64,000 bases of DNA, from assembly GCA_902826835.1 (NCBI GenBank), contig CADEGH010000026.1, positions 4,868-68,867 of the forward strand. Direction: 5' to 3'. The notes under the pieces were generated by a model. That model was given only the letters and a program-made list of their open reading frames with translations, was not told where the DNA came from and made no database searches. The stretch comes from an uncultured bacterium. Its GTDB lineage: Bacteria > Planctomycetota > GCA-002687715. How positions within the stretch are numbered: position 1 is the first letter of the stretch; each line of letters opens with the position of its first letter. Position numbers and translations under genes: made by a program. Positions 1 through 64,000 of the stretch are shown here, one piece after another.

Positions 1-1
1 G

Positions 2-3000
2 CTGACCTTTGCCAGCGACATCTACGCCCTCGGCGTGATCCTCTACGAGATGCTGACGGGTTACGTGCCGCTCGAAATCCACGGCATCCCGGACTTTCGA
101 AAGATCCAAAAGGATCCGCCGATCCCGATCAGCCAGTTCAAGGAGGGCCAGCGCGTCACCGCCGACTGCCAGGACACGATCATGCGTTGCCTGGCCAAGG
201 CGCCCGAGGAACGGCCGAACCTCGACGCCCTGGAAAAGGCGCTGCTCGAAGTCCAAAACCTCTTCCAAAAGGGGGACTTGCAGGACCTGGGCGGGATCAC
301 GGGTCCTACGGTCGACCACACGATGCAGGTCAAGCTGACCGAAGTCGAACTCCGGGCCGGCGACCTGATCAGCCGCTACGAAATCAAGAGTCTCTTGGGC
401 CGAGGTGGCATGGGAGCCGTCCACCTTGCTTGGGACCCCGTTCTCCAGCGGGAAGTGGCGATCAAAATCGCCACCCGGGTCGAGGAAGAGAAGGCCAAAA
501 AAGCCCTGCTCCGCGAGGCGCGCGCCTCCTCGGCCCTCCGCTGCCCCAACATCGTCACGATCTTCGATGCTGGGACCGAAGGCGGCACTCCGTACATCGC
601 GATGGAGTACGTGGACGGGCCGACCCTCGCCGAGATCATCGAAAAAGAAGGCCCGCTCGTCGGCGATCGCTTCCGCGACATCGCGCGCGGCATGCTGACC
701 GGACTCCGTTTCGCGCATGAACAACCCAATCCGGTCATCCACCGCGACCTGAAGCCCGCAAACATCCTGGTGAGTCGGCAAGGGGTCAAGATCACCGACT
801 TCGGGATCGCCCGCATTGCCGAGGGGCGCACCGCCGCGGCCGCCGCCAGCGGCGAAACGCTCAACGCCCCCGCCGGAGCCGGTGAGGGCACGACCGCGAC
901 CATGAGCCCGGAGCAGGCCAACGGCAAGACCGCCGACCACCGCTCCGACATCTACAGCCTCGGGTGTGTCTTCTACATGATGGCGACGGGACGTGGCCCG
1001 TTCCAAGGAAACCCGATCGCGATCCTGTACCAGCACTGCACCTCGAAGCCCGACGCTCCGTCGAAGCACAATCCCGGGCTTGAGCCCCGAGGTCTCGACG
1101 GGCTGATCCTCAAGTGCCTTGAGAAAGAGCCCGAGGAGCGTTTCCAAAACATCGCGGAAATCGAGGCGGCGCTCGCGCTGGTCTTCCCCGATCAGACCGC
1201 GGCCCACATCCCCTGGTTTCGTACGAAGAGCGGACGAATCGCGGCGGCAGTAGCCGCGCTCCTCGTCGCGGGGCTCTCCTGGGCCGTGTTCTTCAACCGC
1301 CCCGCTCCGCCGCCGGAAATTGCCTTCTCGCTGGACAACATCGGGACATCGCTTCCCGAAGGACGCTTTGACCCGGCGCGCCCCGGGCCCTACTTTTTGA
1401 GCCAGCCGGAATTGCCGCTCTGGGCCCAGGCCCCAGCCGAGTCCACCTTGACCGTGACTCTCACCCCTGAGGGCGAGGGAACCCCGGTGAACGAAACCAT
1501 CCTCGCCACGCCCGCCGGACTGGCCACGAAGCGCATCCCGCTTCCGGTAGCCGCGGGAACTCTAAGCGCCACTTGGAAGGTGAAGGTCGCGCCCAGGGCG
1601 GGCGATCCGGTCGAGTTCACGGTGGCCTACGACGGTCGCGACCCGAGGGTCGAGGTGAAGACCCCTTACGACTCCGATTGGCGTCGGGCGGAAGGAGTTG
1701 TTGCGGTCCTCCGCAAGGAGGAACTGCGATTCCGTCTGGTGGATGAGGAGAGCGGGTTCGAAACTCCCGAGGGTCCGAAATCCACCCTCGAACTCCAGCC
1801 CGGGGGGAGCGTCGGATCCGGGGCGGCGATCTCCTGGCAGTCCGAGGACGAACTGTCGATCAAGAGCTTCGACCGTGCCGGTCGTGGAGGGTTGGCCACG
1901 GTGGCAGTCCGACTCGAGACGCCGCGCGCCCGCGCGCTCCAGCCCATCGTGCGGACTTCCGGCTCCGACCCCGTGGTCGAAGTCGAAATCGTGAGCGATC
2001 GGCTCGAGCTGGCGCGGGCTCCCCTCCGCACCGGCCTCATGATTCAACTTGCCGGCTCCGACACCCCTTCCCCGCTCCTCCCGATCGAGGGGGGAAAGAA
2101 CTACACCGCTTCCCTACGACTCCCCCCTCAAGCCCAACCGGGGGTCCGCCGCCTGGAGGCGCAGATCACGCTGGACGGCCGCGCCGTCGTGCTGGGTGAA
2201 GGGGGATTGGTGATTCTCCAAGACACCCTGCCGCCCCAAATCAGCTTGGAAGTGGCTAGCCGCGGCGCCATCCCGGCCTTGACGCTCACGAGCGGCGACC
2301 CGCCGCTCGCCGAGCCTCTGGTCCTCAATCAAGGAGAGAGTCTCGGAAGCCTGTTCCGGTTGGCTGCCTCGGACGGTGATGAGACGTTCGAGCCCGAAGC
2401 CAAACTCGAGATCCGCTACGGCGACCTCGCGCCTCATCTCGTGGCCATTCCCGCCCGCGGTTCCACGGTGGGCCTGCCCGAGAACGGTCTGCCGGACGCC
2501 CAGACCCCGTTTCCCGTGCGGATCGCGGTCACGGATGCGGCCGGCAATCGGAGCGAACTTCGATTTGTCCTGGAGCGGCGCGGCGTTCAATTGCAGGCGA
2601 TCACCGCCAATCAGGTCGGCCTGGTCGACGGCGAACTCTTCGTGCGCAGCGCGAAGCAAGTCCGGATCGCGACGACGGCCCTGAATCTCGGAGAAGCCGA
2701 GGCGCTTTGGCTCGAGGTCCGCGATGGGACGACTCCGCTCGGCCAGCGTCTGGCAATGACTCGCTCTGGTCAACAATTCACGGTCGTGATTCCTGATCTC
2801 CAAGACCGCGATCTCGGATTGGCCTCCCGCGAAGTCGACTTCTTCCCGAGCGAAACCGGGGGGACTCCGCTCACCGGAAGTCTGCGCTTGAATCTCGACG
2901 CACACCCGCCGAAAGTCGAGATCAAGGCTTTGGGGTCGATACCGGTCTCAGAAGGGGGTTTGGAGCTCGGTCGATTCCCCGAACTGTCGTTCCGCATCGA

Positions 3001-5299
3001 AGACGCGTCAGGCGCCGCGGATTCTCCGGTGGCGATCACCACCGATCCCCCGAACCTGCCGTTGCCCCCTCAACGACTCGAGCGAGACGAAGGCAGTGGC
3101 GGTCGCGCCGTCACGATCGTGGTGAGACCGCCGCCCGGTGACGCGGCTGCCGCCACCTACACGCTCAAGCTCGCCGCGAAGGACCGCGCTGGCAACGATG
3201 CCCCCCCGCGCACGGTGCGCGTGGTCGTCAAGCCGCCGTCGATCGCGCTCCAAAAACTCGGAAACACCCCGGTCACGGCGCGCCGTCAATTTGTCGACAT
3301 CCCTTTCACTGGGTCGTCGCGGTCGCCCTTGGTCGAGGTGAGAAACGCGGCGGGCGCGGGGCGATTCTCGTTGGTGGCGACTATCCTCTCGGAAGGCTCG
3401 ACCGAGCCGGAAGAACGCACCATCGAAGGCGAGCTCTCCGGATCCTCTCCCCTGGCGTTTGTGCTCGACAACCTTCCCGGGAAGCGCGGAACGGTCGCGC
3501 TGTCGCACCGGGAACTCTTGGACCAAGTCTTGGCGGATGCGGTCGTGTTCGACCGCTTCGTCTATTTCATCGATGCCGACCCGCCCAAAGTTTCGGTCGA
3601 AGTCGGGGGACGCCCGATCGTCATGGACGAGCAGGCTCTGGCCAACGAGGGTCTCCGCGTCGCCAGCCTCGATCAGGTGCAATTCCGAATCCTGGACGAA
3701 GGTGGATTCCCCGAGTCCGCCCTGACGGCCGAAAACCCCTTGCCCGCCCACACCATGGCCCGAAAGGCGGGGGAGATTGCCATCAGCCTCAAGGCCGAGG
3801 CCGCGTGGCAGTCGAAGGACGTGCGCTTCGAGGTGGTGGACATCGCGGGCAACAAACATCGTTTCTCGGTTCGCATCCTGAAAGCGAAGGATCGACCCGA
3901 AGTGCGCGGCCTCACCGATCAGGAGGGGCGGCCCCTCGTGAGCGTGGGTCGCGACCAGTGGGGCACTCGAGGCAATGTGGTGCAACTCGACCTGCGCAAC
4001 GATGCGCCGAGCGTCGTGGGCGTCAAAGCCCGCGTGATCGCACCAGGCAAGGCTCAGACCGAGGTCCTGCTCGAGCCGGCGGAACAAGGCAAGAGTTTCC
4101 GAGGGAAGCTCGACCTGCCCGGTGAGGGGCTCTTTGAAATCGACTTGATCTCCGTCACCTCAGCGGGTGCGAGCGCGGAGCCCTTCGAACGGCGCTCCGT
4201 TCTCGTCGATGCCAAGGGCCCCACCATCGCCCCCGTCGGTACCTCGCCCTTCGAAGTCGGCTCGACCTCCGCAGTGTCGATCCGAATCACCGATCCTTCG
4301 ACCGTGGCGCGCGCCGAGGCCGTCTTTGGCAATGCTCGCCTATCTCTCGACGGACAAAGCCCCGAAATCTGGCGCCTGCCCACCGCCCTCATGGCAGCCG
4401 GCCAGGGTGGGCCAGTCGACATCGAGGCCCAAGACACCCTCGGGAATACGACTCGCACGACGATCGAAGTGCGCGTGAAGGCCGCGCCGGTGGTGGTGCG
4501 ACCGGATCCGCCACCCGTCACCCCGACCCCGGCCGCCGTGTTCGACGCCGCCGCGATTCGCGCCCGGACCGGCCTCGAGCCGATGCCCATCTCGCCCGAT
4601 TGGCGCAATCCGAGCGCGAGCCCAGAGTTCTACCTCTCGAAAACCGAGGTCAGCTACAGCCAGTTCCAGCGATTCACTTCCGAGTATCAGGCCGACCCGT
4701 CGGCCTTCGAAGCCCGCGTGCGTGAAACCATGTCCGGGGCGGAGCGGGCCGTTCTCCGCCGTGCTCTTAGCGATCTCAGCGCCAAGGTGGAGGAGTCGAT
4801 CACGTACAACGCGGGCTCCTCGGCAGAACCGGATCATCCGGTGCGATACATCGTCGGCGACCTCGCCGCAGTGTATTGCTTCTGGGCGGGTGGGCGACTC
4901 CCCACCCCCGAGGAGTGGCGCAACGCCGCGGGGCTCTATGTCGATGCCAATGCCCAGTGGCCGATTTACCTGGACGGCGGGACTCCGAAATCCGGGGCCA
5001 ACTACTTTTCGACGCGCCCGAATTGGGCAGTCTTCGGCACCACGCGCGGCGAATCCCCGTTCCGATCCGTCAACTCCTTGGAAGGCGGATCGCCCTTCGG
5101 CCTCCTCGGCATGGCCGGCAACGTCTCCGAGTGGGTGCTCTTCCGCTCCGGCACCGGTACCCTAGGCGGTTCCTTCAAGTACAAGCACGACCTCAGCGGC
5201 CGCGGCGCGGAACTCGGGGCCTCCCGAAACCCCAATCGTGAGGGCACAAACCCCCGCGAAATCGGCGACGTCGGCATCCGCGTCGCGTGGTCCAAGTAA
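2..5299 (+). CDS. Membrane Ser/Thr protein kinase, 5'-partial (continues upstream of the window). It has tandem kinase domains, a TM helix, a large extracytoplasmic region and a C-terminal FGE-sulfatase (SUMF1-like) domain.
   Basis: The reading frame is open from nt 2. The first residues (LTFASDIYALGVILYEMLTG) are kinase subdomain IX of an upstream kinase domain. A second complete kinase domain follows (GRGGMGAVHLAWD, VAIK lysine, HRDLKPANILV, DFGIA, SPEQ). After it comes a hydrophobic TM segment (IAAAVAALLVAGLSWAVFF), about 1000 aa of repeat-rich extracytoplasmic sequence, and a C-terminal FGE-sulfatase-type domain (FYLSKTEVSYSQFQRF ... GNVSEWV ... GGSF). Confidence 0.8.
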   Translation: MTFASDIYALGVILYEMLTGYVPLEIHGIPDFRKIQKDPPIPISQFKEGQRVTADCQDTIMRCLAKAPEERPNLDALEKALLEVQNLFQKGDLQDLGGITGPTVDHTMQVKLTEVELRAGDLISRYEIKSLLGRGGMGAVHLAWDPVLQREVAIKIATRVEEEKAKKALLREARASSALRCPNIVTIFDAGTEGGTPYIAMEYVDGPTLAEIIEKEGPLVGDRFRDIARGMLTGLRFAHEQPNPVIHRDLKPANILVSRQGVKITDFGIARIAEGRTAAAAASGETLNAPAGAGEGTTATMSPEQANGKTADHRSDIYSLGCVFYMMATGRGPFQGNPIAILYQHCTSKPDAPSKHNPGLEPRGLDGLILKCLEKEPEERFQNIAEIEAALALVFPDQTAAHIPWFRTKSGRIAAAVAALLVAGLSWAVFFNRPAPPPEIAFSLDNIGTSLPEGRFDPARPGPYFLSQPELPLWAQAPAESTLTVTLTPEGEGTPVNETILATPAGLATKRIPLPVAAGTLSATWKVKVAPRAGDPVEFTVAYDGRDPRVEVKTPYDSDWRRAEGVVAVLRKEELRFRLVDEESGFETPEGPKSTLELQPGGSVGSGAAISWQSEDELSIKSFDRAGRGGLATVAVRLETPRARALQPIVRTSGSDPVVEVEIVSDRLELARAPLRTGLMIQLAGSDTPSPLLPIEGGKNYTASLRLPPQAQPGVRRLEAQITLDGRAVVLGEGGLVILQDTLPPQISLEVASRGAIPALTLTSGDPPLAEPLVLNQGESLGSLFRLAASDGDETFEPEAKLEIRYGDLAPHLVAIPARGSTVGLPENGLPDAQTPFPVRIAVTDAAGNRSELRFVLERRGVQLQAITANQVGLVDGELFVRSAKQVRIATTALNLGEAEALWLEVRDGTTPLGQRLAMTRSGQQFTVVIPDLQDRDLGLASREVDFFPSETGGTPLTGSLRLNLDAHPPKVEIKALGSIPVSEGGLELGRFPELSFRIEDASGAADSPVAITTDPPNLPLPPQRLERDEGSGGRAVTIVVRPPPGDAAAATYTLKLAAKDRAGNDAPPRTVRVVVKPPSIALQKLGNTPVTARRQFVDIPFTGSSRSPLVEVRNAAGAGRFSLVATILSEGSTEPEERTIEGELSGSSPLAFVLDNLPGKRGTVALSHRELLDQVLADAVVFDRFVYFIDADPPKVSVEVGGRPIVMDEQALANEGLRVASLDQVQFRILDEGGFPESALTAENPLPAHTMARKAGEIAISLKAEAAWQSKDVRFEVVDIAGNKHRFSVRILKAKDRPEVRGLTDQEGRPLVSVGRDQWGTRGNVVQLDLRNDAPSVVGVKARVIAPGKAQTEVLLEPAEQGKSFRGKLDLPGEGLFEIDLISVTSAGASAEPFERRSVLVDAKGPTIAPVGTSPFEVGSTSAVSIRITDPSTVARAEAVFGNARLSLDGQSPEIWRLPTALMAAGQGGPVDIEAQDTLGNTTRTTIEVRVKAAPVVVRPDPPPVTPTPAAVFDAAAIRARTGLEPMPISPDWRNPSASPEFYLSKTEVSYSQFQRFTSEYQADPSAFEARVRETMSGAERAVLRRALSDLSAKVEESITYNAGSSAEPDHPVRYIVGDLAAVYCFWAGGRLPTPEEWRNAAGLYVDANAQWPIYLDGGTPKSGANYFSTRPNWAVFGTTRGESPFRSVNSLEGGSPFGLLGMAGNVSEWVLFRSGTGTLGGSFKYKHDLSGRGAELGASRNPNREGTNPREIGDVGIRVAWSK

Positions 5300-5331
5300 G
5301 TCTCGCCCCTCCCTGATCCCGTGGGGGCAGG

Positions 5332-6843
5332 TCAGAGCGTGAGAATGACGGCTTCGGAAGCCCGGACGATGCGAAGGGGTGTGGCGTCGAAGGTGACACC
5401 CGCGAACGACACGGAAATGCCGAGCGGTGGACCAGGCGGGAGGAGAAGTCTCGCGGTGCCCAAGCCGTTTGCAAGCTGGCCTTGGAACCCGAGGAAGGGG
5501 GGATTGGGCGAGCTCAGGCTCAGAGCAAGCAACGCATCGAAATCGAGCGGAGTGTAAGGAGAAGAGCCCCCGGCGCCCAATCCGATGCCGGTATTGGAGG
5601 TGAAGGAGGCGGCGAGCAGATACTGGAGCGGAGCCGAACCGAAGTCGGAGTAAGCCAGGTCGAGGCCGCCCAGGGGATTGGGGGTGACACCGAGGATGGG
5701 TGGTCGATCCGCCGGATCGAACGGATCCGAGCCGAGGCGATATTCGCGGGAGCTCGTCACGCCGTCGCCATCCGGGTCCCCGGTTCGACTGGTCATGAGC
5801 GCGTAGCGCTGGCCAGTCAAGTCGCCGAAAATGTACGCGTACTGCCAAGTCACGCCCGTCGGATGCAACAACCGAAGTACTGGCGAAGGGGTGGCCTCGT
5901 TGATGATCCAAAGGCCGCCGCTCACGACGCCGAGCGACCAGAGAACACCGCGGGGGTCCGCTTCCAAGGAAATGGCCGGCACGTTCACCGTGCGCGTACC
6001 GACGACTTGGAGGGCGGGGCCGAAGGTCCCGATGGTCATGCCCGCCGCAGCTGGTGCGCCCACATGCACGAGCCCTCGTCCGTCGACCGTGACCAGTGAG
6101 AAGCCGTTCCCACCCAGAGAAACTGGCGCGCTCGCGGCGATGACGGAGCCCGTCAGATGCGTGAAGCGGTGGAGCGTCGTCCCGCCTTGAACCATCCACA
6201 AGTTGCCGTCGGCATCGCTTGTCCATGCGGTCGGGCCGGCGGGAATCGTGTTCAGGGAAGCCAAGAGCGCGCCACTGGCACTACGGCGCTCGAGGCGGAG
6301 CGACGTCGGATTCGGAGTGGTCCCGATGGCCACCCAGATTCCGTCTACCGGGTGAGGCAGAACTTCAACGTAGTAGCCGACCACCGAGATCGTCGCGAGG
6401 GAAGTCAGAAGCCCGGGCGCACGGCGGGTGAGGGTCCACGTGGTGGAGAGATACGGAGGGGTTTCGATCGTCCACAGATTGCCGTCGTGATCGCTGATGA
6501 CTCTGGCCGCGAGAGGGACGGTCGCAACCACCCCGACACCGCTGCGCATGACTGTGATGTCGGTGGAACCCGAACCGGGATTTTGGGCACTGCGCGTGAC
6601 ATAGATATTCCCCGCACTATCGCGCGCCACCGCGGCGGAGCACCAGCCTTCACTGGAGATCGCCATCGTGCAAAATGGCAACGGATGGACGGCGACCAGC
6701 CCGCCTTCTCGGGTGAGTTCGGTCACTCCCGCAAGGGAGGGGATCCAGACATTGCGGTTCGGTTGGGCCCACCCCGGGACGAGACAGGCCAAACTGAGCC
6801 ATAACGACAGCAGCGCGGGTCGTGACACCATGCGACACAGCAT
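5332..6843 (-). CDS. Secreted beta-propeller-like repeat protein with a C-terminal Ca-binding-like DxDxDG motif; hypothetical.
   Basis: The ORF track gives 5332..7011. A signal peptide (MLCRMVSRPALLSLWLSLACLVPGWAQP) begins at the internal ATG at 6843, and the 56 aa upstream of it are low-complexity. The C-terminal region contains PDGDGVTSS..DPFDPAD. Confidence 0.6.
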   Translation of the reverse strand: MLCRMVSRPALLSLWLSLACLVPGWAQPNRNVWIPSLAGVTELTREGGLVAVHPLPFCTMAISSEGWCSAAVARDSAGNIYVTRSAQNPGSGSTDITVMRSGVGVVATVPLAARVISDHDGNLWTIETPPYLSTTWTLTRRAPGLLTSLATISVVGYYVEVLPHPVDGIWVAIGTTPNPTSLRLERRSASGALLASLNTIPAGPTAWTSDADGNLWMVQGGTTLHRFTHLTGSVIAASAPVSLGGNGFSLVTVDGRGLVHVGAPAAAGMTIGTFGPALQVVGTRTVNVPAISLEADPRGVLWSLGVVSGGLWIINEATPSPVLRLLHPTGVTWQYAYIFGDLTGQRYALMTSRTGDPDGDGVTSSREYRLGSDPFDPADRPPILGVTPNPLGGLDLAYSDFGSAPLQYLLAASFTSNTGIGLGAGGSSPYTPLDFDALLALSLSSPNPPFLGFQGQLANGLGTARLLLPPGPPLGISVSFAGVTFDATPLRIVRASEAVILTL

Positions 6844-7137
6844 AGTCGGTCTGGCCGTTCCGTGTCCAATCCCAGGACGATCCGAAGGCCGGCCTCCGGC
6901 CGCCAAGCCCAGGATCAGTCCGCCGGGACCCCCCGCTTGAACCTTGGCTCCGGCGCGTTCTTCACCTCCAGGACCGCCGCCCTCCACGGCAAGATCCCGG
7001 CTCATTCCCATCGCTCCCGGTCCAATTGCTCGATCGAAAATCCCTGGTCATTTTCCGGATCGCGCTGTCGATTCGCGGAGTCGTCGTCCGTCCTTGGGGC
7101 GTTCCGATTCCCAAACCGTGATAAGCAGGAGCTTCCT

Positions 7138-7488
7138 ATGTCCAAATTCATGCTCATCTTGGCCGACAACCCCGCCTCCTTCCGCGATGTCCCTCCCACC
7201 CTCATGCAGGAGATCATCGGGAAGTACATCGCCTGGAACGAAAAACTGCAGAAGGACGGGCGGCTGCTCGGCGGCGAGAAACTCTCCGACGAGGGAGGTC
7301 GGCGGATCCAAAAGCGCGGCGAGAAGCCGGTCGTCGTGGATGGTCCCTACGCCGAGGCGGCGGAGGTCGTGGGCGGCTATTACCTGATCCAAGCCAAGGA
7401 CTACGCGGAGGCGACCGCCATCGCTCTCACCTGCCCCCACGTGGAGTTCGGCGCCTACCTCGACGTGCGCAAGATCGATGAAATGTGA
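7138..7488 (+). CDS. YCII-related (YciI/DGPF) domain protein.
   Basis: The sequence MSKFMLILADNP...EIIGKYIAWNEKLQKDGRLLGGEKL...VVDGPYAEAAEVVGGYYLIQAKDYAEA matches the DGPF/YCII family. An AGGAGC ribosome-binding site lies 6 nt upstream of the ATG at 7138. The stop codon overlaps the GTG start of the downstream sigma gene (GTGA). Confidence 0.8.
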   Translation: MSKFMLILADNPASFRDVPPTLMQEIIGKYIAWNEKLQKDGRLLGGEKLSDEGGRRIQKRGEKPVVVDGPYAEAAEVVGGYYLIQAKDYAEATAIALTCPHVEFGAYLDVRKIDEM

Positions 7489-8756
7489 GTGAGAGCCCCA
7501 TACAGCCCCCCGGACTCGACCTACGCCGGGCTTCCGCCACCGTGATGGCGGCGCTCACCCGACTGGTCGGGCCGTCGCGGCTGGATTTGGCCGAGGATGC
7601 GACGCAGGACGCGCTGCTCCGGGCCTGTCGCCAATGGTCGAGTTCGGGAGTCCCCACGGATCCAATTGCATGGCTCTTGACCGCGGGTCGTCGGTCGCTG
7701 ATTGATCGGTGGCGCCGCCACCGTCTGGAAGCGGGCCCGCCAGCGGACGAGGCGGCAGGCTCCACTCCGCCGCCCGAAATCGCCGTCATCGCCGAAGCCG
7801 AGCCGCTTCGGGACGACACCCTGCGGATGCTCTTTCTCTGTTGTCACCCCGCGCTCCCTTCCGAGGTGAGAGTCCCGCTCATGCTGAAGGAGTGCGGCGG
7901 GTTTGTCGTCTCGGAGATCGCCACCGCGACTGGAAAAAGCCCGGAGACGATTGCGCAAAGACTCGTGCGCGCCAAACGAAAACTCCGCGACATCGGTGCG
8001 ACCTTCGAACTTCCCACGAGTACCGAGCTTCTCGAACGCTCCGAGGACGTCCGCGCCTGCATCTACGCCATCTTCACGGAGGGGTATCGCCCGGCCGCCA
8101 AGGATGCTTTTCTGCGCCCCGAACTCGTGGCCGAGAGCCTCCATCTCGTGTCGGAGCTCGATCATGCCGGGCAAGGGCGCGACCCACTGACCGCCGCGCT
8201 GGCGGCGCTCTTGGCATTCCACGCGGCCAGGCTTCCCGCCCGCCGAATCAGCGGAGACACCGCTCTCCTGCTCGAGGAGCAGGATCGTTCGCAGTGGGAC
8301 CGCGAACTCTTGAGCCGCGCCTTCATCGCCTTCGAACGATCGCTCGTCGGACCCACGCTCTCCCGCTGGCACATCGAGGCCTCCATCGCCTCCCTGCACG
8401 CGATGGCTGCCTCGTTCGCCGACACGGACTGGAGCGCGATCCTCCACCGCTACGACCAACTCCTCGCCGTCGCCCCCACCGCCGCCGTCCAAGAAAGCCG
8501 GTGGATCGCCCTGAGCATGGCGCGCGGCCCGACCGCCGCTCTCCGCGAAATAGAAGCCTGTCCCGATGCCTCGGACGATTCCCCCGGTCGCCCTGCTGTC
8601 CAAGCCTTCCTCCGCGAGCGCTCCGGCCAATTCGCCCTCGCCACCCAATGCTGGCTCCGGGCCGCCCTCCACGCCCGCTCCCCTGTCGAAGCCGCCTACT
8701 TCCACCGCCGCGCCCTCACCTCCTCCGCCCGCCCAGGGCCCAAGCCACCCGAATAG
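7485..8756 (+). CDS. ECF sigma factor (sigma-70 regions 2 and 4) with a C-terminal extension of about 230 aa; ECF42-like.
   Basis: Region 2 motifs are present (DATQDALLRACRQW, IAWLLTAGRRSLIDRWRR), as is region 4 (PLMLKECGGFVVSEIATATGKSPETIAQRLVRAKRKL). A long helical C-terminal tail follows. The gene sits immediately downstream of, and is translationally coupled to, a DGPF/YCII gene, which is the genomic context described for ECF42. Confidence 0.8.
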   Translation: MSESPIQPPGLDLRRASATVMAALTRLVGPSRLDLAEDATQDALLRACRQWSSSGVPTDPIAWLLTAGRRSLIDRWRRHRLEAGPPADEAAGSTPPPEIAVIAEAEPLRDDTLRMLFLCCHPALPSEVRVPLMLKECGGFVVSEIATATGKSPETIAQRLVRAKRKLRDIGATFELPTSTELLERSEDVRACIYAIFTEGYRPAAKDAFLRPELVAESLHLVSELDHAGQGRDPLTAALAALLAFHAARLPARRISGDTALLLEEQDRSQWDRELLSRAFIAFERSLVGPTLSRWHIEASIASLHAMAASFADTDWSAILHRYDQLLAVAPTAAVQESRWIALSMARGPTAALREIEACPDASDDSPGRPAVQAFLRERSGQFALATQCWLRAALHARSPVEAAYFHRRALTSSARPGPKPPE

Positions 8757-8791
8757 CGACAGGGACATCTCAGACAAGCATTGGTCTTCCT

Positions 8792-8828
8792 CCGGAAGCT
8801 GAGCCGAACCAGTCACGCTCGCTTCCGG
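8792..8828. terminator. Candidate bidirectional terminator hairpin between convergent genes.
   Basis: The sequence ccggaagc-(21 nt loop)-gcttccgg forms a perfect 8-bp stem between the stop of the sigma gene (8756) and the stop of the minus-strand RCC1 gene (8848). There is no U-tract, which is common in high-GC genomes. Confidence 0.3.
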
Positions 8829-8847
8829 CCTGAAACTGCGGCGATCG

Positions 8848-11202
8848 TCACCAGTCCACCCGAACGACGCTGGAGAAGCGAAGCGGGCGGCCGGGAACCA
8901 CGGCGACGGCGGTGATATCCCAAGACAAGCCGATGAAGGGCTGGGTGACCGCGTTGGGGATCAAGAACGGCACGTGCGGAAACACCGTCGGGGTTCCAAC
9001 CGTCCAATGAATGGGATGGCCTGGTGAGGCGATCGGAGCCGATGCCAGAAGCGTAGCCGTGAGCGCATCAGGTGTGATTCCCGCCACCGGCCCGAGCCCC
9101 GGCGCCGTCGGAGTCGTGGCTGACACCGCCGTCACTCCGAACAAACTCGAACACGGCAGTCCGGTCACCTGCAAGAGAGCGTCGCCATTCGGCTGCACTT
9201 CGCAATTGGTCCGGAAGGGAGCTGCACCCGAGTAGCGCAAAATCGGAGGTGCCGTGTAGATGCCACGTCCTCCGAGCCCCAAGACCGAAGGCCCCTGCGA
9301 GGTGATCGTACCGTTCGAGTGCAGCGCGAGGAGCACGTCACTCGCTCCTGCGACTTGTTCGACTTGGCTCAGATTGGTGATGGGAACTGCCGATACCCCC
9401 ATCGAATCCGCAACCACTCGCCATACCGTGCCATCGCCTTTGACAGCGAGAGGTGTGTCACCCGTGCCCAACCGTACTACGCCTGACAGGCCCGTCACCG
9501 GCACGGGAGGACCTCCGTTCTGGGATTGCAAGTACATTACTGTTCCATCGGACCTCAGTGCCAAGAAGTCCACGAACCGTCCCGCCCAAAAATCCGTGAT
9601 TCCCGAGAGTCCGGGCACCGGAGTGGAGGTGTTGAAGTTGTTGAAACTCACGACCACGCCATCTTGGCGAACGACGTAAGTCTGAGACTGAGTGGCGACA
9701 ATGCGAGCGGCCGGCGATGCGTTGGGAATCTCCATGGGGTTGATGAGCCAGGGCATGTGGATGTGAGCAGTCCCGTTCGATGTAATCCAAGCGATCATCT
9801 CTCGTGCTACAGAAACCGCCGAAGCCGATGAAATGAAGGGCATGCGAATCGGGGATCCCTGAGACCCCAAACTGAAGGGATCCAGAATCCCAAACTGCCA
9901 TACGTCGCCGTTGGGATAGCGGGCTGCGCCCCAAGGAAGGGGCCCCCCATTCGGTTCCCGCGGCGACACAATACGGACTTCTAACGCGCCCGGGGGGAGG
10001 TTTTGTCCTTGAGGGTAAGCTCCGAAGTGCCAACCCCATGCACTGACATCGCCACCGTCGCTAATGACTGCGACATAGGGAGAATCGGCGGTCACTACGG
10101 TAGCGCTCGAGATGTCGGGAATGACCGTAGGGATAACCGTGTCGGTCTGGTTCCACTCGTACACGGCTCCCGTGTCGGTGAGGGCGATCACGTTCGACAG
10201 AGATGCTGCCAGAGAATGTACCTCGACATTCACTGGCAGTTCCGCGGGAAGAGAAAGAAATCCGTGCCCCCAAGTGCGGAGGACCTTGTCATGAGTCATC
10301 GCGATGGAAAAATTGCCACCGGCAGCGGCCTTGATAACACCCCCTATCGGTAGAGTCGTTGGCACGAAGACTCCAGGAGCGCAGTGTCCATCCATGAATA
10401 TCGAGTTGATCAGGGACTGACAGGACGAATTGTCGCCCCACATGCTCAGGGTCCCGTCGACATGGAGCGCTAGCGCATGGCCTTCACCGGCGAAAATTTC
10501 AAGGACTTCGACAACACCCGCTACTTCGGAGGGAAGCGTCACGGGGCCCAATAGCGATGTAGTGCAAAAAATCGTACACACATACGATCCGGCCTCCAGA
10601 ACTACGCCATCCGCGCGCAGGTACAGACTGAATACTGAGCCGGCCTGGACATCCACGATCGTGCCGACCACCGGGACGACCTGGAGTCCCGGCGTCGGAG
10701 AAACACTCCCTACGCCGAGCTGCCCGTCGAGGTTGTCGCCCCATGCGATCACAAGTCCCGCGGAAGTCAATGCCAGGTTGTGCCTCCAGCCGGCGGCAAT
10801 GCGCGTGACGCCGGCAAGGCCGGGAATCTGGAGGGGGACCGAAGAAGAGCTGATCCCGGCTATTCCCAACTGGCCGAAGCTGTTGTCTCCCCACGCCCAA
10901 ACGCCTCCGTTCGTATCGAGAGCCACTTGATGGCTGGCCCCGATCGCCACCTGCCTGATTTCCGGCAGTCCGGGTACCTGGACCGGCGGAGGGGGGGTGG
11001 GGCTTTGAGCCGCGCTGAATTCGTACACCGTCCCATCCCCGGGCAACATCAGAACGCGATTGCTCCTGGAGACCAGGGACGGTTCATGAGTCGTGCATTG
11101 ACCCGTCGCATTGATCGTCATTGCGAGCAAGAGCCCGCACGCGAGGAACGAGAATCGGTCGCGGCAAAGCAAACGCCCGGAATGAGAACAAGTAGAAATC
11201 AT
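8848..11202 (-). CDS. Secreted RCC1-repeat (regulator of chromosome condensation-like beta-propeller) protein.
   Basis: A signal peptide (MISTCSHSGRLLCRDRFSFLACGLLLAMTINATG) begins at the internal ATG at 11202. Repeated RCC1 signatures are present (GGVWAWGDNSFGQLG, WGDNLDGQLGVG, MWGDNSSCQ). Confidence 0.7.
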   Translation of the reverse strand: MISTCSHSGRLLCRDRFSFLACGLLLAMTINATGQCTTHEPSLVSRSNRVLMLPGDGTVYEFSAAQSPTPPPPVQVPGLPEIRQVAIGASHQVALDTNGGVWAWGDNSFGQLGIAGISSSSVPLQIPGLAGVTRIAAGWRHNLALTSAGLVIAWGDNLDGQLGVGSVSPTPGLQVVPVVGTIVDVQAGSVFSLYLRADGVVLEAGSYVCTIFCTTSLLGPVTLPSEVAGVVEVLEIFAGEGHALALHVDGTLSMWGDNSSCQSLINSIFMDGHCAPGVFVPTTLPIGGVIKAAAGGNFSIAMTHDKVLRTWGHGFLSLPAELPVNVEVHSLAASLSNVIALTDTGAVYEWNQTDTVIPTVIPDISSATVVTADSPYVAVISDGGDVSAWGWHFGAYPQGQNLPPGALEVRIVSPREPNGGPLPWGAARYPNGDVWQFGILDPFSLGSQGSPIRMPFISSASAVSVAREMIAWITSNGTAHIHMPWLINPMEIPNASPAARIVATQSQTYVVRQDGVVVSFNNFNTSTPVPGLSGITDFWAGRFVDFLALRSDGTVMYLQSQNGGPPVPVTGLSGVVRLGTGDTPLAVKGDGTVWRVVADSMGVSAVPITNLSQVEQVAGASDVLLALHSNGTITSQGPSVLGLGGRGIYTAPPILRYSGAAPFRTNCEVQPNGDALLQVTGLPCSSLFGVTAVSATTPTAPGLGPVAGITPDALTATLLASAPIASPGHPIHWTVGTPTVFPHVPFLIPNAVTQPFIGLSWDITAVAVVPGRPLRFSSVVRVDW

Positions 11203-11703
11203 GATCGACTCCTCCTCTGTTTTCGCCGACAAGCCCCAACACCTCCGTCCGCGGCATGGTCTTCCGACCCGAATCGCCTGGAGAGTCGTTGGAGCACGAT
11301 CGTGGCCGGAGCCTACACCGAAGAAGGGTCGAGATGCAACCACGAATCCCGACGAAATGGGAGCGGGTCCACTCGTGCATGACCATGCGAGGCGAACCCG
11401 TCGAGAAACTGTGGCTCAACTGACTGTGAGACGGAGGGCTCACTCCCCGTCCGAGGTCGAAATGATGGTGGACGCAGGTCTTGGGCGGCACGGGTAGTGA
11501 CCGACATCGGTACTTTCGCGCCGGAGCTGTGCCTCGACCCTTCATCGGTGGCGGGCGGATCTGGTGATCCGCGTTCCCATCGTCCCGCCGCCACAACCCG
11601 ACGTGAGTGCCACCATCGGCCCGCTACGCAGCCGTTATCCAAAGTCGATTATTCTCGCGGTGAGATCCACAGAATCGTCAGGAGTCGGTACCGTGGGCAC
11701 CGC

Positions 11704-14139
11704 ATGGAACACGAGCCGGTGGACGCATCGAGAGATCGTTGCGCGAGATCGCCTAGGCAGCGCGGCTGGCTGCTTCCGGGGTTGATCTTGGGGGCAGCAC
11801 TGATCTGCAACCCTACGACCATCGGAGCGGGGTACGCGGTCAACGAGTTCATCTACAACGAGCTCTACGTGGTCGTCATTCGGGTTGCGCAGGGGATCGG
11901 AGTGGTCGCGGGGGGACTTTTGTTCGTGCCGGCGGTTCGCCGGAGGTGGCCCCGAGGGCTTTGGTGGCCGAGTCTCGGGGTGGCCGTCATTTTGATCGGG
12001 ATCGGAGGCTACGGCTTCGCACGCTGGAAGGAGTGGATCCGCCCCCGGGTGAAGAGCTTGCAAGAAGGGTGTGCGTGGGTGGGACATGGTCGGGACCCGT
12101 TCCTCGGCACGGCCCTGCGCAACCACTTCGAGGGGCTGTTTCTCAAGTCGAGCCCCCAGGATGAGCAGTGGGCCAGGTGGGCGTTCGAGTACGGAACCTG
12201 CCTGCTCAACACCGGAGAAGTGGAGCAAGCGCTCGCGGTGCTCGAAAGTGCGCTCCAAATCGGCCGAGACCAAGGGCGCTCCGAGGCGGAACTCGTTCGG
12301 CTACGGCGGGCGCTCGGAACGGCGTGGCTCAGGCGAGGTGAACTCGACAACTGTGTGGCCGCCCACGGCCCGGAATCCTGTCTCTATCCGCTCAGTGGAG
12401 GTGGAGTCTGGAAGGTCGCGGATTGCGCGCGGAGTGCGGCCACCCTCTTCGCGGAGAATCTGCGCATCGATCCTGAAGACCTTGTTTCGCGGTGGCTTTT
12501 GAACCTCGCCCACATGGCCATGGGGAGTTGGCCGAGTGGGTTGCCAGCGGAGCTCCGCATCGAACCGACCCCGCCGAATGCGGGAACCGAGATCCCGATC
12601 TTCCGCAACGCGGCCCCCGCCATGGGACTCGCCACGGTGGACCTCATGGGGGGAGTGATCCTCGAAGACTTCGACAACGACGGGAATCTCGACATCGTCA
12701 CGAGCAGCTACCATCCCTGTGAGCCGATGCGTTTCTATCGCAACCTCGGGGACGGCCGATTCGAAGACCAATCGAAAGCCACGGGAATCGCAAACCAAAC
12801 CGGCGGCTTCAATCTGATCCAAGGCGACTACGACAATGACGGACGGACCGACCTCTACGTGATCCGCGGCGCGTGGATGCGCGCGTTCGGTCGCCAAAGG
12901 AACTCCCTGCTCAGGCAATGCGCGGACGGCACCTTCGAGGATGTCACCGAGGCCGCTGGTCTGGCCGACGATGCGTATCCGAACGCCGCCGCGGCATTCG
13001 CCGACGTGGACCAGGACGGGCATTTGGATCTCTTCGTCGGCAACGAACGCATTGCCCCCAACAAGACCGTTCCGACCCTCCTTTATCGCAATCAGGGGGA
13101 CGGCACTTTCCGGAATATCACCTCCGAATCCGGGATCGACGCCAACGGCGACGTGAAATCAGTCGCCTTCGGCGACTACGATTGCGATGGCGATCAGGAT
13201 CTGTACATCTCGATCATGGATGGGCCGAATCACCTCTATCGAAATCTCGGAGATGGCCGCTTCGAGGACAGAGCGACCGCACTCGGGGTCGCGCACCATC
13301 CACCGCTCGACCGCACCTTCGGAAGCTGGTTTTTCGACTACGACCAAGACGGATACCTGGATCTCTACGTGGCGGGCTACGGGGCGCTCGAGTTCGAGAG
13401 TCTGGTTGCCGATCGCTTGGGACAGCCGTCCGCCGTGGAGCGCCTGACCCTGTATCGCAACACGGGCGACGGGACCTTCGTCGATGTCACCCGCGAGGTC
13501 GGCCTCTACCAGGTGCACATGCCGATGGGCGCCAACTTCGGCGACCTCACCAACGACGGATATCCCGACATCTACCTGGGCACCGGCTTTCCTGGCCTCG
13601 ACTATCTCGTGCCCAATGTCCTTTTTCTCAATGAAGGAGGCTCCCGATTCGTGGACGTCACGGTTCCTTCCCGAACCGGGCATCTGCAAAAAGGGCACGC
13701 CGTCGCCTTCGGCGATCTCGACAACGACGGGGATATAGACATCTTCGCCCACATGGGGGGCTTTTACGTCGCGGATCGCTCGGCCAACGCCTGCTTCGAA
13801 AATCCCGGGAGCCCCCGGAACTCCGTTTCCCTCCGCCTCGTTGGAACCAAGTCGAATCGCAGCGCGCTCGGCACTCGGGTGTGTCTCACGGTTTCCGAAG
13901 GTGGACAGCCTCGGCGGATTTACGGGAGAGTCGGCCAAAGCGGAGGTTTCGGAGCTTCATCACTGCGCCTCGAACTCGGCGTCGGCCGAGCGGACCGCAT
14001 CAAGAAACTGGAGATCGACTGGTGTGGCTCCGGACACCACCAAGTGATCGAGAATCTCCCGATCAACGTGAACATCGCGGTCACCGAGTTCGAGGAGTCG
14101 GCGGTCGTCAACCCCCGCCGCCCGTTTCGTCTGCCGTAG
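11704..14139 (+). CDS. TPR-containing FG-GAP repeat protein with a C-terminal ASPIC/UnbV domain (CRTAC1-like).
   Basis: A TM/signal-like segment (LLPGLILGAALICNP) is followed by TPR-like helices. Seven FG-GAP/VCBS calcium-binding repeats are present (FDNDGNLDIV, GDYDNDGRTDLYV, ADVDQDGHLDLFVGN, GDYDCDGDQDLYIS, FDYDQDGYLDLYVAG, GDLTNDGYPDIYLG, GDLDNDGDIDIF). The C-terminal UnbV_ASPIC-like segment reads ALGTRVCLTVSEGG..RIYGRVGQSGGFGASS. The start is uncertain: the ORF is open from 11497, and I chose the ATG at 11704 because it precedes the hydrophobic segment. Confidence 0.65.
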   Translation: MEHEPVDASRDRCARSPRQRGWLLPGLILGAALICNPTTIGAGYAVNEFIYNELYVVVIRVAQGIGVVAGGLLFVPAVRRRWPRGLWWPSLGVAVILIGIGGYGFARWKEWIRPRVKSLQEGCAWVGHGRDPFLGTALRNHFEGLFLKSSPQDEQWARWAFEYGTCLLNTGEVEQALAVLESALQIGRDQGRSEAELVRLRRALGTAWLRRGELDNCVAAHGPESCLYPLSGGGVWKVADCARSAATLFAENLRIDPEDLVSRWLLNLAHMAMGSWPSGLPAELRIEPTPPNAGTEIPIFRNAAPAMGLATVDLMGGVILEDFDNDGNLDIVTSSYHPCEPMRFYRNLGDGRFEDQSKATGIANQTGGFNLIQGDYDNDGRTDLYVIRGAWMRAFGRQRNSLLRQCADGTFEDVTEAAGLADDAYPNAAAAFADVDQDGHLDLFVGNERIAPNKTVPTLLYRNQGDGTFRNITSESGIDANGDVKSVAFGDYDCDGDQDLYISIMDGPNHLYRNLGDGRFEDRATALGVAHHPPLDRTFGSWFFDYDQDGYLDLYVAGYGALEFESLVADRLGQPSAVERLTLYRNTGDGTFVDVTREVGLYQVHMPMGANFGDLTNDGYPDIYLGTGFPGLDYLVPNVLFLNEGGSRFVDVTVPSRTGHLQKGHAVAFGDLDNDGDIDIFAHMGGFYVADRSANACFENPGSPRNSVSLRLVGTKSNRSALGTRVCLTVSEGGQPRRIYGRVGQSGGFGASSLRLELGVGRADRIKKLEIDWCGSGHHQVIENLPINVNIAVTEFEESAVVNPRRPFRLP

Positions 14140-14186
14140 GTGGGCGCGGGCCAGCCAAAAAACTCGGTGGCTCCGCGCCTCGCGAT

Positions 14187-14699
14187 CTACCAAGTCGTGA
14201 ACACGGTGTATCGCTGGAGACCGTAGGCCAGGGCCAAGACGCGCTTCAGGTCCGGAGTGGCCGGGGCAATGCCGTCGGCAAAGAGGACGTGCCCATCCTG
14301 GGTTTCAGTGGCCGCCGCGATCCTCACCGCGTGGACTCGATGTCCGGTACGAAAAAGGAGGAGTGGAGTGGGATCCGCGGAGAGTCGCTCATCCTGAAAC
14401 TCCGCTATCCGCACTGAGTCCACGAGCCCGCGGACCAAAGTCTGGTCCGTGATCCAGGCGCGCGGCCGGGCGCGAAGACCGGAGCCGGCGGCGCCCGATT
14501 CGGAAGCGAGCGCAAACGCTTCCATCGACCCCTGAGCGGTCTTCCATTCCGCTTCCGAAGCCAAACTCGCGATATCCAAGATTTCGGGCATCGTGATCGA
14601 CTCCGTTCGCTGGCATCCTGGGATAGACAGGGAGAGAACTCCGCCGAGGAGGATCGCGGGCCGACATCCGAGAGACTGTCGCGTCTTGGTCGAGTTCAT
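14187..14699 (-). CDS. Small putative lipoprotein; hypothetical.
   Basis: The N-terminus MNSTKTRQSLGCRPAILLGGVLSLSIPGC resembles a signal peptide with a lipobox. The ATG overlaps the stop of the upstream lamin-tail-domain gene (ATGA at 14696-14699), which implies co-translation. Confidence 0.45.
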   Translation of the reverse strand: MNSTKTRQSLGCRPAILLGGVLSLSIPGCQRTESITMPEILDIASLASEAEWKTAQGSMEAFALASESGAAGSGLRARPRAWITDQTLVRGLVDSVRIAEFQDERLSADPTPLLLFRTGHRVHAVRIAAATETQDGHVLFADGIAPATPDLKRVLALAYGLQRYTVFTTW

Positions 14700-17497
14700 G
14701 GATCGATGCAGTTCTTGGCGGCGGGCGGAACCGTGGCGGGGGTGATGATGGTAGGCGGCGGATTGTTCTTCTGCGCCCGCCAGACGTTTCCATGGGTCTT
14801 CGGTTCGCGGACACAGTTGGGATTAGGGGCCGGCTTCTTGCGCCAATTCACGACTTGGTCCGACCCCGTGATGGTCACGCAGGCGTTGTCGGCAATGTCT
14901 TGGAGCGATTGACCGCCGTTCCCGGTCGTCGCGTTTTCGGTGAGGGCGGTCGAGCACGACAGCAACTTGATCGCGGGAGTGGCGCCGAGGTAGCACTGAA
15001 TGGCCTCGCCAAACGCCTCCGGAGAAATTTGACCTTCGTGGCGCCCTACCCGAGTCGGCCCTTCGAAGGGAGTGCCTTTCGGGCCGATTCGGAAGCCACC
15101 GGGACTCCCGTGCACGGCCAGGATCAGGCAATCGACTTTCTTGCATTGCCCGTAGAGGCCGCGAAGCTTGTTGATGATCGAATTGAGCCCGTTGGCCGGG
15201 AACGCTTCCCCGCCGGTCGAAGCGGCTTTCGCTTCGGCGTACTTCTTGAGGAAGTCGTCCCCCGGATCATCTTGATAAATGATGAGGGTGATACCCGTGA
15301 ATGGTCCGGCCTTGACCGGCTTGGGTATCAATTCTTCCTCCTTCCATTTCTCGGCCGTGGCTGCCGGTGCCTGCTTCTCCTTCTTCTTCTCTTCGTTGCT
15401 TGTAAAGCCGGTAAGCCCGTACGAGGCTTCGATGATGCCATGCAGGCTCGGAAGGGTCGGCAAACTCCCTTCAATGAAATGCACCGTCCCCGGTAGGCCG
15501 GAGGCGAGGTTCGTGGCTCCGAGGACATACACCTCACCACCGAGGGTTCGCACGAGGAGATTGAGGGCGTAGTCGTCGGGGATGGGGTCTTCGGGTCCAC
15601 CGCTCGTCACGATGGAATTGACGAAGGTCGAGACGGCACCCGGTGCGTTGATCCACACCAAGGGTTGCGCCGCCCCACTCGTGGGCGCATAAAACTGACA
15701 GGCGAATTCCGTGATGGAAGGAGCGATTGCGATCCAATCCGAGGCGGTCAAGGCGCAGGGAGCGGCCGCCGCGGAGACGGTTTCGATTTCGACTCCTTGG
15801 CTGAGGACAAATCCTTCGGGACTGGCACCGTCGAGAACGATCGCCTGCATCGAAACGTCGAAGGGGGCCGCGGGGAGGGGGAATTTCAACTCGAAGGGAA
15901 CAAGGGGAAGGAAGAAGGGCGCACTGATTCCATTGAAGAAGAACAAGGACGGTTGTCCGAGGTCGACGTTGATGATCTGCCCCATCGTCGAAATGAGACC
16001 CCCACCGGAGAGCGGGATGAGGGGCGAGAGGGTAAGCGCCGCTTCGTAGGGTGGCAGGGTCAAAGATGTGCCGAGCTTCAGGGTCACGAAACGGCCGGCG
16101 CAGGTCCGGTAGGCAGCGGGCTCGAAGCCGGTGCCTTGCACCGCCTGCATGGTGAGGTCTGCTTGGTCCTGCGGTCTTTGATAATCGACCAACGCGGGGG
16201 CGATACTCACCGCATCGAGGGTGAGTGGCCGCATGCTCTGATTGATGGCGAGATTTTCCCGGTAGCCAACGTAGACCGAGCCGACTCCGGTGAATCCCGT
16301 GCGTCCACTGAAGGTGGTTCCAGTGGCCGGGTTTCCGTAGACGCCACCAAACGTGCCTTCGACCAGGTTGCCGCGACACGAAATTCGTAAGCGCTGCCAG
16401 CCGTCGTTCATCCCCGGCAGAATCGCGATTTGGCCGAGTGTCAGATCGTCCTGACCACCATCCCCCTCGTCACGGAAGTAGAGGGTCCCTCCGGACATCG
16501 TCGCGATGTACTCCCAGGCTACGCCGGTGTTGCCATTGGCTGATACCTGGGTGCCTTGGTTGGGGAAGGGCGCCGGGTGGTTGTGGAACGAGCCCGTCGA
16601 ACCCCGCACCCCGATCGACCAGGACTCGAACTCGGTGGCCGTCGGAGCATTAGCGGCTGCGAAGTAGATCAACGCCTCGAAGATGACGTCCGCCTGCGCG
16701 GGGGATGCGAGCACGGCCGTGTCCCCACCGCCCGTAGGGTCCATGACGACCATGCAATTCCCGCCCTGCGGGGAGGGCGGAATCGCGGACGGGTTGTGGG
16801 CACCTCCCGGCCCCACCGCGCCAAAGACCGTGGGATCGACTACAAAGGCGGGAACAAACGAGGCCGACCACCCCGGCACCGGGGTTTCCGACGGCAGGGA
16901 ATCAAACCCATGGAAGTACGGCAAGCTGACGGCCACCGGGACGTTGGAGGCGCCGGGAGTCGCCGGCAAATGGCCAAAATCGCGCCCGTTGTTTCCACTA
17001 TCCAGCCCGTCCCGGAAGCGTGACCACGACTGCGCAGTGCCATCCGTCGAAGTATGATTGCCCCACAGACCGGCCCCTTCGATCAAGCCGACTGGGAAGT
17101 TGATCTCGCGGCGGTTGGTCTCGTAGGTGACCGTGTCCAAGACCGCCCCGCTCGACGCATCGCGGAGCACAATCACTTCCTCATCGTTCTCGAGCGAGTT
17201 GATCGGGATGATCTGTTGCACACCGGGAACCGCCGCATTTCCGAGCAAGTAAAATCCACCGGGCGGAATCGCGACGTTGGGACACGCGAGGGTGGTCATC
17301 ACGCTCACTCCCCCCGCATCGCGATTCTCGATCGTCAGAGAATTGGGGGCGATCGTCGTCTGCCCGGCGTTGAAGAGCTCGATGAACTCTCGGTCATCGG
17401 TGAGGGTATCGTCGTAGACGACCTCGTTGATGACGATCTGAGCCTGGGTGATGGCAGTCAGGCCGAGGGTCAAGGCTACCCACTGTGTCCAGCGCAT
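14696..17497 (-). CDS. Large secreted lamin-tail-domain (LTD) protein.
   Basis: A signal peptide (MRWTQWVALTLGLTAITQAQ) begins at the ATG at 17497. It is followed by an LTD signature (IVINEVVYDDT...REFIELFNAG). The C-terminal part has a Lys-rich linker and a region LILAVHGSPGGFRIGPKG. Confidence 0.7.
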   Translation of the reverse strand: MRWTQWVALTLGLTAITQAQIVINEVVYDDTLTDDREFIELFNAGQTTIAPNSLTIENRDAGGVSVMTTLACPNVAIPPGGFYLLGNAAVPGVQQIIPINSLENDEEVIVLRDASSGAVLDTVTYETNRREINFPVGLIEGAGLWGNHTSTDGTAQSWSRFRDGLDSGNNGRDFGHLPATPGASNVPVAVSLPYFHGFDSLPSETPVPGWSASFVPAFVVDPTVFGAVGPGGAHNPSAIPPSPQGGNCMVVMDPTGGGDTAVLASPAQADVIFEALIYFAAANAPTATEFESWSIGVRGSTGSFHNHPAPFPNQGTQVSANGNTGVAWEYIATMSGGTLYFRDEGDGGQDDLTLGQIAILPGMNDGWQRLRISCRGNLVEGTFGGVYGNPATGTTFSGRTGFTGVGSVYVGYRENLAINQSMRPLTLDAVSIAPALVDYQRPQDQADLTMQAVQGTGFEPAAYRTCAGRFVTLKLGTSLTLPPYEAALTLSPLIPLSGGGLISTMGQIINVDLGQPSLFFFNGISAPFFLPLVPFELKFPLPAAPFDVSMQAIVLDGASPEGFVLSQGVEIETVSAAAAPCALTASDWIAIAPSITEFACQFYAPTSGAAQPLVWINAPGAVSTFVNSIVTSGGPEDPIPDDYALNLLVRTLGGEVYVLGATNLASGLPGTVHFIEGSLPTLPSLHGIIEASYGLTGFTSNEEKKKEKQAPAATAEKWKEEELIPKPVKAGPFTGITLIIYQDDPGDDFLKKYAEAKAASTGGEAFPANGLNSIINKLRGLYGQCKKVDCLILAVHGSPGGFRIGPKGTPFEGPTRVGRHEGQISPEAFGEAIQCYLGATPAIKLLSCSTALTENATTGNGGQSLQDIADNACVTITGSDQVVNWRKKPAPNPNCVREPKTHGNVWRAQKNNPPPTIITPATVPPAAKNCIDP

Positions 17498-17679
17498 GGA
17501 GACACTCCTCGATCGGTCGAACCTCTCCGCAGGTAGGGCCAATGGTGGGGATGATGGACGCAGGACGGGAACCATCGTGCGTGCGGAGCAATGGACAGAT
17601 TAGGAGGGGGTCGGACTTGGAGTCAAGCCGGAAATTCCCCTCGGGCGCCCCCTCCTCCGAATCTCTGCCGGAATGAGCA

Positions 17680-18774
17680 TTATTGCACGAGGAGCGTAAC
17701 GGCGTTGGTGAGTTTGAGGGAGGGAGTGGTCGAACCTACGACGTAGGCTTGGAGCACGCCCGTCAGGTTCAGGAGGAGGGGGTCATTGGGGAGGCTGATG
17801 GGAAGCGTGAACTCTCCGTTCGGATCGAAGGCAAAGGTGAGGATCTCGCTGAAGAACGGTGAGGTGACGTCGATTCGAACCACGCCAGTGGGAGCTACGG
17901 GCAGGAAGCTCGCATTGGAGGAGTAGTAAAGTCCAAAGAATCCCGTGGGGTCTCCCCCGCGCAGCGTCAAATTCTCGGTTCCGCCGAGCGTGAGTGTCGG
18001 CAAACGTAGCCGGACGCGGCTCGGAATCGCCGCGAGCGAGCTCGTGCTACTGGGCAGGCTGCCCAGCGTCGAACCAGCCGTGCCAGTGACCGGATTGACT
18101 TCGTACACCGCGGTCGGGCTCGCCATGAACAGGCGGTTCGTGCCGTCGAGCGCAAAATCGAGACCACCCACCGCGGAGATCGCGACTCCGAGCGGGCCCA
18201 CGATCGAGGCCGCTCCGGTCGACTGGTCGATGAGGAGCAGGCTGTCGATGCCGGTCTCGATGGCGTAGAGGTTGTTGCTGATCGGATCGAGCGCCAATCC
18301 GGAGATGACGACCGAGGTCACGCCCGGCACCGTGATCGGGCCGATGAGGGTGAACACTCCGTCCAGTCCGATCGTCCACAGTTCGTCATCCCCAGTGGGC
18401 GGATCCGACGACCAATAGAGGAAGTTGTCGCCGGGTCCGAAGCTGAGTCCGCCCACCGCGGTGGACGTGAAGGGCAACGGGGCGACCAGCGTCGAGACGC
18501 CGTCCTCCATGCGATAGAAGCCGGTGGGCGAGCCCGAGCTGCTCGAGGTGGCCACGTAATAGCCGGTGTTCTCGTTGATCAGTTCGACACCACGGATGAA
18601 GTTCCCCACCGTCGTAGCCACCGGCGGAGTTTGCGGAGTCCCCGTCGGGTTCGTGATGTCCACCCAGTAGAGGGTGTCCAGGGTGGGGGCGATGTTGACG
18701 GCGACAAAGTCGACTTGGGCGGGCGCGATCGTGGCGAGCGCGCACCCGATCGCGAACACAGCGGGCTTGAACAT
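17680..18774 (-). CDS. Secreted hypothetical protein (beta-propeller/YVTN-like repeats).
   Basis: The N-terminus MFKPAVFAIGCALATIAPAQ is a signal peptide with an ATG start at 18774. It lies on the same strand immediately upstream of the LTD gene. Confidence 0.6.
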   Translation of the reverse strand: MFKPAVFAIGCALATIAPAQVDFVAVNIAPTLDTLYWVDITNPTGTPQTPPVATTVGNFIRGVELINENTGYYVATSSSSGSPTGFYRMEDGVSTLVAPLPFTSTAVGGLSFGPGDNFLYWSSDPPTGDDELWTIGLDGVFTLIGPITVPGVTSVVISGLALDPISNNLYAIETGIDSLLLIDQSTGAASIVGPLGVAISAVGGLDFALDGTNRLFMASPTAVYEVNPVTGTAGSTLGSLPSSTSSLAAIPSRVRLRLPTLTLGGTENLTLRGGDPTGFFGLYYSSNASFLPVAPTGVVRIDVTSPFFSEILTFAFDPNGEFTLPISLPNDPLLLNLTGVLQAYVVGSTTPSLKLTNAVTLLVQ

Positions 18775-18888
18775 GGCTGATTCTCCGGTTGGCAGGGTGG
18801 TCCGAGCTTAGCGGCGGGTTGGTGGAATTCGGAAAGGGAAAGCGGACGCGCCGGGCCGCGGCGACGGCCCGGGCAGGGCAGCTCGGGG

Positions 18889-19752
18889 TTGATAGGATGC
18901 CCCATGAACTGGTCTGTGCGTGTCCAATCCGAACGAGAACGCCTCCTCGCTGCCGCGAAGGAGTCGACCGCCAATGCTCGCCTCCTCGGCCCCCTCACCA
19001 AAGAAAGTGCCTATGGAGATTGGAAAAAACTCTCCCGCACCGTCCTGCAAATGAAACCCAAGGTACAGGGAGGGAACGAAGCCCTCCTGAACATGCTCAC
19101 CGAACTGGAAGGCTGGCTCCGCGAAGCGCCGGAGACCCAGCGGCGCGAGGTCGGCCGCCTTTTGAAGCAGATGTGCGAGGAGCGAGGACTGTCCTTTGGG
19201 GTCACGAGCCGCGATGACCCCGTCAAATTGCGCATCGCGCCGTTCGCGGTGGAGATCGACTTTCAAGCCGGAAAAGCCTCGCTCCAGTTTGCCCAGAAGA
19301 TCATTTCCGCTGCCCGAGTGGATGCGGCGGACATCCTCGCCAAGCGCGAGGAGATCATGAAGCACTGGGACGCCGGCTTCGATCCCGGGCAGTTCCACGA
19401 GCGCTGCCGCCGCGCGTGGCGCGCGGCGAAGGCGGCCGAAGAGCAGGTCGAGGATCGGGTCGAAATCCTCAAATTCCTGCCTCACCTGGCCCTCCAGATG
19501 CAGTCCGAAAAGTTCGCAATCGAGCCCGAGTCCAAGAGTTTTCAGGGCTACGGCCGGGCCCGCTTCGCCTACGACATCATGAAGCTCCGTCGGGACCGCA
19601 AGCTCGATCACGGCGGATGGAGACTGAATCTCGGGGTCGCGACCGGTGGGTCCGGTCAGGACAACAAGCGCGCCGTGTACTTCGAGGACGAACACGGCGT
19701 CGGCGAAAAGAAGATCAACGTCTTCTTTCAGCGCAGCGAGGCGAGCGCATGA
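18889..19752 (+). CDS. Hypothetical protein; first gene of the NTPase-helicase cassette.
   Basis: The ORF is 287 aa with no motif I can assign. An alternative ATG at 18904 has an AGGA ribosome-binding site 6 nt upstream. Its stop overlaps the ATG of the next gene (gcATGAagg at 19749-19752). Confidence 0.6.
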   Translation: MIGCPMNWSVRVQSERERLLAAAKESTANARLLGPLTKESAYGDWKKLSRTVLQMKPKVQGGNEALLNMLTELEGWLREAPETQRREVGRLLKQMCEERGLSFGVTSRDDPVKLRIAPFAVEIDFQAGKASLQFAQKIISAARVDAADILAKREEIMKHWDAGFDPGQFHERCRRAWRAAKAAEEQVEDRVEILKFLPHLALQMQSEKFAIEPESKSFQGYGRARFAYDIMKLRRDRKLDHGGWRLNLGVATGGSGQDNKRAVYFEDEHGVGEKKINVFFQRSEASA

Positions 19753-21023
19753 AGGATTTGCAGTCGCTCCTCCCTTCCGCAGCCGCGCACATCGTGCAGC
19801 GAATGGGCGAGTCGGGCCAGCCACCCGAGCGCCAAGCTCTGGCGGTGAATGTCGGCACGGACGAAATCCTCGCGACGCTCCGAACCGAATATCTGGTGCC
19901 GATGAAGTCCGGCCGCAACTCGAGCTTCAAGCTCGTGCAGGCCACCTTCGGCGGCGGCAAGACCCAGTTCCTCCATTGCTTGCGAGAGCTCTCCGAGGCG
20001 GAAGGATTTGCGACCGCGCTTGTGGGGGTGTCCCCGAAGGAGTGCCCGTTCGATGATGCGGCGCGGATTTGGCGGGCAGTGGCCCGCACGGTCGAGATGC
20101 CGGCGGGCGAGGAGGCCTTTGTCCGTCGACCCGGTCTCGACCATCTACTCCGCCAATTTGCCGAATCGCGAGTCGAAGAATTTGGGAAGGCCGAGTTTAC
20201 CGACTGGGTGCAAACCGAACTCGCCCGAGCCGCCGTCGAAAGCACGTCGTTCCTCCGCGCGGTAGTCGCCTTCTTGAAAGCCACCACCACGGGCGATTCC
20301 GGCGCCGAGGATACGCTCGGCGACTATCTGCGCGGGGAAGCCGTCCCGCTTTCCGAACTCGCGGACTACCGCATCCGGGAACTCCCGAACGACGAAAACG
20401 GTTTCCGATTCCTGCGCACCCTCGCGCAGGTGCTCCGCCACCTCGAGCTCCCCGGCCTCGTGCTCCTCTTCGACGAAATGGACCGCACGATGAGTCTGCC
20501 CAAGCGCAAGAAACGCGCGATCGGCGACAATCTGCGGCAAATGATCGATCATTGCGGCCAGGCGGTGTTCCCCGGCGTGCTCCTCGTCTACGCCGTGCCT
20601 CCGGAATTCATGACGCAGGTCGTGGTGGAATACCCGGCGCTCGAGCAGCGGCTCAAACACGCGGCGGGGCTCGGACCCAAGTCTCCGCTCGCCCCCCTCA
20701 TCGACCTCGATCACCTGCCGCTCCCCACTGTCCAGCTCTTCCGCAAGATCGGCGAGAGGCTCCTGGCCCTCTATCAGCGAGGTTACTCGGTGGATCTGGA
20801 CTCCGACCTCCAACTCCAAAATTTGCAACACCTCTCCCGCACTCTCGGGGAGGACGCGCTCGAAACCGGTTCGCGCCGCACCTTCGTGAAGGCGGCCGTG
20901 AGCTTGCTCGCCAACCAGCACCACGAAGGCAAACGTAGGCTTTCCGACGCGGACATCGAACGCTTGGCCCGCGCGGCCCGTGACGCTGACAAGCGCGTCA
21001 TGGAAGGCGAGCGCGAGATTTGA
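19749..21023 (+). CDS. P-loop NTPase with BrxD/DUF2791-like architecture.
   Basis: Walker A (QATFGGGKTQFLHCL) and Walker B (LVLLFDEMD) motifs are present. The protein is about 424 aa. Its start overlaps the stop of the upstream gene, and the track ORF 19416..21023 contains this in-frame start. Confidence 0.65.
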   Translation: MKDLQSLLPSAAAHIVQRMGESGQPPERQALAVNVGTDEILATLRTEYLVPMKSGRNSSFKLVQATFGGGKTQFLHCLRELSEAEGFATALVGVSPKECPFDDAARIWRAVARTVEMPAGEEAFVRRPGLDHLLRQFAESRVEEFGKAEFTDWVQTELARAAVESTSFLRAVVAFLKATTTGDSGAEDTLGDYLRGEAVPLSELADYRIRELPNDENGFRFLRTLAQVLRHLELPGLVLLFDEMDRTMSLPKRKKRAIGDNLRQMIDHCGQAVFPGVLLVYAVPPEFMTQVVVEYPALEQRLKHAAGLGPKSPLAPLIDLDHLPLPTVQLFRKIGERLLALYQRGYSVDLDSDLQLQNLQHLSRTLGEDALETGSRRTFVKAAVSLLANQHHEGKRRLSDADIERLARAARDADKRVMEGEREI

Positions 21024-21025
21024 CG

Positions 21026-22435
21026 ATGCACTCTGTCCGGCTCGGCTCGCGGGTGATCCACCCCCGCTTCGGAGAGGGCACGGTGGTTGCCCTTGTGGTG
21101 GGTTACAAGGCCAAGGTGCGGTTCGACGCCCGGCCCACCCTACCGAGAACGTTCTTACAGCGGGACCTGAAGCCGACGGATCGGGCCGAACTCGCGCTTT
21201 CCGCGGAAGCGGCGGGGGCGCCAGCCGCCCATTTGCCCAAGGTGGCGAACCTGATCCGCGAGCGCATCACGACCGCTTCGTCGGAAGAACGGTCCGATGC
21301 ACGCCAAGCGATGGAGGCGATCCGCCTCGGCGTGGTTCCGTCGCGTTGCGCCCGCGACTACACGGTGGCCCGCGACGCAGCGCTCGCATCGTTCGATGCG
21401 CTGCTTGAGTCTCGGCGGGGGATGCGCGTTCTTTGGGGCGACTACGGGGCGGGCAAGACCCACTTGCTCGACGTCATCGAGACCACCGCGCTCGAGCGCC
21501 AATTTGTCACCTCGCGGATTGCGCTCGGCCCCGACGAGGCTCCCCCTTCGCAGCCGCAGAGGTTATTCCGAGCGCTCGTCACCCGCCTCCGTCTGCCCGA
21601 CGGCGCCGGAGTGGGACTCTTGGCCCTGCTCGAACGGTTGGTCGAAAGCGCTGATCACCACACGCCGGATGGAAAGCGATTCAGTCGCTTCTTTTCGCCG
21701 TACCTTTGGGCCCAACACCGCCACGACGAAGGAGCGGCGGCCCTGATGTCCGACTACCTCCTCGGGGAGCCCACCGATCCCTACTTGCTCGAGCGAGGCC
21801 TCCGCCGGGTGCGCTGGCCGGGTCCGAAACCGCTCGTGCTCTCGGATTTTCGCACCTACGGCCGGGTCTATTTGCACCTGTTCGGAGTGCTCGCGGCCTG
21901 GTGCAAGGACGCGGGCTACCGCGGGCTGCTCTTGCTCTTGGACGAAGTCGAATACGTCGAGGGGCAAGGCACTGCCGAGGCCGAACGGGCCCAAGACGTA
22001 CTCGATCACTTCGCCGCCTCGACAATCGAGCCCGAAGAACTCGGATTCGATCCCGAGGGCCTCTACAAAGGTGGTCAGGCCGTTCACCGCGCGTTGCCCT
22101 TACGATTCGATGATGACCATCCCTTGGCGGTCGTACTCGCGGCGACCCCTCTGCCGGAGATTTGGACGGGCCTCCACTCGCGCTACCGCGCTCCCCACCT
22201 CGACGTGCTCCTGACTCCCCTCGTCCAGGCGGATTTGGTCGAACTCGTCAAGCGCATCTTCCTCCTCTATCGCGTGGCCTATCCCGATTACCGGCCCGAA
22301 GATCAACTGGTCCGCGGCATCGCGAGCGCGCTCTCGGCAATTCTCGAACGCGGCGAAAACTCGACCCGCGCGCTGGTTCGTGCCACCGTCGCGCTCTGTG
22401 ACCGGGCGCGCATTTTCGGCTCGCTCGACGCATGA
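21026..22435 (+). CDS. P-loop NTPase, paralog of the upstream gene, with an N-terminal UvrD-C-terminal-like (HPxFGxGxV) domain.
   Basis: The N-terminus GSRVIHPRFGEGTVVALVVGYKAKVRFD resembles the Tudor-like C-terminal domain of UvrD/PcrA. Walker A (GDYGAGKTHLLD) and Walker B (LLLLLDEVEY) motifs follow. The ATG at 21026 lies 3 nt after the upstream stop; the track starts the ORF at a TTG at 21020. Confidence 0.65.
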   Translation: MHSVRLGSRVIHPRFGEGTVVALVVGYKAKVRFDARPTLPRTFLQRDLKPTDRAELALSAEAAGAPAAHLPKVANLIRERITTASSEERSDARQAMEAIRLGVVPSRCARDYTVARDAALASFDALLESRRGMRVLWGDYGAGKTHLLDVIETTALERQFVTSRIALGPDEAPPSQPQRLFRALVTRLRLPDGAGVGLLALLERLVESADHHTPDGKRFSRFFSPYLWAQHRHDEGAAALMSDYLLGEPTDPYLLERGLRRVRWPGPKPLVLSDFRTYGRVYLHLFGVLAAWCKDAGYRGLLLLLDEVEYVEGQGTAEAERAQDVLDHFAASTIEPEELGFDPEGLYKGGQAVHRALPLRFDDDHPLAVVLAATPLPEIWTGLHSRYRAPHLDVLLTPLVQADLVELVKRIFLLYRVAYPDYRPEDQLVRGIASALSAILERGENSTRALVRATVALCDRARIFGSLDA

Positions 22436-24480
22436 AATCGCTGCCGGAGTGGCTCCCGGCCGCCTATCCGGTCTTTCTCGGTCGCTTCCCGAAGCCGACT
22501 CCGGTTCAACTCCAAGCGATTCCGTTGATCATGGAGGGAAAGGATGTCCTGATCTGCGCGCCGACCGCCTCCGGCAAGACGGAAGCATTTGCCGCCCCCG
22601 CCGCGGAAATGGTGCGGTTCGCACGTTCGAGCGACCTGCGTGTCTTGATACTCAGTCCGACCCGCGCCTTGGCGAACGATCTCTATCGCAGACTTCAGTC
22701 CCGCTTCGAAGACTCGAGCGTCAGCCTCGGACGCTACACCGGTGAGCACAAGGACCGAGTTGGTGGAAAGCTCCCCGCCGTGGCCATCGCCACGCCGGAG
22801 GCTCTCGACTCGCTCTTGGCGCGCCGATCGGCGGCGCTGCGCTCGGTGCGCCTTTTGGTCATGGATGAAATCCACATCCTCGACGGCAGCACCCGCGGCG
22901 ACCATTTGCGTGTCCTACTGCATCGCCTGCGCCAGGCGACCGGCCACCACATTCAGCGCCTCGCCGTGTCCGCCACCGTCGATCATCCCGAGGCATTGGC
23001 GCGACGCTATTTGCACGCCGCGTCGATCGTCACCGTGCCCGGAAATCGACCCCTCTTGGTACGCAGTTTTCCCGGTAGTGGCCCCGAAGACGTGGTTCGT
23101 CACTGCGACACTTTGGCCGAGCACGGATTGCGCAAGATCCTGATCTTCTGCAATCGCCGCGCCGACGTGGAAACTCTGACCCGCAAACTCCGGGAGCAGG
23201 GCCGATTCCGCGAGGCCATTTTCCCGCACCACGGATCCCTGTCTCAGACCATCCGGGAGCGCACTGAGGAGCGCTTTCTCTCCGCCCCCGCCGCGGTGGC
23301 CATCGCCACCATGACTCTCGAAATCGGAATCGACATCGGGAGTGTCGACTATGTGCTCTTGGTCGGGCTGCCGCTGAGCGTCGCCTCCCTTCTCCAGCGG
23401 ATCGGCCGCGGCAACCGACGAACCGGTCAGACCCGTGCGGGTTACACCGTCGACCGGCCCCGTGACGAAATCATCGCTTCCAAGCTGTTTCGGTCCGCCA
23501 AGGCCGGCCAGCTCCACGGTGCTCCCTATGCGTTCCGTCCGAGCGTGATCGTGCAGCAGGCCTTGGTTCTGGCCGGCGCCCACCATTGGGTCGACGCCGC
23601 TCGTCTGGAGGCCGCCGTGCCTCCCGAGCTGTGGCAGGAGTCGGCTCCGGCGGAGGCGCAGGACATTCTCGAAACGTTGGTCGAGCGGGGCCATCTGGAG
23701 GCGAGCGGAGGGCGGCGCTACGTGCTCTCGGAGTCGATCGAGGCCCGCTACGAACGCGGAGTCCTCCACTCCAACCTCGCCGACGATCCCGGAGTCGAAG
23801 TCATCGATCGCCTCACCGGCGAGGTGATCGGCAAGGTGGATCTCCCCGAAAATCGCGAACAACATCTCGCTGGCGAGTCCCGACGGATCGTGGCCATCAC
23901 CAAGGAGGCCATCCTCACGGATCGAAGCCGGGGCGACGTGATTCCCCAGTTCAGTTCGAAGGGGATTCCGCTCACCAGTTTTGCCCTGGCACGGGCGGTC
24001 ATTCGATCGATCCCAGTCTCCGCCGTCTCCACCGAGCTTCGAGAGTTCGACATTCCCCACTTCCGCGTGGGCAGCTCCCTGTTTGTCCTGCACGGCCTCG
24101 GAACGCTCGGGGGATGGCTGCTCTCCAAATGGCTGGAGAAACGGGAGGACCTAATGCCGGAAAGTCAGACGGCGTACGGACTGCGGGTTGCCACGCCGAA
24201 TTTCCGCTTGCCGGCGCCCGCGCTCGACGAACTCGAAGACCTCATCACCCGCGAGGCTCGTCGCCTCGAGGAGCTGTGCGCGCCCGGTCCGTGGCACGGA
24301 GATCTTCCGACATCCGTCAAGATCGCCAGCCTCACCAGGCTGTCGGGGGCCGCCGCGCTCGCGGATTTCCTCGCCAAGGCCCGCTTGGTTCCGGTTGAAC
24401 TCGGAGACGAAGATCGCCAAGCTTGGGCCGATCTCGTGGCTTCCTCCGCGCCGTTGCGCCCCCCTCAAGAATCCCCATGA
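22432..24480 (+). CDS. Superfamily-2 DEAD/DEAH-box helicase, Lhr/BrxHI-like.
   Basis: The helicase motifs are present: Q-motif PTPVQLQAIP, motif I CAPTASGKTEAF, motif II LVMDEIHILDG (DEIH), motif III SATV, and motif VI LLQRIGRGNRR. The start overlaps the upstream stop (gcATGAaa at 22432-22435). Confidence 0.8.
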   Translation: MKSLPEWLPAAYPVFLGRFPKPTPVQLQAIPLIMEGKDVLICAPTASGKTEAFAAPAAEMVRFARSSDLRVLILSPTRALANDLYRRLQSRFEDSSVSLGRYTGEHKDRVGGKLPAVAIATPEALDSLLARRSAALRSVRLLVMDEIHILDGSTRGDHLRVLLHRLRQATGHHIQRLAVSATVDHPEALARRYLHAASIVTVPGNRPLLVRSFPGSGPEDVVRHCDTLAEHGLRKILIFCNRRADVETLTRKLREQGRFREAIFPHHGSLSQTIRERTEERFLSAPAAVAIATMTLEIGIDIGSVDYVLLVGLPLSVASLLQRIGRGNRRTGQTRAGYTVDRPRDEIIASKLFRSAKAGQLHGAPYAFRPSVIVQQALVLAGAHHWVDAARLEAAVPPELWQESAPAEAQDILETLVERGHLEASGGRRYVLSESIEARYERGVLHSNLADDPGVEVIDRLTGEVIGKVDLPENREQHLAGESRRIVAITKEAILTDRSRGDVIPQFSSKGIPLTSFALARAVIRSIPVSAVSTELREFDIPHFRVGSSLFVLHGLGTLGGWLLSKWLEKREDLMPESQTAYGLRVATPNFRLPAPALDELEDLITREARRLEELCAPGPWHGDLPTSVKIASLTRLSGAAALADFLAKARLVPVELGDEDRQAWADLVASSAPLRPPQESP

Positions 24481-25598
24481 CCTTCATCCTCGTCGCCAGC
24501 GCCGCCCTCTTCTTGGCCTCGGTGCTGATCACAGTCCTGATTTGGCTCGGCTTGAGAATCACTCTCGGACCACGACCCGGATTTTGGCGGCGGGCGCTGA
24601 TCGCGCTCGGACTCCTGTTGCCCGTCATCGTATTCATCGGCGCTCCGATCGCCCTCGGGATCTTCGGAGGCTCCAACATCGGGACTCGCCACGACGAGCG
24701 GGGATACCGCGGACCGCGCATCGCCCGCGACGGAAGCTGGGTCCGGCAGAGTCGCGCTACGCTGCGCCAAGAAGCGAAGGGGGAGATCGAAGTCGAGCCG
24801 GCGCTCCGCGCTTCCGCCGACGCCGCGCTCATCGGCCTGAAGACCCTTGACGGCCTCGAACTGCGGGCGTTCTTCGTTCCCCCCGTGGGCGGTGCACCCA
24901 AGGCCAGCGTCGTCCTCGTGCACGGCCTTTTTCGGGGTGGGCTCGAACTCGAGGCCCCGGCGGAGCTGTTCCGCAACCTCGGGGCCGAAGTGCTGCTCTT
25001 GGAAATGCGCAACCACGGCGGGAGCGCGCGGGCCCCCGCCACCTTCGGGGCGACCGAAAAGCAGGACGTCATCGCCGCCGTGCAGTGGTTGCGCCGCGAT
25101 CCGGAGCGAGCGCGGCGCCCCCTCGTGCTCTTCGGAGTCAGCCTCGGCACCGCCGCGGTGGTCCTCGCGGCCGCCGAGATTCCCGACTTGGCGGGCCTGG
25201 TCCTGGATGCGCCCGTGGACGATCTCCTCTTGACGGCGCATCGCATGCTTTCCGAGGAGGCGCGGGCCGGTCGACCAGGACCGAGCCTCGGTGAACCCTT
25301 CCGTTCTTGGGCACTCACCGCCATCGAGTGGAAAAACGGCTTCCGATTCGCGGATGTCCGGCCCATCGATGTCGTGTCTGGGCTCTCCCCGGAGCTGGCG
25401 GTTCTCGTCATTTCCGGGAGTGAAGACGTGCGCCTGCCGCCGTCCACCGCGGAGGCGATGCACCGGGCCTTCCCGGTGCCGGCCGACCGTAAACTCCTCT
25501 GGGTCCGTGAGGGGTCCGATCACGGCCAAGTGTGGGTCGACGATCCGGAGGGCTACCGATCTCGGCTGGAGCAGTTCTTCGCTCTGCTCCCCCGCTGA
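24477..25598 (+). CDS. Membrane-anchored alpha/beta-fold hydrolase (two N-terminal TM helices).
   Basis: Two TM segments (MTFILVASAALFLASVLITVLIWLGL and LIALGLLLPVIVFIGAPIALGIF) precede an alpha/beta hydrolase core with a GVSLG nucleophile elbow. The start overlaps the helicase stop (ccATGA at 24477-24480). Confidence 0.75.
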   Translation: MTFILVASAALFLASVLITVLIWLGLRITLGPRPGFWRRALIALGLLLPVIVFIGAPIALGIFGGSNIGTRHDERGYRGPRIARDGSWVRQSRATLRQEAKGEIEVEPALRASADAALIGLKTLDGLELRAFFVPPVGGAPKASVVLVHGLFRGGLELEAPAELFRNLGAEVLLLEMRNHGGSARAPATFGATEKQDVIAAVQWLRRDPERARRPLVLFGVSLGTAAVVLAAAEIPDLAGLVLDAPVDDLLLTAHRMLSEEARAGRPGPSLGEPFRSWALTAIEWKNGFRFADVRPIDVVSGLSPELAVLVISGSEDVRLPPSTAEAMHRAFPVPADRKLLWVREGSDHGQVWVDDPEGYRSRLEQFFALLPR

Positions 25599-25643
25599 CG
25601 CCAGGAGCCCAAATGCGCTAAGCTTCGGCCGGAGGAGCTTCCT

Positions 25644-26294
25644 TTGTCGAGTGAACTCGATCCGACGGAACGACGCCTGCTCGGGGTGCTGATCGAAAAG
25701 CAACTCTCCACTCCGGACGCCTACCCGCTTTCCCTCAACGCTCTGGTGCTCGGGGCCAATCAGAAGTCGTGCCGCGACCCCATCACGAGCTACGCCGACT
25801 GGGAAGTCGAAGGTGCGGTGACTTCTCTTTGCAACAAGAAGTGGGCGATGCACATCGAAGGCGGACGGGTTCGCCGCTGGCGGCATCAGGCCTCCGAAAA
25901 ACTGGGCATCGACAAGGCCGGCTTGGCCGTACTCGCCGAGCTTCTGCTCCGCGGTTCTCAGCAACCGGCGGAGCTGCGCCGCAACGCCGGCCGCTTGAGC
26001 CCGATCCACAGCGACGAGGAAATGCAGGCCATCCTCGACCAGCTCGCGGCGAAATTGCCGCCCTTGGTCAAGAACATCGGTCGAGCCCCTCGTGAACGCG
26101 ATGTGCGCTGGACTCAAACGCTCGCGCCCGACGAGCTTCCCGATGGTACCGGGCTGAGCGGGGCGGCGGCCTCCGCACCTCCCTCTCCCTCGCCGATGGT
26201 CGGGGGCTCCACTCCAACCCCGGCGCAACTACTCGCCCGTATCGAAGCGCTTGAGCACGAAGTCGCGGAGCTCAAGCGCAGCCTCGGCGCGTAG
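25644..26294 (+). CDS. DUF480/YceH (UPF0502) family protein.
   Basis: The sequence SSELDPTERRLLGVLIEKQLSTPDAYPLSLNALVLGANQKSCRDP matches the YceH family. The start is TTG, with a perfect GGAGGAG ribosome-binding site 8 nt upstream. The C-terminus is a coiled coil. Confidence 0.75.
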   Translation: MSSELDPTERRLLGVLIEKQLSTPDAYPLSLNALVLGANQKSCRDPITSYADWEVEGAVTSLCNKKWAMHIEGGRVRRWRHQASEKLGIDKAGLAVLAELLLRGSQQPAELRRNAGRLSPIHSDEEMQAILDQLAAKLPPLVKNIGRAPRERDVRWTQTLAPDELPDGTGLSGAAASAPPSPSPMVGGSTPTPAQLLARIEALEHEVAELKRSLGA

Positions 26295-26355
26295 ACCGCT
26301 CGTATTCGCTCCGCTTTTTTCCTACGATCGGCGCTCAGCCGAACGGAGCCCGACG

Positions 26356-26724
26356 ATGGACGACGCCAAAGCCAACTTCCAAGCCCTCAGCGCCTCGGAG
26401 AAATTCGCCGGGGTTTCCGCCGCCGGGGTCGTTTTTTTCTACCTCGTTGCGAAGGCCTACCAGCTCGGCGGAATCTTTCCGACCTGCTCAATCATCGGGG
26501 GCCTGGGCGTCCTGATTCTCGTGGGCTCGAGCATGGCAGGCATGGTGTTGGTCGATGCGGCGCTTCGACCGAAGCTCTTGATCGGCCTCTCGCTCCTGCC
26601 TCTGTTCGGATTTGTCGTCGACGCACTCTCCAACTTCTGGTACGCGGCGCTCCTGTTCAGCACCCTCGCCATGGCCTATTCGGCCGTGCTCGCCCTCGGG
26701 GGCAAGAAACCGAGTTCCGCGTGA
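26356..26724 (+). CDS. Small integral membrane protein; hypothetical.
   Basis: Three or four hydrophobic helices are present (FAGVSAAGVVFFYLVAKAY, IIGGLGVLILVGSSMAGMVLV, LIGLSLLPLFGFVV, YAALLFSTLAMAYSAVLAL). The ATG at 26356 lies within track ORF 26251..26724. The stop overlaps the next start (ATGA). Confidence 0.5.
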   Translation: MDDAKANFQALSASEKFAGVSAAGVVFFYLVAKAYQLGGIFPTCSIIGGLGVLILVGSSMAGMVLVDAALRPKLLIGLSLLPLFGFVVDALSNFWYAALLFSTLAMAYSAVLALGGKKPSSA

Positions 26725-27155
26725 CCCTCCATCAACCGGTTCAAGTCCCCGGCAGCGTGGCCCCCCGCGGATACTCCGACGGCGTGGTCAGCAGTGCCGG
26801 GTGTCGGCTCCTTCATCTCGGTGGTCATGTGGCCTTCGATTCCGAGCGGCGCATTCGACATCCCGGTGACTTGGTCGGTCAGATGCGCGTCGTGCTCGAA
26901 AATCTCAAGGGCACTCTGAGTGCGGCCGGGGGCGGGCCCGAACACTTGGTCAAACTCACGATCCACACCACGGACGTGCTGAAGTACCGGGCGAACCTCG
27001 GCGAGATCGGCAAGATATGGCGCTCCATCCTGGGCTGCGCCTATCCGGCGATGACCTTACTGGGCGTGCGCGAGCTGTTCGATGACGGCGCAGTGCTCGA
27101 GATCGACGGCGTCGCCGCATTGCCGCCGGATTCCGCCTCCGATTCGAGCCTGTAG
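26721..27155 (+). CDS. RidA/YjgF/Endoribonuclease L-PSP family protein.
   Basis: The length (144 aa) and motifs (HLVKLTIHTTD, AMTLLGVRELFDDGAVLEIDGVAAL) are typical of the YjgF/RidA fold. Confidence 0.8.
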   Translation: MTLHQPVQVPGSVAPRGYSDGVVSSAGCRLLHLGGHVAFDSERRIRHPGDLVGQMRVVLENLKGTLSAAGGGPEHLVKLTIHTTDVLKYRANLGEIGKIWRSILGCAYPAMTLLGVRELFDDGAVLEIDGVAALPPDSASDSSL

Positions 27156-27165
27156 AAACTCCACC

Positions 27166-27873
27166 ATGACGACCGAGAGTCTCATCGTCGCTCCCGGGCC
27201 GCGGGACGGCACCGTGCGCACCAGCCATGGACAGGTGTTGACGGTCCCGGCCGGCTGGGAGCTCCTGCCGCCCGGAGATGCCTGGGCGACCAAGAAGGTC
27301 AAGGCTGCCGGTCCGACCTGGACCGTGCAGGAGAAGCGGGGTCGCAAGCTCTTCGGCCGCGGAATCTGGGCCCCAAAGGCGCACATCGCGGCCGCACTCG
27401 CAGAGGTGGCGGAACGTCGCTCCACCGCGGAACACGCCGCCCAATTGTCGGCCAGCCGCGAGCGTCGCGCCCGTGCCGAGGAAGCCTACGCCGAGGACTT
27501 TGCCCAGGCGGTGTTTCAGTTCTTAGGCTTCCACCCTCGGCATGCGGAATTGGGATTGGCGCTGGCCGAAGTCGTGGCCCAACACGCGACGCCGGTGGGA
27601 AGCGGCACGGTCGCTCGCACGAAACGCATTCCCGTCGAGAAGCGCGCGGAAGCGGCTCTCATCGCCTGGATGCGCCACCAGACCACACAATACGACCACA
27701 TGAAAATCGCCCGGGTCAAGGGGCTGCGCCGCGAAGTTCGCCGCGCGCTGGCCGAGCAGTCCCGCGCCCTTCTCGAGCCCTACCGGCGGGGCGCTCAGAT
27801 TTCGGCCGGGGCTTGTCCGCTCCGGCGAGCGCTGGATTCCAAGGTGCGTGATCGCTCGGGGGCTTCGACTTAG
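27166..27873 (+). CDS. DUF2293 domain protein.
   Basis: The motif VARTKRIPVEKRAEAALIAWMRHQTTQYDHMKIARVKGLRREVRR matches the conserved DUF2293 core. The ATG at 27166 lies within track ORF 27082..27873. Confidence 0.7.
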   Translation: MTTESLIVAPGPRDGTVRTSHGQVLTVPAGWELLPPGDAWATKKVKAAGPTWTVQEKRGRKLFGRGIWAPKAHIAAALAEVAERRSTAEHAAQLSASRERRARAEEAYAEDFAQAVFQFLGFHPRHAELGLALAEVVAQHATPVGSGTVARTKRIPVEKRAEAALIAWMRHQTTQYDHMKIARVKGLRREVRRALAEQSRALLEPYRRGAQISAGACPLRRALDSKVRDRSGAST

Positions 27874-28002
27874 CGTATCCAGGAGCGCCGCGGCTGCCGG
27901 AATTCTCGGGATAGTCCCCGCCCGATGCACGGCACACTCTGTGCGAGCAGGGGTCCTCTCGCCTTGGGAATCCACCTCACGACATCCCGGAGTTACACGC
28001 AT

Positions 28003-30177
28003 ATGAGGATTCACGGACGGTTGACTTGCCTGATTCTGGCCGTAATGAGCGGACTCTTCACCGGATGTGATTCCGAAGGCTCGCGCTTCGAGTCCTCAAC
28101 CAATGATGCCATTTTCCCGTGGCCGGCTCGGGTGAGCCCGATTCCGCCCGGATCCTACCCCGACGCGCGTTTCTTCGAGGATTTCACCGGAGACGGGCCC
28201 AAAGACAGCTTGGTTCAGGACGGGGACGGAAACCTCATCGTCTATATCCAAACCTCGCCAGGTCGGTTTTCCCCCGGGCCGGCCCATGACCTCGAATCCG
28301 AGGTCGGACTGGATCCAGCCATTTTGGCGGTCATTGACCTGCCCGGCGACTCGCTTCCCGACCTCGTCGTCGGCGGTTCCATCCAAGTCAGCTTCCTCAT
28401 GAACCTGGGGCAAGGACGTTTTGTCTCCGCCCTGGGGATGTTTGACTTGCCAGCGGACCCAGGGCGTTGGGGTAACGGCGACCTCGATGCGGACGGCCGC
28501 CGCGAGGCCTTGGTTACGGATGCAAATTTGACCGTGCGTTCGCTTTCTTTTTCTTCGGTTGGAGCGTTCCTGAATCAACCTTTGGTGTCCCTGAATCAGA
28601 CCTTCGCCACCCAGCCCCAAGGCCTGGACCTGGATGGCGACCAGAGCCTTGAACTCGTGCTCACGGTCGGCAGGTTTGAGAACCCGGCCTTCATCTTTCG
28701 GCGAGATTCGCAGGGCATATGGCTCGAGCAAGGTTCGGTCGGTTCCAACCTGCCCTCGACCTTCGGCGATTTGGACTCCGACGGCGACCAGGACCTGATC
28801 AGCACGCTCCTGGGAATTCTGAGGTGGCGCGAAAACCAGGCCGGGACTTTCGCGGAAGAGGTCGTCCTGGCCTCCTTCAACCAAGGAGTCGGCCAGCCGA
28901 TCGAGGATCCCATTAGCGGTGATTGGGATGGCAACGGCCTCATGGATGTGCTCAGTCCCACCACCGGGGAGGTGTTCCTCCAGCTTCCTAATTTCGAGTT
29001 CACCCGCACCTCGATCCCGACCATGGGAGGCCCTGGTGCGCTCGATGATCTGGATCATGACGGAACCGTGGATCTGATCACTTTCGACTACGACTCGATT
29101 CAAGCCCTATCCAACCAGGACTCCATTCCCCCCGACATCCTCGCGGCGAATGCCACATTCCGCAGGGTTGACTCCGCGGAGCTCGGGAGCGGCCTCATCC
29201 CGGGTTTGGTCGTGACTCGGATCGGGGACACCGGCCTGCAATCACGCATCGAGACCTATGCCTACGCCCAGGGAGCCTTCCTGATGGTGAGCGGACAGAA
29301 CCTCGACTCGTCGACTCCCGATATCCTCCTGGCGGTGCGAGACTTCAACGGAGACCGGATTTCCGACCTCCTCGTCATCACTCCCACCGGGGACCTGGGA
29401 GTTCATGTCGGTTTGAGCTCGGTGGGGTTTGCGGAGACTCCCATCGCCTCCCCCATCTTTGCGTCGAGGCCATTGGGCGTGGGCGACATCGATGGCGATG
29501 GCGACTTGGACCTGGTCTCCGCCCCGGGATCCGCCATCTTCCTCAACGATGGCAATGCCGGTTTTCAATCCGCGCCGGGGCCGAATTTCAATCCTTGGAT
29601 TACCTTCCACCAAGCCAACTTCCAGTACGACATCCGGGATTACGATCGGGATGGCATCACCGACATCGTCTATCTCGCCCCGCGATCCGACAGTCCCGGC
29701 ATCTTGGCGAGGGGGCTTGGCGGTTCGCCTCCGGCGTTCGGCCCGACTGAGCCACTCCGGCCGCTGACCACCGCGGAACAGCCTCGTCGATGGACGCTCT
29801 TTGACATGGACCAGGATGGAGATCCCGACTTCCTTGAGCGGGTCGAGGGCTTTTGGCTCGAGAACCTCGGGCCGAATCTCGCCACCGGCCCACGGATTCT
29901 CTTGCCTCCGAGTCTGCGCAATTCGGAGCTTTACCCCGCCGACCTGGATGGTGATGGTCGCAAAAACGATCTCTATGTGTACACCGGCGCGCACTACGAA
30001 GCCTGGTCCCTGACCGCCCTCGGCACCCTCAGTTTTCGCCATCGGACCCCCGACGGCCCTCGCAATCACCAGCTCCACCTCTTCGATGCGAACGCCGACG
30101 GCCTGGACGATCTCCTCACCCTCTCCATTTTCGAACTCCGCCTCCTCCTCAACTCCGGCCGCCTGAATCGTCACTGA
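28003..30177 (+). CDS. FG-GAP/VCBS repeat lipoprotein.
   Basis: The signal peptide and lipobox MRIHGRLTCLILAVMSGLFTGC begin at the ATG at 28003. Multiple FG-GAP-type repeats follow (FGDLDSDGDQDLI, GDWDGNGLMDVL, LDDLDHDGTVDLI, GDIDGDGDLDLV, DLDGDGRKNDL). Confidence 0.7.
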   Translation: MRIHGRLTCLILAVMSGLFTGCDSEGSRFESSTNDAIFPWPARVSPIPPGSYPDARFFEDFTGDGPKDSLVQDGDGNLIVYIQTSPGRFSPGPAHDLESEVGLDPAILAVIDLPGDSLPDLVVGGSIQVSFLMNLGQGRFVSALGMFDLPADPGRWGNGDLDADGRREALVTDANLTVRSLSFSSVGAFLNQPLVSLNQTFATQPQGLDLDGDQSLELVLTVGRFENPAFIFRRDSQGIWLEQGSVGSNLPSTFGDLDSDGDQDLISTLLGILRWRENQAGTFAEEVVLASFNQGVGQPIEDPISGDWDGNGLMDVLSPTTGEVFLQLPNFEFTRTSIPTMGGPGALDDLDHDGTVDLITFDYDSIQALSNQDSIPPDILAANATFRRVDSAELGSGLIPGLVVTRIGDTGLQSRIETYAYAQGAFLMVSGQNLDSSTPDILLAVRDFNGDRISDLLVITPTGDLGVHVGLSSVGFAETPIASPIFASRPLGVGDIDGDGDLDLVSAPGSAIFLNDGNAGFQSAPGPNFNPWITFHQANFQYDIRDYDRDGITDIVYLAPRSDSPGILARGLGGSPPAFGPTEPLRPLTTAEQPRRWTLFDMDQDGDPDFLERVEGFWLENLGPNLATGPRILLPPSLRNSELYPADLDGDGRKNDLYVYTGAHYEAWSLTALGTLSFRHRTPDGPRNHQLHLFDANADGLDDLLTLSIFELRLLLNSGRLNRH

Positions 30178-30199
30178 GTTGGTGTGACACCGGCCTCGG

Positions 30200-30229
30200 G
30201 CGCTCCACCCTCCCCTTCGGGCGGAGCGC
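30200..30229. terminator. Candidate terminator hairpin downstream of the FG-GAP lipoprotein gene.
   Basis: The sequence gcgctcc-(16 nt)-ggagcgc forms a 7-bp GC-rich stem about 23 nt after the stop at 30177, with no clear U-tract. Confidence 0.3.
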
Positions 30230-30310
30230 GCCTCGATCTCAAGCGGCTGGTATCATCGGCGTGGAAAGTCCCTCGACCTTCACCCCGCCGCCTCCGAGGA
30301 TCTCGCAGCC

Positions 30311-32260
30311 GTGTCCAACTCTCTTGATCTTGACCTGATCTTTCGCCGGGAAAGCGAGCAGGTGGAGTGGAAGAAGGGCGTGGCCGATATCGACGAAGTG
30401 GTCAAGACGCTCTCGGCGTTTGCCAACGACTTGGCCAACGTCGGGGGCGGTTACCTTGCCTGCGGGGTCGCGGAAGGAAAAGACGAGTACGGCTATGTCG
30501 TCGCCGACAAGGTCGGATTGACTCACTCAGAACTCGAGGAAATCAAAGGGAAAGTCCTCACGCGATGCCGCGACCTCGTTTCTCCGGCGATCACTCCCCA
30601 AGTTTTCGAGGTAGAAGCCAAGAGCCCAAGTCGACGCATACTGGTGTTTGTCCAGCCGACGACGCTGAAGGCGCACACTTTCACCAATCGGAAGGATGAA
30701 AAAGGCTGCTTCATCCGCAATGCCCGCGAGACCATTGAAGCGAAGAACGGAGTCCTCCTGGAGCTCCTGAGTCTGCGTGGGGAAGTTCCCCCTTGGGACC
30801 TCCAGCCAGTTGAAGCTGCCACCTCCAACGACATCGATCTCGTAGTCCTGCGGGAGGTACTCAACCGCATCAAGCGTGTTCCGGAGGACGCCAAAGTCGA
30901 CGTTTTTCTTTCCGACACCCGCCCGATCAACGCGCTTATTCCCCCTCTGATGGTCAAAGAACCACTGACGGGAATCCTACGACCTCGCCGTTTCGCGATA
31001 CTCCTGTTCGGTCGCGAGGTGCAGCGCTTCATCCCCTCCGCGGTGAGTCTCTACTCGGTTTATCCTGGTGTCGATCGCTCGGAATCCCACTCGGAGCGGC
31101 ACGAGATCATCGGGACAATCTTCGAGCAGGCCACGAAACTGCGATCTCTGCTCCAAACTCAATGCGTGACGCAGTTCGACAAAACCAACTTGGACCGCCC
31201 GAATTCCGTCCGTTACCCGGAACAAGCCTTGATCGAAGCCATGGTCAACGTGCTCGCTCACCGGGACTACCAGAACCCAAACCCGGTGCGCATCACCGCG
31301 TTCTCCGATCGGATTGAAATGCTGTCGCCCGGCGGCCTGCTCCGGGTCGTTCCGTCCGACGAGTTCTCACAAGGCAAGGCTCCCTCGACTTGGCGCTCCA
31401 CCGCCCTCGCCTGGTTCCTCAAGGAACTGCAGCTCGCCCAAGTCGAGGGCCAAGGCCTCCCCACCATCAAGCGTCGCCTTCAGGACAACGAGAACCCGGA
31501 GCCCACCTTTGAAGTCGGTCCCGAACACGTTCGCTACATTATTCCAGCCCGCCTCCCACAAAACGTTGATCACACCTACCAAACCATCCGCCGGCTCATT
31601 TTGATCGGAAACACGGACGAGGCCGTGGAAAAGCTCGATGTCACAATGCGCACTAGTGGCATTAACTCAGAGGCCCTTCGACTCTTTGAGAAACTCAGCC
31701 GCTCGATGAATGCAAAAAGCGTTGCTCGGCATGCTCGAAGGGCCCTGGACCATTTTCGCGGGAATTCTATAAATCCCAGAATTGCTCCTGATGAGCTACT
31801 ATGCGTAGTTGCAGCCATTCGGAATAGGAAGACTACCAATTCCTCACTTCGCGAGCTCAGCCGACAACTGGTTGAAGATGCTCGCCGATCAGTGAGTAGC
31901 GCTTCGGAAGCCATCGCGTTCCTGGAGAAATATGGAACTATCCACCCTATTGATGCCGAAGAGACCGCCTTCCTCCTGGAGAAACGATTTCCCTCGCTAA
32001 TCGGTATGCCCGAATACCACGTTACGATACTCAAGATTGCGGTCGAGTCTGCGAAGGTCATGGTCACGACGATACACAGCCATGGGATAGACGCGAAGGA
32101 CCGGTCTGCCGCCACCGCAGAAGCTGAAGTTGTACTTGCGCGCATTTCCAACATGCTGGAATCGGCGGAATCGTGGAGTAGAGACCAGAGGTTCAAGGAA
32201 CTTGCCGACTCGATTAGGCAAGAGTATTCCAATTTGAGGAAACGTCTGGGGAAGGAATGA
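30311..32260 (+). CDS. AlbA_2 (divergent AAA / putative DNA-binding) plus HATPase_c_4 domain protein, Schlafen-like; usually annotated as a RecG-like transcriptional regulator.
   Basis: An N-terminal AlbA_2 signature (ESEQVEWKKG...LSAFANDLANVGGGYLACGVAEG) and a HATPase_c_4 signature (EAMVNVLAHRDYQNPNPVRITAFSDRIEMLSPGGL) are present. The start is GTG at 30311. The gene, and especially its 3' third (about 31550-32300), is clearly more AT-rich than its surroundings. Confidence 0.8.
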   Translation: MSNSLDLDLIFRRESEQVEWKKGVADIDEVVKTLSAFANDLANVGGGYLACGVAEGKDEYGYVVADKVGLTHSELEEIKGKVLTRCRDLVSPAITPQVFEVEAKSPSRRILVFVQPTTLKAHTFTNRKDEKGCFIRNARETIEAKNGVLLELLSLRGEVPPWDLQPVEAATSNDIDLVVLREVLNRIKRVPEDAKVDVFLSDTRPINALIPPLMVKEPLTGILRPRRFAILLFGREVQRFIPSAVSLYSVYPGVDRSESHSERHEIIGTIFEQATKLRSLLQTQCVTQFDKTNLDRPNSVRYPEQALIEAMVNVLAHRDYQNPNPVRITAFSDRIEMLSPGGLLRVVPSDEFSQGKAPSTWRSTALAWFLKELQLAQVEGQGLPTIKRRLQDNENPEPTFEVGPEHVRYIIPARLPQNVDHTYQTIRRLILIGNTDEAVEKLDVTMRTSGINSEALRLFEKLSRSMNAKSVARHARRALDHFRGNSINPRIAPDELLCVVAAIRNRKTTNSSLRELSRQLVEDARRSVSSASEAIAFLEKYGTIHPIDAEETAFLLEKRFPSLIGMPEYHVTILKIAVESAKVMVTTIHSHGIDAKDRSAATAEAEVVLARISNMLESAESWSRDQRFKELADSIRQEYSNLRKRLGKE

Positions 32261-32435
32261 CTCTTCCAGAGAAAGGATCGTTCTCGCCCCGACCACGATT
32301 CATAGCCTATTCAAATTATCTTGGAACCATCATGCAGTTTCTATGAGCGGCGGGTACGCCGGACCGGACGTTGGCCCGCGGTACCGCCCGTGAACCAACG
32401 CTCGCCACTGGTGCATTTCCGAATGGGCTCGAACC

Positions 32436-34082
32436 TCAGAAGCTCTGCCAGTCGTAGCCGAAGCCGGCGTTTTGGGTGAAGACGATGCTGAAGAGGCCCA
32501 TGGTCAGGGTGCCGGCGGCTCCAAAGCTGTAGTGCGGGGTGATGGAGTTGGCCCCGGCTGCCGAGTTGGGGGGAGCGAAGTTGAGTCCGCCGGGATTGGA
32601 GGCGTTGGAACCCGGGGAAAGCCCGACCAACGAGTTGGCGCTGGTGGGGTGGACCTGCAATCCGTTCAGTCCCCCGAGCGTGATCGAATTGGCACTGGTG
32701 TCGAACTCGATGCTGAAGGTGTTGGCCGTGGTCGGCTGGCCGACGTAGGGAACACCCACATAGTCGATGCGCAGATTGTTCGGGCTGCTTGAAGTGACGC
32801 TGATCGTGCCCCCCAGCGCCTGATTGAGATCGCACCAATTCCCGACGAAGGGCGGATTACTGAGCACCGATGTCACTCCCGGGGTGGCCGAGGCGCTCCC
32901 GGTCCCGAAGGTCACGCGACCGTTCGTGGAGACAAAAATGCTCGAGTAGGTGACTCCATAGAATTGAATGGAGGAAGGGCCACAAAGTGGAGGCGCTCCG
33001 AGGACGATCTCAGTGAAGGCGTCGTTGGTCACGGGCCCGGAGATCGATCCCACGTTCTGGAATCTGAGTTCAGCTCCCGAGCTCAAGCGCGCTCCATCCG
33101 GCTGAGTAGCGTCCAGGATCACGAACTGCCCTGCCACCGTGAAGGGAGGCAAGGCGGAGAGCGGCACCGAGAAATTTCCCGGGAAGGGTGGGAAGGTGAA
33201 GCCGTTGAGTATGAGGAGGGTCGGTGATCCCAAGTTCACGTTGACGATTTGGCCGGCGGATCCGAACGAGAATCCGCCTCCACCCAAGGGCACCAGGCCG
33301 CTGCCCAAATCCGCCACCAAATCCCAGCCGTTGCCGGTGAGAGGGCTCGAGACATTGGCGTTGACCGGGCCCGGTCCGCAAGACGTCGCGACTGCCGGAT
33401 CGCAGGCCTGTCCGACCACCCCTCCAAAGTCGAACGCCGCGCTGGCTTGGTTGAGTTGGTACGTAGGGATCCCGCCGCTGAACGTGAGCCTGGCCTTCAT
33501 GGCCGCGGGGGCAAAAGACGTCGCGACTTGATTCGTGGCATTGAAGGTGCCGACACCGTAGCGGACGTTTGTGCTCGTCGTACGCGCGGTGAATCCGCCC
33601 GTCACGCTGGCGGTGGCATTCGTCCAAATCACGCCGATGTCCGAGACTCCATCCCACACAAAACTCCCGGCCGCAAAACCCGGCAGCGAGCTCCACTGAT
33701 TGATCCCGTAGGAGAAACTGAGCGGGCCGTTGACCGTGGTATCCCAGATGGTGACCGGACTCGCGAGGTTGGTCGTCCACTGACCGGCGATCGGCGGGGC
33801 CACACTGAGATGACCGACCTGGACGATCGAGTTGTTGCCCGTGAACAGGCCACTGGCCGCGGGCGCCACCGCGAAGTCGGTGAGAGCGTCGCCCGGGCAG
33901 GCCCCCTGGGAGCGCAACTGCGAAGCCAGGTAGACATGCAGCGAAGTGTAATTCTGAAAACTGAACGGGATGGCATTCGCGTTTCCATTGGCGGGGTTGT
34001 TGTCGTCGATGTAGACCACCGCCTGACCCAGGCCCAGGCCAGCAAGGAGACAAGTCGTCACGAGGGGACCAAGGAGGCGCAT
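32436..34082 (-). CDS. Secreted Gly/Thr/Ser-rich hypothetical protein whose C-terminus ends in aromatic residues (...GFGYDWQSF).
   Basis: A signal peptide (MRLLGPLVTTCLLAGLGLGQA) begins at the internal ATG near 34082. The track ORF 32436..34265 begins with a TTG further upstream. Confidence 0.6.
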   Translation of the reverse strand: MRLLGPLVTTCLLAGLGLGQAVVYIDDNNPANGNANAIPFSFQNYTSLHVYLASQLRSQGACPGDALTDFAVAPAASGLFTGNNSIVQVGHLSVAPPIAGQWTTNLASPVTIWDTTVNGPLSFSYGINQWSSLPGFAAGSFVWDGVSDIGVIWTNATASVTGGFTARTTSTNVRYGVGTFNATNQVATSFAPAAMKARLTFSGGIPTYQLNQASAAFDFGGVVGQACDPAVATSCGPGPVNANVSSPLTGNGWDLVADLGSGLVPLGGGGFSFGSAGQIVNVNLGSPTLLILNGFTFPPFPGNFSVPLSALPPFTVAGQFVILDATQPDGARLSSGAELRFQNVGSISGPVTNDAFTEIVLGAPPLCGPSSIQFYGVTYSSIFVSTNGRVTFGTGSASATPGVTSVLSNPPFVGNWCDLNQALGGTISVTSSSPNNLRIDYVGVPYVGQPTTANTFSIEFDTSANSITLGGLNGLQVHPTSANSLVGLSPGSNASNPGGLNFAPPNSAAGANSITPHYSFGAAGTLTMGLFSIVFTQNAGFGYDWQSF

Positions 34083-34247
34083 CACATCACTCCGGCGGGA
34101 TTCAAAGGGCAGTTGGGTGAGGGATGAGGGTAACCAACGCCCTCTGCGGAAAGGGCCGAATCCAAGCCGAATGGGCGGGTTTTCGGTTTTCATTCCGGAC
34201 GAACCGAGGGAGCCCCCGGGTCCTGGCCCACTTACCATGCCTGCGCC

Positions 34248-36014
34248 ATGACTGAATCCAGCCAACCGGGCCGCCGGAGTTCCGAGACGACGGCGTCCGG
34301 GCGCGGACTATCCCTCCTGGTCGATCCACCGCCGGCCTCTTTCCTGCGGCGGGAGTGGCCCCTGCTCAGCATCGTGGTGGTCAGCCTCGTCGCCGCGGGG
34401 GTTCTCTTCGCTCGCAACCTGCTTGCCGCCGAACGGGCAATTCAGACCATCCTGAGGGTCGAAGAACCGGCCGCCGCCGCCGCCGTGGAGATGGAAGTCA
34501 ACCTCCTCGAACTCGGCCTCGACACTTGGAAGTTCCTCGCGACCGAGGACCCGCGCCACCAGGCTCGAGCCGCCATCAATCGAGAGAGCTTCCTCTCGGC
34601 TCAGGCGCAATACCTCGCATTGGCCCCCGACGCGGCCTGGCACGAGTCAGTGAGTGAGCTCTTCGGCCAGTTCTCGAGGCTCTCCACCGAACTCTTCGAA
34701 CTCCAAATCGTCTGGAGAGACATAGTCCGTCGCGTGAACGCCAGCTTCGACCAAGTCGATCACATCCTGGATCGCACGCTCCAACCGAGCTTGGATCCCC
34801 AAGACCAGGCCGACTCCCGCATCTACCTCGCCTCGGCGGCGCTCGAGGCCGACGTGGCCGAAGTGGTTTCCGCCCTCAACGCCTACATGGTCGATCCGAA
34901 TCAAGGCAGCCACGACGAAATTCTCGAGGCCATGGCGGAGTGCGAGACCGAGTTCCAAGTGGTGTCTTCCCTGAGTGCCGACGGACTGCAGCGTCGATGT
35001 GCGGAGGATATGCACCAGTTCATTCGGGAGGGAGCCGCCCTTCTGCCGCAAGCGATCGGGGTGCACCAGACGCTGCGCTTGCGCGAACAATCGTTCCTGG
35101 AGCTTCGGCAGCAGGTCGAAGACCTGCTGGACTCCAAAGTGCAAATCGCGGCTCGCGGGCTCCTCGCTAGCTCCTCCGAAGCCCTGGTCGGAAAAGTCGA
35201 CCGTCTGCGGAGTTCGAGCATGACGATTCTCGCCATTTGCGCCGCCGCGACCCTGCTCGCGACGGCCCTGCTGGCCGTTCGGTCGTCGCGCCTTCGCCGC
35301 CTCAATAGTGCGTTGGCGGTCGAAAACAGCCGGAGACGTGAAGCAGAGTTGGCCAAGAACCGGCTCCTTTCCGCGCTCTTGAGCGTAGAGGAAAAGGAGC
35401 GCCAGCGTCTCGCCCGAGATCTACACGACGAACTGGGTCAGGATTTGGTGGCCATGAACCTCGAGCTCGCACGGCTCACCGATGCTTCGACGCCCGAGGT
35501 TCGATCTGCCATCGGCTCCAGTCTGCGCGAGCTGACGGCTCGGCTCATGCGTCACACCAAATCGTTGGCGTGGGAACTGCGTCCAGCCGCCCTCGACGAC
35601 TTGGGGCTCGAGGGGGCTCTCGGTCAGCACGTCCAGGAATGGTCGAAGCGAACGGGTATCGAAGCCGATTTCGAATGCCGACTGCCTGGCCCTCGCTTCC
35701 GGGAGGAGATCGAGAGCACCGCGTATCGCATCACTCAGGAGGCCCTCACCAACGTTGCCAAACACGCCCACGCCAGTCATGCCAGCATTACCGCGATCCA
35801 AGACGCGAGTGGCCTCACCGTGGTGGTCGAAGACGACGGTCGTGGATTCGAGCTCGCGTCGAAACTCACCGAGGAAGGTCAGGGACGCGCAACCCTGGGC
35901 TTGCGCGGAATGCAAGAGCGCGCCGCCTTGGTCGGTGGATCCGTCACTTTCGAGGCATCGCCTGGTCGAGGTACGTCGGTATTCGTACGGTTGCCGACTC
36001 ACCCCACGAGCTGA
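34248..36014 (+). CDS. Sensor histidine kinase, HisKA_3 type (the NarX/DesK-like partner of NarL-family regulators).
   Basis: An N-terminal TM segment (WPLLSIVVVSLVAAGVLFARNLL) and a coiled-coil sensor region are followed by a HisKA_3 H-box (ERQRLARDLHDELGQDLVAM) and an HATPase_c domain (EALTNVAKHA...GLRGMQERAALVGGSVTFEASPGRGTSVFVRLP). Confidence 0.85.
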   Translation: MTESSQPGRRSSETTASGRGLSLLVDPPPASFLRREWPLLSIVVVSLVAAGVLFARNLLAAERAIQTILRVEEPAAAAAVEMEVNLLELGLDTWKFLATEDPRHQARAAINRESFLSAQAQYLALAPDAAWHESVSELFGQFSRLSTELFELQIVWRDIVRRVNASFDQVDHILDRTLQPSLDPQDQADSRIYLASAALEADVAEVVSALNAYMVDPNQGSHDEILEAMAECETEFQVVSSLSADGLQRRCAEDMHQFIREGAALLPQAIGVHQTLRLREQSFLELRQQVEDLLDSKVQIAARGLLASSSEALVGKVDRLRSSSMTILAICAAATLLATALLAVRSSRLRRLNSALAVENSRRREAELAKNRLLSALLSVEEKERQRLARDLHDELGQDLVAMNLELARLTDASTPEVRSAIGSSLRELTARLMRHTKSLAWELRPAALDDLGLEGALGQHVQEWSKRTGIEADFECRLPGPRFREEIESTAYRITQEALTNVAKHAHASHASITAIQDASGLTVVVEDDGRGFELASKLTEEGQGRATLGLRGMQERAALVGGSVTFEASPGRGTSVFVRLPTHPTS

Positions 36015-36016
36015 CC

Positions 36017-36673
36017 ATGGACTCCGCGACACCTCGAATCAAAGTCCTCCTCGTCGACGATCACGCTCTCTTTCGACAGGGGATTCGATCCCTCCTGGAG
36101 CGCTCGGGGGAGTACGAAATTGTCGGAGAATACCCGGACGGACAAACCGCCTTGGCGCACCTCGAATCGGTGCATCCCGACATTCTCTTGGTCGACATTT
36201 CCATGCCTGGTCTGAATGGTCTCGAATTGACAAAACGCCTGGTGACCAAGGGCTTCGCGTCCCCGATTCTTGTTCTCACGGCCTACGACGATTCCGCCTA
36301 CATTCGAGAGGTCATGGCGAGTGGAGCCCGGGGATACTTGCTCAAACAATCCGCCGCCGAAGATCTGCACCACGCCATTCGCAAGGTGTTGAGAGGAGAG
36401 GTCTACCTGGGTCCGGGAGTGGCGGAAAAGGTCATGAAGACGACTCCCTCCAAGCGGGGATCGAGCGCGGCCAAGAACCGCGCCGAGATCACGCCGCGGG
36501 AGCGCGAAGTCCTGATCGAAGTCGCCCGCGGGCTCTCGAACAAGGAGATCGCCGCCCGTCTCGAAATCAGCATCAAGACGGTGGAAGTCCACAAGTCAAA
36601 TTTCATGAGCAAGCTCGAGGTGCAATCCCGCGCCGAAGTTTTCCGCTTCGCGATGGAACGAGGCTGGCTCTGA
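36017..36673 (+). CDS. Response regulator, NarL/LuxR family (REC plus HTH_LuxR).
   Basis: A REC domain (KVLLVDDHALFRQGIRSLL...ILLVDISMPGLNGLE) is followed by a LuxR-type helix-turn-helix (ITPREREVLIEVARGLSNKEIAARLEISIKTVEVHKSNFMSKL). The ATG lies 2 nt after the kinase stop. Confidence 0.9.
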   Translation: MDSATPRIKVLLVDDHALFRQGIRSLLERSGEYEIVGEYPDGQTALAHLESVHPDILLVDISMPGLNGLELTKRLVTKGFASPILVLTAYDDSAYIREVMASGARGYLLKQSAAEDLHHAIRKVLRGEVYLGPGVAEKVMKTTPSKRGSSAAKNRAEITPREREVLIEVARGLSNKEIAARLEISIKTVEVHKSNFMSKLEVQSRAEVFRFAMERGWL

Positions 36674-36684
36674 GGCCCGTTCAA

Positions 36685-36705
36685 GACAGGTTCTGTCATT
36701 GACAG
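36685..36705. promoter_or_regulatory. Nested perfect palindromes GACAG-gtt-CTGTC-at-TGACAG immediately downstream of the response regulator gene.
   Basis: The stretch gacaggttctgtcattgacag contains CTGTCAtTGACAG (6-1-6) overlapping GACAGgttCTGTC (5-3-5). This is a candidate operator, for example for the adjacent LuxR-family regulator, or a short terminator stem. Confidence 0.3.
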
Positions 36706-36870
36706 CGCCTTTGTTCGAGTTTGGTCGGGTCCTCCGCACTGCGCACCCCTAGGGGTCAGGGTGAATTGCCCAATGGTCGCCGCCCCCGGTTGCGGCCAAA
36801 CTTCCCCTGTCTCTCGTTCCTCGCGAGTTTCGCGGAGCGCGGAACTCGAAACGAGAGCAGGAGTTCACCC

Positions 36871-38139
36871 TTGCGATACCCAACTTGCTTGCTCGTCACC
36901 GGAATGGTCTTGGCCCTGGGTGGGTCGGTCACGGCCCAAGAGCCGGCGCGCACCACCAACCTCGGAGGCGGGTGCGGAGCTTCGACTCTCGCGCTGCCGT
37001 TCCCGCTCGCGCTCGGACAGAGCGTCAGCCTCAACCTGCAGAGCCCGCACGCGAATGCGCCGGCCATCCTCGGCCTGAGTGGGCCGACCAGCGCGGTGCA
37101 GGCTCTCGGTCCGGGCTGCAACCTCGCCCTCGACCTGGCCTCACTCATCACCGTACCCTTCTTCACCTCGGCAACCGGCGGAGCATCCTTCCCGGTCGCC
37201 ATCCCGAGCAACCCGGCGCTGATCGGCACCGAATTCCAAGCCCAAGCGGTGGTGGTCTCGGGAACCGGCCCGCTCGCCGGCTCGGATCTCACCAACGCGC
37301 TCCGGGCCGAAGTCGGTAATCCAATCTTCGTCCTCGTCGCCAGCGACCGAGTGATCAACCAGAGCATTTCGAGCATCGACGCGGCCGCGGCGCTCCTCGG
37401 GATCAACCCGAGCGTGCTGATCAACGACAATAACCCGGTCACCCAAGGCAATCCTTGGCTGCCCTGGAGCACGGCCGGTGCCGGCACCACGGTCCGACTC
37501 CCTACCGGTGAAGTGAGCTCGCCCGGGTTCGCCGCTCTCACCGGCGCTCTCCCGTTCCCCCTCACCTCGTTTGTCCAGGGCCTCGTTCCCCAAAGCCAGC
37601 TCGATCAAATCCCCGGCGTCATGCCGCTTTCGAATCTCGAGCTCGTCAACCTGATCGGCAAGACCTGTCTCGTCGTCGTCTACGACGGTTCGCTTTCCAT
37701 CAACTATCAGCCCTTGCAGGGCAATCTCCAAGGCGCGCGCAACGGCATTTTCGCCTTCACCGTCCTCGCCGTCGAACCGCCCTCCCTGCCGGAATCCCAG
37801 TCCTCGAACTCGACGATGGACATCGTCGTCCGCATTGAAGCTCCTCTCGATTTCAGTCTCGCGGCCTCCATCCCCGCGCGCAGCAACCCCTCCGACAGCG
37901 TCCAGGTTCAGGCGGCGGAATGGCAGAACGGCCTCCTGACCGTCGTCGCCAACAGCAGCGAAGCCCCGGTTGCTCAGATGTTCATCACCATCGAAGGATT
38001 CAATTACCAAGTGCCCATGACCTTCGATGCCCTGAACAACCAGTACACCTTCACCGCCAGCTCGGCGATTTCCCTGGTCGGACGCCGTGTCGTCGTCAGC
38101 TCGACGCTCGGCGGTTCCTCGAACTTCGAAGTTCAGTGA
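36871..38139 (+). CDS. Secreted hypothetical protein.
   Basis: The signal peptide is (L/M)RYPTCLLVTGMVLALGGSVTAQEP. The likely start is TTG at 36871 or ATG at 36904, both within track ORF 36721..38139. Confidence 0.55.
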   Translation: MRYPTCLLVTGMVLALGGSVTAQEPARTTNLGGGCGASTLALPFPLALGQSVSLNLQSPHANAPAILGLSGPTSAVQALGPGCNLALDLASLITVPFFTSATGGASFPVAIPSNPALIGTEFQAQAVVVSGTGPLAGSDLTNALRAEVGNPIFVLVASDRVINQSISSIDAAAALLGINPSVLINDNNPVTQGNPWLPWSTAGAGTTVRLPTGEVSSPGFAALTGALPFPLTSFVQGLVPQSQLDQIPGVMPLSNLELVNLIGKTCLVVVYDGSLSINYQPLQGNLQGARNGIFAFTVLAVEPPSLPESQSSNSTMDIVVRIEAPLDFSLAASIPARSNPSDSVQVQAAEWQNGLLTVVANSSEAPVAQMFITIEGFNYQVPMTFDALNNQYTFTASSAISLVGRRVVVSSTLGGSSNFEVQ

Positions 38140-38194
38140 CTGACGAGTCCCCCTTCCCGCACTAGCCGGCGGGAGGGGGGACCGTTTTCCGCGC

Positions 38195-41100
38195 TCAGCC
38201 CTGAATGAAGGTCGCGATGTACTGCTTGCTCCAGATGAGCGCGCCACCCGGTGAGAGTTGGCGTTGAACGCGAACCTGAGCGAGCCCGATGGGTAGGGTC
38301 GCGGGTAGGGTCACCTGCAGCCGAGTCGGACTGACCGGCGTGAGACCAGTGGTGACATTCACGACGGTGGAAGCACCTCCGGTCGGACTGCCGTAGCGGA
38401 ACTCCACTGCCACCACCCCATCCAGACGCACGCCGTGGAGCGTGATCGTGGTCGGTGTGCCGTTCGGCTTCACCCGCACCGAGCCGACCCGCGGCCAAAT
38501 CTCGGTAACCCGGGGCTCCGACCCGTGGAGCTGGTCGTTGCGCCAGAAAATGGGCCCGTCATTGAACGCGTCCACCGCGAGATCCAAGTCCCCGTCCCCG
38601 TCGATATCGACGGGCTGGATGTCCGCGGCATCGGCGGCCGTCTTGAAGTAGGGAGTGACGATCGGAGTGACATCTTCGAAGTGGCCGAGCAAGGAAGAGC
38701 CGGGGGCCGGGTAGTCGGCGAGATCGATCACGCCGTCACCGTTCGTGTCCTCCCCCCGATTGCGCAGCACGCGGATGGAGTCTTTGGCCACCAGCCACAC
38801 GAGGTCCAAATCGCCATCGGCGTCGTAGTCGAAGAAGGTCGCGGCTTGGGCATTGTCTACCGTGAGTCCGGGGAACGGATCCGGAGAAGGCGCCGCCGTG
38901 TTGATGACTCCGGACATCGTGGTGAACGGAATCCGCGCCGTCGCGACCTCGGTGAATTTCCTGACCGCCGGCAGCTTGATCTGGTTCAGGAGCAGCCAAG
39001 GCAGGTTGGTGCGCCACGGACCCGCTTGGTGGGTCACGATGACATCGGCATCGCCGTCGTTGTCGATGTCGCCCTGGGCGACAAAGTGCGAGCCCGCGTG
39101 ATCCGTTGTTGCGTCACCCGGCTGGGCCCCCGGAGCATTGTCAAGAATGACGTCCGCCACGGCGCCTTGGTTGGGTAGGAGCGTGGGGTACAGCTTCAGA
39201 GTTCCCACGGGATCGGTACCCGTTCCGTTCAGGAAGAGCAGGTCGCTCAATTGAGCGAGCTCCTGAACGTTCTGCTCCGAAGGAGGCAAGGTGGAACCCA
39301 CGGGGCCGTTGGCGGCCGAAAACGCCGCCCCGATGGTCGTGTAGAGGTCGAGCCTTCCGTTCAGGTCGAAGTCGGCCAACACCGACATTCCGAGCCAACG
39401 GTTCCACAGCGGGGAGAAGCCACCCGTCGACGCATTCATCTGCGCCGCGGCTACGTCGCGGAACCAGGTGCCAGGCAAGGTGCCGGGATCACCGATGACA
39501 TTCTTGAGATAGCGCCAACCCGTGGCCAGCAGCGGAGTCGTCGGGGCGGCGGGGTTGAAGTCGAATGCGGCACCCTGGAAATACGCCGCGTCGAGACGAT
39601 GCAGGAAGTTGCCCGCCGGATGGGTCGGATCCCGTAACCCAAACAACTGAACGATTGCGTCGCGGTCGCCGTCGTTGTCGAGGTCTCCCGAAACCACCCG
39701 ATCCGCCAGTTGCGTATGAGCCGCAAAGAAGGGAAACGCGGAGGGGGCTGGCCCGGCGATGCGGAAGTTAGGGTCGATCTTCTTGTCGATCAGGACCGAA
39801 TTGGGGCCAGGGTTCGTGTAAGGAGGGGGATAGAGCGAAACCGACACCGAGTCGTGGTGAAACTGTGGGCCCGAGCCGTTCACGTTCTCGAGGACGATCG
39901 TGTCGGGAGAGCGGTATCCCAAAACGGGTGGGGTCGAGGGCGAGGTTCCGGTGCCGGAGGCGAGGATCGCATCGAGATCTCCATCGCCGTCGAAGTCGTC
40001 GAAAATTCCGTCTTCCATGACTCGGGGCTTCAATCGACCGCGAGCGTTCGAGGTGAAGTCAGGACTGACCGGACTCGTGAAATCGAGGTGCGGATTCAAG
40101 TGCCCGCTGGACTGGAGCATGTCGCGCACCAAGTAGTTGTACGTGCGCGAGGTTTGCAGCGCGTCCATCGCGCCGTTGCCGGTGTAGTCGGCAAAATCGA
40201 AACCGTAGCCCTTCTCGGTGCCGGGGAGGAGATCATAGGACTGATCGAAGCCGCCCCACGGCGAATTGGCGTCGCCTTGGTTGCCGCGATTCCACGTCAA
40301 CTGCGAGAGGGTGCCGTGATACCGATTGCCGGTCCCGACGAACATCTCGGGGAACGCCGGGGTTCCGGCCGGCTGGTAGAAGTCCGCGACGCAGACGGTG
40401 CGACCCCACGTCGTGGGATACGCCGTTCCGTATTCCAATCCGACCCCGGGGGCGCCCGCCCGATTGGTCAGCACGTGGAAATTGTGGACCGAGACCAACG
40501 ACGGGTCGTGCTTCAGCATGTCCCGATGGTTGACGATCACGAGGTCGAGCCAGCCGTCCGGCAGCCATCGGTCGGGCCCGCTGACTGCGCTCGACGAGAA
40601 GAGGTCGACGAGCAGAACCTGCTGCGTCAGCGGCGAGGTCACGGACCGCTCGAAGTTCGCGTTCGGGAAGAACGCCAACATTTGATCCGAGTAGTTGAGC
40701 GGAGCGGTGGTCGTCGACCGAAAAATCTCGGTCGCGTGATCCTCGACTCCGGCAGTCAAGACGAGACTCGTCGAGACTCCCTCGCTGCCGGCGTTGCCAA
40801 TGACGATTTCCATGGCGCCCGCATGATTCAGGTCCCCGATGGCGACGCTGCGCGAATCGCTGAAGACACCGGGCGCCAGCGGTGCGGCGGTGAAGTGCCC
40901 GGTTCCGTCATTGACGAGATAGTAGTCCTCGGCCTCGATTCCCGGCACGAGACTCGTACCCACCCGCTTCGCCCGATTGGCGACCGCGATGTCGAGGTCG
41001 CCGTCACCATCGATGTCCGCCGTCGCGACTTCGTTGGTGGCGCCATCGGGTTCGGGTTGGCCGTTCGCGAGACTCACCCAACTGCTGCGATCGTCGAATT

Positions 41101-42094
41101 TGCCGGTGATGCGGTTCCAGATGAGCAGCACATTGCGGGCTCCGCCGTAGTTGTCGCCGCATTTGCCGATGTAGAGGTCCATTCGCCCGTCGCCATTGAA
41201 GTCGGCAAAGGCGACGCCCGAGCTGTTGCCCTCCGCGACTCCCACTGGCAACAAATCCCAGCGGTCGGCCCATATTCCCTGGACCGTGTCAAAAACCATG
41301 AGTCGATCCCGCCATGCCTCCTGCACTGCGCTATGGCTGTTGGGTTCGAAGTCCGCGAGGGCGTAGCCCACGCTCGCCGTGATGTAGATGGCGTTCGGCG
41401 CGATCGCCGTGGTGGGCGTATTGGGTTGCAGGGATGCAAAGGGGCCGGGTGTCCCAGTCGCGACCAGCCCCGGCCCGCTCAGAACCCCCGTCCCCGGAAC
41501 CAAGACGACATGGGGCGCGAGGAGTGTGCTCCCGAGCACCCCGAGGGCGGCCCGCGTGGCACTGATGACCTGGTTTGAGAAGCCCAGAGAAGCCACGGGT
41601 GGAGTGGTCTGGTCGTTGATCGGACTATCCATCGCCAGAAAAAAGGTCCCGTCCAGGTACCGGGAGGTCGAGCTCAGGGCCGGATCGACGAGCGCTCGAC
41701 TGTAGTTCACGTTCAGTTGAAGGCCCTTCTTGGAGATGCTGTCCCACCAGAGCTGGCGCCCTCCCACCGGAGCGGCACTTCCCTCCGGCGGCCAGAACTG
41801 AGCGAAATTCAAGCACAACACATCGGGGTGCGCAGGCTGGCCATGGGACGCGTCCACCGTGACAAAGTCATGCGCCAACGTGAAGACCGTGTTGGCATTG
41901 TCTTCGTAGTAGCGATGCCGATCCCAGATCGAACGGCTGGATGCCGGGTCATAGAACCATGGCACCAACTGGGGACTCACCAGAGTCGGAGTGGCCGGAT
42001 TCACCGGCCCGGGCACGGGGACTTGCCCGCCCAGGCTCACCGCCAGGACTCCCGAGTAGGCACACCACAGCAAGAAAGCGGGAATTCTTCGCAC
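38195..42094 (-). CDS. Giant (1299 aa) secreted FG-GAP/VCBS repeat protein.
   Basis: The start is GTG, followed by the signal peptide MRRIPAFLLWCAYSGVLAVSLGG. Many FG-GAP-like calcium-binding repeats are present (FADFNGDGRMDLYIG, ADIDGDGDLDIAVAN, FDDFDGDGDLDAIL, GDLDNDGDRDAIV, ADFDLNGRLDLY, GDIDNDGDADVIV, FDYDADGDLDLV, VDIDGDGDLDLAV). Confidence 0.7.
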   Translation of the reverse strand: MRRIPAFLLWCAYSGVLAVSLGGQVPVPGPVNPATPTLVSPQLVPWFYDPASSRSIWDRHRYYEDNANTVFTLAHDFVTVDASHGQPAHPDVLCLNFAQFWPPEGSAAPVGGRQLWWDSISKKGLQLNVNYSRALVDPALSSTSRYLDGTFFLAMDSPINDQTTPPVASLGFSNQVISATRAALGVLGSTLLAPHVVLVPGTGVLSGPGLVATGTPGPFASLQPNTPTTAIAPNAIYITASVGYALADFEPNSHSAVQEAWRDRLMVFDTVQGIWADRWDLLPVGVAEGNSSGVAFADFNGDGRMDLYIGKCGDNYGGARNVLLIWNRITGKFDDRSSWVSLANGQPEPDGATNEVATADIDGDGDLDIAVANRAKRVGTSLVPGIEAEDYYLVNDGTGHFTAAPLAPGVFSDSRSVAIGDLNHAGAMEIVIGNAGSEGVSTSLVLTAGVEDHATEIFRSTTTAPLNYSDQMLAFFPNANFERSVTSPLTQQVLLVDLFSSSAVSGPDRWLPDGWLDLVIVNHRDMLKHDPSLVSVHNFHVLTNRAGAPGVGLEYGTAYPTTWGRTVCVADFYQPAGTPAFPEMFVGTGNRYHGTLSQLTWNRGNQGDANSPWGGFDQSYDLLPGTEKGYGFDFADYTGNGAMDALQTSRTYNYLVRDMLQSSGHLNPHLDFTSPVSPDFTSNARGRLKPRVMEDGIFDDFDGDGDLDAILASGTGTSPSTPPVLGYRSPDTIVLENVNGSGPQFHHDSVSVSLYPPPYTNPGPNSVLIDKKIDPNFRIAGPAPSAFPFFAAHTQLADRVVSGDLDNDGDRDAIVQLFGLRDPTHPAGNFLHRLDAAYFQGAAFDFNPAAPTTPLLATGWRYLKNVIGDPGTLPGTWFRDVAAAQMNASTGGFSPLWNRWLGMSVLADFDLNGRLDLYTTIGAAFSAANGPVGSTLPPSEQNVQELAQLSDLLFLNGTGTDPVGTLKLYPTLLPNQGAVADVILDNAPGAQPGDATTDHAGSHFVAQGDIDNDGDADVIVTHQAGPWRTNLPWLLLNQIKLPAVRKFTEVATARIPFTTMSGVINTAAPSPDPFPGLTVDNAQAATFFDYDADGDLDLVWLVAKDSIRVLRNRGEDTNGDGVIDLADYPAPGSSLLGHFEDVTPIVTPYFKTAADAADIQPVDIDGDGDLDLAVDAFNDGPIFWRNDQLHGSEPRVTEIWPRVGSVRVKPNGTPTTITLHGVRLDGVVAVEFRYGSPTGGASTVVNVTTGLTPVSPTRLQVTLPATLPIGLAQVRVQRQLSPGGALIWSKQYIATFIQG

Positions 42095-42242
42095 AGTCTT
42101 CTCCTCGATGGAATCGGAGCACCGCGATGCGCAGATCGCCGGCGCGCCTCGGGAGAGGGCGAAAATTCACTGGGTGTGTGTCGGAAAAATCGCCGATTTT
42201 TGTGGAAGCGTGACGATTCGGTCGCTTGCCTCCGCGTTCCGA

Positions 42243-44093
42243 TCACTCCGACGCAGTGGGATCGTGTCGTGTCACTTCCGTGGTCTTGGTGCGCACGACA
42301 CGGCCCGGCTGCCAGCTTTGGGATCGAAGATCCGGCGCCGCCAAGGCCTCACGCCTTCCACCATCGCCGCGGGGAACCAAGCGCTTGGCAGAACCGAGCG
42401 CGCTGAGATTGGTTCGGCCGATACCCTGCGGAAGGCGGGCTCGGCGCTCTCCATTGCCAGGAGAACTCAATCGGCTCGGATTGGTGGACGGATCCGCCTC
42501 CCCGTCAGGGTCGGGGTAGGCGGAATCCACCTTGGGGGCAGCCGGGGCCTGGCTCGCGGCCGCCGCGGCAATGGCCCGCAGATCAACCTCGACTTGGATC
42601 GTGCCGAGGGAACGAGCTCCCTCCGCGATTTTCAGAGTGAGGCCGACACTGGGTTCACTACCGGTCGGGGGGCGAGTGCTGACCGCCACCGCGGCCGGGC
42701 CTTGCTGACTCACTTGAACTCCCACCCGATCGAACGGCAGGGGGCGAGCGGCCCGAGGATCGTCCGGGAACGAAGGGGGAGCCACTACGAGCGTGTCGGC
42801 CCGCTCCGTCGCGGCCCGACGAGCCGCCTCGTAATGACTCAACAGCTCGGGGAGATACTGCGTCAGGCGTTTGACCGAAGCCCCGCGGTCCCTCAGCTTC
42901 TGAGCGAGGTCGGGGTCAGTCACCACTCGAGTGATCTGGCGCGCGAGGTCCTTGGCATTGCCGGGCTCGAAGAGCAGCCCGTCGGTCTCCCCGTCGAGCG
43001 CTTCCCGGACGGCCCCGAGGTCGGAGGCGATCACCGGGAGCCCGGAGAGCAATCCCTCCCGCACCGTGAGGCAGAAGGTCTCCCACCAAAGTGCTGGCAC
43101 TACTAAGAGATCGAGCCCCGCGAGGATATCGCCGACCTCGCTGGGGTCGTAACCACCGTGGAAGTGGATGTTCGGGGCGTTACCGGCAATTTGTCGCAGA
43201 CGATTGCCGTAGGAAGCGTCTTCGTGATGGGCGCTGATCTCCCCGTGAATGTGCAATTCCAAGTCCTCGCCCTCGAGCAGGCGAAACGCCTTGAGCAGAA
43301 TGTGGGCGCCCTTGGTGGGGATGACGGAACCGATGTAACCGATCTTGCGGATGGGGCGCGACTCGCGGGGCCCGCGAGTCAGCCCCTCCTCCGACAGGCC
43401 GTGGGGCAACGAGACCAGACGAGCCGGGTCGATGCGCAGATCGAGCATGCGCTCGCGATGGAACTCGCTCGGCGTGATGAGCCGGTCGCAGAGGCCGAGC
43501 ACGTAGGCCATATGCCGATCCCACTCCGCTAGCGTGGTGGGAGACAAGTCGCCGCGGCGATCCACGATGAGCGGATCCGTCGAGGTCGGTCCAAAGATGT
43601 GCGGCCACATTCCCCCGAGGCACTTCCAGCAGCGGGTGCGATCCACCCGACTGCAAATCTCGAGGTCCCGGGTGATCCGCTGACCACGCGGACACACCGT
43701 CCAGAAGTCGTGCAGGGTGAAGACCAGCGGGAGCTTCCGCAGCTTCACCTCCTCGAGGATCGTCGAACTCAGACCCGTGAGGTGATGCACGTGCACCAAG
43801 TCCGGCTTGAACTCATCCAGCTCGCGCGCAAAAGCCTCGTGGATGCGTCGATTCTTGTACATCCACTCGAAATCGAGGTTGTCGCGCCACGTGTTGTTGA
43901 TGCGGGTGACGCTGACCGGCCCGTCCCATTCGGTCGTCACCTCGTACTCGGGGCGTCCAGGTCGTCCGGTGCGGGCGAAGACACCGACTTGGTGGCCAGC
44001 CGCGGTCAGGGCCTTGGCCACCGCCCGCGCGTGCACTTCCGTGCCCCCGCGCGCCTCGGGGTGCCAAACGTGGATCGGGAAGAGGATGCGCAT
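42243..44093 (-). CDS. GT4-family glycosyltransferase (Glyco_transf_4 plus Glycos_transf_1) with a C-terminal extension of about 190 aa.
   Basis: The true start MRILFPIHVW is the internal ATG at 44093; the track ORF extends to 44993 only as antisense of the divergent gene. Motifs are VHVHHLTGL, LHDFWTVCPRGQR, a four-cysteine cluster (CPRG...CSRV...CWKC) and EXFC-type residues in the C-terminal domain (WWETFCLTVREGLLSGLPVIASD). Confidence 0.8.
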   Translation of the reverse strand: MRILFPIHVWHPEARGGTEVHARAVAKALTAAGHQVGVFARTGRPGRPEYEVTTEWDGPVSVTRINNTWRDNLDFEWMYKNRRIHEAFARELDEFKPDLVHVHHLTGLSSTILEEVKLRKLPLVFTLHDFWTVCPRGQRITRDLEICSRVDRTRCWKCLGGMWPHIFGPTSTDPLIVDRRGDLSPTTLAEWDRHMAYVLGLCDRLITPSEFHRERMLDLRIDPARLVSLPHGLSEEGLTRGPRESRPIRKIGYIGSVIPTKGAHILLKAFRLLEGEDLELHIHGEISAHHEDASYGNRLRQIAGNAPNIHFHGGYDPSEVGDILAGLDLLVVPALWWETFCLTVREGLLSGLPVIASDLGAVREALDGETDGLLFEPGNAKDLARQITRVVTDPDLAQKLRDRGASVKRLTQYLPELLSHYEAARRAATERADTLVVAPPSFPDDPRAARPLPFDRVGVQVSQQGPAAVAVSTRPPTGSEPSVGLTLKIAEGARSLGTIQVEVDLRAIAAAAASQAPAAPKVDSAYPDPDGEADPSTNPSRLSSPGNGERRARLPQGIGRTNLSALGSAKRLVPRGDGGRREALAAPDLRSQSWQPGRVVRTKTTEVTRHDPTASE

Positions 44094-44267
44094 GGGGAGT
44101 GAGTCGGAGTATACGCCGAGCCCGCCGTGCAAACCGACGCGGGGGGAGCTCTTTATGGCCCCGAAGAACCCGGCCGATGCTTGGCGGGCCGGGAGGGTCC
44201 GCGTAGGTTTCGACACTTCGCGCTCCCAAAGTCCACGTCCCCGCCGTGGTTTCGCGGATTCCTGCCC

Positions 44268-45773
44268 ATGCGCATCCTCCACGTCAGCCACGAGCTCCCG
44301 CCCTACGAGCTCGCTGGAACGGCGATCTACACCCACAACATCGCTCGGGCCCAGGCCGAGGACCACGATGTTTTTGTGTTCGCCCGCCTGCAGGATCCCA
44401 AGGTCCCCGCGTACAAGATCCACGACGAACACCGCGAAGGTTTGGCCATCCGGTTCGTGAACCGCGCCGACCTCGAATGGTCGCCCTTCGAGCTTTCCTA
44501 CACCGACCCGAAGATGACCCGGCTCTTTTTGGACTACGTCAACGAGGTCCAGCCCGACGTCATCCACTACCAGCACATCGTGGGGCTCGGACTCGACGTG
44601 CTCGATGTCCCGAAGCAGCGCGGGATCACCGGCGTCTACACCCTGCACGACTTTTGGCCCACCTGCCCGATGGGCCAGCGCATGTGCTACACGGATCACC
44701 AGATCTGCGATCCCATCGACTTCCGCAAGTGCGGTCCCTGCGTGTTCGGAGCGGGTTGGAAAGACCAGGAGTCGAAGGAGGCTGGGGCCCTCGAGGGGCG
44801 CCGGGACACCTCGGAAACCCCGAGCTTCAAGGCGCATTTCCGCCGTCGCTATGCCGAGACTCCGGGGCGTTTCGCCCGCAAGCCCCGGGCGATCCTGCGG
44901 GCCGCCCAACGCTCCCTCGCGGCCCGGCTGGCTCCGAAACCCGAATCGCCGAGCCTTCCTTTCACCTCGAACCCGTTTGAGCATCGCTTTCATCGACTCC
45001 AGGAGAAGCTGCTCGCCCTGGACTTGATGATCACTCCCTCAGCCTTCCTGCGGGACATGTTCCTGAAGGAGTACCACCTCGCGCCGCACCGCGTCGTCCA
45101 CTCCGCCAACGGCATGGACTTCAGTTACGTCAAGGCTCTGCCGAAGGCCGCGTCGCCCCGCGTGCGCATCGGCTTCATGGGCTCGATCATCAAGACCAAG
45201 GGGGTCCACGTCTTGGTCGACGGATTCCTGCGGGCCGCCGAGCGGGCCTCGAACCTCGAACTGCACGTGTTCGGGGCCCCGAATCGATGGAGCGGCGACT
45301 ACCTGAACGAGCTGAAGGCCAAGGCGGCAGCGCACCCCGCCCACGACCGGGTCCAGTTCCACGGCCGCTATGACAACCGGCGCGTGAGCGAGGTTCTCCA
45401 ACGGATCGATGCCCTCGTATTGCCGTCGATTTGGTTCGAAAACGCCCCCCTCACGCTGAATGAAGCGGCGATGTCCAGGACCCCGATCATCGTCTCCGAC
45501 CGCGGCGGAATGCTCGAGTTCGTGAACGCCAACGGCTACGGACTGACCTTCCAACTGGGCGACCCGGAAAGCCTTGCGCGCGTCCTCGTGGACTTGGCCG
45601 CCTCGCCAGATCGCCTGAAGGGCTTGGCCGGCGATCCTCCTCCCATCAAGTCGGTGCGCGCCAACGCCCGGGAACTGGTCGAGATTTACCGCCAGCTCGC
45701 CGCCAAGAACTACGTGGCGCCGACCCTGGAAGAACAAACGAAGACCCGCGGGGGATGCCTCCCCAAAGCCTGA
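44268..45773 (+). CDS. GT4-family glycosyltransferase, paralog of the divergent gene.
   Basis: The start MRILHVSHE is at 44268. Motifs are IHYQHIVGLG, LHDFWPTCPMGQRMC...CGPC, the C-terminal GT1 motif (WFENAPLTLNEAAMSRTPIIVSD), and a Cys-x-Cys cluster. Confidence 0.8.
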   Translation: MRILHVSHELPPYELAGTAIYTHNIARAQAEDHDVFVFARLQDPKVPAYKIHDEHREGLAIRFVNRADLEWSPFELSYTDPKMTRLFLDYVNEVQPDVIHYQHIVGLGLDVLDVPKQRGITGVYTLHDFWPTCPMGQRMCYTDHQICDPIDFRKCGPCVFGAGWKDQESKEAGALEGRRDTSETPSFKAHFRRRYAETPGRFARKPRAILRAAQRSLAARLAPKPESPSLPFTSNPFEHRFHRLQEKLLALDLMITPSAFLRDMFLKEYHLAPHRVVHSANGMDFSYVKALPKAASPRVRIGFMGSIIKTKGVHVLVDGFLRAAERASNLELHVFGAPNRWSGDYLNELKAKAAAHPAHDRVQFHGRYDNRRVSEVLQRIDALVLPSIWFENAPLTLNEAAMSRTPIIVSDRGGMLEFVNANGYGLTFQLGDPESLARVLVDLAASPDRLKGLAGDPPPIKSVRANARELVEIYRQLAAKNYVAPTLEEQTKTRGGCLPKA

Positions 45774-45843
45774 GCTCGCCCCACCCTGACCCGGCGCGCC
45801 TGGCGTGGCAAGATAGCGACCACATGAGGACCAAAGCCCCCCT

Positions 45844-48800
45844 ATGAAGATCCTGATGGTCGTCCACGGCTTTGCACCCGAGTGCCAGGGGGGGACGGAG
45901 TCCTACGTCCAAAACTTGGCGCTGCGGCTGAAGAGCAAGGGTCACGAAGTCGAGATCTTTTGCGGGTCGCACGAGGGGGCCGGCCCGGAATTCCGCACCC
46001 CACGCGTGGTGTCGAGTGTCCACGAGGGACTCCCGGTCCACCGCGTCCACCGGGCCGGGCTGTTCAACGATGCCTGGGAAAAGAGCCTCGCGCCCGATGT
46101 GGCCAATGTCCTGACGGAACTCCTCCGGACGAGGCGTTTCGATCTCGTTCACGTCCATCACTGGATCCGGCTGACGCGCAATCTGATCGAGACCTGCCAC
46201 GCGGTCGGCGTTCCCGCGGTGGCCACGCTCCATGACTTGTGGACCTCGTGCCCGATCGCGTTCCGCGTGAAGGAGCAGACCTTCTGCCGCCTGCCCCAGG
46301 GGGCGCAGTCCTGCTTCGGTTGCGCGCCACTCTCCGAACCGGGATTGGCCGATGCCGCAGTGAAGGACGAACTCGATCTCTTCGGGGCGGACCTGCGTTC
46401 GGAGCTGTCCTTGGCTCGGCGTCTCATCGTTCCGAGTGTCGCCCACCGCGAAGAACTCTTGCGCCATTTCCCCGAGCTTACGGGCCGCTTTCGGGTCGTC
46501 CCGCACGGGAAGATCGCAAAAATCTCGAGCCGCGACCGCTCGAAGGAACAGATCCGTCCAGGTCGGCTCCGCATCGCCCACTGGGGCCATCTCTCGAAGC
46601 TCAAAGGTGTCGACCTTCTCCTCCGCGCACTGCATTTGCTCCCCGATAAGAGCCAGGTTCAGGTCGATCTGTTCGGCGAACTGGTCTACCCGACCGAGCG
46701 CGCCGAAGTGGAGGGCCTCCTCGAAGGTCTCAACGTCAAGATGCGGGGGGCCTACACGACCTCGCAGCTCGCGAGCTACCAACATGATCTCGCGATCATC
46801 CCTTCGCGGTGCAGCGAATCTTGGAGTTTCGTGCTCGACGAAGCATTCCTGATCGGCCTGCCCGTGCTCGTTCCCGACCGGGGGGCGTTGCCCGAACGCC
46901 TCAACGGAGCCGGTGGTGTCTTCCGCGCGGAGAGCGCCGAGGACTTGGCTCGCTTGATCCAGGAGGTTTTGGACCAACCCGAGTTGATCACGAAGTGGCG
47001 CGCCCGCATCCCGAGCCTGCCGGTCTTCGAGGATCACACGCAGGACATCCTCCGGCAATACCACGAAGTGGTGTCCAGCCAGGCCGCCCTGCCGCAGGTG
47101 AGCCGCGAACTCGAAAGCCGTCGACTGCAGGTCCGCACCCGTGCCACCGAGTCCCTGCGACGAAGCATCGAGATCGCCCGCGCCGACGCCCGCAACGCCG
47201 GCGACGACCTCGCCCGCGCCCAGGTCGCGATGGCGGAAATGCAGCATTTCCACCTCGAAAAGGACAAGGAGATTCAGCGGCTGCAAGGCCTGGCCCTCCA
47301 AGCCTCAGTCCAGGAAGAACTGACCCGCGCCCGCGCTGAATTGGCCGAAGTGCCGGCCCTTCGCGACCAGCTTCGTCGCGCCCGACTCGAGATTCCCGAG
47401 CTGATGGATCGGTTGTTCTCGTCGTCTCGAGAGACCAGCGAGGCCAGAAACCAGCAACTCGCCTTGAAGCTCCAACTCGACGCGGCACTGGAGCGCGCCA
47501 CCGCCCTCGAGGACGAACTCAGCGCCCTCCGTGACCGCAAGGCCATCTTGCGAGCCTCTCTCGACGTCAAGGCGGCCGACTTGCGCGCGGATCAAGCGCG
47601 GCAAATCGATCTCGACGTCCGCAGGCAGCGCTCCGAGGAGGCGACCCGCGGCGAGTTCTTCAAGAGCCTGACCGCGGAGCGCGCCGCGAGCCGCCACCTG
47701 CTCAGCGTCCTCGAGGAGGAGCGGCGCCGGCTCGCGCACGCCGAGCAGGAAAACGCCAGCCTGGCGACGAGGATCGAGAGTGTGGGTTCCAAGCTCTCGG
47801 CGGCCGCAAAGTCCGCCGCGATCCGCTTGCAGCACGACCTCGATCCGGCAACCGCCTCCGGCGCCTCACCGCAGAACGAAGGCGGGTTTCTCAACGAACT
47901 CCTGTGGGCAGAACGGGAAGTCCATCGACTCCTCGAACACGCCGCCAGCCGCGAGCAGGACCTGCGCACGCTGCTCGTCGAACGCGAGGCCTCGCACCGC
48001 CGCGAACAGGACGAGCGCACGGGCGAGCTCACGAAGCTCGCCCGCAACCTCGACCACGTGTTGGAGACGCTGCAAAACGTCGAACGGCAGCGCCTCGGAC
48101 GCCTCGCCGCCCGTCCGGGCAAGCACAAGAAACGACCCGGGGAGCGGCTCAAGGTCCTGATGGTCGTCCATCAGTTCTTGCCGCGCCATGTCGCCGGGAC
48201 CGAGATCTACACGCACAACCTCGCCCGCGAGCTCTCGAATCGCCACGACGTGGTCATCCTCTCGGCCGAATCCGATCACGGAAAACCCCGCTTCGACACG
48301 AGCATTCGTCACCTCGGTCCGCTCAAGATCCACCAGTACATCCACAATTACGCGTGGACGGGTTTCCGCGACCAGTACGACTGCCCCGAAGCCGATGCGA
48401 TTTTCCGCCACGTGCTGGCCGAGGAGCGTCCGGACGTCGTTCATATCCAGCATCTTCACTACGGGTCCGCCAACTTCATCACGATTGCCAAAGCGCGCGG
48501 CATTCCCGTCGTGTTCACGCTGCACGATTATTGGCTGCTCTGCCCGCGCGACGGGCAGATGCGCCGTGCCGACGGCGAAGTGTGTGCCAAGCCTGCGCCC
48601 GAGAAGTGTCGGGACTGCATCGGCCACTTGCCCATCGAGGCGGAGCACGCGCCGCTGATTCCGCGGGCGCTTCGCCCGGGGGCGTCCGCGCTCGTCGCGG
48701 AGGAGGCGGCCGCGTGGGTTCGCCGCGCCCGCTTGCACGTCCCCGCCGAACTCGGGCCCCACGCGGAAGCCAGCGCCGAGCGGCTCGACTATCTGCGCCG

Positions 48801-49503
48801 CGTGGCGAAAGACGTCGACCTCTTCATCGCCCCGAGCGGGTTCCTGAAGGATGTGTTTGCCTCCTCGGGTCTCATCCCGGCGGACAAAATTCTCGTTTCG
48901 GACAACGGCTACGCGATCGCCGATTTCCGTCCGCTGCCGCGCGAGAAAGACCTGCTCTTCCGAGTGGGCTACGTCGGTTCCATCGCTGAGCACAAGGGAA
49001 TCCACGTGCTCATCGAGGCGATGAATCGAATCCGGGATCCCCGCATTACCTGCCAGATTTGGGGTGATCTTTCGTCGTTCGCGGAATACACCGACCGTTT
49101 GCGCGGGGCTATCCAAAACCCCCGCATCGCGTTGATGGGGCCCTACACGCCGGAGCGTTCGGCCGAAGTGTTGTCGCGCCTCGATCTCCTGGTCATTCCT
49201 TCGCTCTGGTACGAAAACGCTCCGCTCACCATCCGTGAAGCCGCGTTGGCCGGGCTTCCCGTCCTCGCTTCCGATCTCGGGGCCCTCCCCGAGAACATCA
49301 TCCCCGGCAAGACCGGCGCCCTCTTCCCCGTCGGCGACGCCTCCGCCTTGGCCACCTCCATCGAACGCTTCGCCTCCGACCCTACCTTCACTCGCGACTT
49401 CGACCCTCGCCAGTTCCCGGTCAAGTCCATCCAAGGCGACGCCCGCGACATGGAATCCCGCTACTTCACTCTGCTCGACCAAGTCCCCATCGGGCCGGTC
49501 TGA
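45844..49503 (+). CDS. 1219-aa protein with two GT4 glycosyltransferase modules separated by a coiled-coil region of about 350 aa.
   Basis: Module 1 contains MKILMVVHGFAPECQGGTESYVQNL...LHDLWTSCPIAF...CFGC...YENAPL-type motifs. The coiled coil is Q/E/R/L-rich with heptads (about aa 400-760). Module 2 contains LKVLMVVHQFLPRHVAGTEIYTHNL...LHDYWLLCPRDGQ...CRDC...WYENAPLTIREAALAGLPVLASD. Confidence 0.8.
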   Translation: MKILMVVHGFAPECQGGTESYVQNLALRLKSKGHEVEIFCGSHEGAGPEFRTPRVVSSVHEGLPVHRVHRAGLFNDAWEKSLAPDVANVLTELLRTRRFDLVHVHHWIRLTRNLIETCHAVGVPAVATLHDLWTSCPIAFRVKEQTFCRLPQGAQSCFGCAPLSEPGLADAAVKDELDLFGADLRSELSLARRLIVPSVAHREELLRHFPELTGRFRVVPHGKIAKISSRDRSKEQIRPGRLRIAHWGHLSKLKGVDLLLRALHLLPDKSQVQVDLFGELVYPTERAEVEGLLEGLNVKMRGAYTTSQLASYQHDLAIIPSRCSESWSFVLDEAFLIGLPVLVPDRGALPERLNGAGGVFRAESAEDLARLIQEVLDQPELITKWRARIPSLPVFEDHTQDILRQYHEVVSSQAALPQVSRELESRRLQVRTRATESLRRSIEIARADARNAGDDLARAQVAMAEMQHFHLEKDKEIQRLQGLALQASVQEELTRARAELAEVPALRDQLRRARLEIPELMDRLFSSSRETSEARNQQLALKLQLDAALERATALEDELSALRDRKAILRASLDVKAADLRADQARQIDLDVRRQRSEEATRGEFFKSLTAERAASRHLLSVLEEERRRLAHAEQENASLATRIESVGSKLSAAAKSAAIRLQHDLDPATASGASPQNEGGFLNELLWAEREVHRLLEHAASREQDLRTLLVEREASHRREQDERTGELTKLARNLDHVLETLQNVERQRLGRLAARPGKHKKRPGERLKVLMVVHQFLPRHVAGTEIYTHNLARELSNRHDVVILSAESDHGKPRFDTSIRHLGPLKIHQYIHNYAWTGFRDQYDCPEADAIFRHVLAEERPDVVHIQHLHYGSANFITIAKARGIPVVFTLHDYWLLCPRDGQMRRADGEVCAKPAPEKCRDCIGHLPIEAEHAPLIPRALRPGASALVAEEAAAWVRRARLHVPAELGPHAEASAERLDYLRRVAKDVDLFIAPSGFLKDVFASSGLIPADKILVSDNGYAIADFRPLPREKDLLFRVGYVGSIAEHKGIHVLIEAMNRIRDPRITCQIWGDLSSFAEYTDRLRGAIQNPRIALMGPYTPERSAEVLSRLDLLVIPSLWYENAPLTIREAALAGLPVLASDLGALPENIIPGKTGALFPVGDASALATSIERFASDPTFTRDFDPRQFPVKSIQGDARDMESRYFTLLDQVPIGPV

Positions 49504-49916
49504 ACTACAACGCCAGTCCCCGCATTGGCTGCAGGGAGTCGGATCGAAGGACCCATCCCGGGAGTCGGCTTCTCCCCACCGCCTCAACATCAGAGGTCGG
49601 CGCCCACCCTTTGCCACAACCGGCGGCACTCCCATAGTTGGATTTTCGACACGCCGGTCAGAAACAGTCCACGTCGATGACCTTCGTCTTTTCATCGAAC
49701 CCGATTGCCATTTCGAACCTCCGTATCTCGGCCTGGCCGTCGATTTGCACGGAGTATCTGTAGCGACCTGGTTTGAGGCGCATCTGGAGCTTGGAATCGA
49801 CCGCCTTGCGCGCCACCAATCGAAGGCCATTCCCGGACAGCCCAATCGCGAAGTTCGGAGCAGGAGAACCGGCCAGGCTTTTTTCCTTTCCACCCGAACT
49901 CGCAGCCGAAGTCGGA

Positions 49917-51317
49917 TTACCGGTAGGACGAGACGTCCAGGCTCTTGGTTTCACCCGCGGACACCGCGAAGGTGGCGGAACGGCGGGGATTGTCGGCAAC
50001 GCTCCAGGAACCCGGCTCTGGCTGTTTGATCACGAAGTACGACCCGGCAACCACATCGAACTCGTGCTGGTTGTCAGTGCGTTTGGAAGGAAGGACCCGC
50101 ATTCCACCAGTCCCCGACGCCTCCAGGACATACGACTCCGGCCCCGTGACGCGGACGTACGCATGGCCGACGCAATCTTCGAATAGGCTCGCGCGAGTCC
50201 AAACGACTCTGGAGTTCTCGTGAAACGGGAGGAACTCCCCTTGGACGTGTTTGATACCGCCACCGGGCCAATTGGCAATGACATCCGACCGCGTGGACAA
50301 TGGGCCGGATGGCCTCGCGAACGCGACGACGATGATCAGGCGCCTATCGGGAACTTCCCGCGAATCCGCTTCGATGATGGCTCTTGATATCTGACTCTTC
50401 AACCGCTCTACCAAGCCAGACTCGCCGCTGTTCGTCCCGGTGCCGAAGTTGTAGGTGAACGAAACTCCGGATCCACGGCTCAGGTCGTGGCTGCCTTGGT
50501 GCGGGCACGCGCCCGTGAAATCCACGGCGACGTACCAGGGGCAGCCGACCTTGATTCCCCAAGTGTTGCTCGTGCCGATGGCAACGGGAGTCGACGCGTT
50601 GTCCCTCACGTACGCGCCGTTGTGCACGAGATGTACGACTCGCAGATCGCCCGCCTTGATCGCCACGAAGTACGACCCCGTATCCGGATGTCGGAGCTCA
50701 AAACGACCGTCCGCGTCCGTGGTCGTGGTGTTCCCGAGAGGAGGGGACGACACTTCCGGTCGCGTGGATTCGGAGCTGTCGGATGCCGACCCATCCGGGT
50801 TTGAGACGGGTCTGGCAACTCGTTCGAACACCAACGTCGCGGAGGGCACCGGATACCCCGCAATGTCGACCACTCTCCCAGTCGAGACTGGCAGTCTTTG
50901 CAGGACGATGGTGGTGCTGTCGCTCTTGCGGCCACGCGTCTTGACGCGCACCTCTCGATAGTCCGCGTGGCGGCAGAGGATCTCGTTTTCCCCGCGCGGC
51001 ACCGAGATCCTGCCGTCCATGCGGCTCGTTCCGATCAGGGAAGAATCGCGGTCACTCACCACGACGCCGGGGATGGGATCTTCCGAGATCTCGTCCACGA
51101 ACAAGAGTTCCACTTCTCTCGCGAAAGGGACACTGGCTACGGCGGAATGATCAGGGGAGTCATACTCGCTCTGCGAGTTGACGACGGGAGCAATCGGTGA
51201 AACGGAATCCGATCGGAATTCGGTGCGAGATTCCGGAGACCGAAGCAGAAAGTACAGGGCAATCGCGACCGAGACTACCGCCAGGATTACTGTGGCCTTG
51301 GTCCTGGGAGTATGCAT
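49917..51317 (-). CDS. Membrane-anchored protein with a carboxypeptidase-regulatory-like (CarboxypepD_reg) beta-sandwich domain; hypothetical.
   Basis: The N-terminal TM segment is MHTPRTKATVILAVVSVAIALYFLL. Two CarboxypepD_reg-like signatures are present (TTTTDADGRFELRHPDTGSYFVAIKAGD and a second around GRISVPRGENEILCRHADYREVRV). Confidence 0.6.
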   Translation of the reverse strand: MHTPRTKATVILAVVSVAIALYFLLRSPESRTEFRSDSVSPIAPVVNSQSEYDSPDHSAVASVPFAREVELLFVDEISEDPIPGVVVSDRDSSLIGTSRMDGRISVPRGENEILCRHADYREVRVKTRGRKSDSTTIVLQRLPVSTGRVVDIAGYPVPSATLVFERVARPVSNPDGSASDSSESTRPEVSSPPLGNTTTTDADGRFELRHPDTGSYFVAIKAGDLRVVHLVHNGAYVRDNASTPVAIGTSNTWGIKVGCPWYVAVDFTGACPHQGSHDLSRGSGVSFTYNFGTGTNSGESGLVERLKSQISRAIIEADSREVPDRRLIIVVAFARPSGPLSTRSDVIANWPGGGIKHVQGEFLPFHENSRVVWTRASLFEDCVGHAYVRVTGPESYVLEASGTGGMRVLPSKRTDNQHEFDVVAGSYFVIKQPEPGSWSVADNPRRSATFAVSAGETKSLDVSSYR

Positions 51318-52215
51318 GGTCTATGACCTCAACGAGTCGTCAACAGAGTTGGATGTGTCGAAGACCTTCGTCGGCGGAAGTGAGGAAGGGGACCAGAACG
51401 CGGAGTTTGCGAGAGACTGCGAGCGAGGCCGAAGTGCGGAGGGTGACAGCATGTTCCTCAATCTCTCGCGGTCGGGCCTGCCTGCCGCATTCGACGACCT
51501 ACTCCTCGGCGGAGAGATCCGTGGTGTGGAAAGCCCAGCGCGAGGTGAAATGGTACCACGCAGGGTCCCCGACCTGGCCGACTTCGCGGTCGATAGGCAC
51601 TGGCAAGGTGCCGACCACCATGGTCCTCGGTGCCAACACCCCAAAGTGGCTGATCTGACGTATCCGATTTCTATACTCGACGCGGGAGGGTGGTGCCCCG
51701 CGCGCACTCCCCTTCTCCAGACGAAAGCCCGTGGCGACGAGGTCGCTTCCCCGGTGGGAGCGCGAAGCGCCGGATTCGCCCGCTACCTGCGCCGAGCCAC
51801 CAATGCCCTGCAGGTGGCTCTAAGGTCAACCGATCGAGCGATTGCTGCGGGTGTGGCGAACGCGAGGTCATGGGGGTGCGCACCGGGGCATCGTTGGCAT
51901 AGCTCAGTGGTGGTACTCGGCGGCGTCGGCGCGTACCCCATGCGGATCACCAGACCGCCCGCTACCGATGCCAAGTAATCCCCCCCCTCCGGAGGGATTG
52001 GTTCCGACGCCAAAACGCCAAGCGGCGGAGGAACGCTCGGGCCGGGTGCCAGTGGAGCAGCACCCATCGCACATGGCGCACGTGGCGCAGCCGAAGAAGT
52101 GGGCCAAAAAAATCTGCCGGGTCGGGCCAAGGGCGGCGTGAAGGGGGTGCGCGACGAACCCTCTGGGCGGTGTTTGACCCCGCTCGAGGGAGCGCGTGCC
52201 CTCGGAGACATCGTC

Positions 52216-55200
52216 ATGAACTCGAAAAATCGGATCGCGATCGCCCTGGCTCTGGCCACGCTGTACGTCACCGCCCGCGGGCAGGAGGGAGCGCCAATCG
52301 AGATCCCCTACCCCCTGTCGAGTGGCCCGCACATCAACGAAACCGGCTCGACTTTGGATGTGTGGACGACGGTTGTCGACGTCCCATTTGCCGGCACCCT
52401 CCAACTCGGATTGGCATCCGCAATTATGGGGAGCCTCCAGGATTCGGTAGTGGTCGAGAGCCTGCTCGACGGCGAAGTGCAGGAGCTCCACGAACCAGAT
52501 CTCCAACTTTGGCGTCGGCAAACGGCGTGGTTCAACGGGACCCGGGTCGCAATCACCCTGCGCCTGGCGCCCGGAAGCTACGGAGCGATCGACATCGCGC
52601 TCGTGCGTGCTGGCCCTCCGCTACCCGCCGGTACGGAGTCCCTCTGTGGACCGGACGAACGCGGGTCGAGCACTGACGGTCGCGTGTGCCGCATCCTCGG
52701 GAACGGCGGCATCTGCACAGGCTGGCTCGTCAGTGAATTCTCGAGGATCATCACCGCCGGACACTGCGTCAACTGCCCAAGCTTCTGTCCGAGCTGCGCC
52801 TCGGGAGTGTCGTCTCCTGGCGCCCTCGTGGTCGCCCAGTTCAACGTCCCGCAGTCCACGGGCTCGGGAGCCATCGTCGCGCCCCCCATCCAACACCAAT
52901 ACCCCGTGCTCTCGATCGACATCAGCTTGCCGATCGCCGGGAGCTGCCCGGAGTCGGGGAACGATTGGGCCATTGCGACGCTCGGACCCAACTCCTCCGG
53001 TGTCTCCGCCTCGACCAATCAGGCCGCCTGGTTCGCCCTCGCGAACTTCGCTCCGGCACCGGGAGCCACCGTCCGGGTGACCGGATTCGGTTCCGACTCG
53101 GGGCCTGTCGTTTTGAATTTTACCCAGCAGTCCGCCACCGGGCCGGTGCTGAATTCTGCAAATTATTATCGCTACGCCGTCGATACCGAGGGCGGGACCT
53201 CCGGGGGACCGGTGATGATCGAGGGCGGGGAGGCGGACGACCAAGTCGTCGCCATCAACACCAACTCGGGCTGCACCGCTCCGCCCACCACCGGAAACGG
53301 AGGTACAAGCCTGCAAGGGGCCACAATTCGCGCCTTCCTCGTCGGCCAGGGCATCGTGGACAATTACTCACTCCTGGAAGGAGTGAGTCAGTCGATTGTC
53401 AAGGCCAACACTTGGTTCTCCCTCGCATTCGGCGCCGGGAAGTGGAACGCGGTGACGATCGTGCCGGATGGAGACTGGGACCTCTCCATTGCCAATTCCG
53501 CGACCAACGGAACGGGTAATGAGGTCACGGCACTCCTCGCCAACGGCCGGCTCGGTTCGCCGAGTTGGACCTCAGGCACCGCCTACCGCAAGATCGCCGG
53601 GCCCGGCGCCCGCCTCCAGCATGCCGTCGCCGAGACCTTCACAATCGGCACCGGGTACACCGGAAGCCTGAGCGGCTCTCGCCTCGCTCGCTTGCTTGAG
53701 TTCCACGTACCGGTCGCCGGGCCCTATGACGTCTCCGTCCTCGGAACCCCTGGCCTTCCCTGGACCCTCCTCGGACCCGGGGCGGATGCCAGTTGGGTGG
53801 ATCTCGAGGCGTCGACCGTCCTCGGAGCGTCGAGCATCGGCGGATCGCTCCTGAACGATGTCACTCTCTCCGTCGGCTGGCACGCCCTGCTCGTCCATCG
53901 CGCGAGCTCCGCCACCCTCAACTCCACCGAGGCGTTCTCCGTCACGGTATGTGCGTCGGGTTCGTCCTCGCTGGTCCTTCAAGAAAACGTCCCCACCACC
54001 GTCACCAATCCGTGCCAAGTTTTCGTCACCCCCACTTTCAACAACCGCTGGAACGTGGTGAGCCTCGCGTCGCCGTCGACCTGGGACACCTTCGTCGGCA
54101 CCGCGGTATCACAGTCCAACTCCACCTCGAACCTGGTCCTTGCCGACGGACGAGCGGGCCCAATCCCGAGTGGCCAAGGGACCTTCATTCGGCGTTCCGG
54201 CGCCGACCCGGCGGTTGCCGAGATGGGGCGGGCCACGACGTCCGCCGTCAACACCGCGTGGCAGTTCACCCTGCCGGCCGGCGCGGCCTTCCGCGCGATG
54301 GAGTTCAACGTGCCCACCGCAGGGACTTGGTCGGTCCAACTGGCCGGCCCCATCGGCCTCGGATGGCGGTTGTTCGCGCCTCAGGCCTCTGGCGCTTGGA
54401 TCGACATCGATGACCACTTGGCCAGCGGACTCCTCGGCGGACCGCCCATGGATCTCCCCCTGTCGCCCGGTTGGCACTGCATCGCCCTCCACCGCATCGG
54501 GAGTTTCCCCACCACTGCCACCTCGGGCACCGTCAACGTGTGCTCGTCGAGTGTCCTCGCGCTTGCGAGTGGGGGCGCCGCGGCGACCGTGACGGCCCCT
54601 TGCCAAACGTTCGAGCTGGCCGCCACCGCCGGCGTTTGGGACGCGGCCGCGATCACCTCCGACGCGTCGACCAACTGGAACCTCGCCATGGGGACCGCGG
54701 ACGCCACGGCCCCGGCGGGCATCTGCGACTTCGCGATTGCCGACGGCCACTTCGCTCCCATCATGATGCGACGGGCCACGGTGGCCCGCGTGAGCGGCAC
54801 CGGGTCCGGCTTCGTCCAGCAAGCGTCGCGGAGCACTCTCACGCCCGGCGTCTCGCTCCCGCTGTCCTTCAACACCAGCACGATTGCCCGCATCGTCGAG
54901 GTCCCGATTTTGGTGGCCGATCGCTATGACTTGTCCGTGACCGGCAATTCCGGTCTGGCCTGGGACTTCTTCACCCCTCGTGCCAACGCCAGTTGGGTCA
55001 CACGCGCTTCAGCGCACTTTGCGACGCAGTCGGTCGGAGGACCGGGAGTTTCGAACGTCCCGCTCCAGCCCGGTGTCCACGCAATCGTGATCTACCGGCA
55101 AGTCGGAACGGGCGCCGCGTCTTGCGCAGCGAGCGTGCAACCGACCCCCCACCCAGTCCCTGCACTCTCGTCCCTTTCGCCGTCCTCGACGACCGCGCCG

Positions 55201-56916
55201 GCGCTGGTTCCGCTGCTCACCCTCACCGGCAGCGGCTTCGACGACGCCGCGCAAGTGCGGTGGAACGGGACTCCGATTCCAACCGCCTTCGTGAGCACGA
55301 ATCAGCTCACTGCCACCCCGCCTGCGAGTCTCTTTTCCACCGGAATCGCGGCGGCGATCACCGTCTTCAATCCCGCTCCGGGCGGCGGCACTTCGAACCC
55401 GCTAACGTTCACGGTGTTGAACCCAGTCCCCACGCTCACTCTCGTGTCCCAGTCCACGGTGACCGCCGGAGGCCCTGGTTATTCCACGACCGTCATCGGA
55501 TCAGGCTTCACGCCTTCGACAGTGATTCAATGGAACGGCATTCCGCTCACCACCGTCGCGGCCTTGCCTCCGAGTCTCATCGACGTCGCGGTGCCAGCGA
55601 GTCTGATCGCCGCCGGTGGCACGGCGTCGCTCACCGCATTTTCGCCAGCCCCCGGCGGCGGCACCTCGGCACCGCTGACCCTCACGATCAATAACCCGGT
55701 CCCATCGGTGAGCTCGATCTCTCCCTCCGAAGTGGCGGTTGGCGGCCCGGCGTTCAGCCTCACGGTGATCGGCTCCTCCTTCAACGCCCAGAGCGTGGTT
55801 CGGCTCGGAACCACCAACTTGACCACCACTTTGGTCAGCCAGACGCAGCTCCAAGCAGCCGTTCCGGCCTCCGCGATCGCCACGACTGGCGCCTACGCGG
55901 TCACAGTGCAGAATCCCGCGCCAGGCGGCGGCGTCTCGGGCCTGTCGAACCTGAGTGTGACCTACCCGATTCCGGTTCTGTCGAGCCTCAACCTCTCGAG
56001 TGTAATCGCCGGACAGTCGGCGCAGACCCTCGTCGCGACCGGCACGGGTTTCAGCGGGGCGACCCAGCTTTCCATCTCGGGAACTCCGCGGCCGACTACC
56101 CTGCTCGGCCCCACGACTCTCGAAACACTCCTGACTGCGGCCGATCTCGCCGCGCCCGGTTCGATCCCGGTGTTCGCGCTGAACCCCGCTCCGGGAGGCG
56201 GACCTTCGACCACTCTGTCGATCACCGCGCGCGCCCCGGCCCTCTTGTCGCTCGCGCCGCCACTGATCCCGATCCAAACCCTCGCGTCACCCCCGGTCAC
56301 CCTGACCATCACGGGCGCCGATTTCCTGCCTTGGGCCGTCGTGTACGCCAACGGAGTCCCGCTTTCGACCATCGTTCTCGGCTCCACGCTGACGGCAAAC
56401 CTTCCCGCTTCGATTCTCCAGGCTCGCGAGCCGGGAGGCATCACCATCAACGTGTCCAATGGCCCGCTCGCGGTGTCCAACTCGAGAGCGCTCGTGGTCG
56501 GCGACGGAGGCAACAACTCCGGCACGATCCGGCGCCATCCGCTCGCTCCCGCGCCTCTTCAGCCCTACGCCGCCCTCCTGGAAGGGGGAGTGCCCGGCGC
56601 GGTGTTCTCCCTCTACGTCGATCTCGGGGCGCAGCCGCCGGTGACCGCGTTCCCGGACGCCAACGCCAATCTCGTCTTGGCGGTGACGCCGTTCGCGGGA
56701 TCACCTGGTCCGCTGATCCCTCTGATCGAGGGGCTCGGGGTGTTTGGTTCGCCCACCTTCACGACGTTGCTGGCGGACGGTTCGTTCGCGCTGCCCGGCT
56801 TCGTCGTGCCCGCCACGCAGTTCGGCATCGACCTCACCATCCAAGCCGCCTACCTTGATGCCTCGGCTCCGTACGGGTTCCGCCTGACCTGGGCCCGCCG
56901 CCCCGATCAGCTCTGA
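52216..56916 (+). CDS. Giant secreted trypsin-like (S1 family) serine protease with three modules of about 200 aa and five tandem IPT/TIG-like Ig-fold repeats.
   Basis: A signal peptide ([23 protein letters not shown]) begins at the ATG at 52216. The protease domain contains His (ITAGHCVNC) and Ser ([11 protein letters not shown], a GDSGGP-like motif) motifs. Three repeats of a module follow (...VP.AG.YD.SV.G..GL.W.L..P.A.ASWV...). Then come five repeats of about 88 aa, each ending NPAPGGGTS. Confidence 0.75.
55150..56485 (+). repeat. Five tandem in-frame coding repeats of about 267 bp (88-90 aa) inside the protease gene.
   Basis: Each repeat starts with a P[VI]P..S... motif and ends with ...NPAPGGG[TPV]S.PL..T[VI].N (...[19 protein letters not shown], ...[19 protein letters not shown], ...[19 protein letters not shown], ...[19 protein letters not shown], and a degenerate fifth). 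Confidence 0.6.
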
Positions 56917-57494
56917 GCGGGAGACGCGCCGGGATCTGCAAGCGCGGCGCGCAGCCACGCCCGCGCCATAGCCCAGTCGTTCCTCACCGTGCGCTCGGAA
57001 ACTCCGAGCACTTCGGCGATGGCCGGCTCGGCAAGCCCGCCGAAGAATCGCAACTCGACGATGTGGGCCGCCCGAGGATCGAGAGCCGCGAAACGGCTCA
57101 GGGCATCCTGCAGGGCCTCGGCGTCGATTTCGTGGGATCGACCCTTTTCTAGCGCGATGCCAGCTAGGGTCACCCTCTCCCACCCGCCTCCCCGCTTCTC
57201 ACGGTGCCGGGCTCGCAGATGATCGGCGACGACGTGTTTCATGGCCACGGCGGCGGCGGCTTTGAAATGGCTCTCGCTCCAAACGTCGGACGACCCGGTT
57301 CCCGCAAGCCGCAGCCAAGCCGCGTGCACGACCGCGGTTGCATGCAAGGACGGCGACTTTCGCGTGAGGAGGACACGCCCAGCGAGGTCTTTGAGCTCGC
57401 CGTAGATCGACTCGGAGAGACGGTGATCCGAAGTCGGCTCGCGAGGCGAGCTCGGTCCCTCTGGCCCGACTCCTCCCTGGTCACCGCCACTCAC
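56907..57494 (-). CDS. ECF sigma factor of the Ser/Thr-kinase-associated type.
   Basis: Region 2-like (LHATAVVHAAWLRLAG) and region 4 (LDPRAAHIVELRFFGGLAEPAIAEVLGVSERTVRNDWAMARAWL) motifs are present. The start is GTG at 57494, overlapping the stop of the upstream kinase gene (GTGA). Confidence 0.8.
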   Translation of the reverse strand: MSGGDQGGVGPEGPSSPREPTSDHRLSESIYGELKDLAGRVLLTRKSPSLHATAVVHAAWLRLAGTGSSDVWSESHFKAAAAVAMKHVVADHLRARHREKRGGGWERVTLAGIALEKGRSHEIDAEALQDALSRFAALDPRAAHIVELRFFGGLAEPAIAEVLGVSERTVRNDWAMARAWLRAALADPGASPAQS

Positions 57495-60214
57495 GGGATT
57501 TCCTTCTTCGCCGCTTCGAAACGCTTGCGCAGCGGTTCCAGTTCCTCACTCCGCTCGAGGGAACGCAGGGTCGCCGCGTAGCCCTGATACGCCCGCTCGA
57601 ATCCGCTTTGATTACGCCGCGCGAGCCCCGCGAACGCACGGTCGAAGGCGTCGGCGGCCTCCTCGAGTCGATCCAGCGTGCGAAGAAACTCCGCCAGATA
57701 AAGCTGCGCCTCCGCCGCGGGCACAGAATCCTTGCCGTGAACCGCCTCCTTGATGGCGGCGCCGCGCAGCGCGTGGGTGAGTGCCTCGCCGCCGCGTCCG
57801 AGCTTCGCGAGGGTGAACGCCACCTCGAAGTGATGGTCCGCGACGAGGTCGTGCCCCTCCCCGAGCTTGCCTTCCGCGAGAGCGAGGCACTCCGTGCTGA
57901 TCGTGAGCGCACGCTCGACCGCGCCGGCCTCCCGCAGGAAGCGCACGATATTCAGGCGGGCTTTGAGGAATTCCGGATGGTCGGGAGCACCCGAGCGTTG
58001 GAGGGCGGCGTCAGCATCTTCCATGAGTGGCCTGGCCTCCGCCGCCCGGCCTTGCTGAGCGAGGCATGCCGCGAGATTGAACATCCGCCGCAGTCTGCGA
58101 GGGTGCGCCTCGGGAAAGGACTGGGTGTCGATCGCCAAGGCCCGGCGGAACAAACGCTCCGCCTCGTCGAAGCGCCCGCCGTACATGGACGCTACCGCGA
58201 GGCTGTTCAGCGCGTCTACGAGGTCAGGATCGTCCGGAGGAAGGCTGGATTCCCGGAGCGCGAGAGCTTCGGTGAGGAGAGCTTCGGCGGAGGGTTCGCG
58301 GCGTTCGAGGAAGATCGCGCCGAGCGTGCTCAGGCAGCGAGAGAGCTGGTCGCGCGGTGTGGGTTCCAAAGTCCGCAGGTGGCTAAGAGCATCTTGAAGC
58401 TCGCGCGCGGCCTCGTCGATGCGCCCGTTGGCGTTGAGGACGATGCCGAGGTCGACCAGGAACGCGAGCCGACGCGGATCGGCGGCCGGAACCTCCGCGG
58501 AGATCAGCAAGAGGGCTTCGGTCGCGGGTTCGAGGGCCTCCGCTGGTTTGCCGGCGCTCATTGCAACCTTTGCGATGGCGGCGAGGGCGTTAGCGCGGGT
58601 GGTCGCATCGGCAGTGCCAAAGGCATCGACGCTTTGGAGGGCGCGATCGACGAGGGCGCGGCCCTCCGCGAACAGCGCGAGCTGGCCGTAGGCTCGACCC
58701 ATCACCAAAAGGAGACGTGCACGTACTCTCGGATCCAGGAAGTCCTGCGCATCGATGCGCTGGACTCCGCGGTCGAGTAGGGTGCGCGCCGTGATCGTCT
58801 CGCCGCGGGAACTCTCGGGGGTGGCGGCTTCAAAAATGCCGGTCATGAACTCGAGCGTGTCGGCGGCGACCCGCGCTTCGGTGGCAGCGCGCCGGGTCTC
58901 TTCCTTCGCGCGTCGTGCCTCTTCGTCGGCGCGCTGACGTTCGACGTCCGCCTTCCACGCGAGAATCGAGGTGGCTACGGTGCCGCCGACGAGCAGAACG
59001 ACCGACAGCGCCAGGCCTGCCGTCAGTCCGCGATGGCGCCGTACGAAACGCGACAGCAGATAGAGGCGGTGCGGAGGGCGGGCGTGGATCGGATCGTGCC
59101 GCAAGAAACGACGCAGTTCGGCCGCGAACTCCGCCGCGGAGCCGTAGCGTGCGGCGGGCTCGCGCGCGAGAGCTTTGGCGAGGATCGTCTCGACATCGCC
59201 CCGGAGTTCCGGACGGAAGCGGCTCAAGGGCAGTGGCTCCGCTTCGGCGATGATCCGCAGCGCCGCGGGGAGCGATTCTCCGGAGACGGGATGGGGCAGC
59301 TCGCAGCAAAGCAACTCGAAGGTGACGACGCCGAGGGCGTAGACGTCGGTCCACGGGCCGATTTTCGTCGATTGACCGCGAGCCTGTTCCGGGCTCATGG
59401 TGGCGACGGTGCCCAAGAGCTCGCTGCCCAGGGTGGCAGACTCGGGGGCCCCGTCCGCGGCGAAGCGGGCCACGCCGAAATCGAGGATCTTCGGCTCGAG
59501 AGACTCCCCGACGAGGATGTTCCCGGGTTTCAAATCGCGGTGGATCACGCCCTGGCGATGGGCGTGGTCGACCGCATCCGCGACTTTGGCCATGAGCTCG
59601 AGGCGGGCTTCCAAACCGAGTTGCCGGGACGCCGCCGCCTCGGTCAAGGTCTTGCCCCGCACGAGTTCCATGGAGAAGTAAGGGAGGCCGCTGCCGTCTG
59701 GCCCCGTCGTTCCCGACTCGAAGATGCGCGCAATACCTGGGTGGTCGAGCCGCGCCAGCACTTCCGACTCCAACTCGAAACGCCGCAACACCGTCTTGGT
59801 GATCAGCTCCGGCCGAATGACTTTGAGCGCAACCCGCCTCGACGGTCGCTCCTGTTCCGCCTCATACACGATTCCCATCCCGCCCGACCCGAGCACCCCC
59901 ACGATGCGATAGCAGCCAATACGCTCCGGAACCTGCCCGCCTGTACCCATACCCCTCCAACCGATCGCCTCCGGTTTTCCAGGCCCGGCCTCTCCCTCCC
60001 AAGGCGCCCCCTCCCTCGCTGCGACCTCCCCAAGGCCGATCCTTTCCCTTTCAATCTCCTGCTCTCCATCCGCTGCCAAGAGCCGCTCCAGCTCCGCCGC
60101 CAGCCCCGGATCCTCCGCCCGGGTCCCCGCGACCAACTCCGATCGCTCAGGCTCGCGCAGGTCGCGGCCCTTCAAAAAAAGCTCCTTCAGCGTCTCGTAC
60201 CGTCGCGGGTCCAT
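57491..60214 (-). CDS. Ser/Thr protein kinase with one TM helix and a C-terminal TPR-repeat region.
   Basis: Kinase motifs are present: GSGGMGIVYEA, VALKVI, HRDLKPGNILV, DFGVARF, and MSPEQARG...DVYALGVVTFELL. A TM segment (LTAGLALSVVLLVGGTVATSILAW) follows, then about 450 aa of TPR-like helices. Confidence 0.85.
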   Translation of the reverse strand: MDPRRYETLKELFLKGRDLREPERSELVAGTRAEDPGLAAELERLLAADGEQEIERERIGLGEVAAREGAPWEGEAGPGKPEAIGWRGMGTGGQVPERIGCYRIVGVLGSGGMGIVYEAEQERPSRRVALKVIRPELITKTVLRRFELESEVLARLDHPGIARIFESGTTGPDGSGLPYFSMELVRGKTLTEAAASRQLGLEARLELMAKVADAVDHAHRQGVIHRDLKPGNILVGESLEPKILDFGVARFAADGAPESATLGSELLGTVATMSPEQARGQSTKIGPWTDVYALGVVTFELLCCELPHPVSGESLPAALRIIAEAEPLPLSRFRPELRGDVETILAKALAREPAARYGSAAEFAAELRRFLRHDPIHARPPHRLYLLSRFVRRHRGLTAGLALSVVLLVGGTVATSILAWKADVERQRADEEARRAKEETRRAATEARVAADTLEFMTGIFEAATPESSRGETITARTLLDRGVQRIDAQDFLDPRVRARLLLVMGRAYGQLALFAEGRALVDRALQSVDAFGTADATTRANALAAIAKVAMSAGKPAEALEPATEALLLISAEVPAADPRRLAFLVDLGIVLNANGRIDEAARELQDALSHLRTLEPTPRDQLSRCLSTLGAIFLERREPSAEALLTEALALRESSLPPDDPDLVDALNSLAVASMYGGRFDEAERLFRRALAIDTQSFPEAHPRRLRRMFNLAACLAQQGRAAEARPLMEDADAALQRSGAPDHPEFLKARLNIVRFLREAGAVERALTISTECLALAEGKLGEGHDLVADHHFEVAFTLAKLGRGGEALTHALRGAAIKEAVHGKDSVPAAEAQLYLAEFLRTLDRLEEAADAFDRAFAGLARRNQSGFERAYQGYAATLRSLERSEELEPLRKRFEAAKKEIP

Positions 60215-60913
60215 GGGATTCCCGTTGTCACCTCGGTCTCAAGGTCCCTGGACCCGAGTCTCGCAGGATCAGAGGATCGTAGCCCATCCCCGAAGTAGAG
60301 GCAGTCGTGCGCTCCAAGCCTCTGGAGTGAGTTTGACCGTGTGTCTTGTGTCCCGCTCCCTGAGCGGGGTGGCGTCGCGATCATTGGCCGGGATGTCTCA
60401 CGGTGGTGGAGGGAGTCGGTGGATGGAAAGCGAGTGCGAAGAGCCCAGTCCGCAATGACATCGACACGGGCAACGGGGGTCAGGGGACCTCCGAGATCAG
60501 AAGCTCGCCGAAGCTGCCGTGATCTACAACCCTCTGGCGGGGTGGGATGGCCCCGACGTCAGAGCCTTAGGAGTCGAGAACGGCTTCGTGGACGAGGAAA
60601 CCGCGGTCGCAGATGAGAGCGAAGAGGTGGCGCCAGTGGCGCACTTCGATGGGGAGGTCGACATGGACAGGGTCATCGTCGTGTTGCGCTCCGTTCGAGG
60701 CGGAGAACTGTCGTGGGTGTACGCTGAGAGCAGATAGATGGGCCAGGCGGAGATCCCTGTCTTCAAAGCGTTAGCACCCCGATCGCAGAGGGCTCGCGAT
60801 GAAGGAATCACGATTCTCACTCGGCGTTCGACTCGCCATAATATGTTGAATGGCAATAGTTTATGGATTTTTCTGATGGCCACTCACGCATCTGAGTAAA
60901 ATTACTAAGACGC

Positions 60914-62128
60914 ATGAGTAAAACGCACCCCTCCTCGTTTCGGCGACCGCACTTCCGGGTGCTGAGTGACCGCCTCGCTGAACCCCGGCGACTGATTCAG
61001 TTCGTCGCCGGACCTCGTCAAGCCGGGAAGACCACCTTGGTGCAGCAGGTCATGGACGGGATGGAGACGCCCTGCCTCTACGCTTCGGCGGACGAGCCGG
61101 CGGTTCACCCCACCCCCTGGCTCTCGGTCCAGTGGGAAAAAGCTCGAGCAATGGCCGCCAACTCCGGCCGCGTTGGCGCTGTCTTGGCCATAGACGAAGT
61201 CCAAAAGGTGAGCGGGTGGTCCGAGACCGTGAAACGGCTCTGGGATGAGGACACCAAGAATGACCGTCCCGTGCGCGTGGTCCTCCTTGGGTCGGCTCCG
61301 CTGCTCGTGCGACGGGGACTTACGGAAAGTCTCGCCGGGCGGTTCGAAACGATCCACCTCGGGCACTGGTCGTTCGTCGAGATGCGAGACGCCTTCGGCT
61401 GGGATCTCGAGACATACCTCTACTTCGGCGGCTATCCCGGAGCAGCCCACCTTATCGAAGATCCGGCAAGGTGGCGCAGCTTCGTCGTGAACGCGATGAT
61501 CGAGACCACGATCGCGCGGGACATGTTGCTGATGTCCCGGATCGAAAAGCCCGCTCTGCTGCGCCGCCTGTTCGATCTGGGCTGCCGCTACTCCGGACAG
61601 GTCCTGTCTTACACCAAGATGCTCGGGCAGCTCCAGGATGCGGGGAACACCGTCACCTTGGCGCACTATCTGGATCTGCTCGCCGACGCTGGCATGCTCA
61701 CGGGTTTGCAGAAATACGCTGGCCAGGCCGTGCGCCAGCGGGGCTCAAGCCCCAAGCTGCAGGTTTTGAATACCGCGCTCATGACCGCGCAATCGGCACT
61801 CTCGCCGCGGGAGGTACGCGCCGACGGCGAGTTTCGCGGTCGGCTGGTCGAGTCCGCCGTGGGCGCGCACCTGGCCAATGCGGCCGCCGGCGGAGTCTGC
61901 CAGCTCACCTACTGGCGCGAGCGCAACCGCGAGGTGGACTTCGTGCTCCGGGCCGGCCAGGTCGTGGTTGCAATCGAAGTGAAGAGCGGCCGCGCGCCGG
62001 TCGCCTTTCCCGGCTTGGACGACTTCGCGGCGGCCTTCAAGCCCAAGCGCACCTTGATCGTGGGCGGGGACGGGATCGCACTGCAAGACTTCCTCAGCAG
62101 GCCGGTGGAGCACTGGCTGAAGGGGTGA
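60914..62128 (+). CDS. AAA-family ATPase with a DUF4143 C-terminal domain.
   Basis: Walker A is FVAGPRQAGKTTL and Walker B is LAIDEVQKV. The C-terminal motif CQLTYWRERNREVDFVL...IEVKSG is typical of DUF4143 restriction-endonuclease-like tails. GC is lower than the surroundings, and an AT-rich stretch lies upstream. Confidence 0.75.
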   Translation: MSKTHPSSFRRPHFRVLSDRLAEPRRLIQFVAGPRQAGKTTLVQQVMDGMETPCLYASADEPAVHPTPWLSVQWEKARAMAANSGRVGAVLAIDEVQKVSGWSETVKRLWDEDTKNDRPVRVVLLGSAPLLVRRGLTESLAGRFETIHLGHWSFVEMRDAFGWDLETYLYFGGYPGAAHLIEDPARWRSFVVNAMIETTIARDMLLMSRIEKPALLRRLFDLGCRYSGQVLSYTKMLGQLQDAGNTVTLAHYLDLLADAGMLTGLQKYAGQAVRQRGSSPKLQVLNTALMTAQSALSPREVRADGEFRGRLVESAVGAHLANAAAGGVCQLTYWRERNREVDFVLRAGQVVVAIEVKSGRAPVAFPGLDDFAAAFKPKRTLIVGGDGIALQDFLSRPVEHWLKG

Positions 62129-62808
62129 GCGTCGTGTCGTCTCCCACTCCCGAAGCGGCGTCGCTCAATTTGCGTGAGACACGACACCGCGACCGCGCCT
62201 CTGCCGCTACCCCTCATTCCGAACGCGGATGGATTGGTCTTCTATGGCCAGTGGGGTGTACTGGATCCCTTGGGATCGTACAGCGCGCTTGGCCCCTACA
62301 TCTCACTCTCGGACGCGCACCAAGTTGTGCTTTATTACTGAGGCCGCACCGACGAGGGGTGGCTTTGTTGGGTATCGAGATTGGGCTTCGGGTCCCTTCG
62401 GTGAGTCTGCACTGTGTGCTCGTCTTTTGGTTGATCCCTGGTTGGGCCTCGGCTCATCACCGGCGCTCGCGATTTTCGGTGTGTGCTCTTTCGAATCCGG
62501 CTCGGTGATGCGCTGATGAGCCGGGACGTGTTGGGAAGAGGAACGGTTCCAGGAGGCATTGCGGCCAAGAGCTCTACGGCGTTCACTGAAGGGGGTTGGT
62601 CAGGGTGGCTTCGATGTCGGTGAGCGGGGCGCAGAGGCATGTGGTACGCCGGGATTGAGGAGAGCTCGGATGAGAATTCTTGCGGGCTTCACTGGTACGA
62701 TCGGGAGCCGCGGACCGGCGGGGATGGGCTCGGCGGGGTGGCGGGTGGTTTCTTTGGGATGGGGGTGAAGCGGTGTTCGGGACAAAGGGTGCCAGGGGGT
62801 TCGTGGCG

Positions 62809-64000
62809 ATGGTCGGGCTCTGGGCGGCGATGGGGTGGCAGGCGCTGGCTCGGCCTCAGGTCGTGCCGACGGGGTTTACGCTTGAGACGGTGGGGCCGGG
62901 GTTGGCTCGGCCGATTGCGCTGACCGTGCTGCCCGATGAACGAGTGCTGGTGGGAGAGCAGGCCCCAGGGAACATCAAGGTGTGGGTTGAAGGGCAGGGC
63001 ACCGCGCTCATCGGGACAGTTCCGGATCTCGCGGTGTCGTACAGCCAGGGCCTGCTTGCGATCGCGATCGATCCGGCCTTTCCCACCCGCCCCTACCTCT
63101 ACACCTGGTTCAACCACCTGCCGACCTCGACCCAGCGGGTCGTGCGCTGGGAGATCCAAGGCGCCCTGACCAATCCTCTGAGCACGGCCCTGACCTTGGG
63201 ATCGCCTTACTTGGTCTTGAGCGACATCCCCGACCAAAACTCGCTTCACAACGGAGGCAGCCTGCGGTTCCTTTCGGATGGCACGCTACTCGTGAGCCTC
63301 GGCGACGACGCGTCCTGCTGTCAGTCCCAGGCGCTGAGCACTCCTCACGGGAAGCTCCTGCGTTTGGAGGTGAACGCACTCCCGAGCGGTGCCGGCGGAC
63401 CTCCGCCCCGTTCCACGCTGGTTCCGCTCGGTCACCCGTTCAGTGGGCCCGGTGATTGGGAAGCCCTGATCCACGCGACCGGACTCCGCAATCCGTTTCG
63501 CATCCAAGTCGATCCTCTGAGCGCGGACATTCTCATCGCGGATGTCGGCGAGATCTGGAAGGAGGAGATCAACCTGGCCCGTGGCGGCGAGAACTTCGGC
63601 TGGCCGCACTTCGAAGGGTCCACTCCGACGCCGGGACCGATCGGGACCTCCGGCGGAATCTCGGCTTCGAGCTGCGGCGTGGCGCCGAGCAATCCGACCG
63701 CGCCCCTGGTCGAAATCCCAATCACGTCCACGGCCTCGACCATCGCGCTCGGGGTCTTCCGCCACCAACCCGGTCAGACCCGCGGGTTTGGCTCCGCCTA
63801 CGACGGGTCGTTCTTTTACGTCGACCACTTCGCGGGTCAGGTTCGCCGCCTCGTGCGATCCGGGTCGACCTGGATTCCCGCGACGCCAGTTCCGGGTCAG
63901 CCCACCTCGTCGGCTTGGGCCACCGGAATCACGCGCGCGACGGATGGGAGCTTCGGGCCTAGCGGCGCGCTGTACTGGATCCACTCCCCATCCTCCGGCG
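62809..64000 (+). CDS. PQQ-dependent sugar dehydrogenase (glucose/sorbosone dehydrogenase family, beta-propeller), 3'-partial.
   Basis: This gene is not in the ORF track because there is no stop codon before the window end. The frame was read by hand. A signal-like N-terminus (MVGLWAAMGWQALARPQVVP) is followed by GSDH motifs (PIALTVLPDERVLVGEQ, LHNGGSLRFLSDGTLLVSLGD, HGKLLRLEV, GLRNPFRIQVDP, ADVGEIWKEEINLARGGENFGWPHFEG). Confidence 0.7.
   Translation, partial: MVGLWAAMGWQALARPQVVPTGFTLETVGPGLARPIALTVLPDERVLVGEQAPGNIKVWVEGQGTALIGTVPDLAVSYSQGLLAIAIDPAFPTRPYLYTWFNHLPTSTQRVVRWEIQGALTNPLSTALTLGSPYLVLSDIPDQNSLHNGGSLRFLSDGTLLVSLGDDASCCQSQALSTPHGKLLRLEVNALPSGAGGPPPRSTLVPLGHPFSGPGDWEALIHATGLRNPFRIQVDPLSADILIADVGEIWKEEINLARGGENFGWPHFEGSTPTPGPIGTSGGISASSCGVAPSNPTAPLVEIPITSTASTIALGVFRHQPGQTRGFGSAYDGSFFYVDHFAGQVRRLVRSGSTWIPATPVPGQPTSSAWATGITRATDGSFGPSGALYWIHSPSSG

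Follow-up and report, generated by a model that had tools for sequence, protein, structure and literature searches.

Two described systems combine an ATPase of the BrxD/SngB family with a superfamily 2 (SF2) helicase. Shango, composed of a TerB protein, an ATPase (SngB) and a DEAD/DEAH helicase (SngC), protects against phages (bioRxiv 10.1101/2022.11.11.516204; 10.1101/2022.05.11.491447). In type 2 BREX (BREX-2, Pgl), BrxD, an AAA+ ATPase of the ORC/Cdc6 type, is tightly linked with the helicase BrxHI as a dyad; loading or activating this helicase is its proposed task (PMC12839542). MANTIS/Gao_RL offers a mechanistic parallel: MtsA, an AAA+ ATPase, works with the co-regulator MtsB to load an enzyme onto DNA and to trigger a helicase-nuclease (bioRxiv 10.64898/2026.09.23.753747).

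Here we analyze a locus within a 64-kb stretch of DNA, referred to as the window. With moderate confidence, we regard four of its genes, g1 to g4, as a self-contained, unnamed variant of the dyad of BrxD/SngB ATPase and Lhr-like helicase, with anti-mobile-element defence as the likeliest role. A preliminary description of the locus recognized no named system in this arrangement, and indeed it matches nothing in PADLOC-DB v2. Judged by sequence similarity, the closest named system besides BREX-2 would be Shango, which did not figure in that description. The candidate undescribed defence-like system proposed there is partly supported, as what appears to be an unnamed relative of BREX-2 and Shango.

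Five genes follow each other on the plus strand, with 4-nt overlaps of the ATGA type at the g1/g2, g3/g4 and g4/g5 junctions and a spacer of 2 nt between g2 and g3. The preliminary description had given the positions and start/stop overlaps of these genes correctly, likewise the 424 aa of g2, but had set the g2/g3 gap at 3 nt and the length of g3 at 470 aa, which was measured as 469 aa. Its notion of a translationally coupled operon agrees with the overlapping junctions, which are mostly repeated in related loci (mostly -4/-1 nt across about 40 of them). The unit, however, is smaller than the five-gene cassette it had assumed: only g1 to g4 are conserved together, and no homologue of g5 (at 50 bits or more) was found in any of 57 related cassette loci.

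About 40 independent loci keep g1, g2, g3 and g4 in this order and on one strand, their proteins being 36-67% identical, a recurrence far beyond chance. Four-gene cassettes occur in Planctomycetota, Myxococcota, Gemmatimonadota and Binatia as well as on a plasmid of Desulfomonile tiedjei. Among 185,579 species representatives we found 49 loci, mostly in MAGs of Planctomycetota, some in Myxococcales and Gemmatimonadota; the same search revealed more distant relatives in Kofleriaceae/'delta proteobacterium' and in Anaerolineae/Chloroflexi. Except in four closely related genomes, the flanks of the cassette vary from locus to locus. The neighbourhood comparison that the preliminary description had proposed thus reveals co-localised homologues of g1 to g4 in differing surroundings, and the cassette is a conserved, horizontally spread four-gene operon. 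Reduced loci also exist, consisting of g1 and g2 alone or of g1, g2 and g3 alone.

Both central genes encode ATPases of the BrxD/SngB family, an assignment for which an HMM search with PF10923 (BrxC_BrxD) had been suggested at the outset. The ORC/Cdc6-type AAA+ ATPase g2 (19749-21023, plus strand) matches this model with E=1.2e-31 and 110.5 bits, the second ATPase g3 (21026-22435, plus strand) with E=9e-20 and 71.4 bits, both above the Pfam gathering cut-off of 22.2. Against the PADLOC models, g2 favours BrxD (7e-24) over SngB (1e-12, 45 bits), while g3 matches both about equally (BrxD 9e-15; SngB 1.6e-14, 52 bits). Their scores with the NCBIfam BrxD equivalog NF033438 (83.4 bits for g2, 53.6 bits for g3) are far under its cut-off of 350, and BrxD and SngB are their only named relatives. 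In g2, the Walker A motif lies around G68-G70-K71 and Walker B at D242-E243, kept in at least 90% of 52 orthologues; in g3, the corresponding residues are G141-G143-K144-T145 and D306-E307. The motifs of both proteins are intact and at least 90% conserved among orthologues. All this bears out the initial view of two paralogous BrxD-like P-loop NTPases with Walker A and B motifs.

The two paralogues share 25% identity (E=1e-8). In a neighbor-joining tree, g2 forms a clade of its own with a support of 199/200 and g3 a separate one with 185/200, and the two appear as sisters in only 1/200. The sampled SngB groups with neither of them in this tree, whose sample for placing SngB is small. By these sequence comparisons, g2 and g3 seem to represent two old, anciently diverged clades apart from the sampled BrxD of BREX-2 and SngB of Shango.

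g3 is composed of a Tudor domain, a linker and the ATPase. The N-terminal domain (21026-21181, plus strand; aa 1-52) is of the UvrD/PcrA type: its first 52 aa carry the GDRVxHxxFGxGxV...VxF signature known from the C-terminal Tudor domains of UvrD and PcrA. A profile of 30 g3 N-termini matches the UvrD C-terminal domain 7egt_B with E=7e-6, followed by 6yi2_A (2e-4), 7egs_B (2.5e-4) and PcrA 5dma_A (0.024), while the Pfam model PcrA_UvrD_tudor reaches only E=0.16 against the single g3 sequence. At profile level, the UvrD-C-terminal-like, Tudor-type domain noticed earlier around HPRFGEGTV is therefore real. It differs from its counterparts in location, being placed at the N-terminus of an AAA+ ATPase instead of the C-terminus of an SF1 helicase. 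Of 44 g3 orthologues 38 possess the domain and about six lack it; among the sequences compared, it is absent from g2, BrxD, SngB and the plasmid homologues. In PcrA and UvrD, the Tudor domain binds RNA polymerase (PMC5397179, PMC8318588).

g4 (22432-24480, plus strand; 682 aa) is an Lhr/BrxHI/SngC-like DExH helicase of SF2 with Pfam matches to DEAD (4e-38) and Helicase_C (1e-16). Among the PADLOC defence models, BrxHI (2.5e-70) and SngC (5.9e-65, residues 23-335) match best and about equally. The helicase core covers aa ~19-335, and the BrxHI model aligns with residues 19-444; the C-terminal ~240 aa are conserved and have no family match. The motifs Q, I, II (DEIH), III (SAT) and VI are present and at least 90% conserved in 36 orthologues, as expected for the Lhr/BrxHI-like helicase postulated before. 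The closest solved relative is the mycobacterial DNA-repair helicase Lhr/Lhr-core, likewise a DExH enzyme of SF2 (5v9x_A, 2e-31; 7lhl_A, 1e-30). However, g4 scores far under the cut-offs of the Lhr-type NCBIfam models (PRK13767, 180 bits against 849; PRK09751, 115 against 1496) and of the ligase-associated DEXH model TIGR04121 (166 bits against 850), and its genomic partners differ from those of Lhr. The relation is one of SF2-core similarity to Lhr structures only, not of equivalog-level membership.

The leader gene g1 (18904-19752, plus strand) encodes 282 aa from an ATG start; an alternative TTG upstream at 18889 is possible. It belongs to an uncharacterised family of about 750 clusters without Pfam match, and the search for a TerB domain or a solved homologue yielded neither. 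A long N-terminal helical hairpin (aa 3-93) is followed by a five-stranded beta-sheet (aa 98-138), by helices, and by a C-terminal domain (aa ~188-277) that looks winged-helix-like and resembles the winged helices of ORC1, Cdc6 and Cdt1. A nuclease function was considered for g1 and rejected; no nuclease fold was found. g1 is the invariant partner of g2, the pair being kept even in the two-gene and three-gene variants.

Taken together, the cassette probably serves nucleic-acid surveillance or defence, possibly with a tie to RNA polymerase. We infer that its products form a complex tethered to RNA polymerase, that the helicase is loaded, and that the system acts in defence. g2 and g3 would form a hetero-oligomeric, ATP-driven switch. 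g1, as the obligatory partner of g2 with coiled-coil and winged-helix-like domains, may serve as an adaptor for nucleic-acid or target recognition and would fill the slot of the TerB protein in Shango. The Tudor domain of g3 may anchor the complex on RNA polymerase or on some other protein with a helicase-interaction motif. Upon recognition of an aberrant nucleic-acid or transcription state, e.g., invading DNA, the ATPases would recruit or load g4, which would translocate and unwind and thereby block replication or transcription of the invader. Since helicase-less variants exist, the helicase is not a universal output; likewise, since about six of 44 orthologues and the plasmid version lack the Tudor domain, RNA polymerase tethering is not essential to every member. 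Only tentatively do we extend this to an undescribed, autonomous immune or surveillance system in which g1, as a new adaptor family, and a hetero-oligomer of the two ORC-like ATPases keep watch on transcribing RNA polymerase via the Tudor domain and load the Lhr-like helicase on foreign or aberrant nucleic acid. Here g1 and g2 would be the ancestral sensor core, which would have gained the Tudor-ATPase and the helicase step by step; the two- and three-gene variants point this way.

The same parts could act in genome maintenance rather than in immunity: the ORC-like pair would bring the Lhr-like helicase via the Tudor domain to transcription complexes that are stalled or in conflict (R-loops, lesions), in an accessory pathway of transcription-coupled repair or R-loop removal. 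UvrD and PcrA act in transcription-coupled repair and R-loop suppression (PMC8318588, PMC5397179), the Tudor domain is their RNA polymerase-binding domain, and among solved structures Lhr comes closest to g4. The genomic context fits as well. The cassette's neighbours are mostly housekeeping genes; for 144 flanking ORFs of 16 loci, PADLOC revealed generic Ser/Thr-kinase matches only, with no enrichment of RM, CRISPR or Abi genes, so that these flanks are not defence islands. Defence-type neighbours are isolated, namely an AbiE pair on the D. tiedjei plasmid and Dcm/Vsr ~3.5-5 kb downstream in locus L001. g1 to g4 reveal no nuclease, toxin or other effector domain, and, as a further point against defence, no relative of the cassette was found on IMG/VR viral contigs. 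The spread is nevertheless atypical for a repair pathway: the loci are very few and scattered over several phyla, and their flanks differ. Moreover, apart from this cassette only BREX-2 and Shango are known to contain this ATPase family, g4 falls far short of the Lhr and ligase-associated DEXH cut-offs, and one cassette resides on a small plasmid ~3 kb from the AbiE pair. In sum, we consider a maintenance role possible but less likely than defence.

That plasmid, the 26.9-kb pDESTI.01 of D. tiedjei DSM 6799, reveals the same four-gene architecture (WP_014813311-WP_014813314), separated from the AbiEi/AbiEii pair by ParA and two other genes. A further explanation is replication or maintenance of a mobile element, either a plasmid or an integrated element, with g1 as a winged-helix, initiator-like protein, g2 and g3 as ORC/Cdc6-like factors and g4 as the helicase. 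BrxD-family ATPases fall within the ORC/Cdc6 AAA+ clade (PMC12839542). The C-terminus of g1 points in the same direction, and the plasmid cassette lies beside ParA with no annotated Rep gene. On the other hand, a 401-aa HTH protein adjoining ParA or a DNA polymerase gene, both present on pDESTI.01, could serve its replication, and about 50 chromosomal loci stand alone amid housekeeping genes, where integrase, partition or transfer genes do not recur. Lhr-type SF2 helicases are not known to act as replicative helicases, and g1 to g3 match no PHROG family. This explanation appears improbable.

An even poorer case can be made for a five-gene system in which g5 (24477-25598, plus strand; 373 aa), an alpha/beta-hydrolase with matches to Hydrolase_4/Abhydrolase_1/6 and two apparent N-terminal hydrophobic helices, is a membrane effector triggered by the NTPase-helicase module, as the preliminary description had proposed. 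Membrane-acting effectors are frequent in abortive-infection systems, and g5 lies on the strand of g4 and shares 4 nt with it, but this junction recurs only in a 98%-identical relative (L058), and the cassettes of the 57 other loci have no such neighbour. The g5 family counts over 170 orthologue clusters, and every one with a named source is from Planctomycetota, where the orthologues have unrelated surroundings with no BrxD-like or helicase gene adjoining; in L060, a 61%-identical orthologue overlaps an unrelated kinase gene by the same 4 nt. PADLOC gives g5 no match. The five-gene reading is thus largely refuted by synteny: g5 is an independent, widespread Planctomycetota gene and a chance neighbour of the cassette, not its effector.

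Least credible of all, and refuted in practice, is a decayed BREX-2 remnant that lost pglX, pglZ, brxC and pglW: g2 and g3 do match BrxD, g4 does match BrxHI, and Ser/Thr kinases do occur in the window, but the four-gene set is kept without the BREX core across phyla with conserved motifs and overlaps, both ATPases remain outside the BrxD clade and under the equivalog cut-off (83 and 54 bits against 350), PglX, PglZ and BrxC are undetected among the window's large ORFs, and the kinase resembles PglW only in its generic kinase domain. This kinase, ORF 35-5299, had been weakly linked to PglW (NERD nuclease, tandem kinase and sensor domains) in a side remark that does not hold: it matches the PglW model only at residues 105-248 with 67 bits, compared to 280 bits with generic kinase models, and these generic matches (PD-T4-6, mad6, MkoA) are equally obtained with another, unrelated kinase of the window.

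Compared with known systems, the cassette resembles MANTIS/Gao_RL in mechanism only, where an AAA+ ATPase and a small co-regulator recruit a DNA enzyme, with a helicase as the output. MANTIS is built from other protein families (DUF499-type ATPase, methyltransferase, helicase-nuclease fusion), and the cassette possesses neither methyltransferase nor nuclease.

With BREX-2 it shares a PF10923 ATPase adjoining and overlapping an SF2 DExH helicase, as in the canonical loci L067 and L068, and the best PADLOC models are BrxD for g2 and, about level with SngB, for g3, and BrxHI for g4. In contrast to BREX-2, the cassette comes without PglX, PglZ, BrxC and PglW; Pfam and PADLOC revealed no PglX, PglZ or BrxC, either next to the cassette or in the window's large ORFs, in agreement with the core BREX genes having been reported absent. 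In the annotated related loci, the cassette adjoins neither a DNA methyltransferase nor a PglZ-type gene; in L001, a DNA_methylase gene follows ~3.5 kb downstream. Furthermore, BrxD is a stand-alone protein without extra domains (PMC12839542) while g3 carries the Tudor domain, and the BrxHI model leaves the C-terminal ~240 aa of g4 unmatched.

From Shango, the cassette differs in its leader, since g1 has no TerB/TerB-N domain of the SngA type and no detectable relation to SngA, and is far shorter (~280 aa compared to ~770 aa for the TerB protein). It also differs in having two anciently diverged ATPase paralogues, and in the Tudor domain on one of them, which the sampled SngB lack. Nevertheless, both systems lack an obvious effector domain, the PADLOC SngB model matches g2 and g3, though no better than BrxD, and SngC matches g4 in the same operon position as in the canonical Shango locus of a Klebsiella plasmid (L065), where a leader protein, a BrxD-like P-loop ATPase and an Lhr-like SF2 helicase follow each other with equally tight junctions.

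The four-gene operon g1-g4 (hereafter the cassette) is a real, conserved and unnamed unit. In the window, g1, an uncharacterised protein gene, occupies positions 18904-19752 of the plus strand (ATG start; an alternative upstream TTG at 18889 is possible). It is followed on the same strand by g2 (19749-21023, 424 aa) and g3 (21026-22435, 469 aa), both encoding BrxD-like ATPases, the Lhr-like helicase gene g4 (22432-24480, 682 aa), and g5 (24477-25598, 373 aa), which matches alpha/beta-hydrolase families. All five open reading frames lie where the preliminary description had placed them, and its ATGA overlaps of 4 nt were recovered at g1/g2, g3/g4 and g4/g5; the spacer between g2 and g3, given there as 3 nt, measures 2 nt. 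A promoter and terminator scan of 18400-27000 yielded no signal above shuffled controls.

Genomic contexts were drawn from metagenome and genome contigs, together with 49 loci in a collection of species-representative genomes. According to tblastn, the order g1→g2→g3→g4 on one strand is preserved in all core-group loci of sufficient length, with protein identities of 36-67% to the window, and the junctions across related loci are mostly -4 or -1 nt. The hosts are chiefly Planctomycetota MAGs, accompanied by some Myxococcales and Gemmatimonadota and by a Binatia genome, while farther relatives map to Kofleriaceae/'delta proteobacterium' and Anaerolineae/Chloroflexi. Clustering of the flanking ORFs revealed recurrent neighbours only within a few closely related genomes. 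Insertions between g3 and g4 were observed in L033 (about 1.5 kb, 13514-15038) and L044 (about 0.47 kb, 13496-13982).

The hydrolase gene g5, formerly proposed as the membrane effector of a five-gene system, does not belong to the conserved unit. No g5 homologue reaching 50 bits was found across 57 related loci, and the sole locus sharing the g4-g5 arrangement of the window, L058 (GCA_902825955.1), is 98% identical and shares the flanks as well. Orthologues of g5 form more than 170 clusters of about 373 aa each, those with a named source all being Planctomycetota, and orthologues at 50-61% identity are surrounded by unrelated genes. In L060 (1824-5578) the orthologue, at 61% identity, shows a 4-nt overlap with the stop of a gene for an 877-aa Ser/Thr kinase; thus, an ATGA overlap of the hydrolase gene with its upstream gene is not specific to the cassette. 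Consequently, g5 represents a resident gene with the cassette upstream of it by chance, and synteny rules it out as effector.

Both g2 and g3 match PF10923 (BrxC_BrxD; 1.2e-31 and 9.2e-20, respectively), in line with the family proposed for them, and their Walker A (GxxGxGKT) and Walker B (DE) motifs are at least 90% conserved among 52 g2 and 44 g3 orthologues. Against the NCBIfam BrxD equivalog they score 83 and 54 bits, respectively, at a cut-off of 350. The two proteins share just 25% identity (E=1e-8). In a neighbour-joining tree, the g2 orthologues, including those of reduced variants, form a single clade (199/200), the g3 orthologues a separate one (185/200), and the BREX-2 BrxD proteins a clade of their own (200/200); g2 and g3 clades are not sisters, as this grouping appeared in 1/200 only. 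The UvrD-type Tudor domain previously suspected at the N-terminus of g3 is borne out by profile comparison. This region of about 50 aa is kept in 38 of the 44 orthologues, and its profile matches the solved C-terminal Tudor domains of UvrD/PcrA (7egt_B 7e-6, 6yi2_A 2e-4, 7egs_B 2.5e-4, 5dma_A 0.024); the Mfd RNAP-interacting domain matches only faintly, and the single-sequence Pfam match attains only E=0.16. No Tudor domain was detected in g2, in sampled BrxD and SngB proteins, or in plasmid homologues.

The product of g4 (DEAD 3.9e-38, Helicase_C 9.7e-17) is a DExH helicase as described before, with motifs Q, I (GKT), II (DEIH), III (SAT) and VI present and conserved. In PADLOC it scores 2.5e-70 against BrxHI and 5.9e-65 against SngC, and its closest solved relatives are the Lhr structures 5v9x_A and 7lhl_A. 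Its C-terminal part of about 240 aa is conserved, yet without any family match. The g1 protein has no match in Pfam, PADLOC, NCBIfam or PHROGs. A first, word-indexed search retrieved only 28 homologue clusters; an exhaustive profile search extended the family to 755 representative clusters with E<=1e-3, of which 152 also reach E<=1e-30; most of the family measure about 290 aa. From the confident AF2 model (pLDDT 93) we tentatively read a helical hairpin at the N-terminus, a small beta-sheet and what is probably a winged helix. A homology-based analogy to TerB/SngA was rejected, as neither sequence nor fold gave a signal. In two family representatives of about 730 aa, P0336 and P0413, the g1-family part forms the C-terminus and a complete phosphoglucosamine mutase (GlmM-like) the N-terminus; this is probably not a functional fusion but the result of adjacency or of read-through in gene calling.

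HMM scans uncovered reduced variants of the cassette, all surrounded by housekeeping genes. A form consisting of g1 and g2 only occurs in Kofleriaceae and relatives, 'delta proteobacterium' (L050-L052, L056), and a form with g1, g2 and a Tudor-bearing g3 in Anaerolineae/Chloroflexi (L053-L055, L057), where no helicase lies within 10 kb. The full architecture was found by tblastn of g2 against plasmids on pDESTI.01 of Desulfomonile tiedjei DSM 6799. Here, a 279-aa hypothetical protein (g1 HMM E=1.6e-10) precedes two 'BREX system ATP-binding domain' proteins, one matching the g2 and the other the g3 profile, and a DEAD/DEAH helicase, with junctions of -4/+2/-4. This version is devoid of the Tudor domain; upstream of it, ParA lies at a distance of about 2 kb and an AbiEi/AbiEii pair at about 3 kb.

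BrxD belongs to the ORC/Cdc6-type AAA+ ATPases and forms a tight pair with BrxHI, for which it has been proposed as loader or activator (PMC12839542), and RNA polymerase is a binding partner of the PcrA/UvrD Tudor domain (PMC5397179, PMC8318588). The presence of two diverged ATPase paralogues suggests a hetero-oligomer. Taking literature and gene anatomy together, g2 and g3 would form a hetero-oligomeric ATP switch; g1 could act as its adaptor or recognition subunit, because the g1-g2 linkage is invariable; the Tudor domain might tether the complex to RNA polymerase or another partner, and g4 would be the motor recruited by it.

That this machinery serves defence is our leading reading, held at about even odds. 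Shango protects against phages (10.1101/2022.11.11.516204; 10.1101/2022.05.11.491447), and kinship with defence systems, a sparse, multi-phylum distribution with variable flanks, and the plasmid copy with its nearby AbiE pair argue for such a role. Against it stand the lack of an effector domain in the cassette, the lack of copies on IMG/VR viral contigs, and the content of the flanks: scanned with PADLOC, 144 ORFs from 16 loci gave generic Ser/Thr-kinase matches only, and a defence-island context was rejected. In the window, PD-T4-6, mad6 and the MkoA N-terminus match the kinases at 35-5299 (plus strand, 1754 aa) and 57491-60214 (minus strand, 907 aa) equally; hence, such matches are no sign of defence in kinase-rich phyla. 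The former kinase, once loosely linked to PglW, matches PglW by its kinase domain alone (67 bits; generic kinase models reach about 280), and this link fails. PglX, PglZ and BrxC are missing among the neighbour genes and large ORFs of the window, confirming the reported absence of the core genes pglX and pglZ.

The main rival, a function in genome maintenance, repair or R-loop processing, draws on the Lhr-like nature of g4 and the UvrD-type Tudor domain of g3, and we regard it as possible at a clearly lower probability. A phage origin was rejected, as g1-g3 have no PHROG match and no relative occurs in IMG/VR viral contigs.

Several neighbouring genes deserve mention on their own. Within the window, a single defence-like signal lies close to the cassette, a 649-aa Schlafen AlbA_2 + HATPase_c_4 protein (30311-32260, plus strand, 4.7 kb downstream) with partial PADLOC matches to the pAgo-associated Aga_SIR2-PNTD models (7e-14). 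In L007 (4167-9614) and L019 (about 4900-9300), a gene pair (157-166 aa and about 85 aa, both without Pfam match) occurs in tandem, in five or six copies, immediately upstream of the cassette; these copies may constitute a diversified toxin/immunity or polymorphic array. Directly downstream in the Binatia genome (L001, GCA_026004195.1, 15650-20900), 604- and 308-aa unknowns are followed by DUF6339, a DNA cytosine methyltransferase and Vsr, which may be an adjacent restriction-like module.

The cassette bears on how the dyad of BrxD/SngB-family ATPase and Lhr-like helicase, common to type-2 BREX and Shango, works. It provides a third, minimal context for this dyad, supplies g1 as a new obligatory partner protein, and adds through g3 a domain whose UvrD/PcrA homologue binds RNA polymerase. 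The natural two-, three- and four-gene forms constitute a ready-made dissection series, and the small-plasmid version in the cultured D. tiedjei DSM 6799 offers an experimental starting point. If the cassette defends, Shango-like immunity reaches Planctomycetota, Myxococcota and other phyla poorly charted for such systems; if it does not, immunity is no inherent function of the dyad.

Read directly from plasmids, Shango of Klebsiella has the gene order TerB-N protein, ATPase, helicase, and BREX-2 of Polaromonas and Streptomyces the order pglX...pglZ-brxD-helicase. A further unnamed context for the dyad is L063 on a Deinococcus psychrotolerans plasmid (NZ_CP034187.1, 38023-51825), where two triads stand in tandem, each made up of a hypothetical protein, a BrxD-like ATPase and a DEAD/DEAH helicase, with an HNH gene between them; both helicase genes carry one protein accession, and the leader proteins showed no relation to g1 or TerB by the tests run. 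Since these comparators differ in their leader, the ATPase-helicase dyad is a mobile core joining varied leader genes. In contrast to type-2 BREX and Shango, the cassette contains the dyad without methyltransferase, PglZ or TerB protein. Although it does not form a category of its own, the cassette is a useful minimal entry point to the dyad: a fresh variant of the Shango/BREX-2 ATPase-helicase module, distinguished by the new partner family g1, the paired ATPase paralogues and the Tudor fusion.
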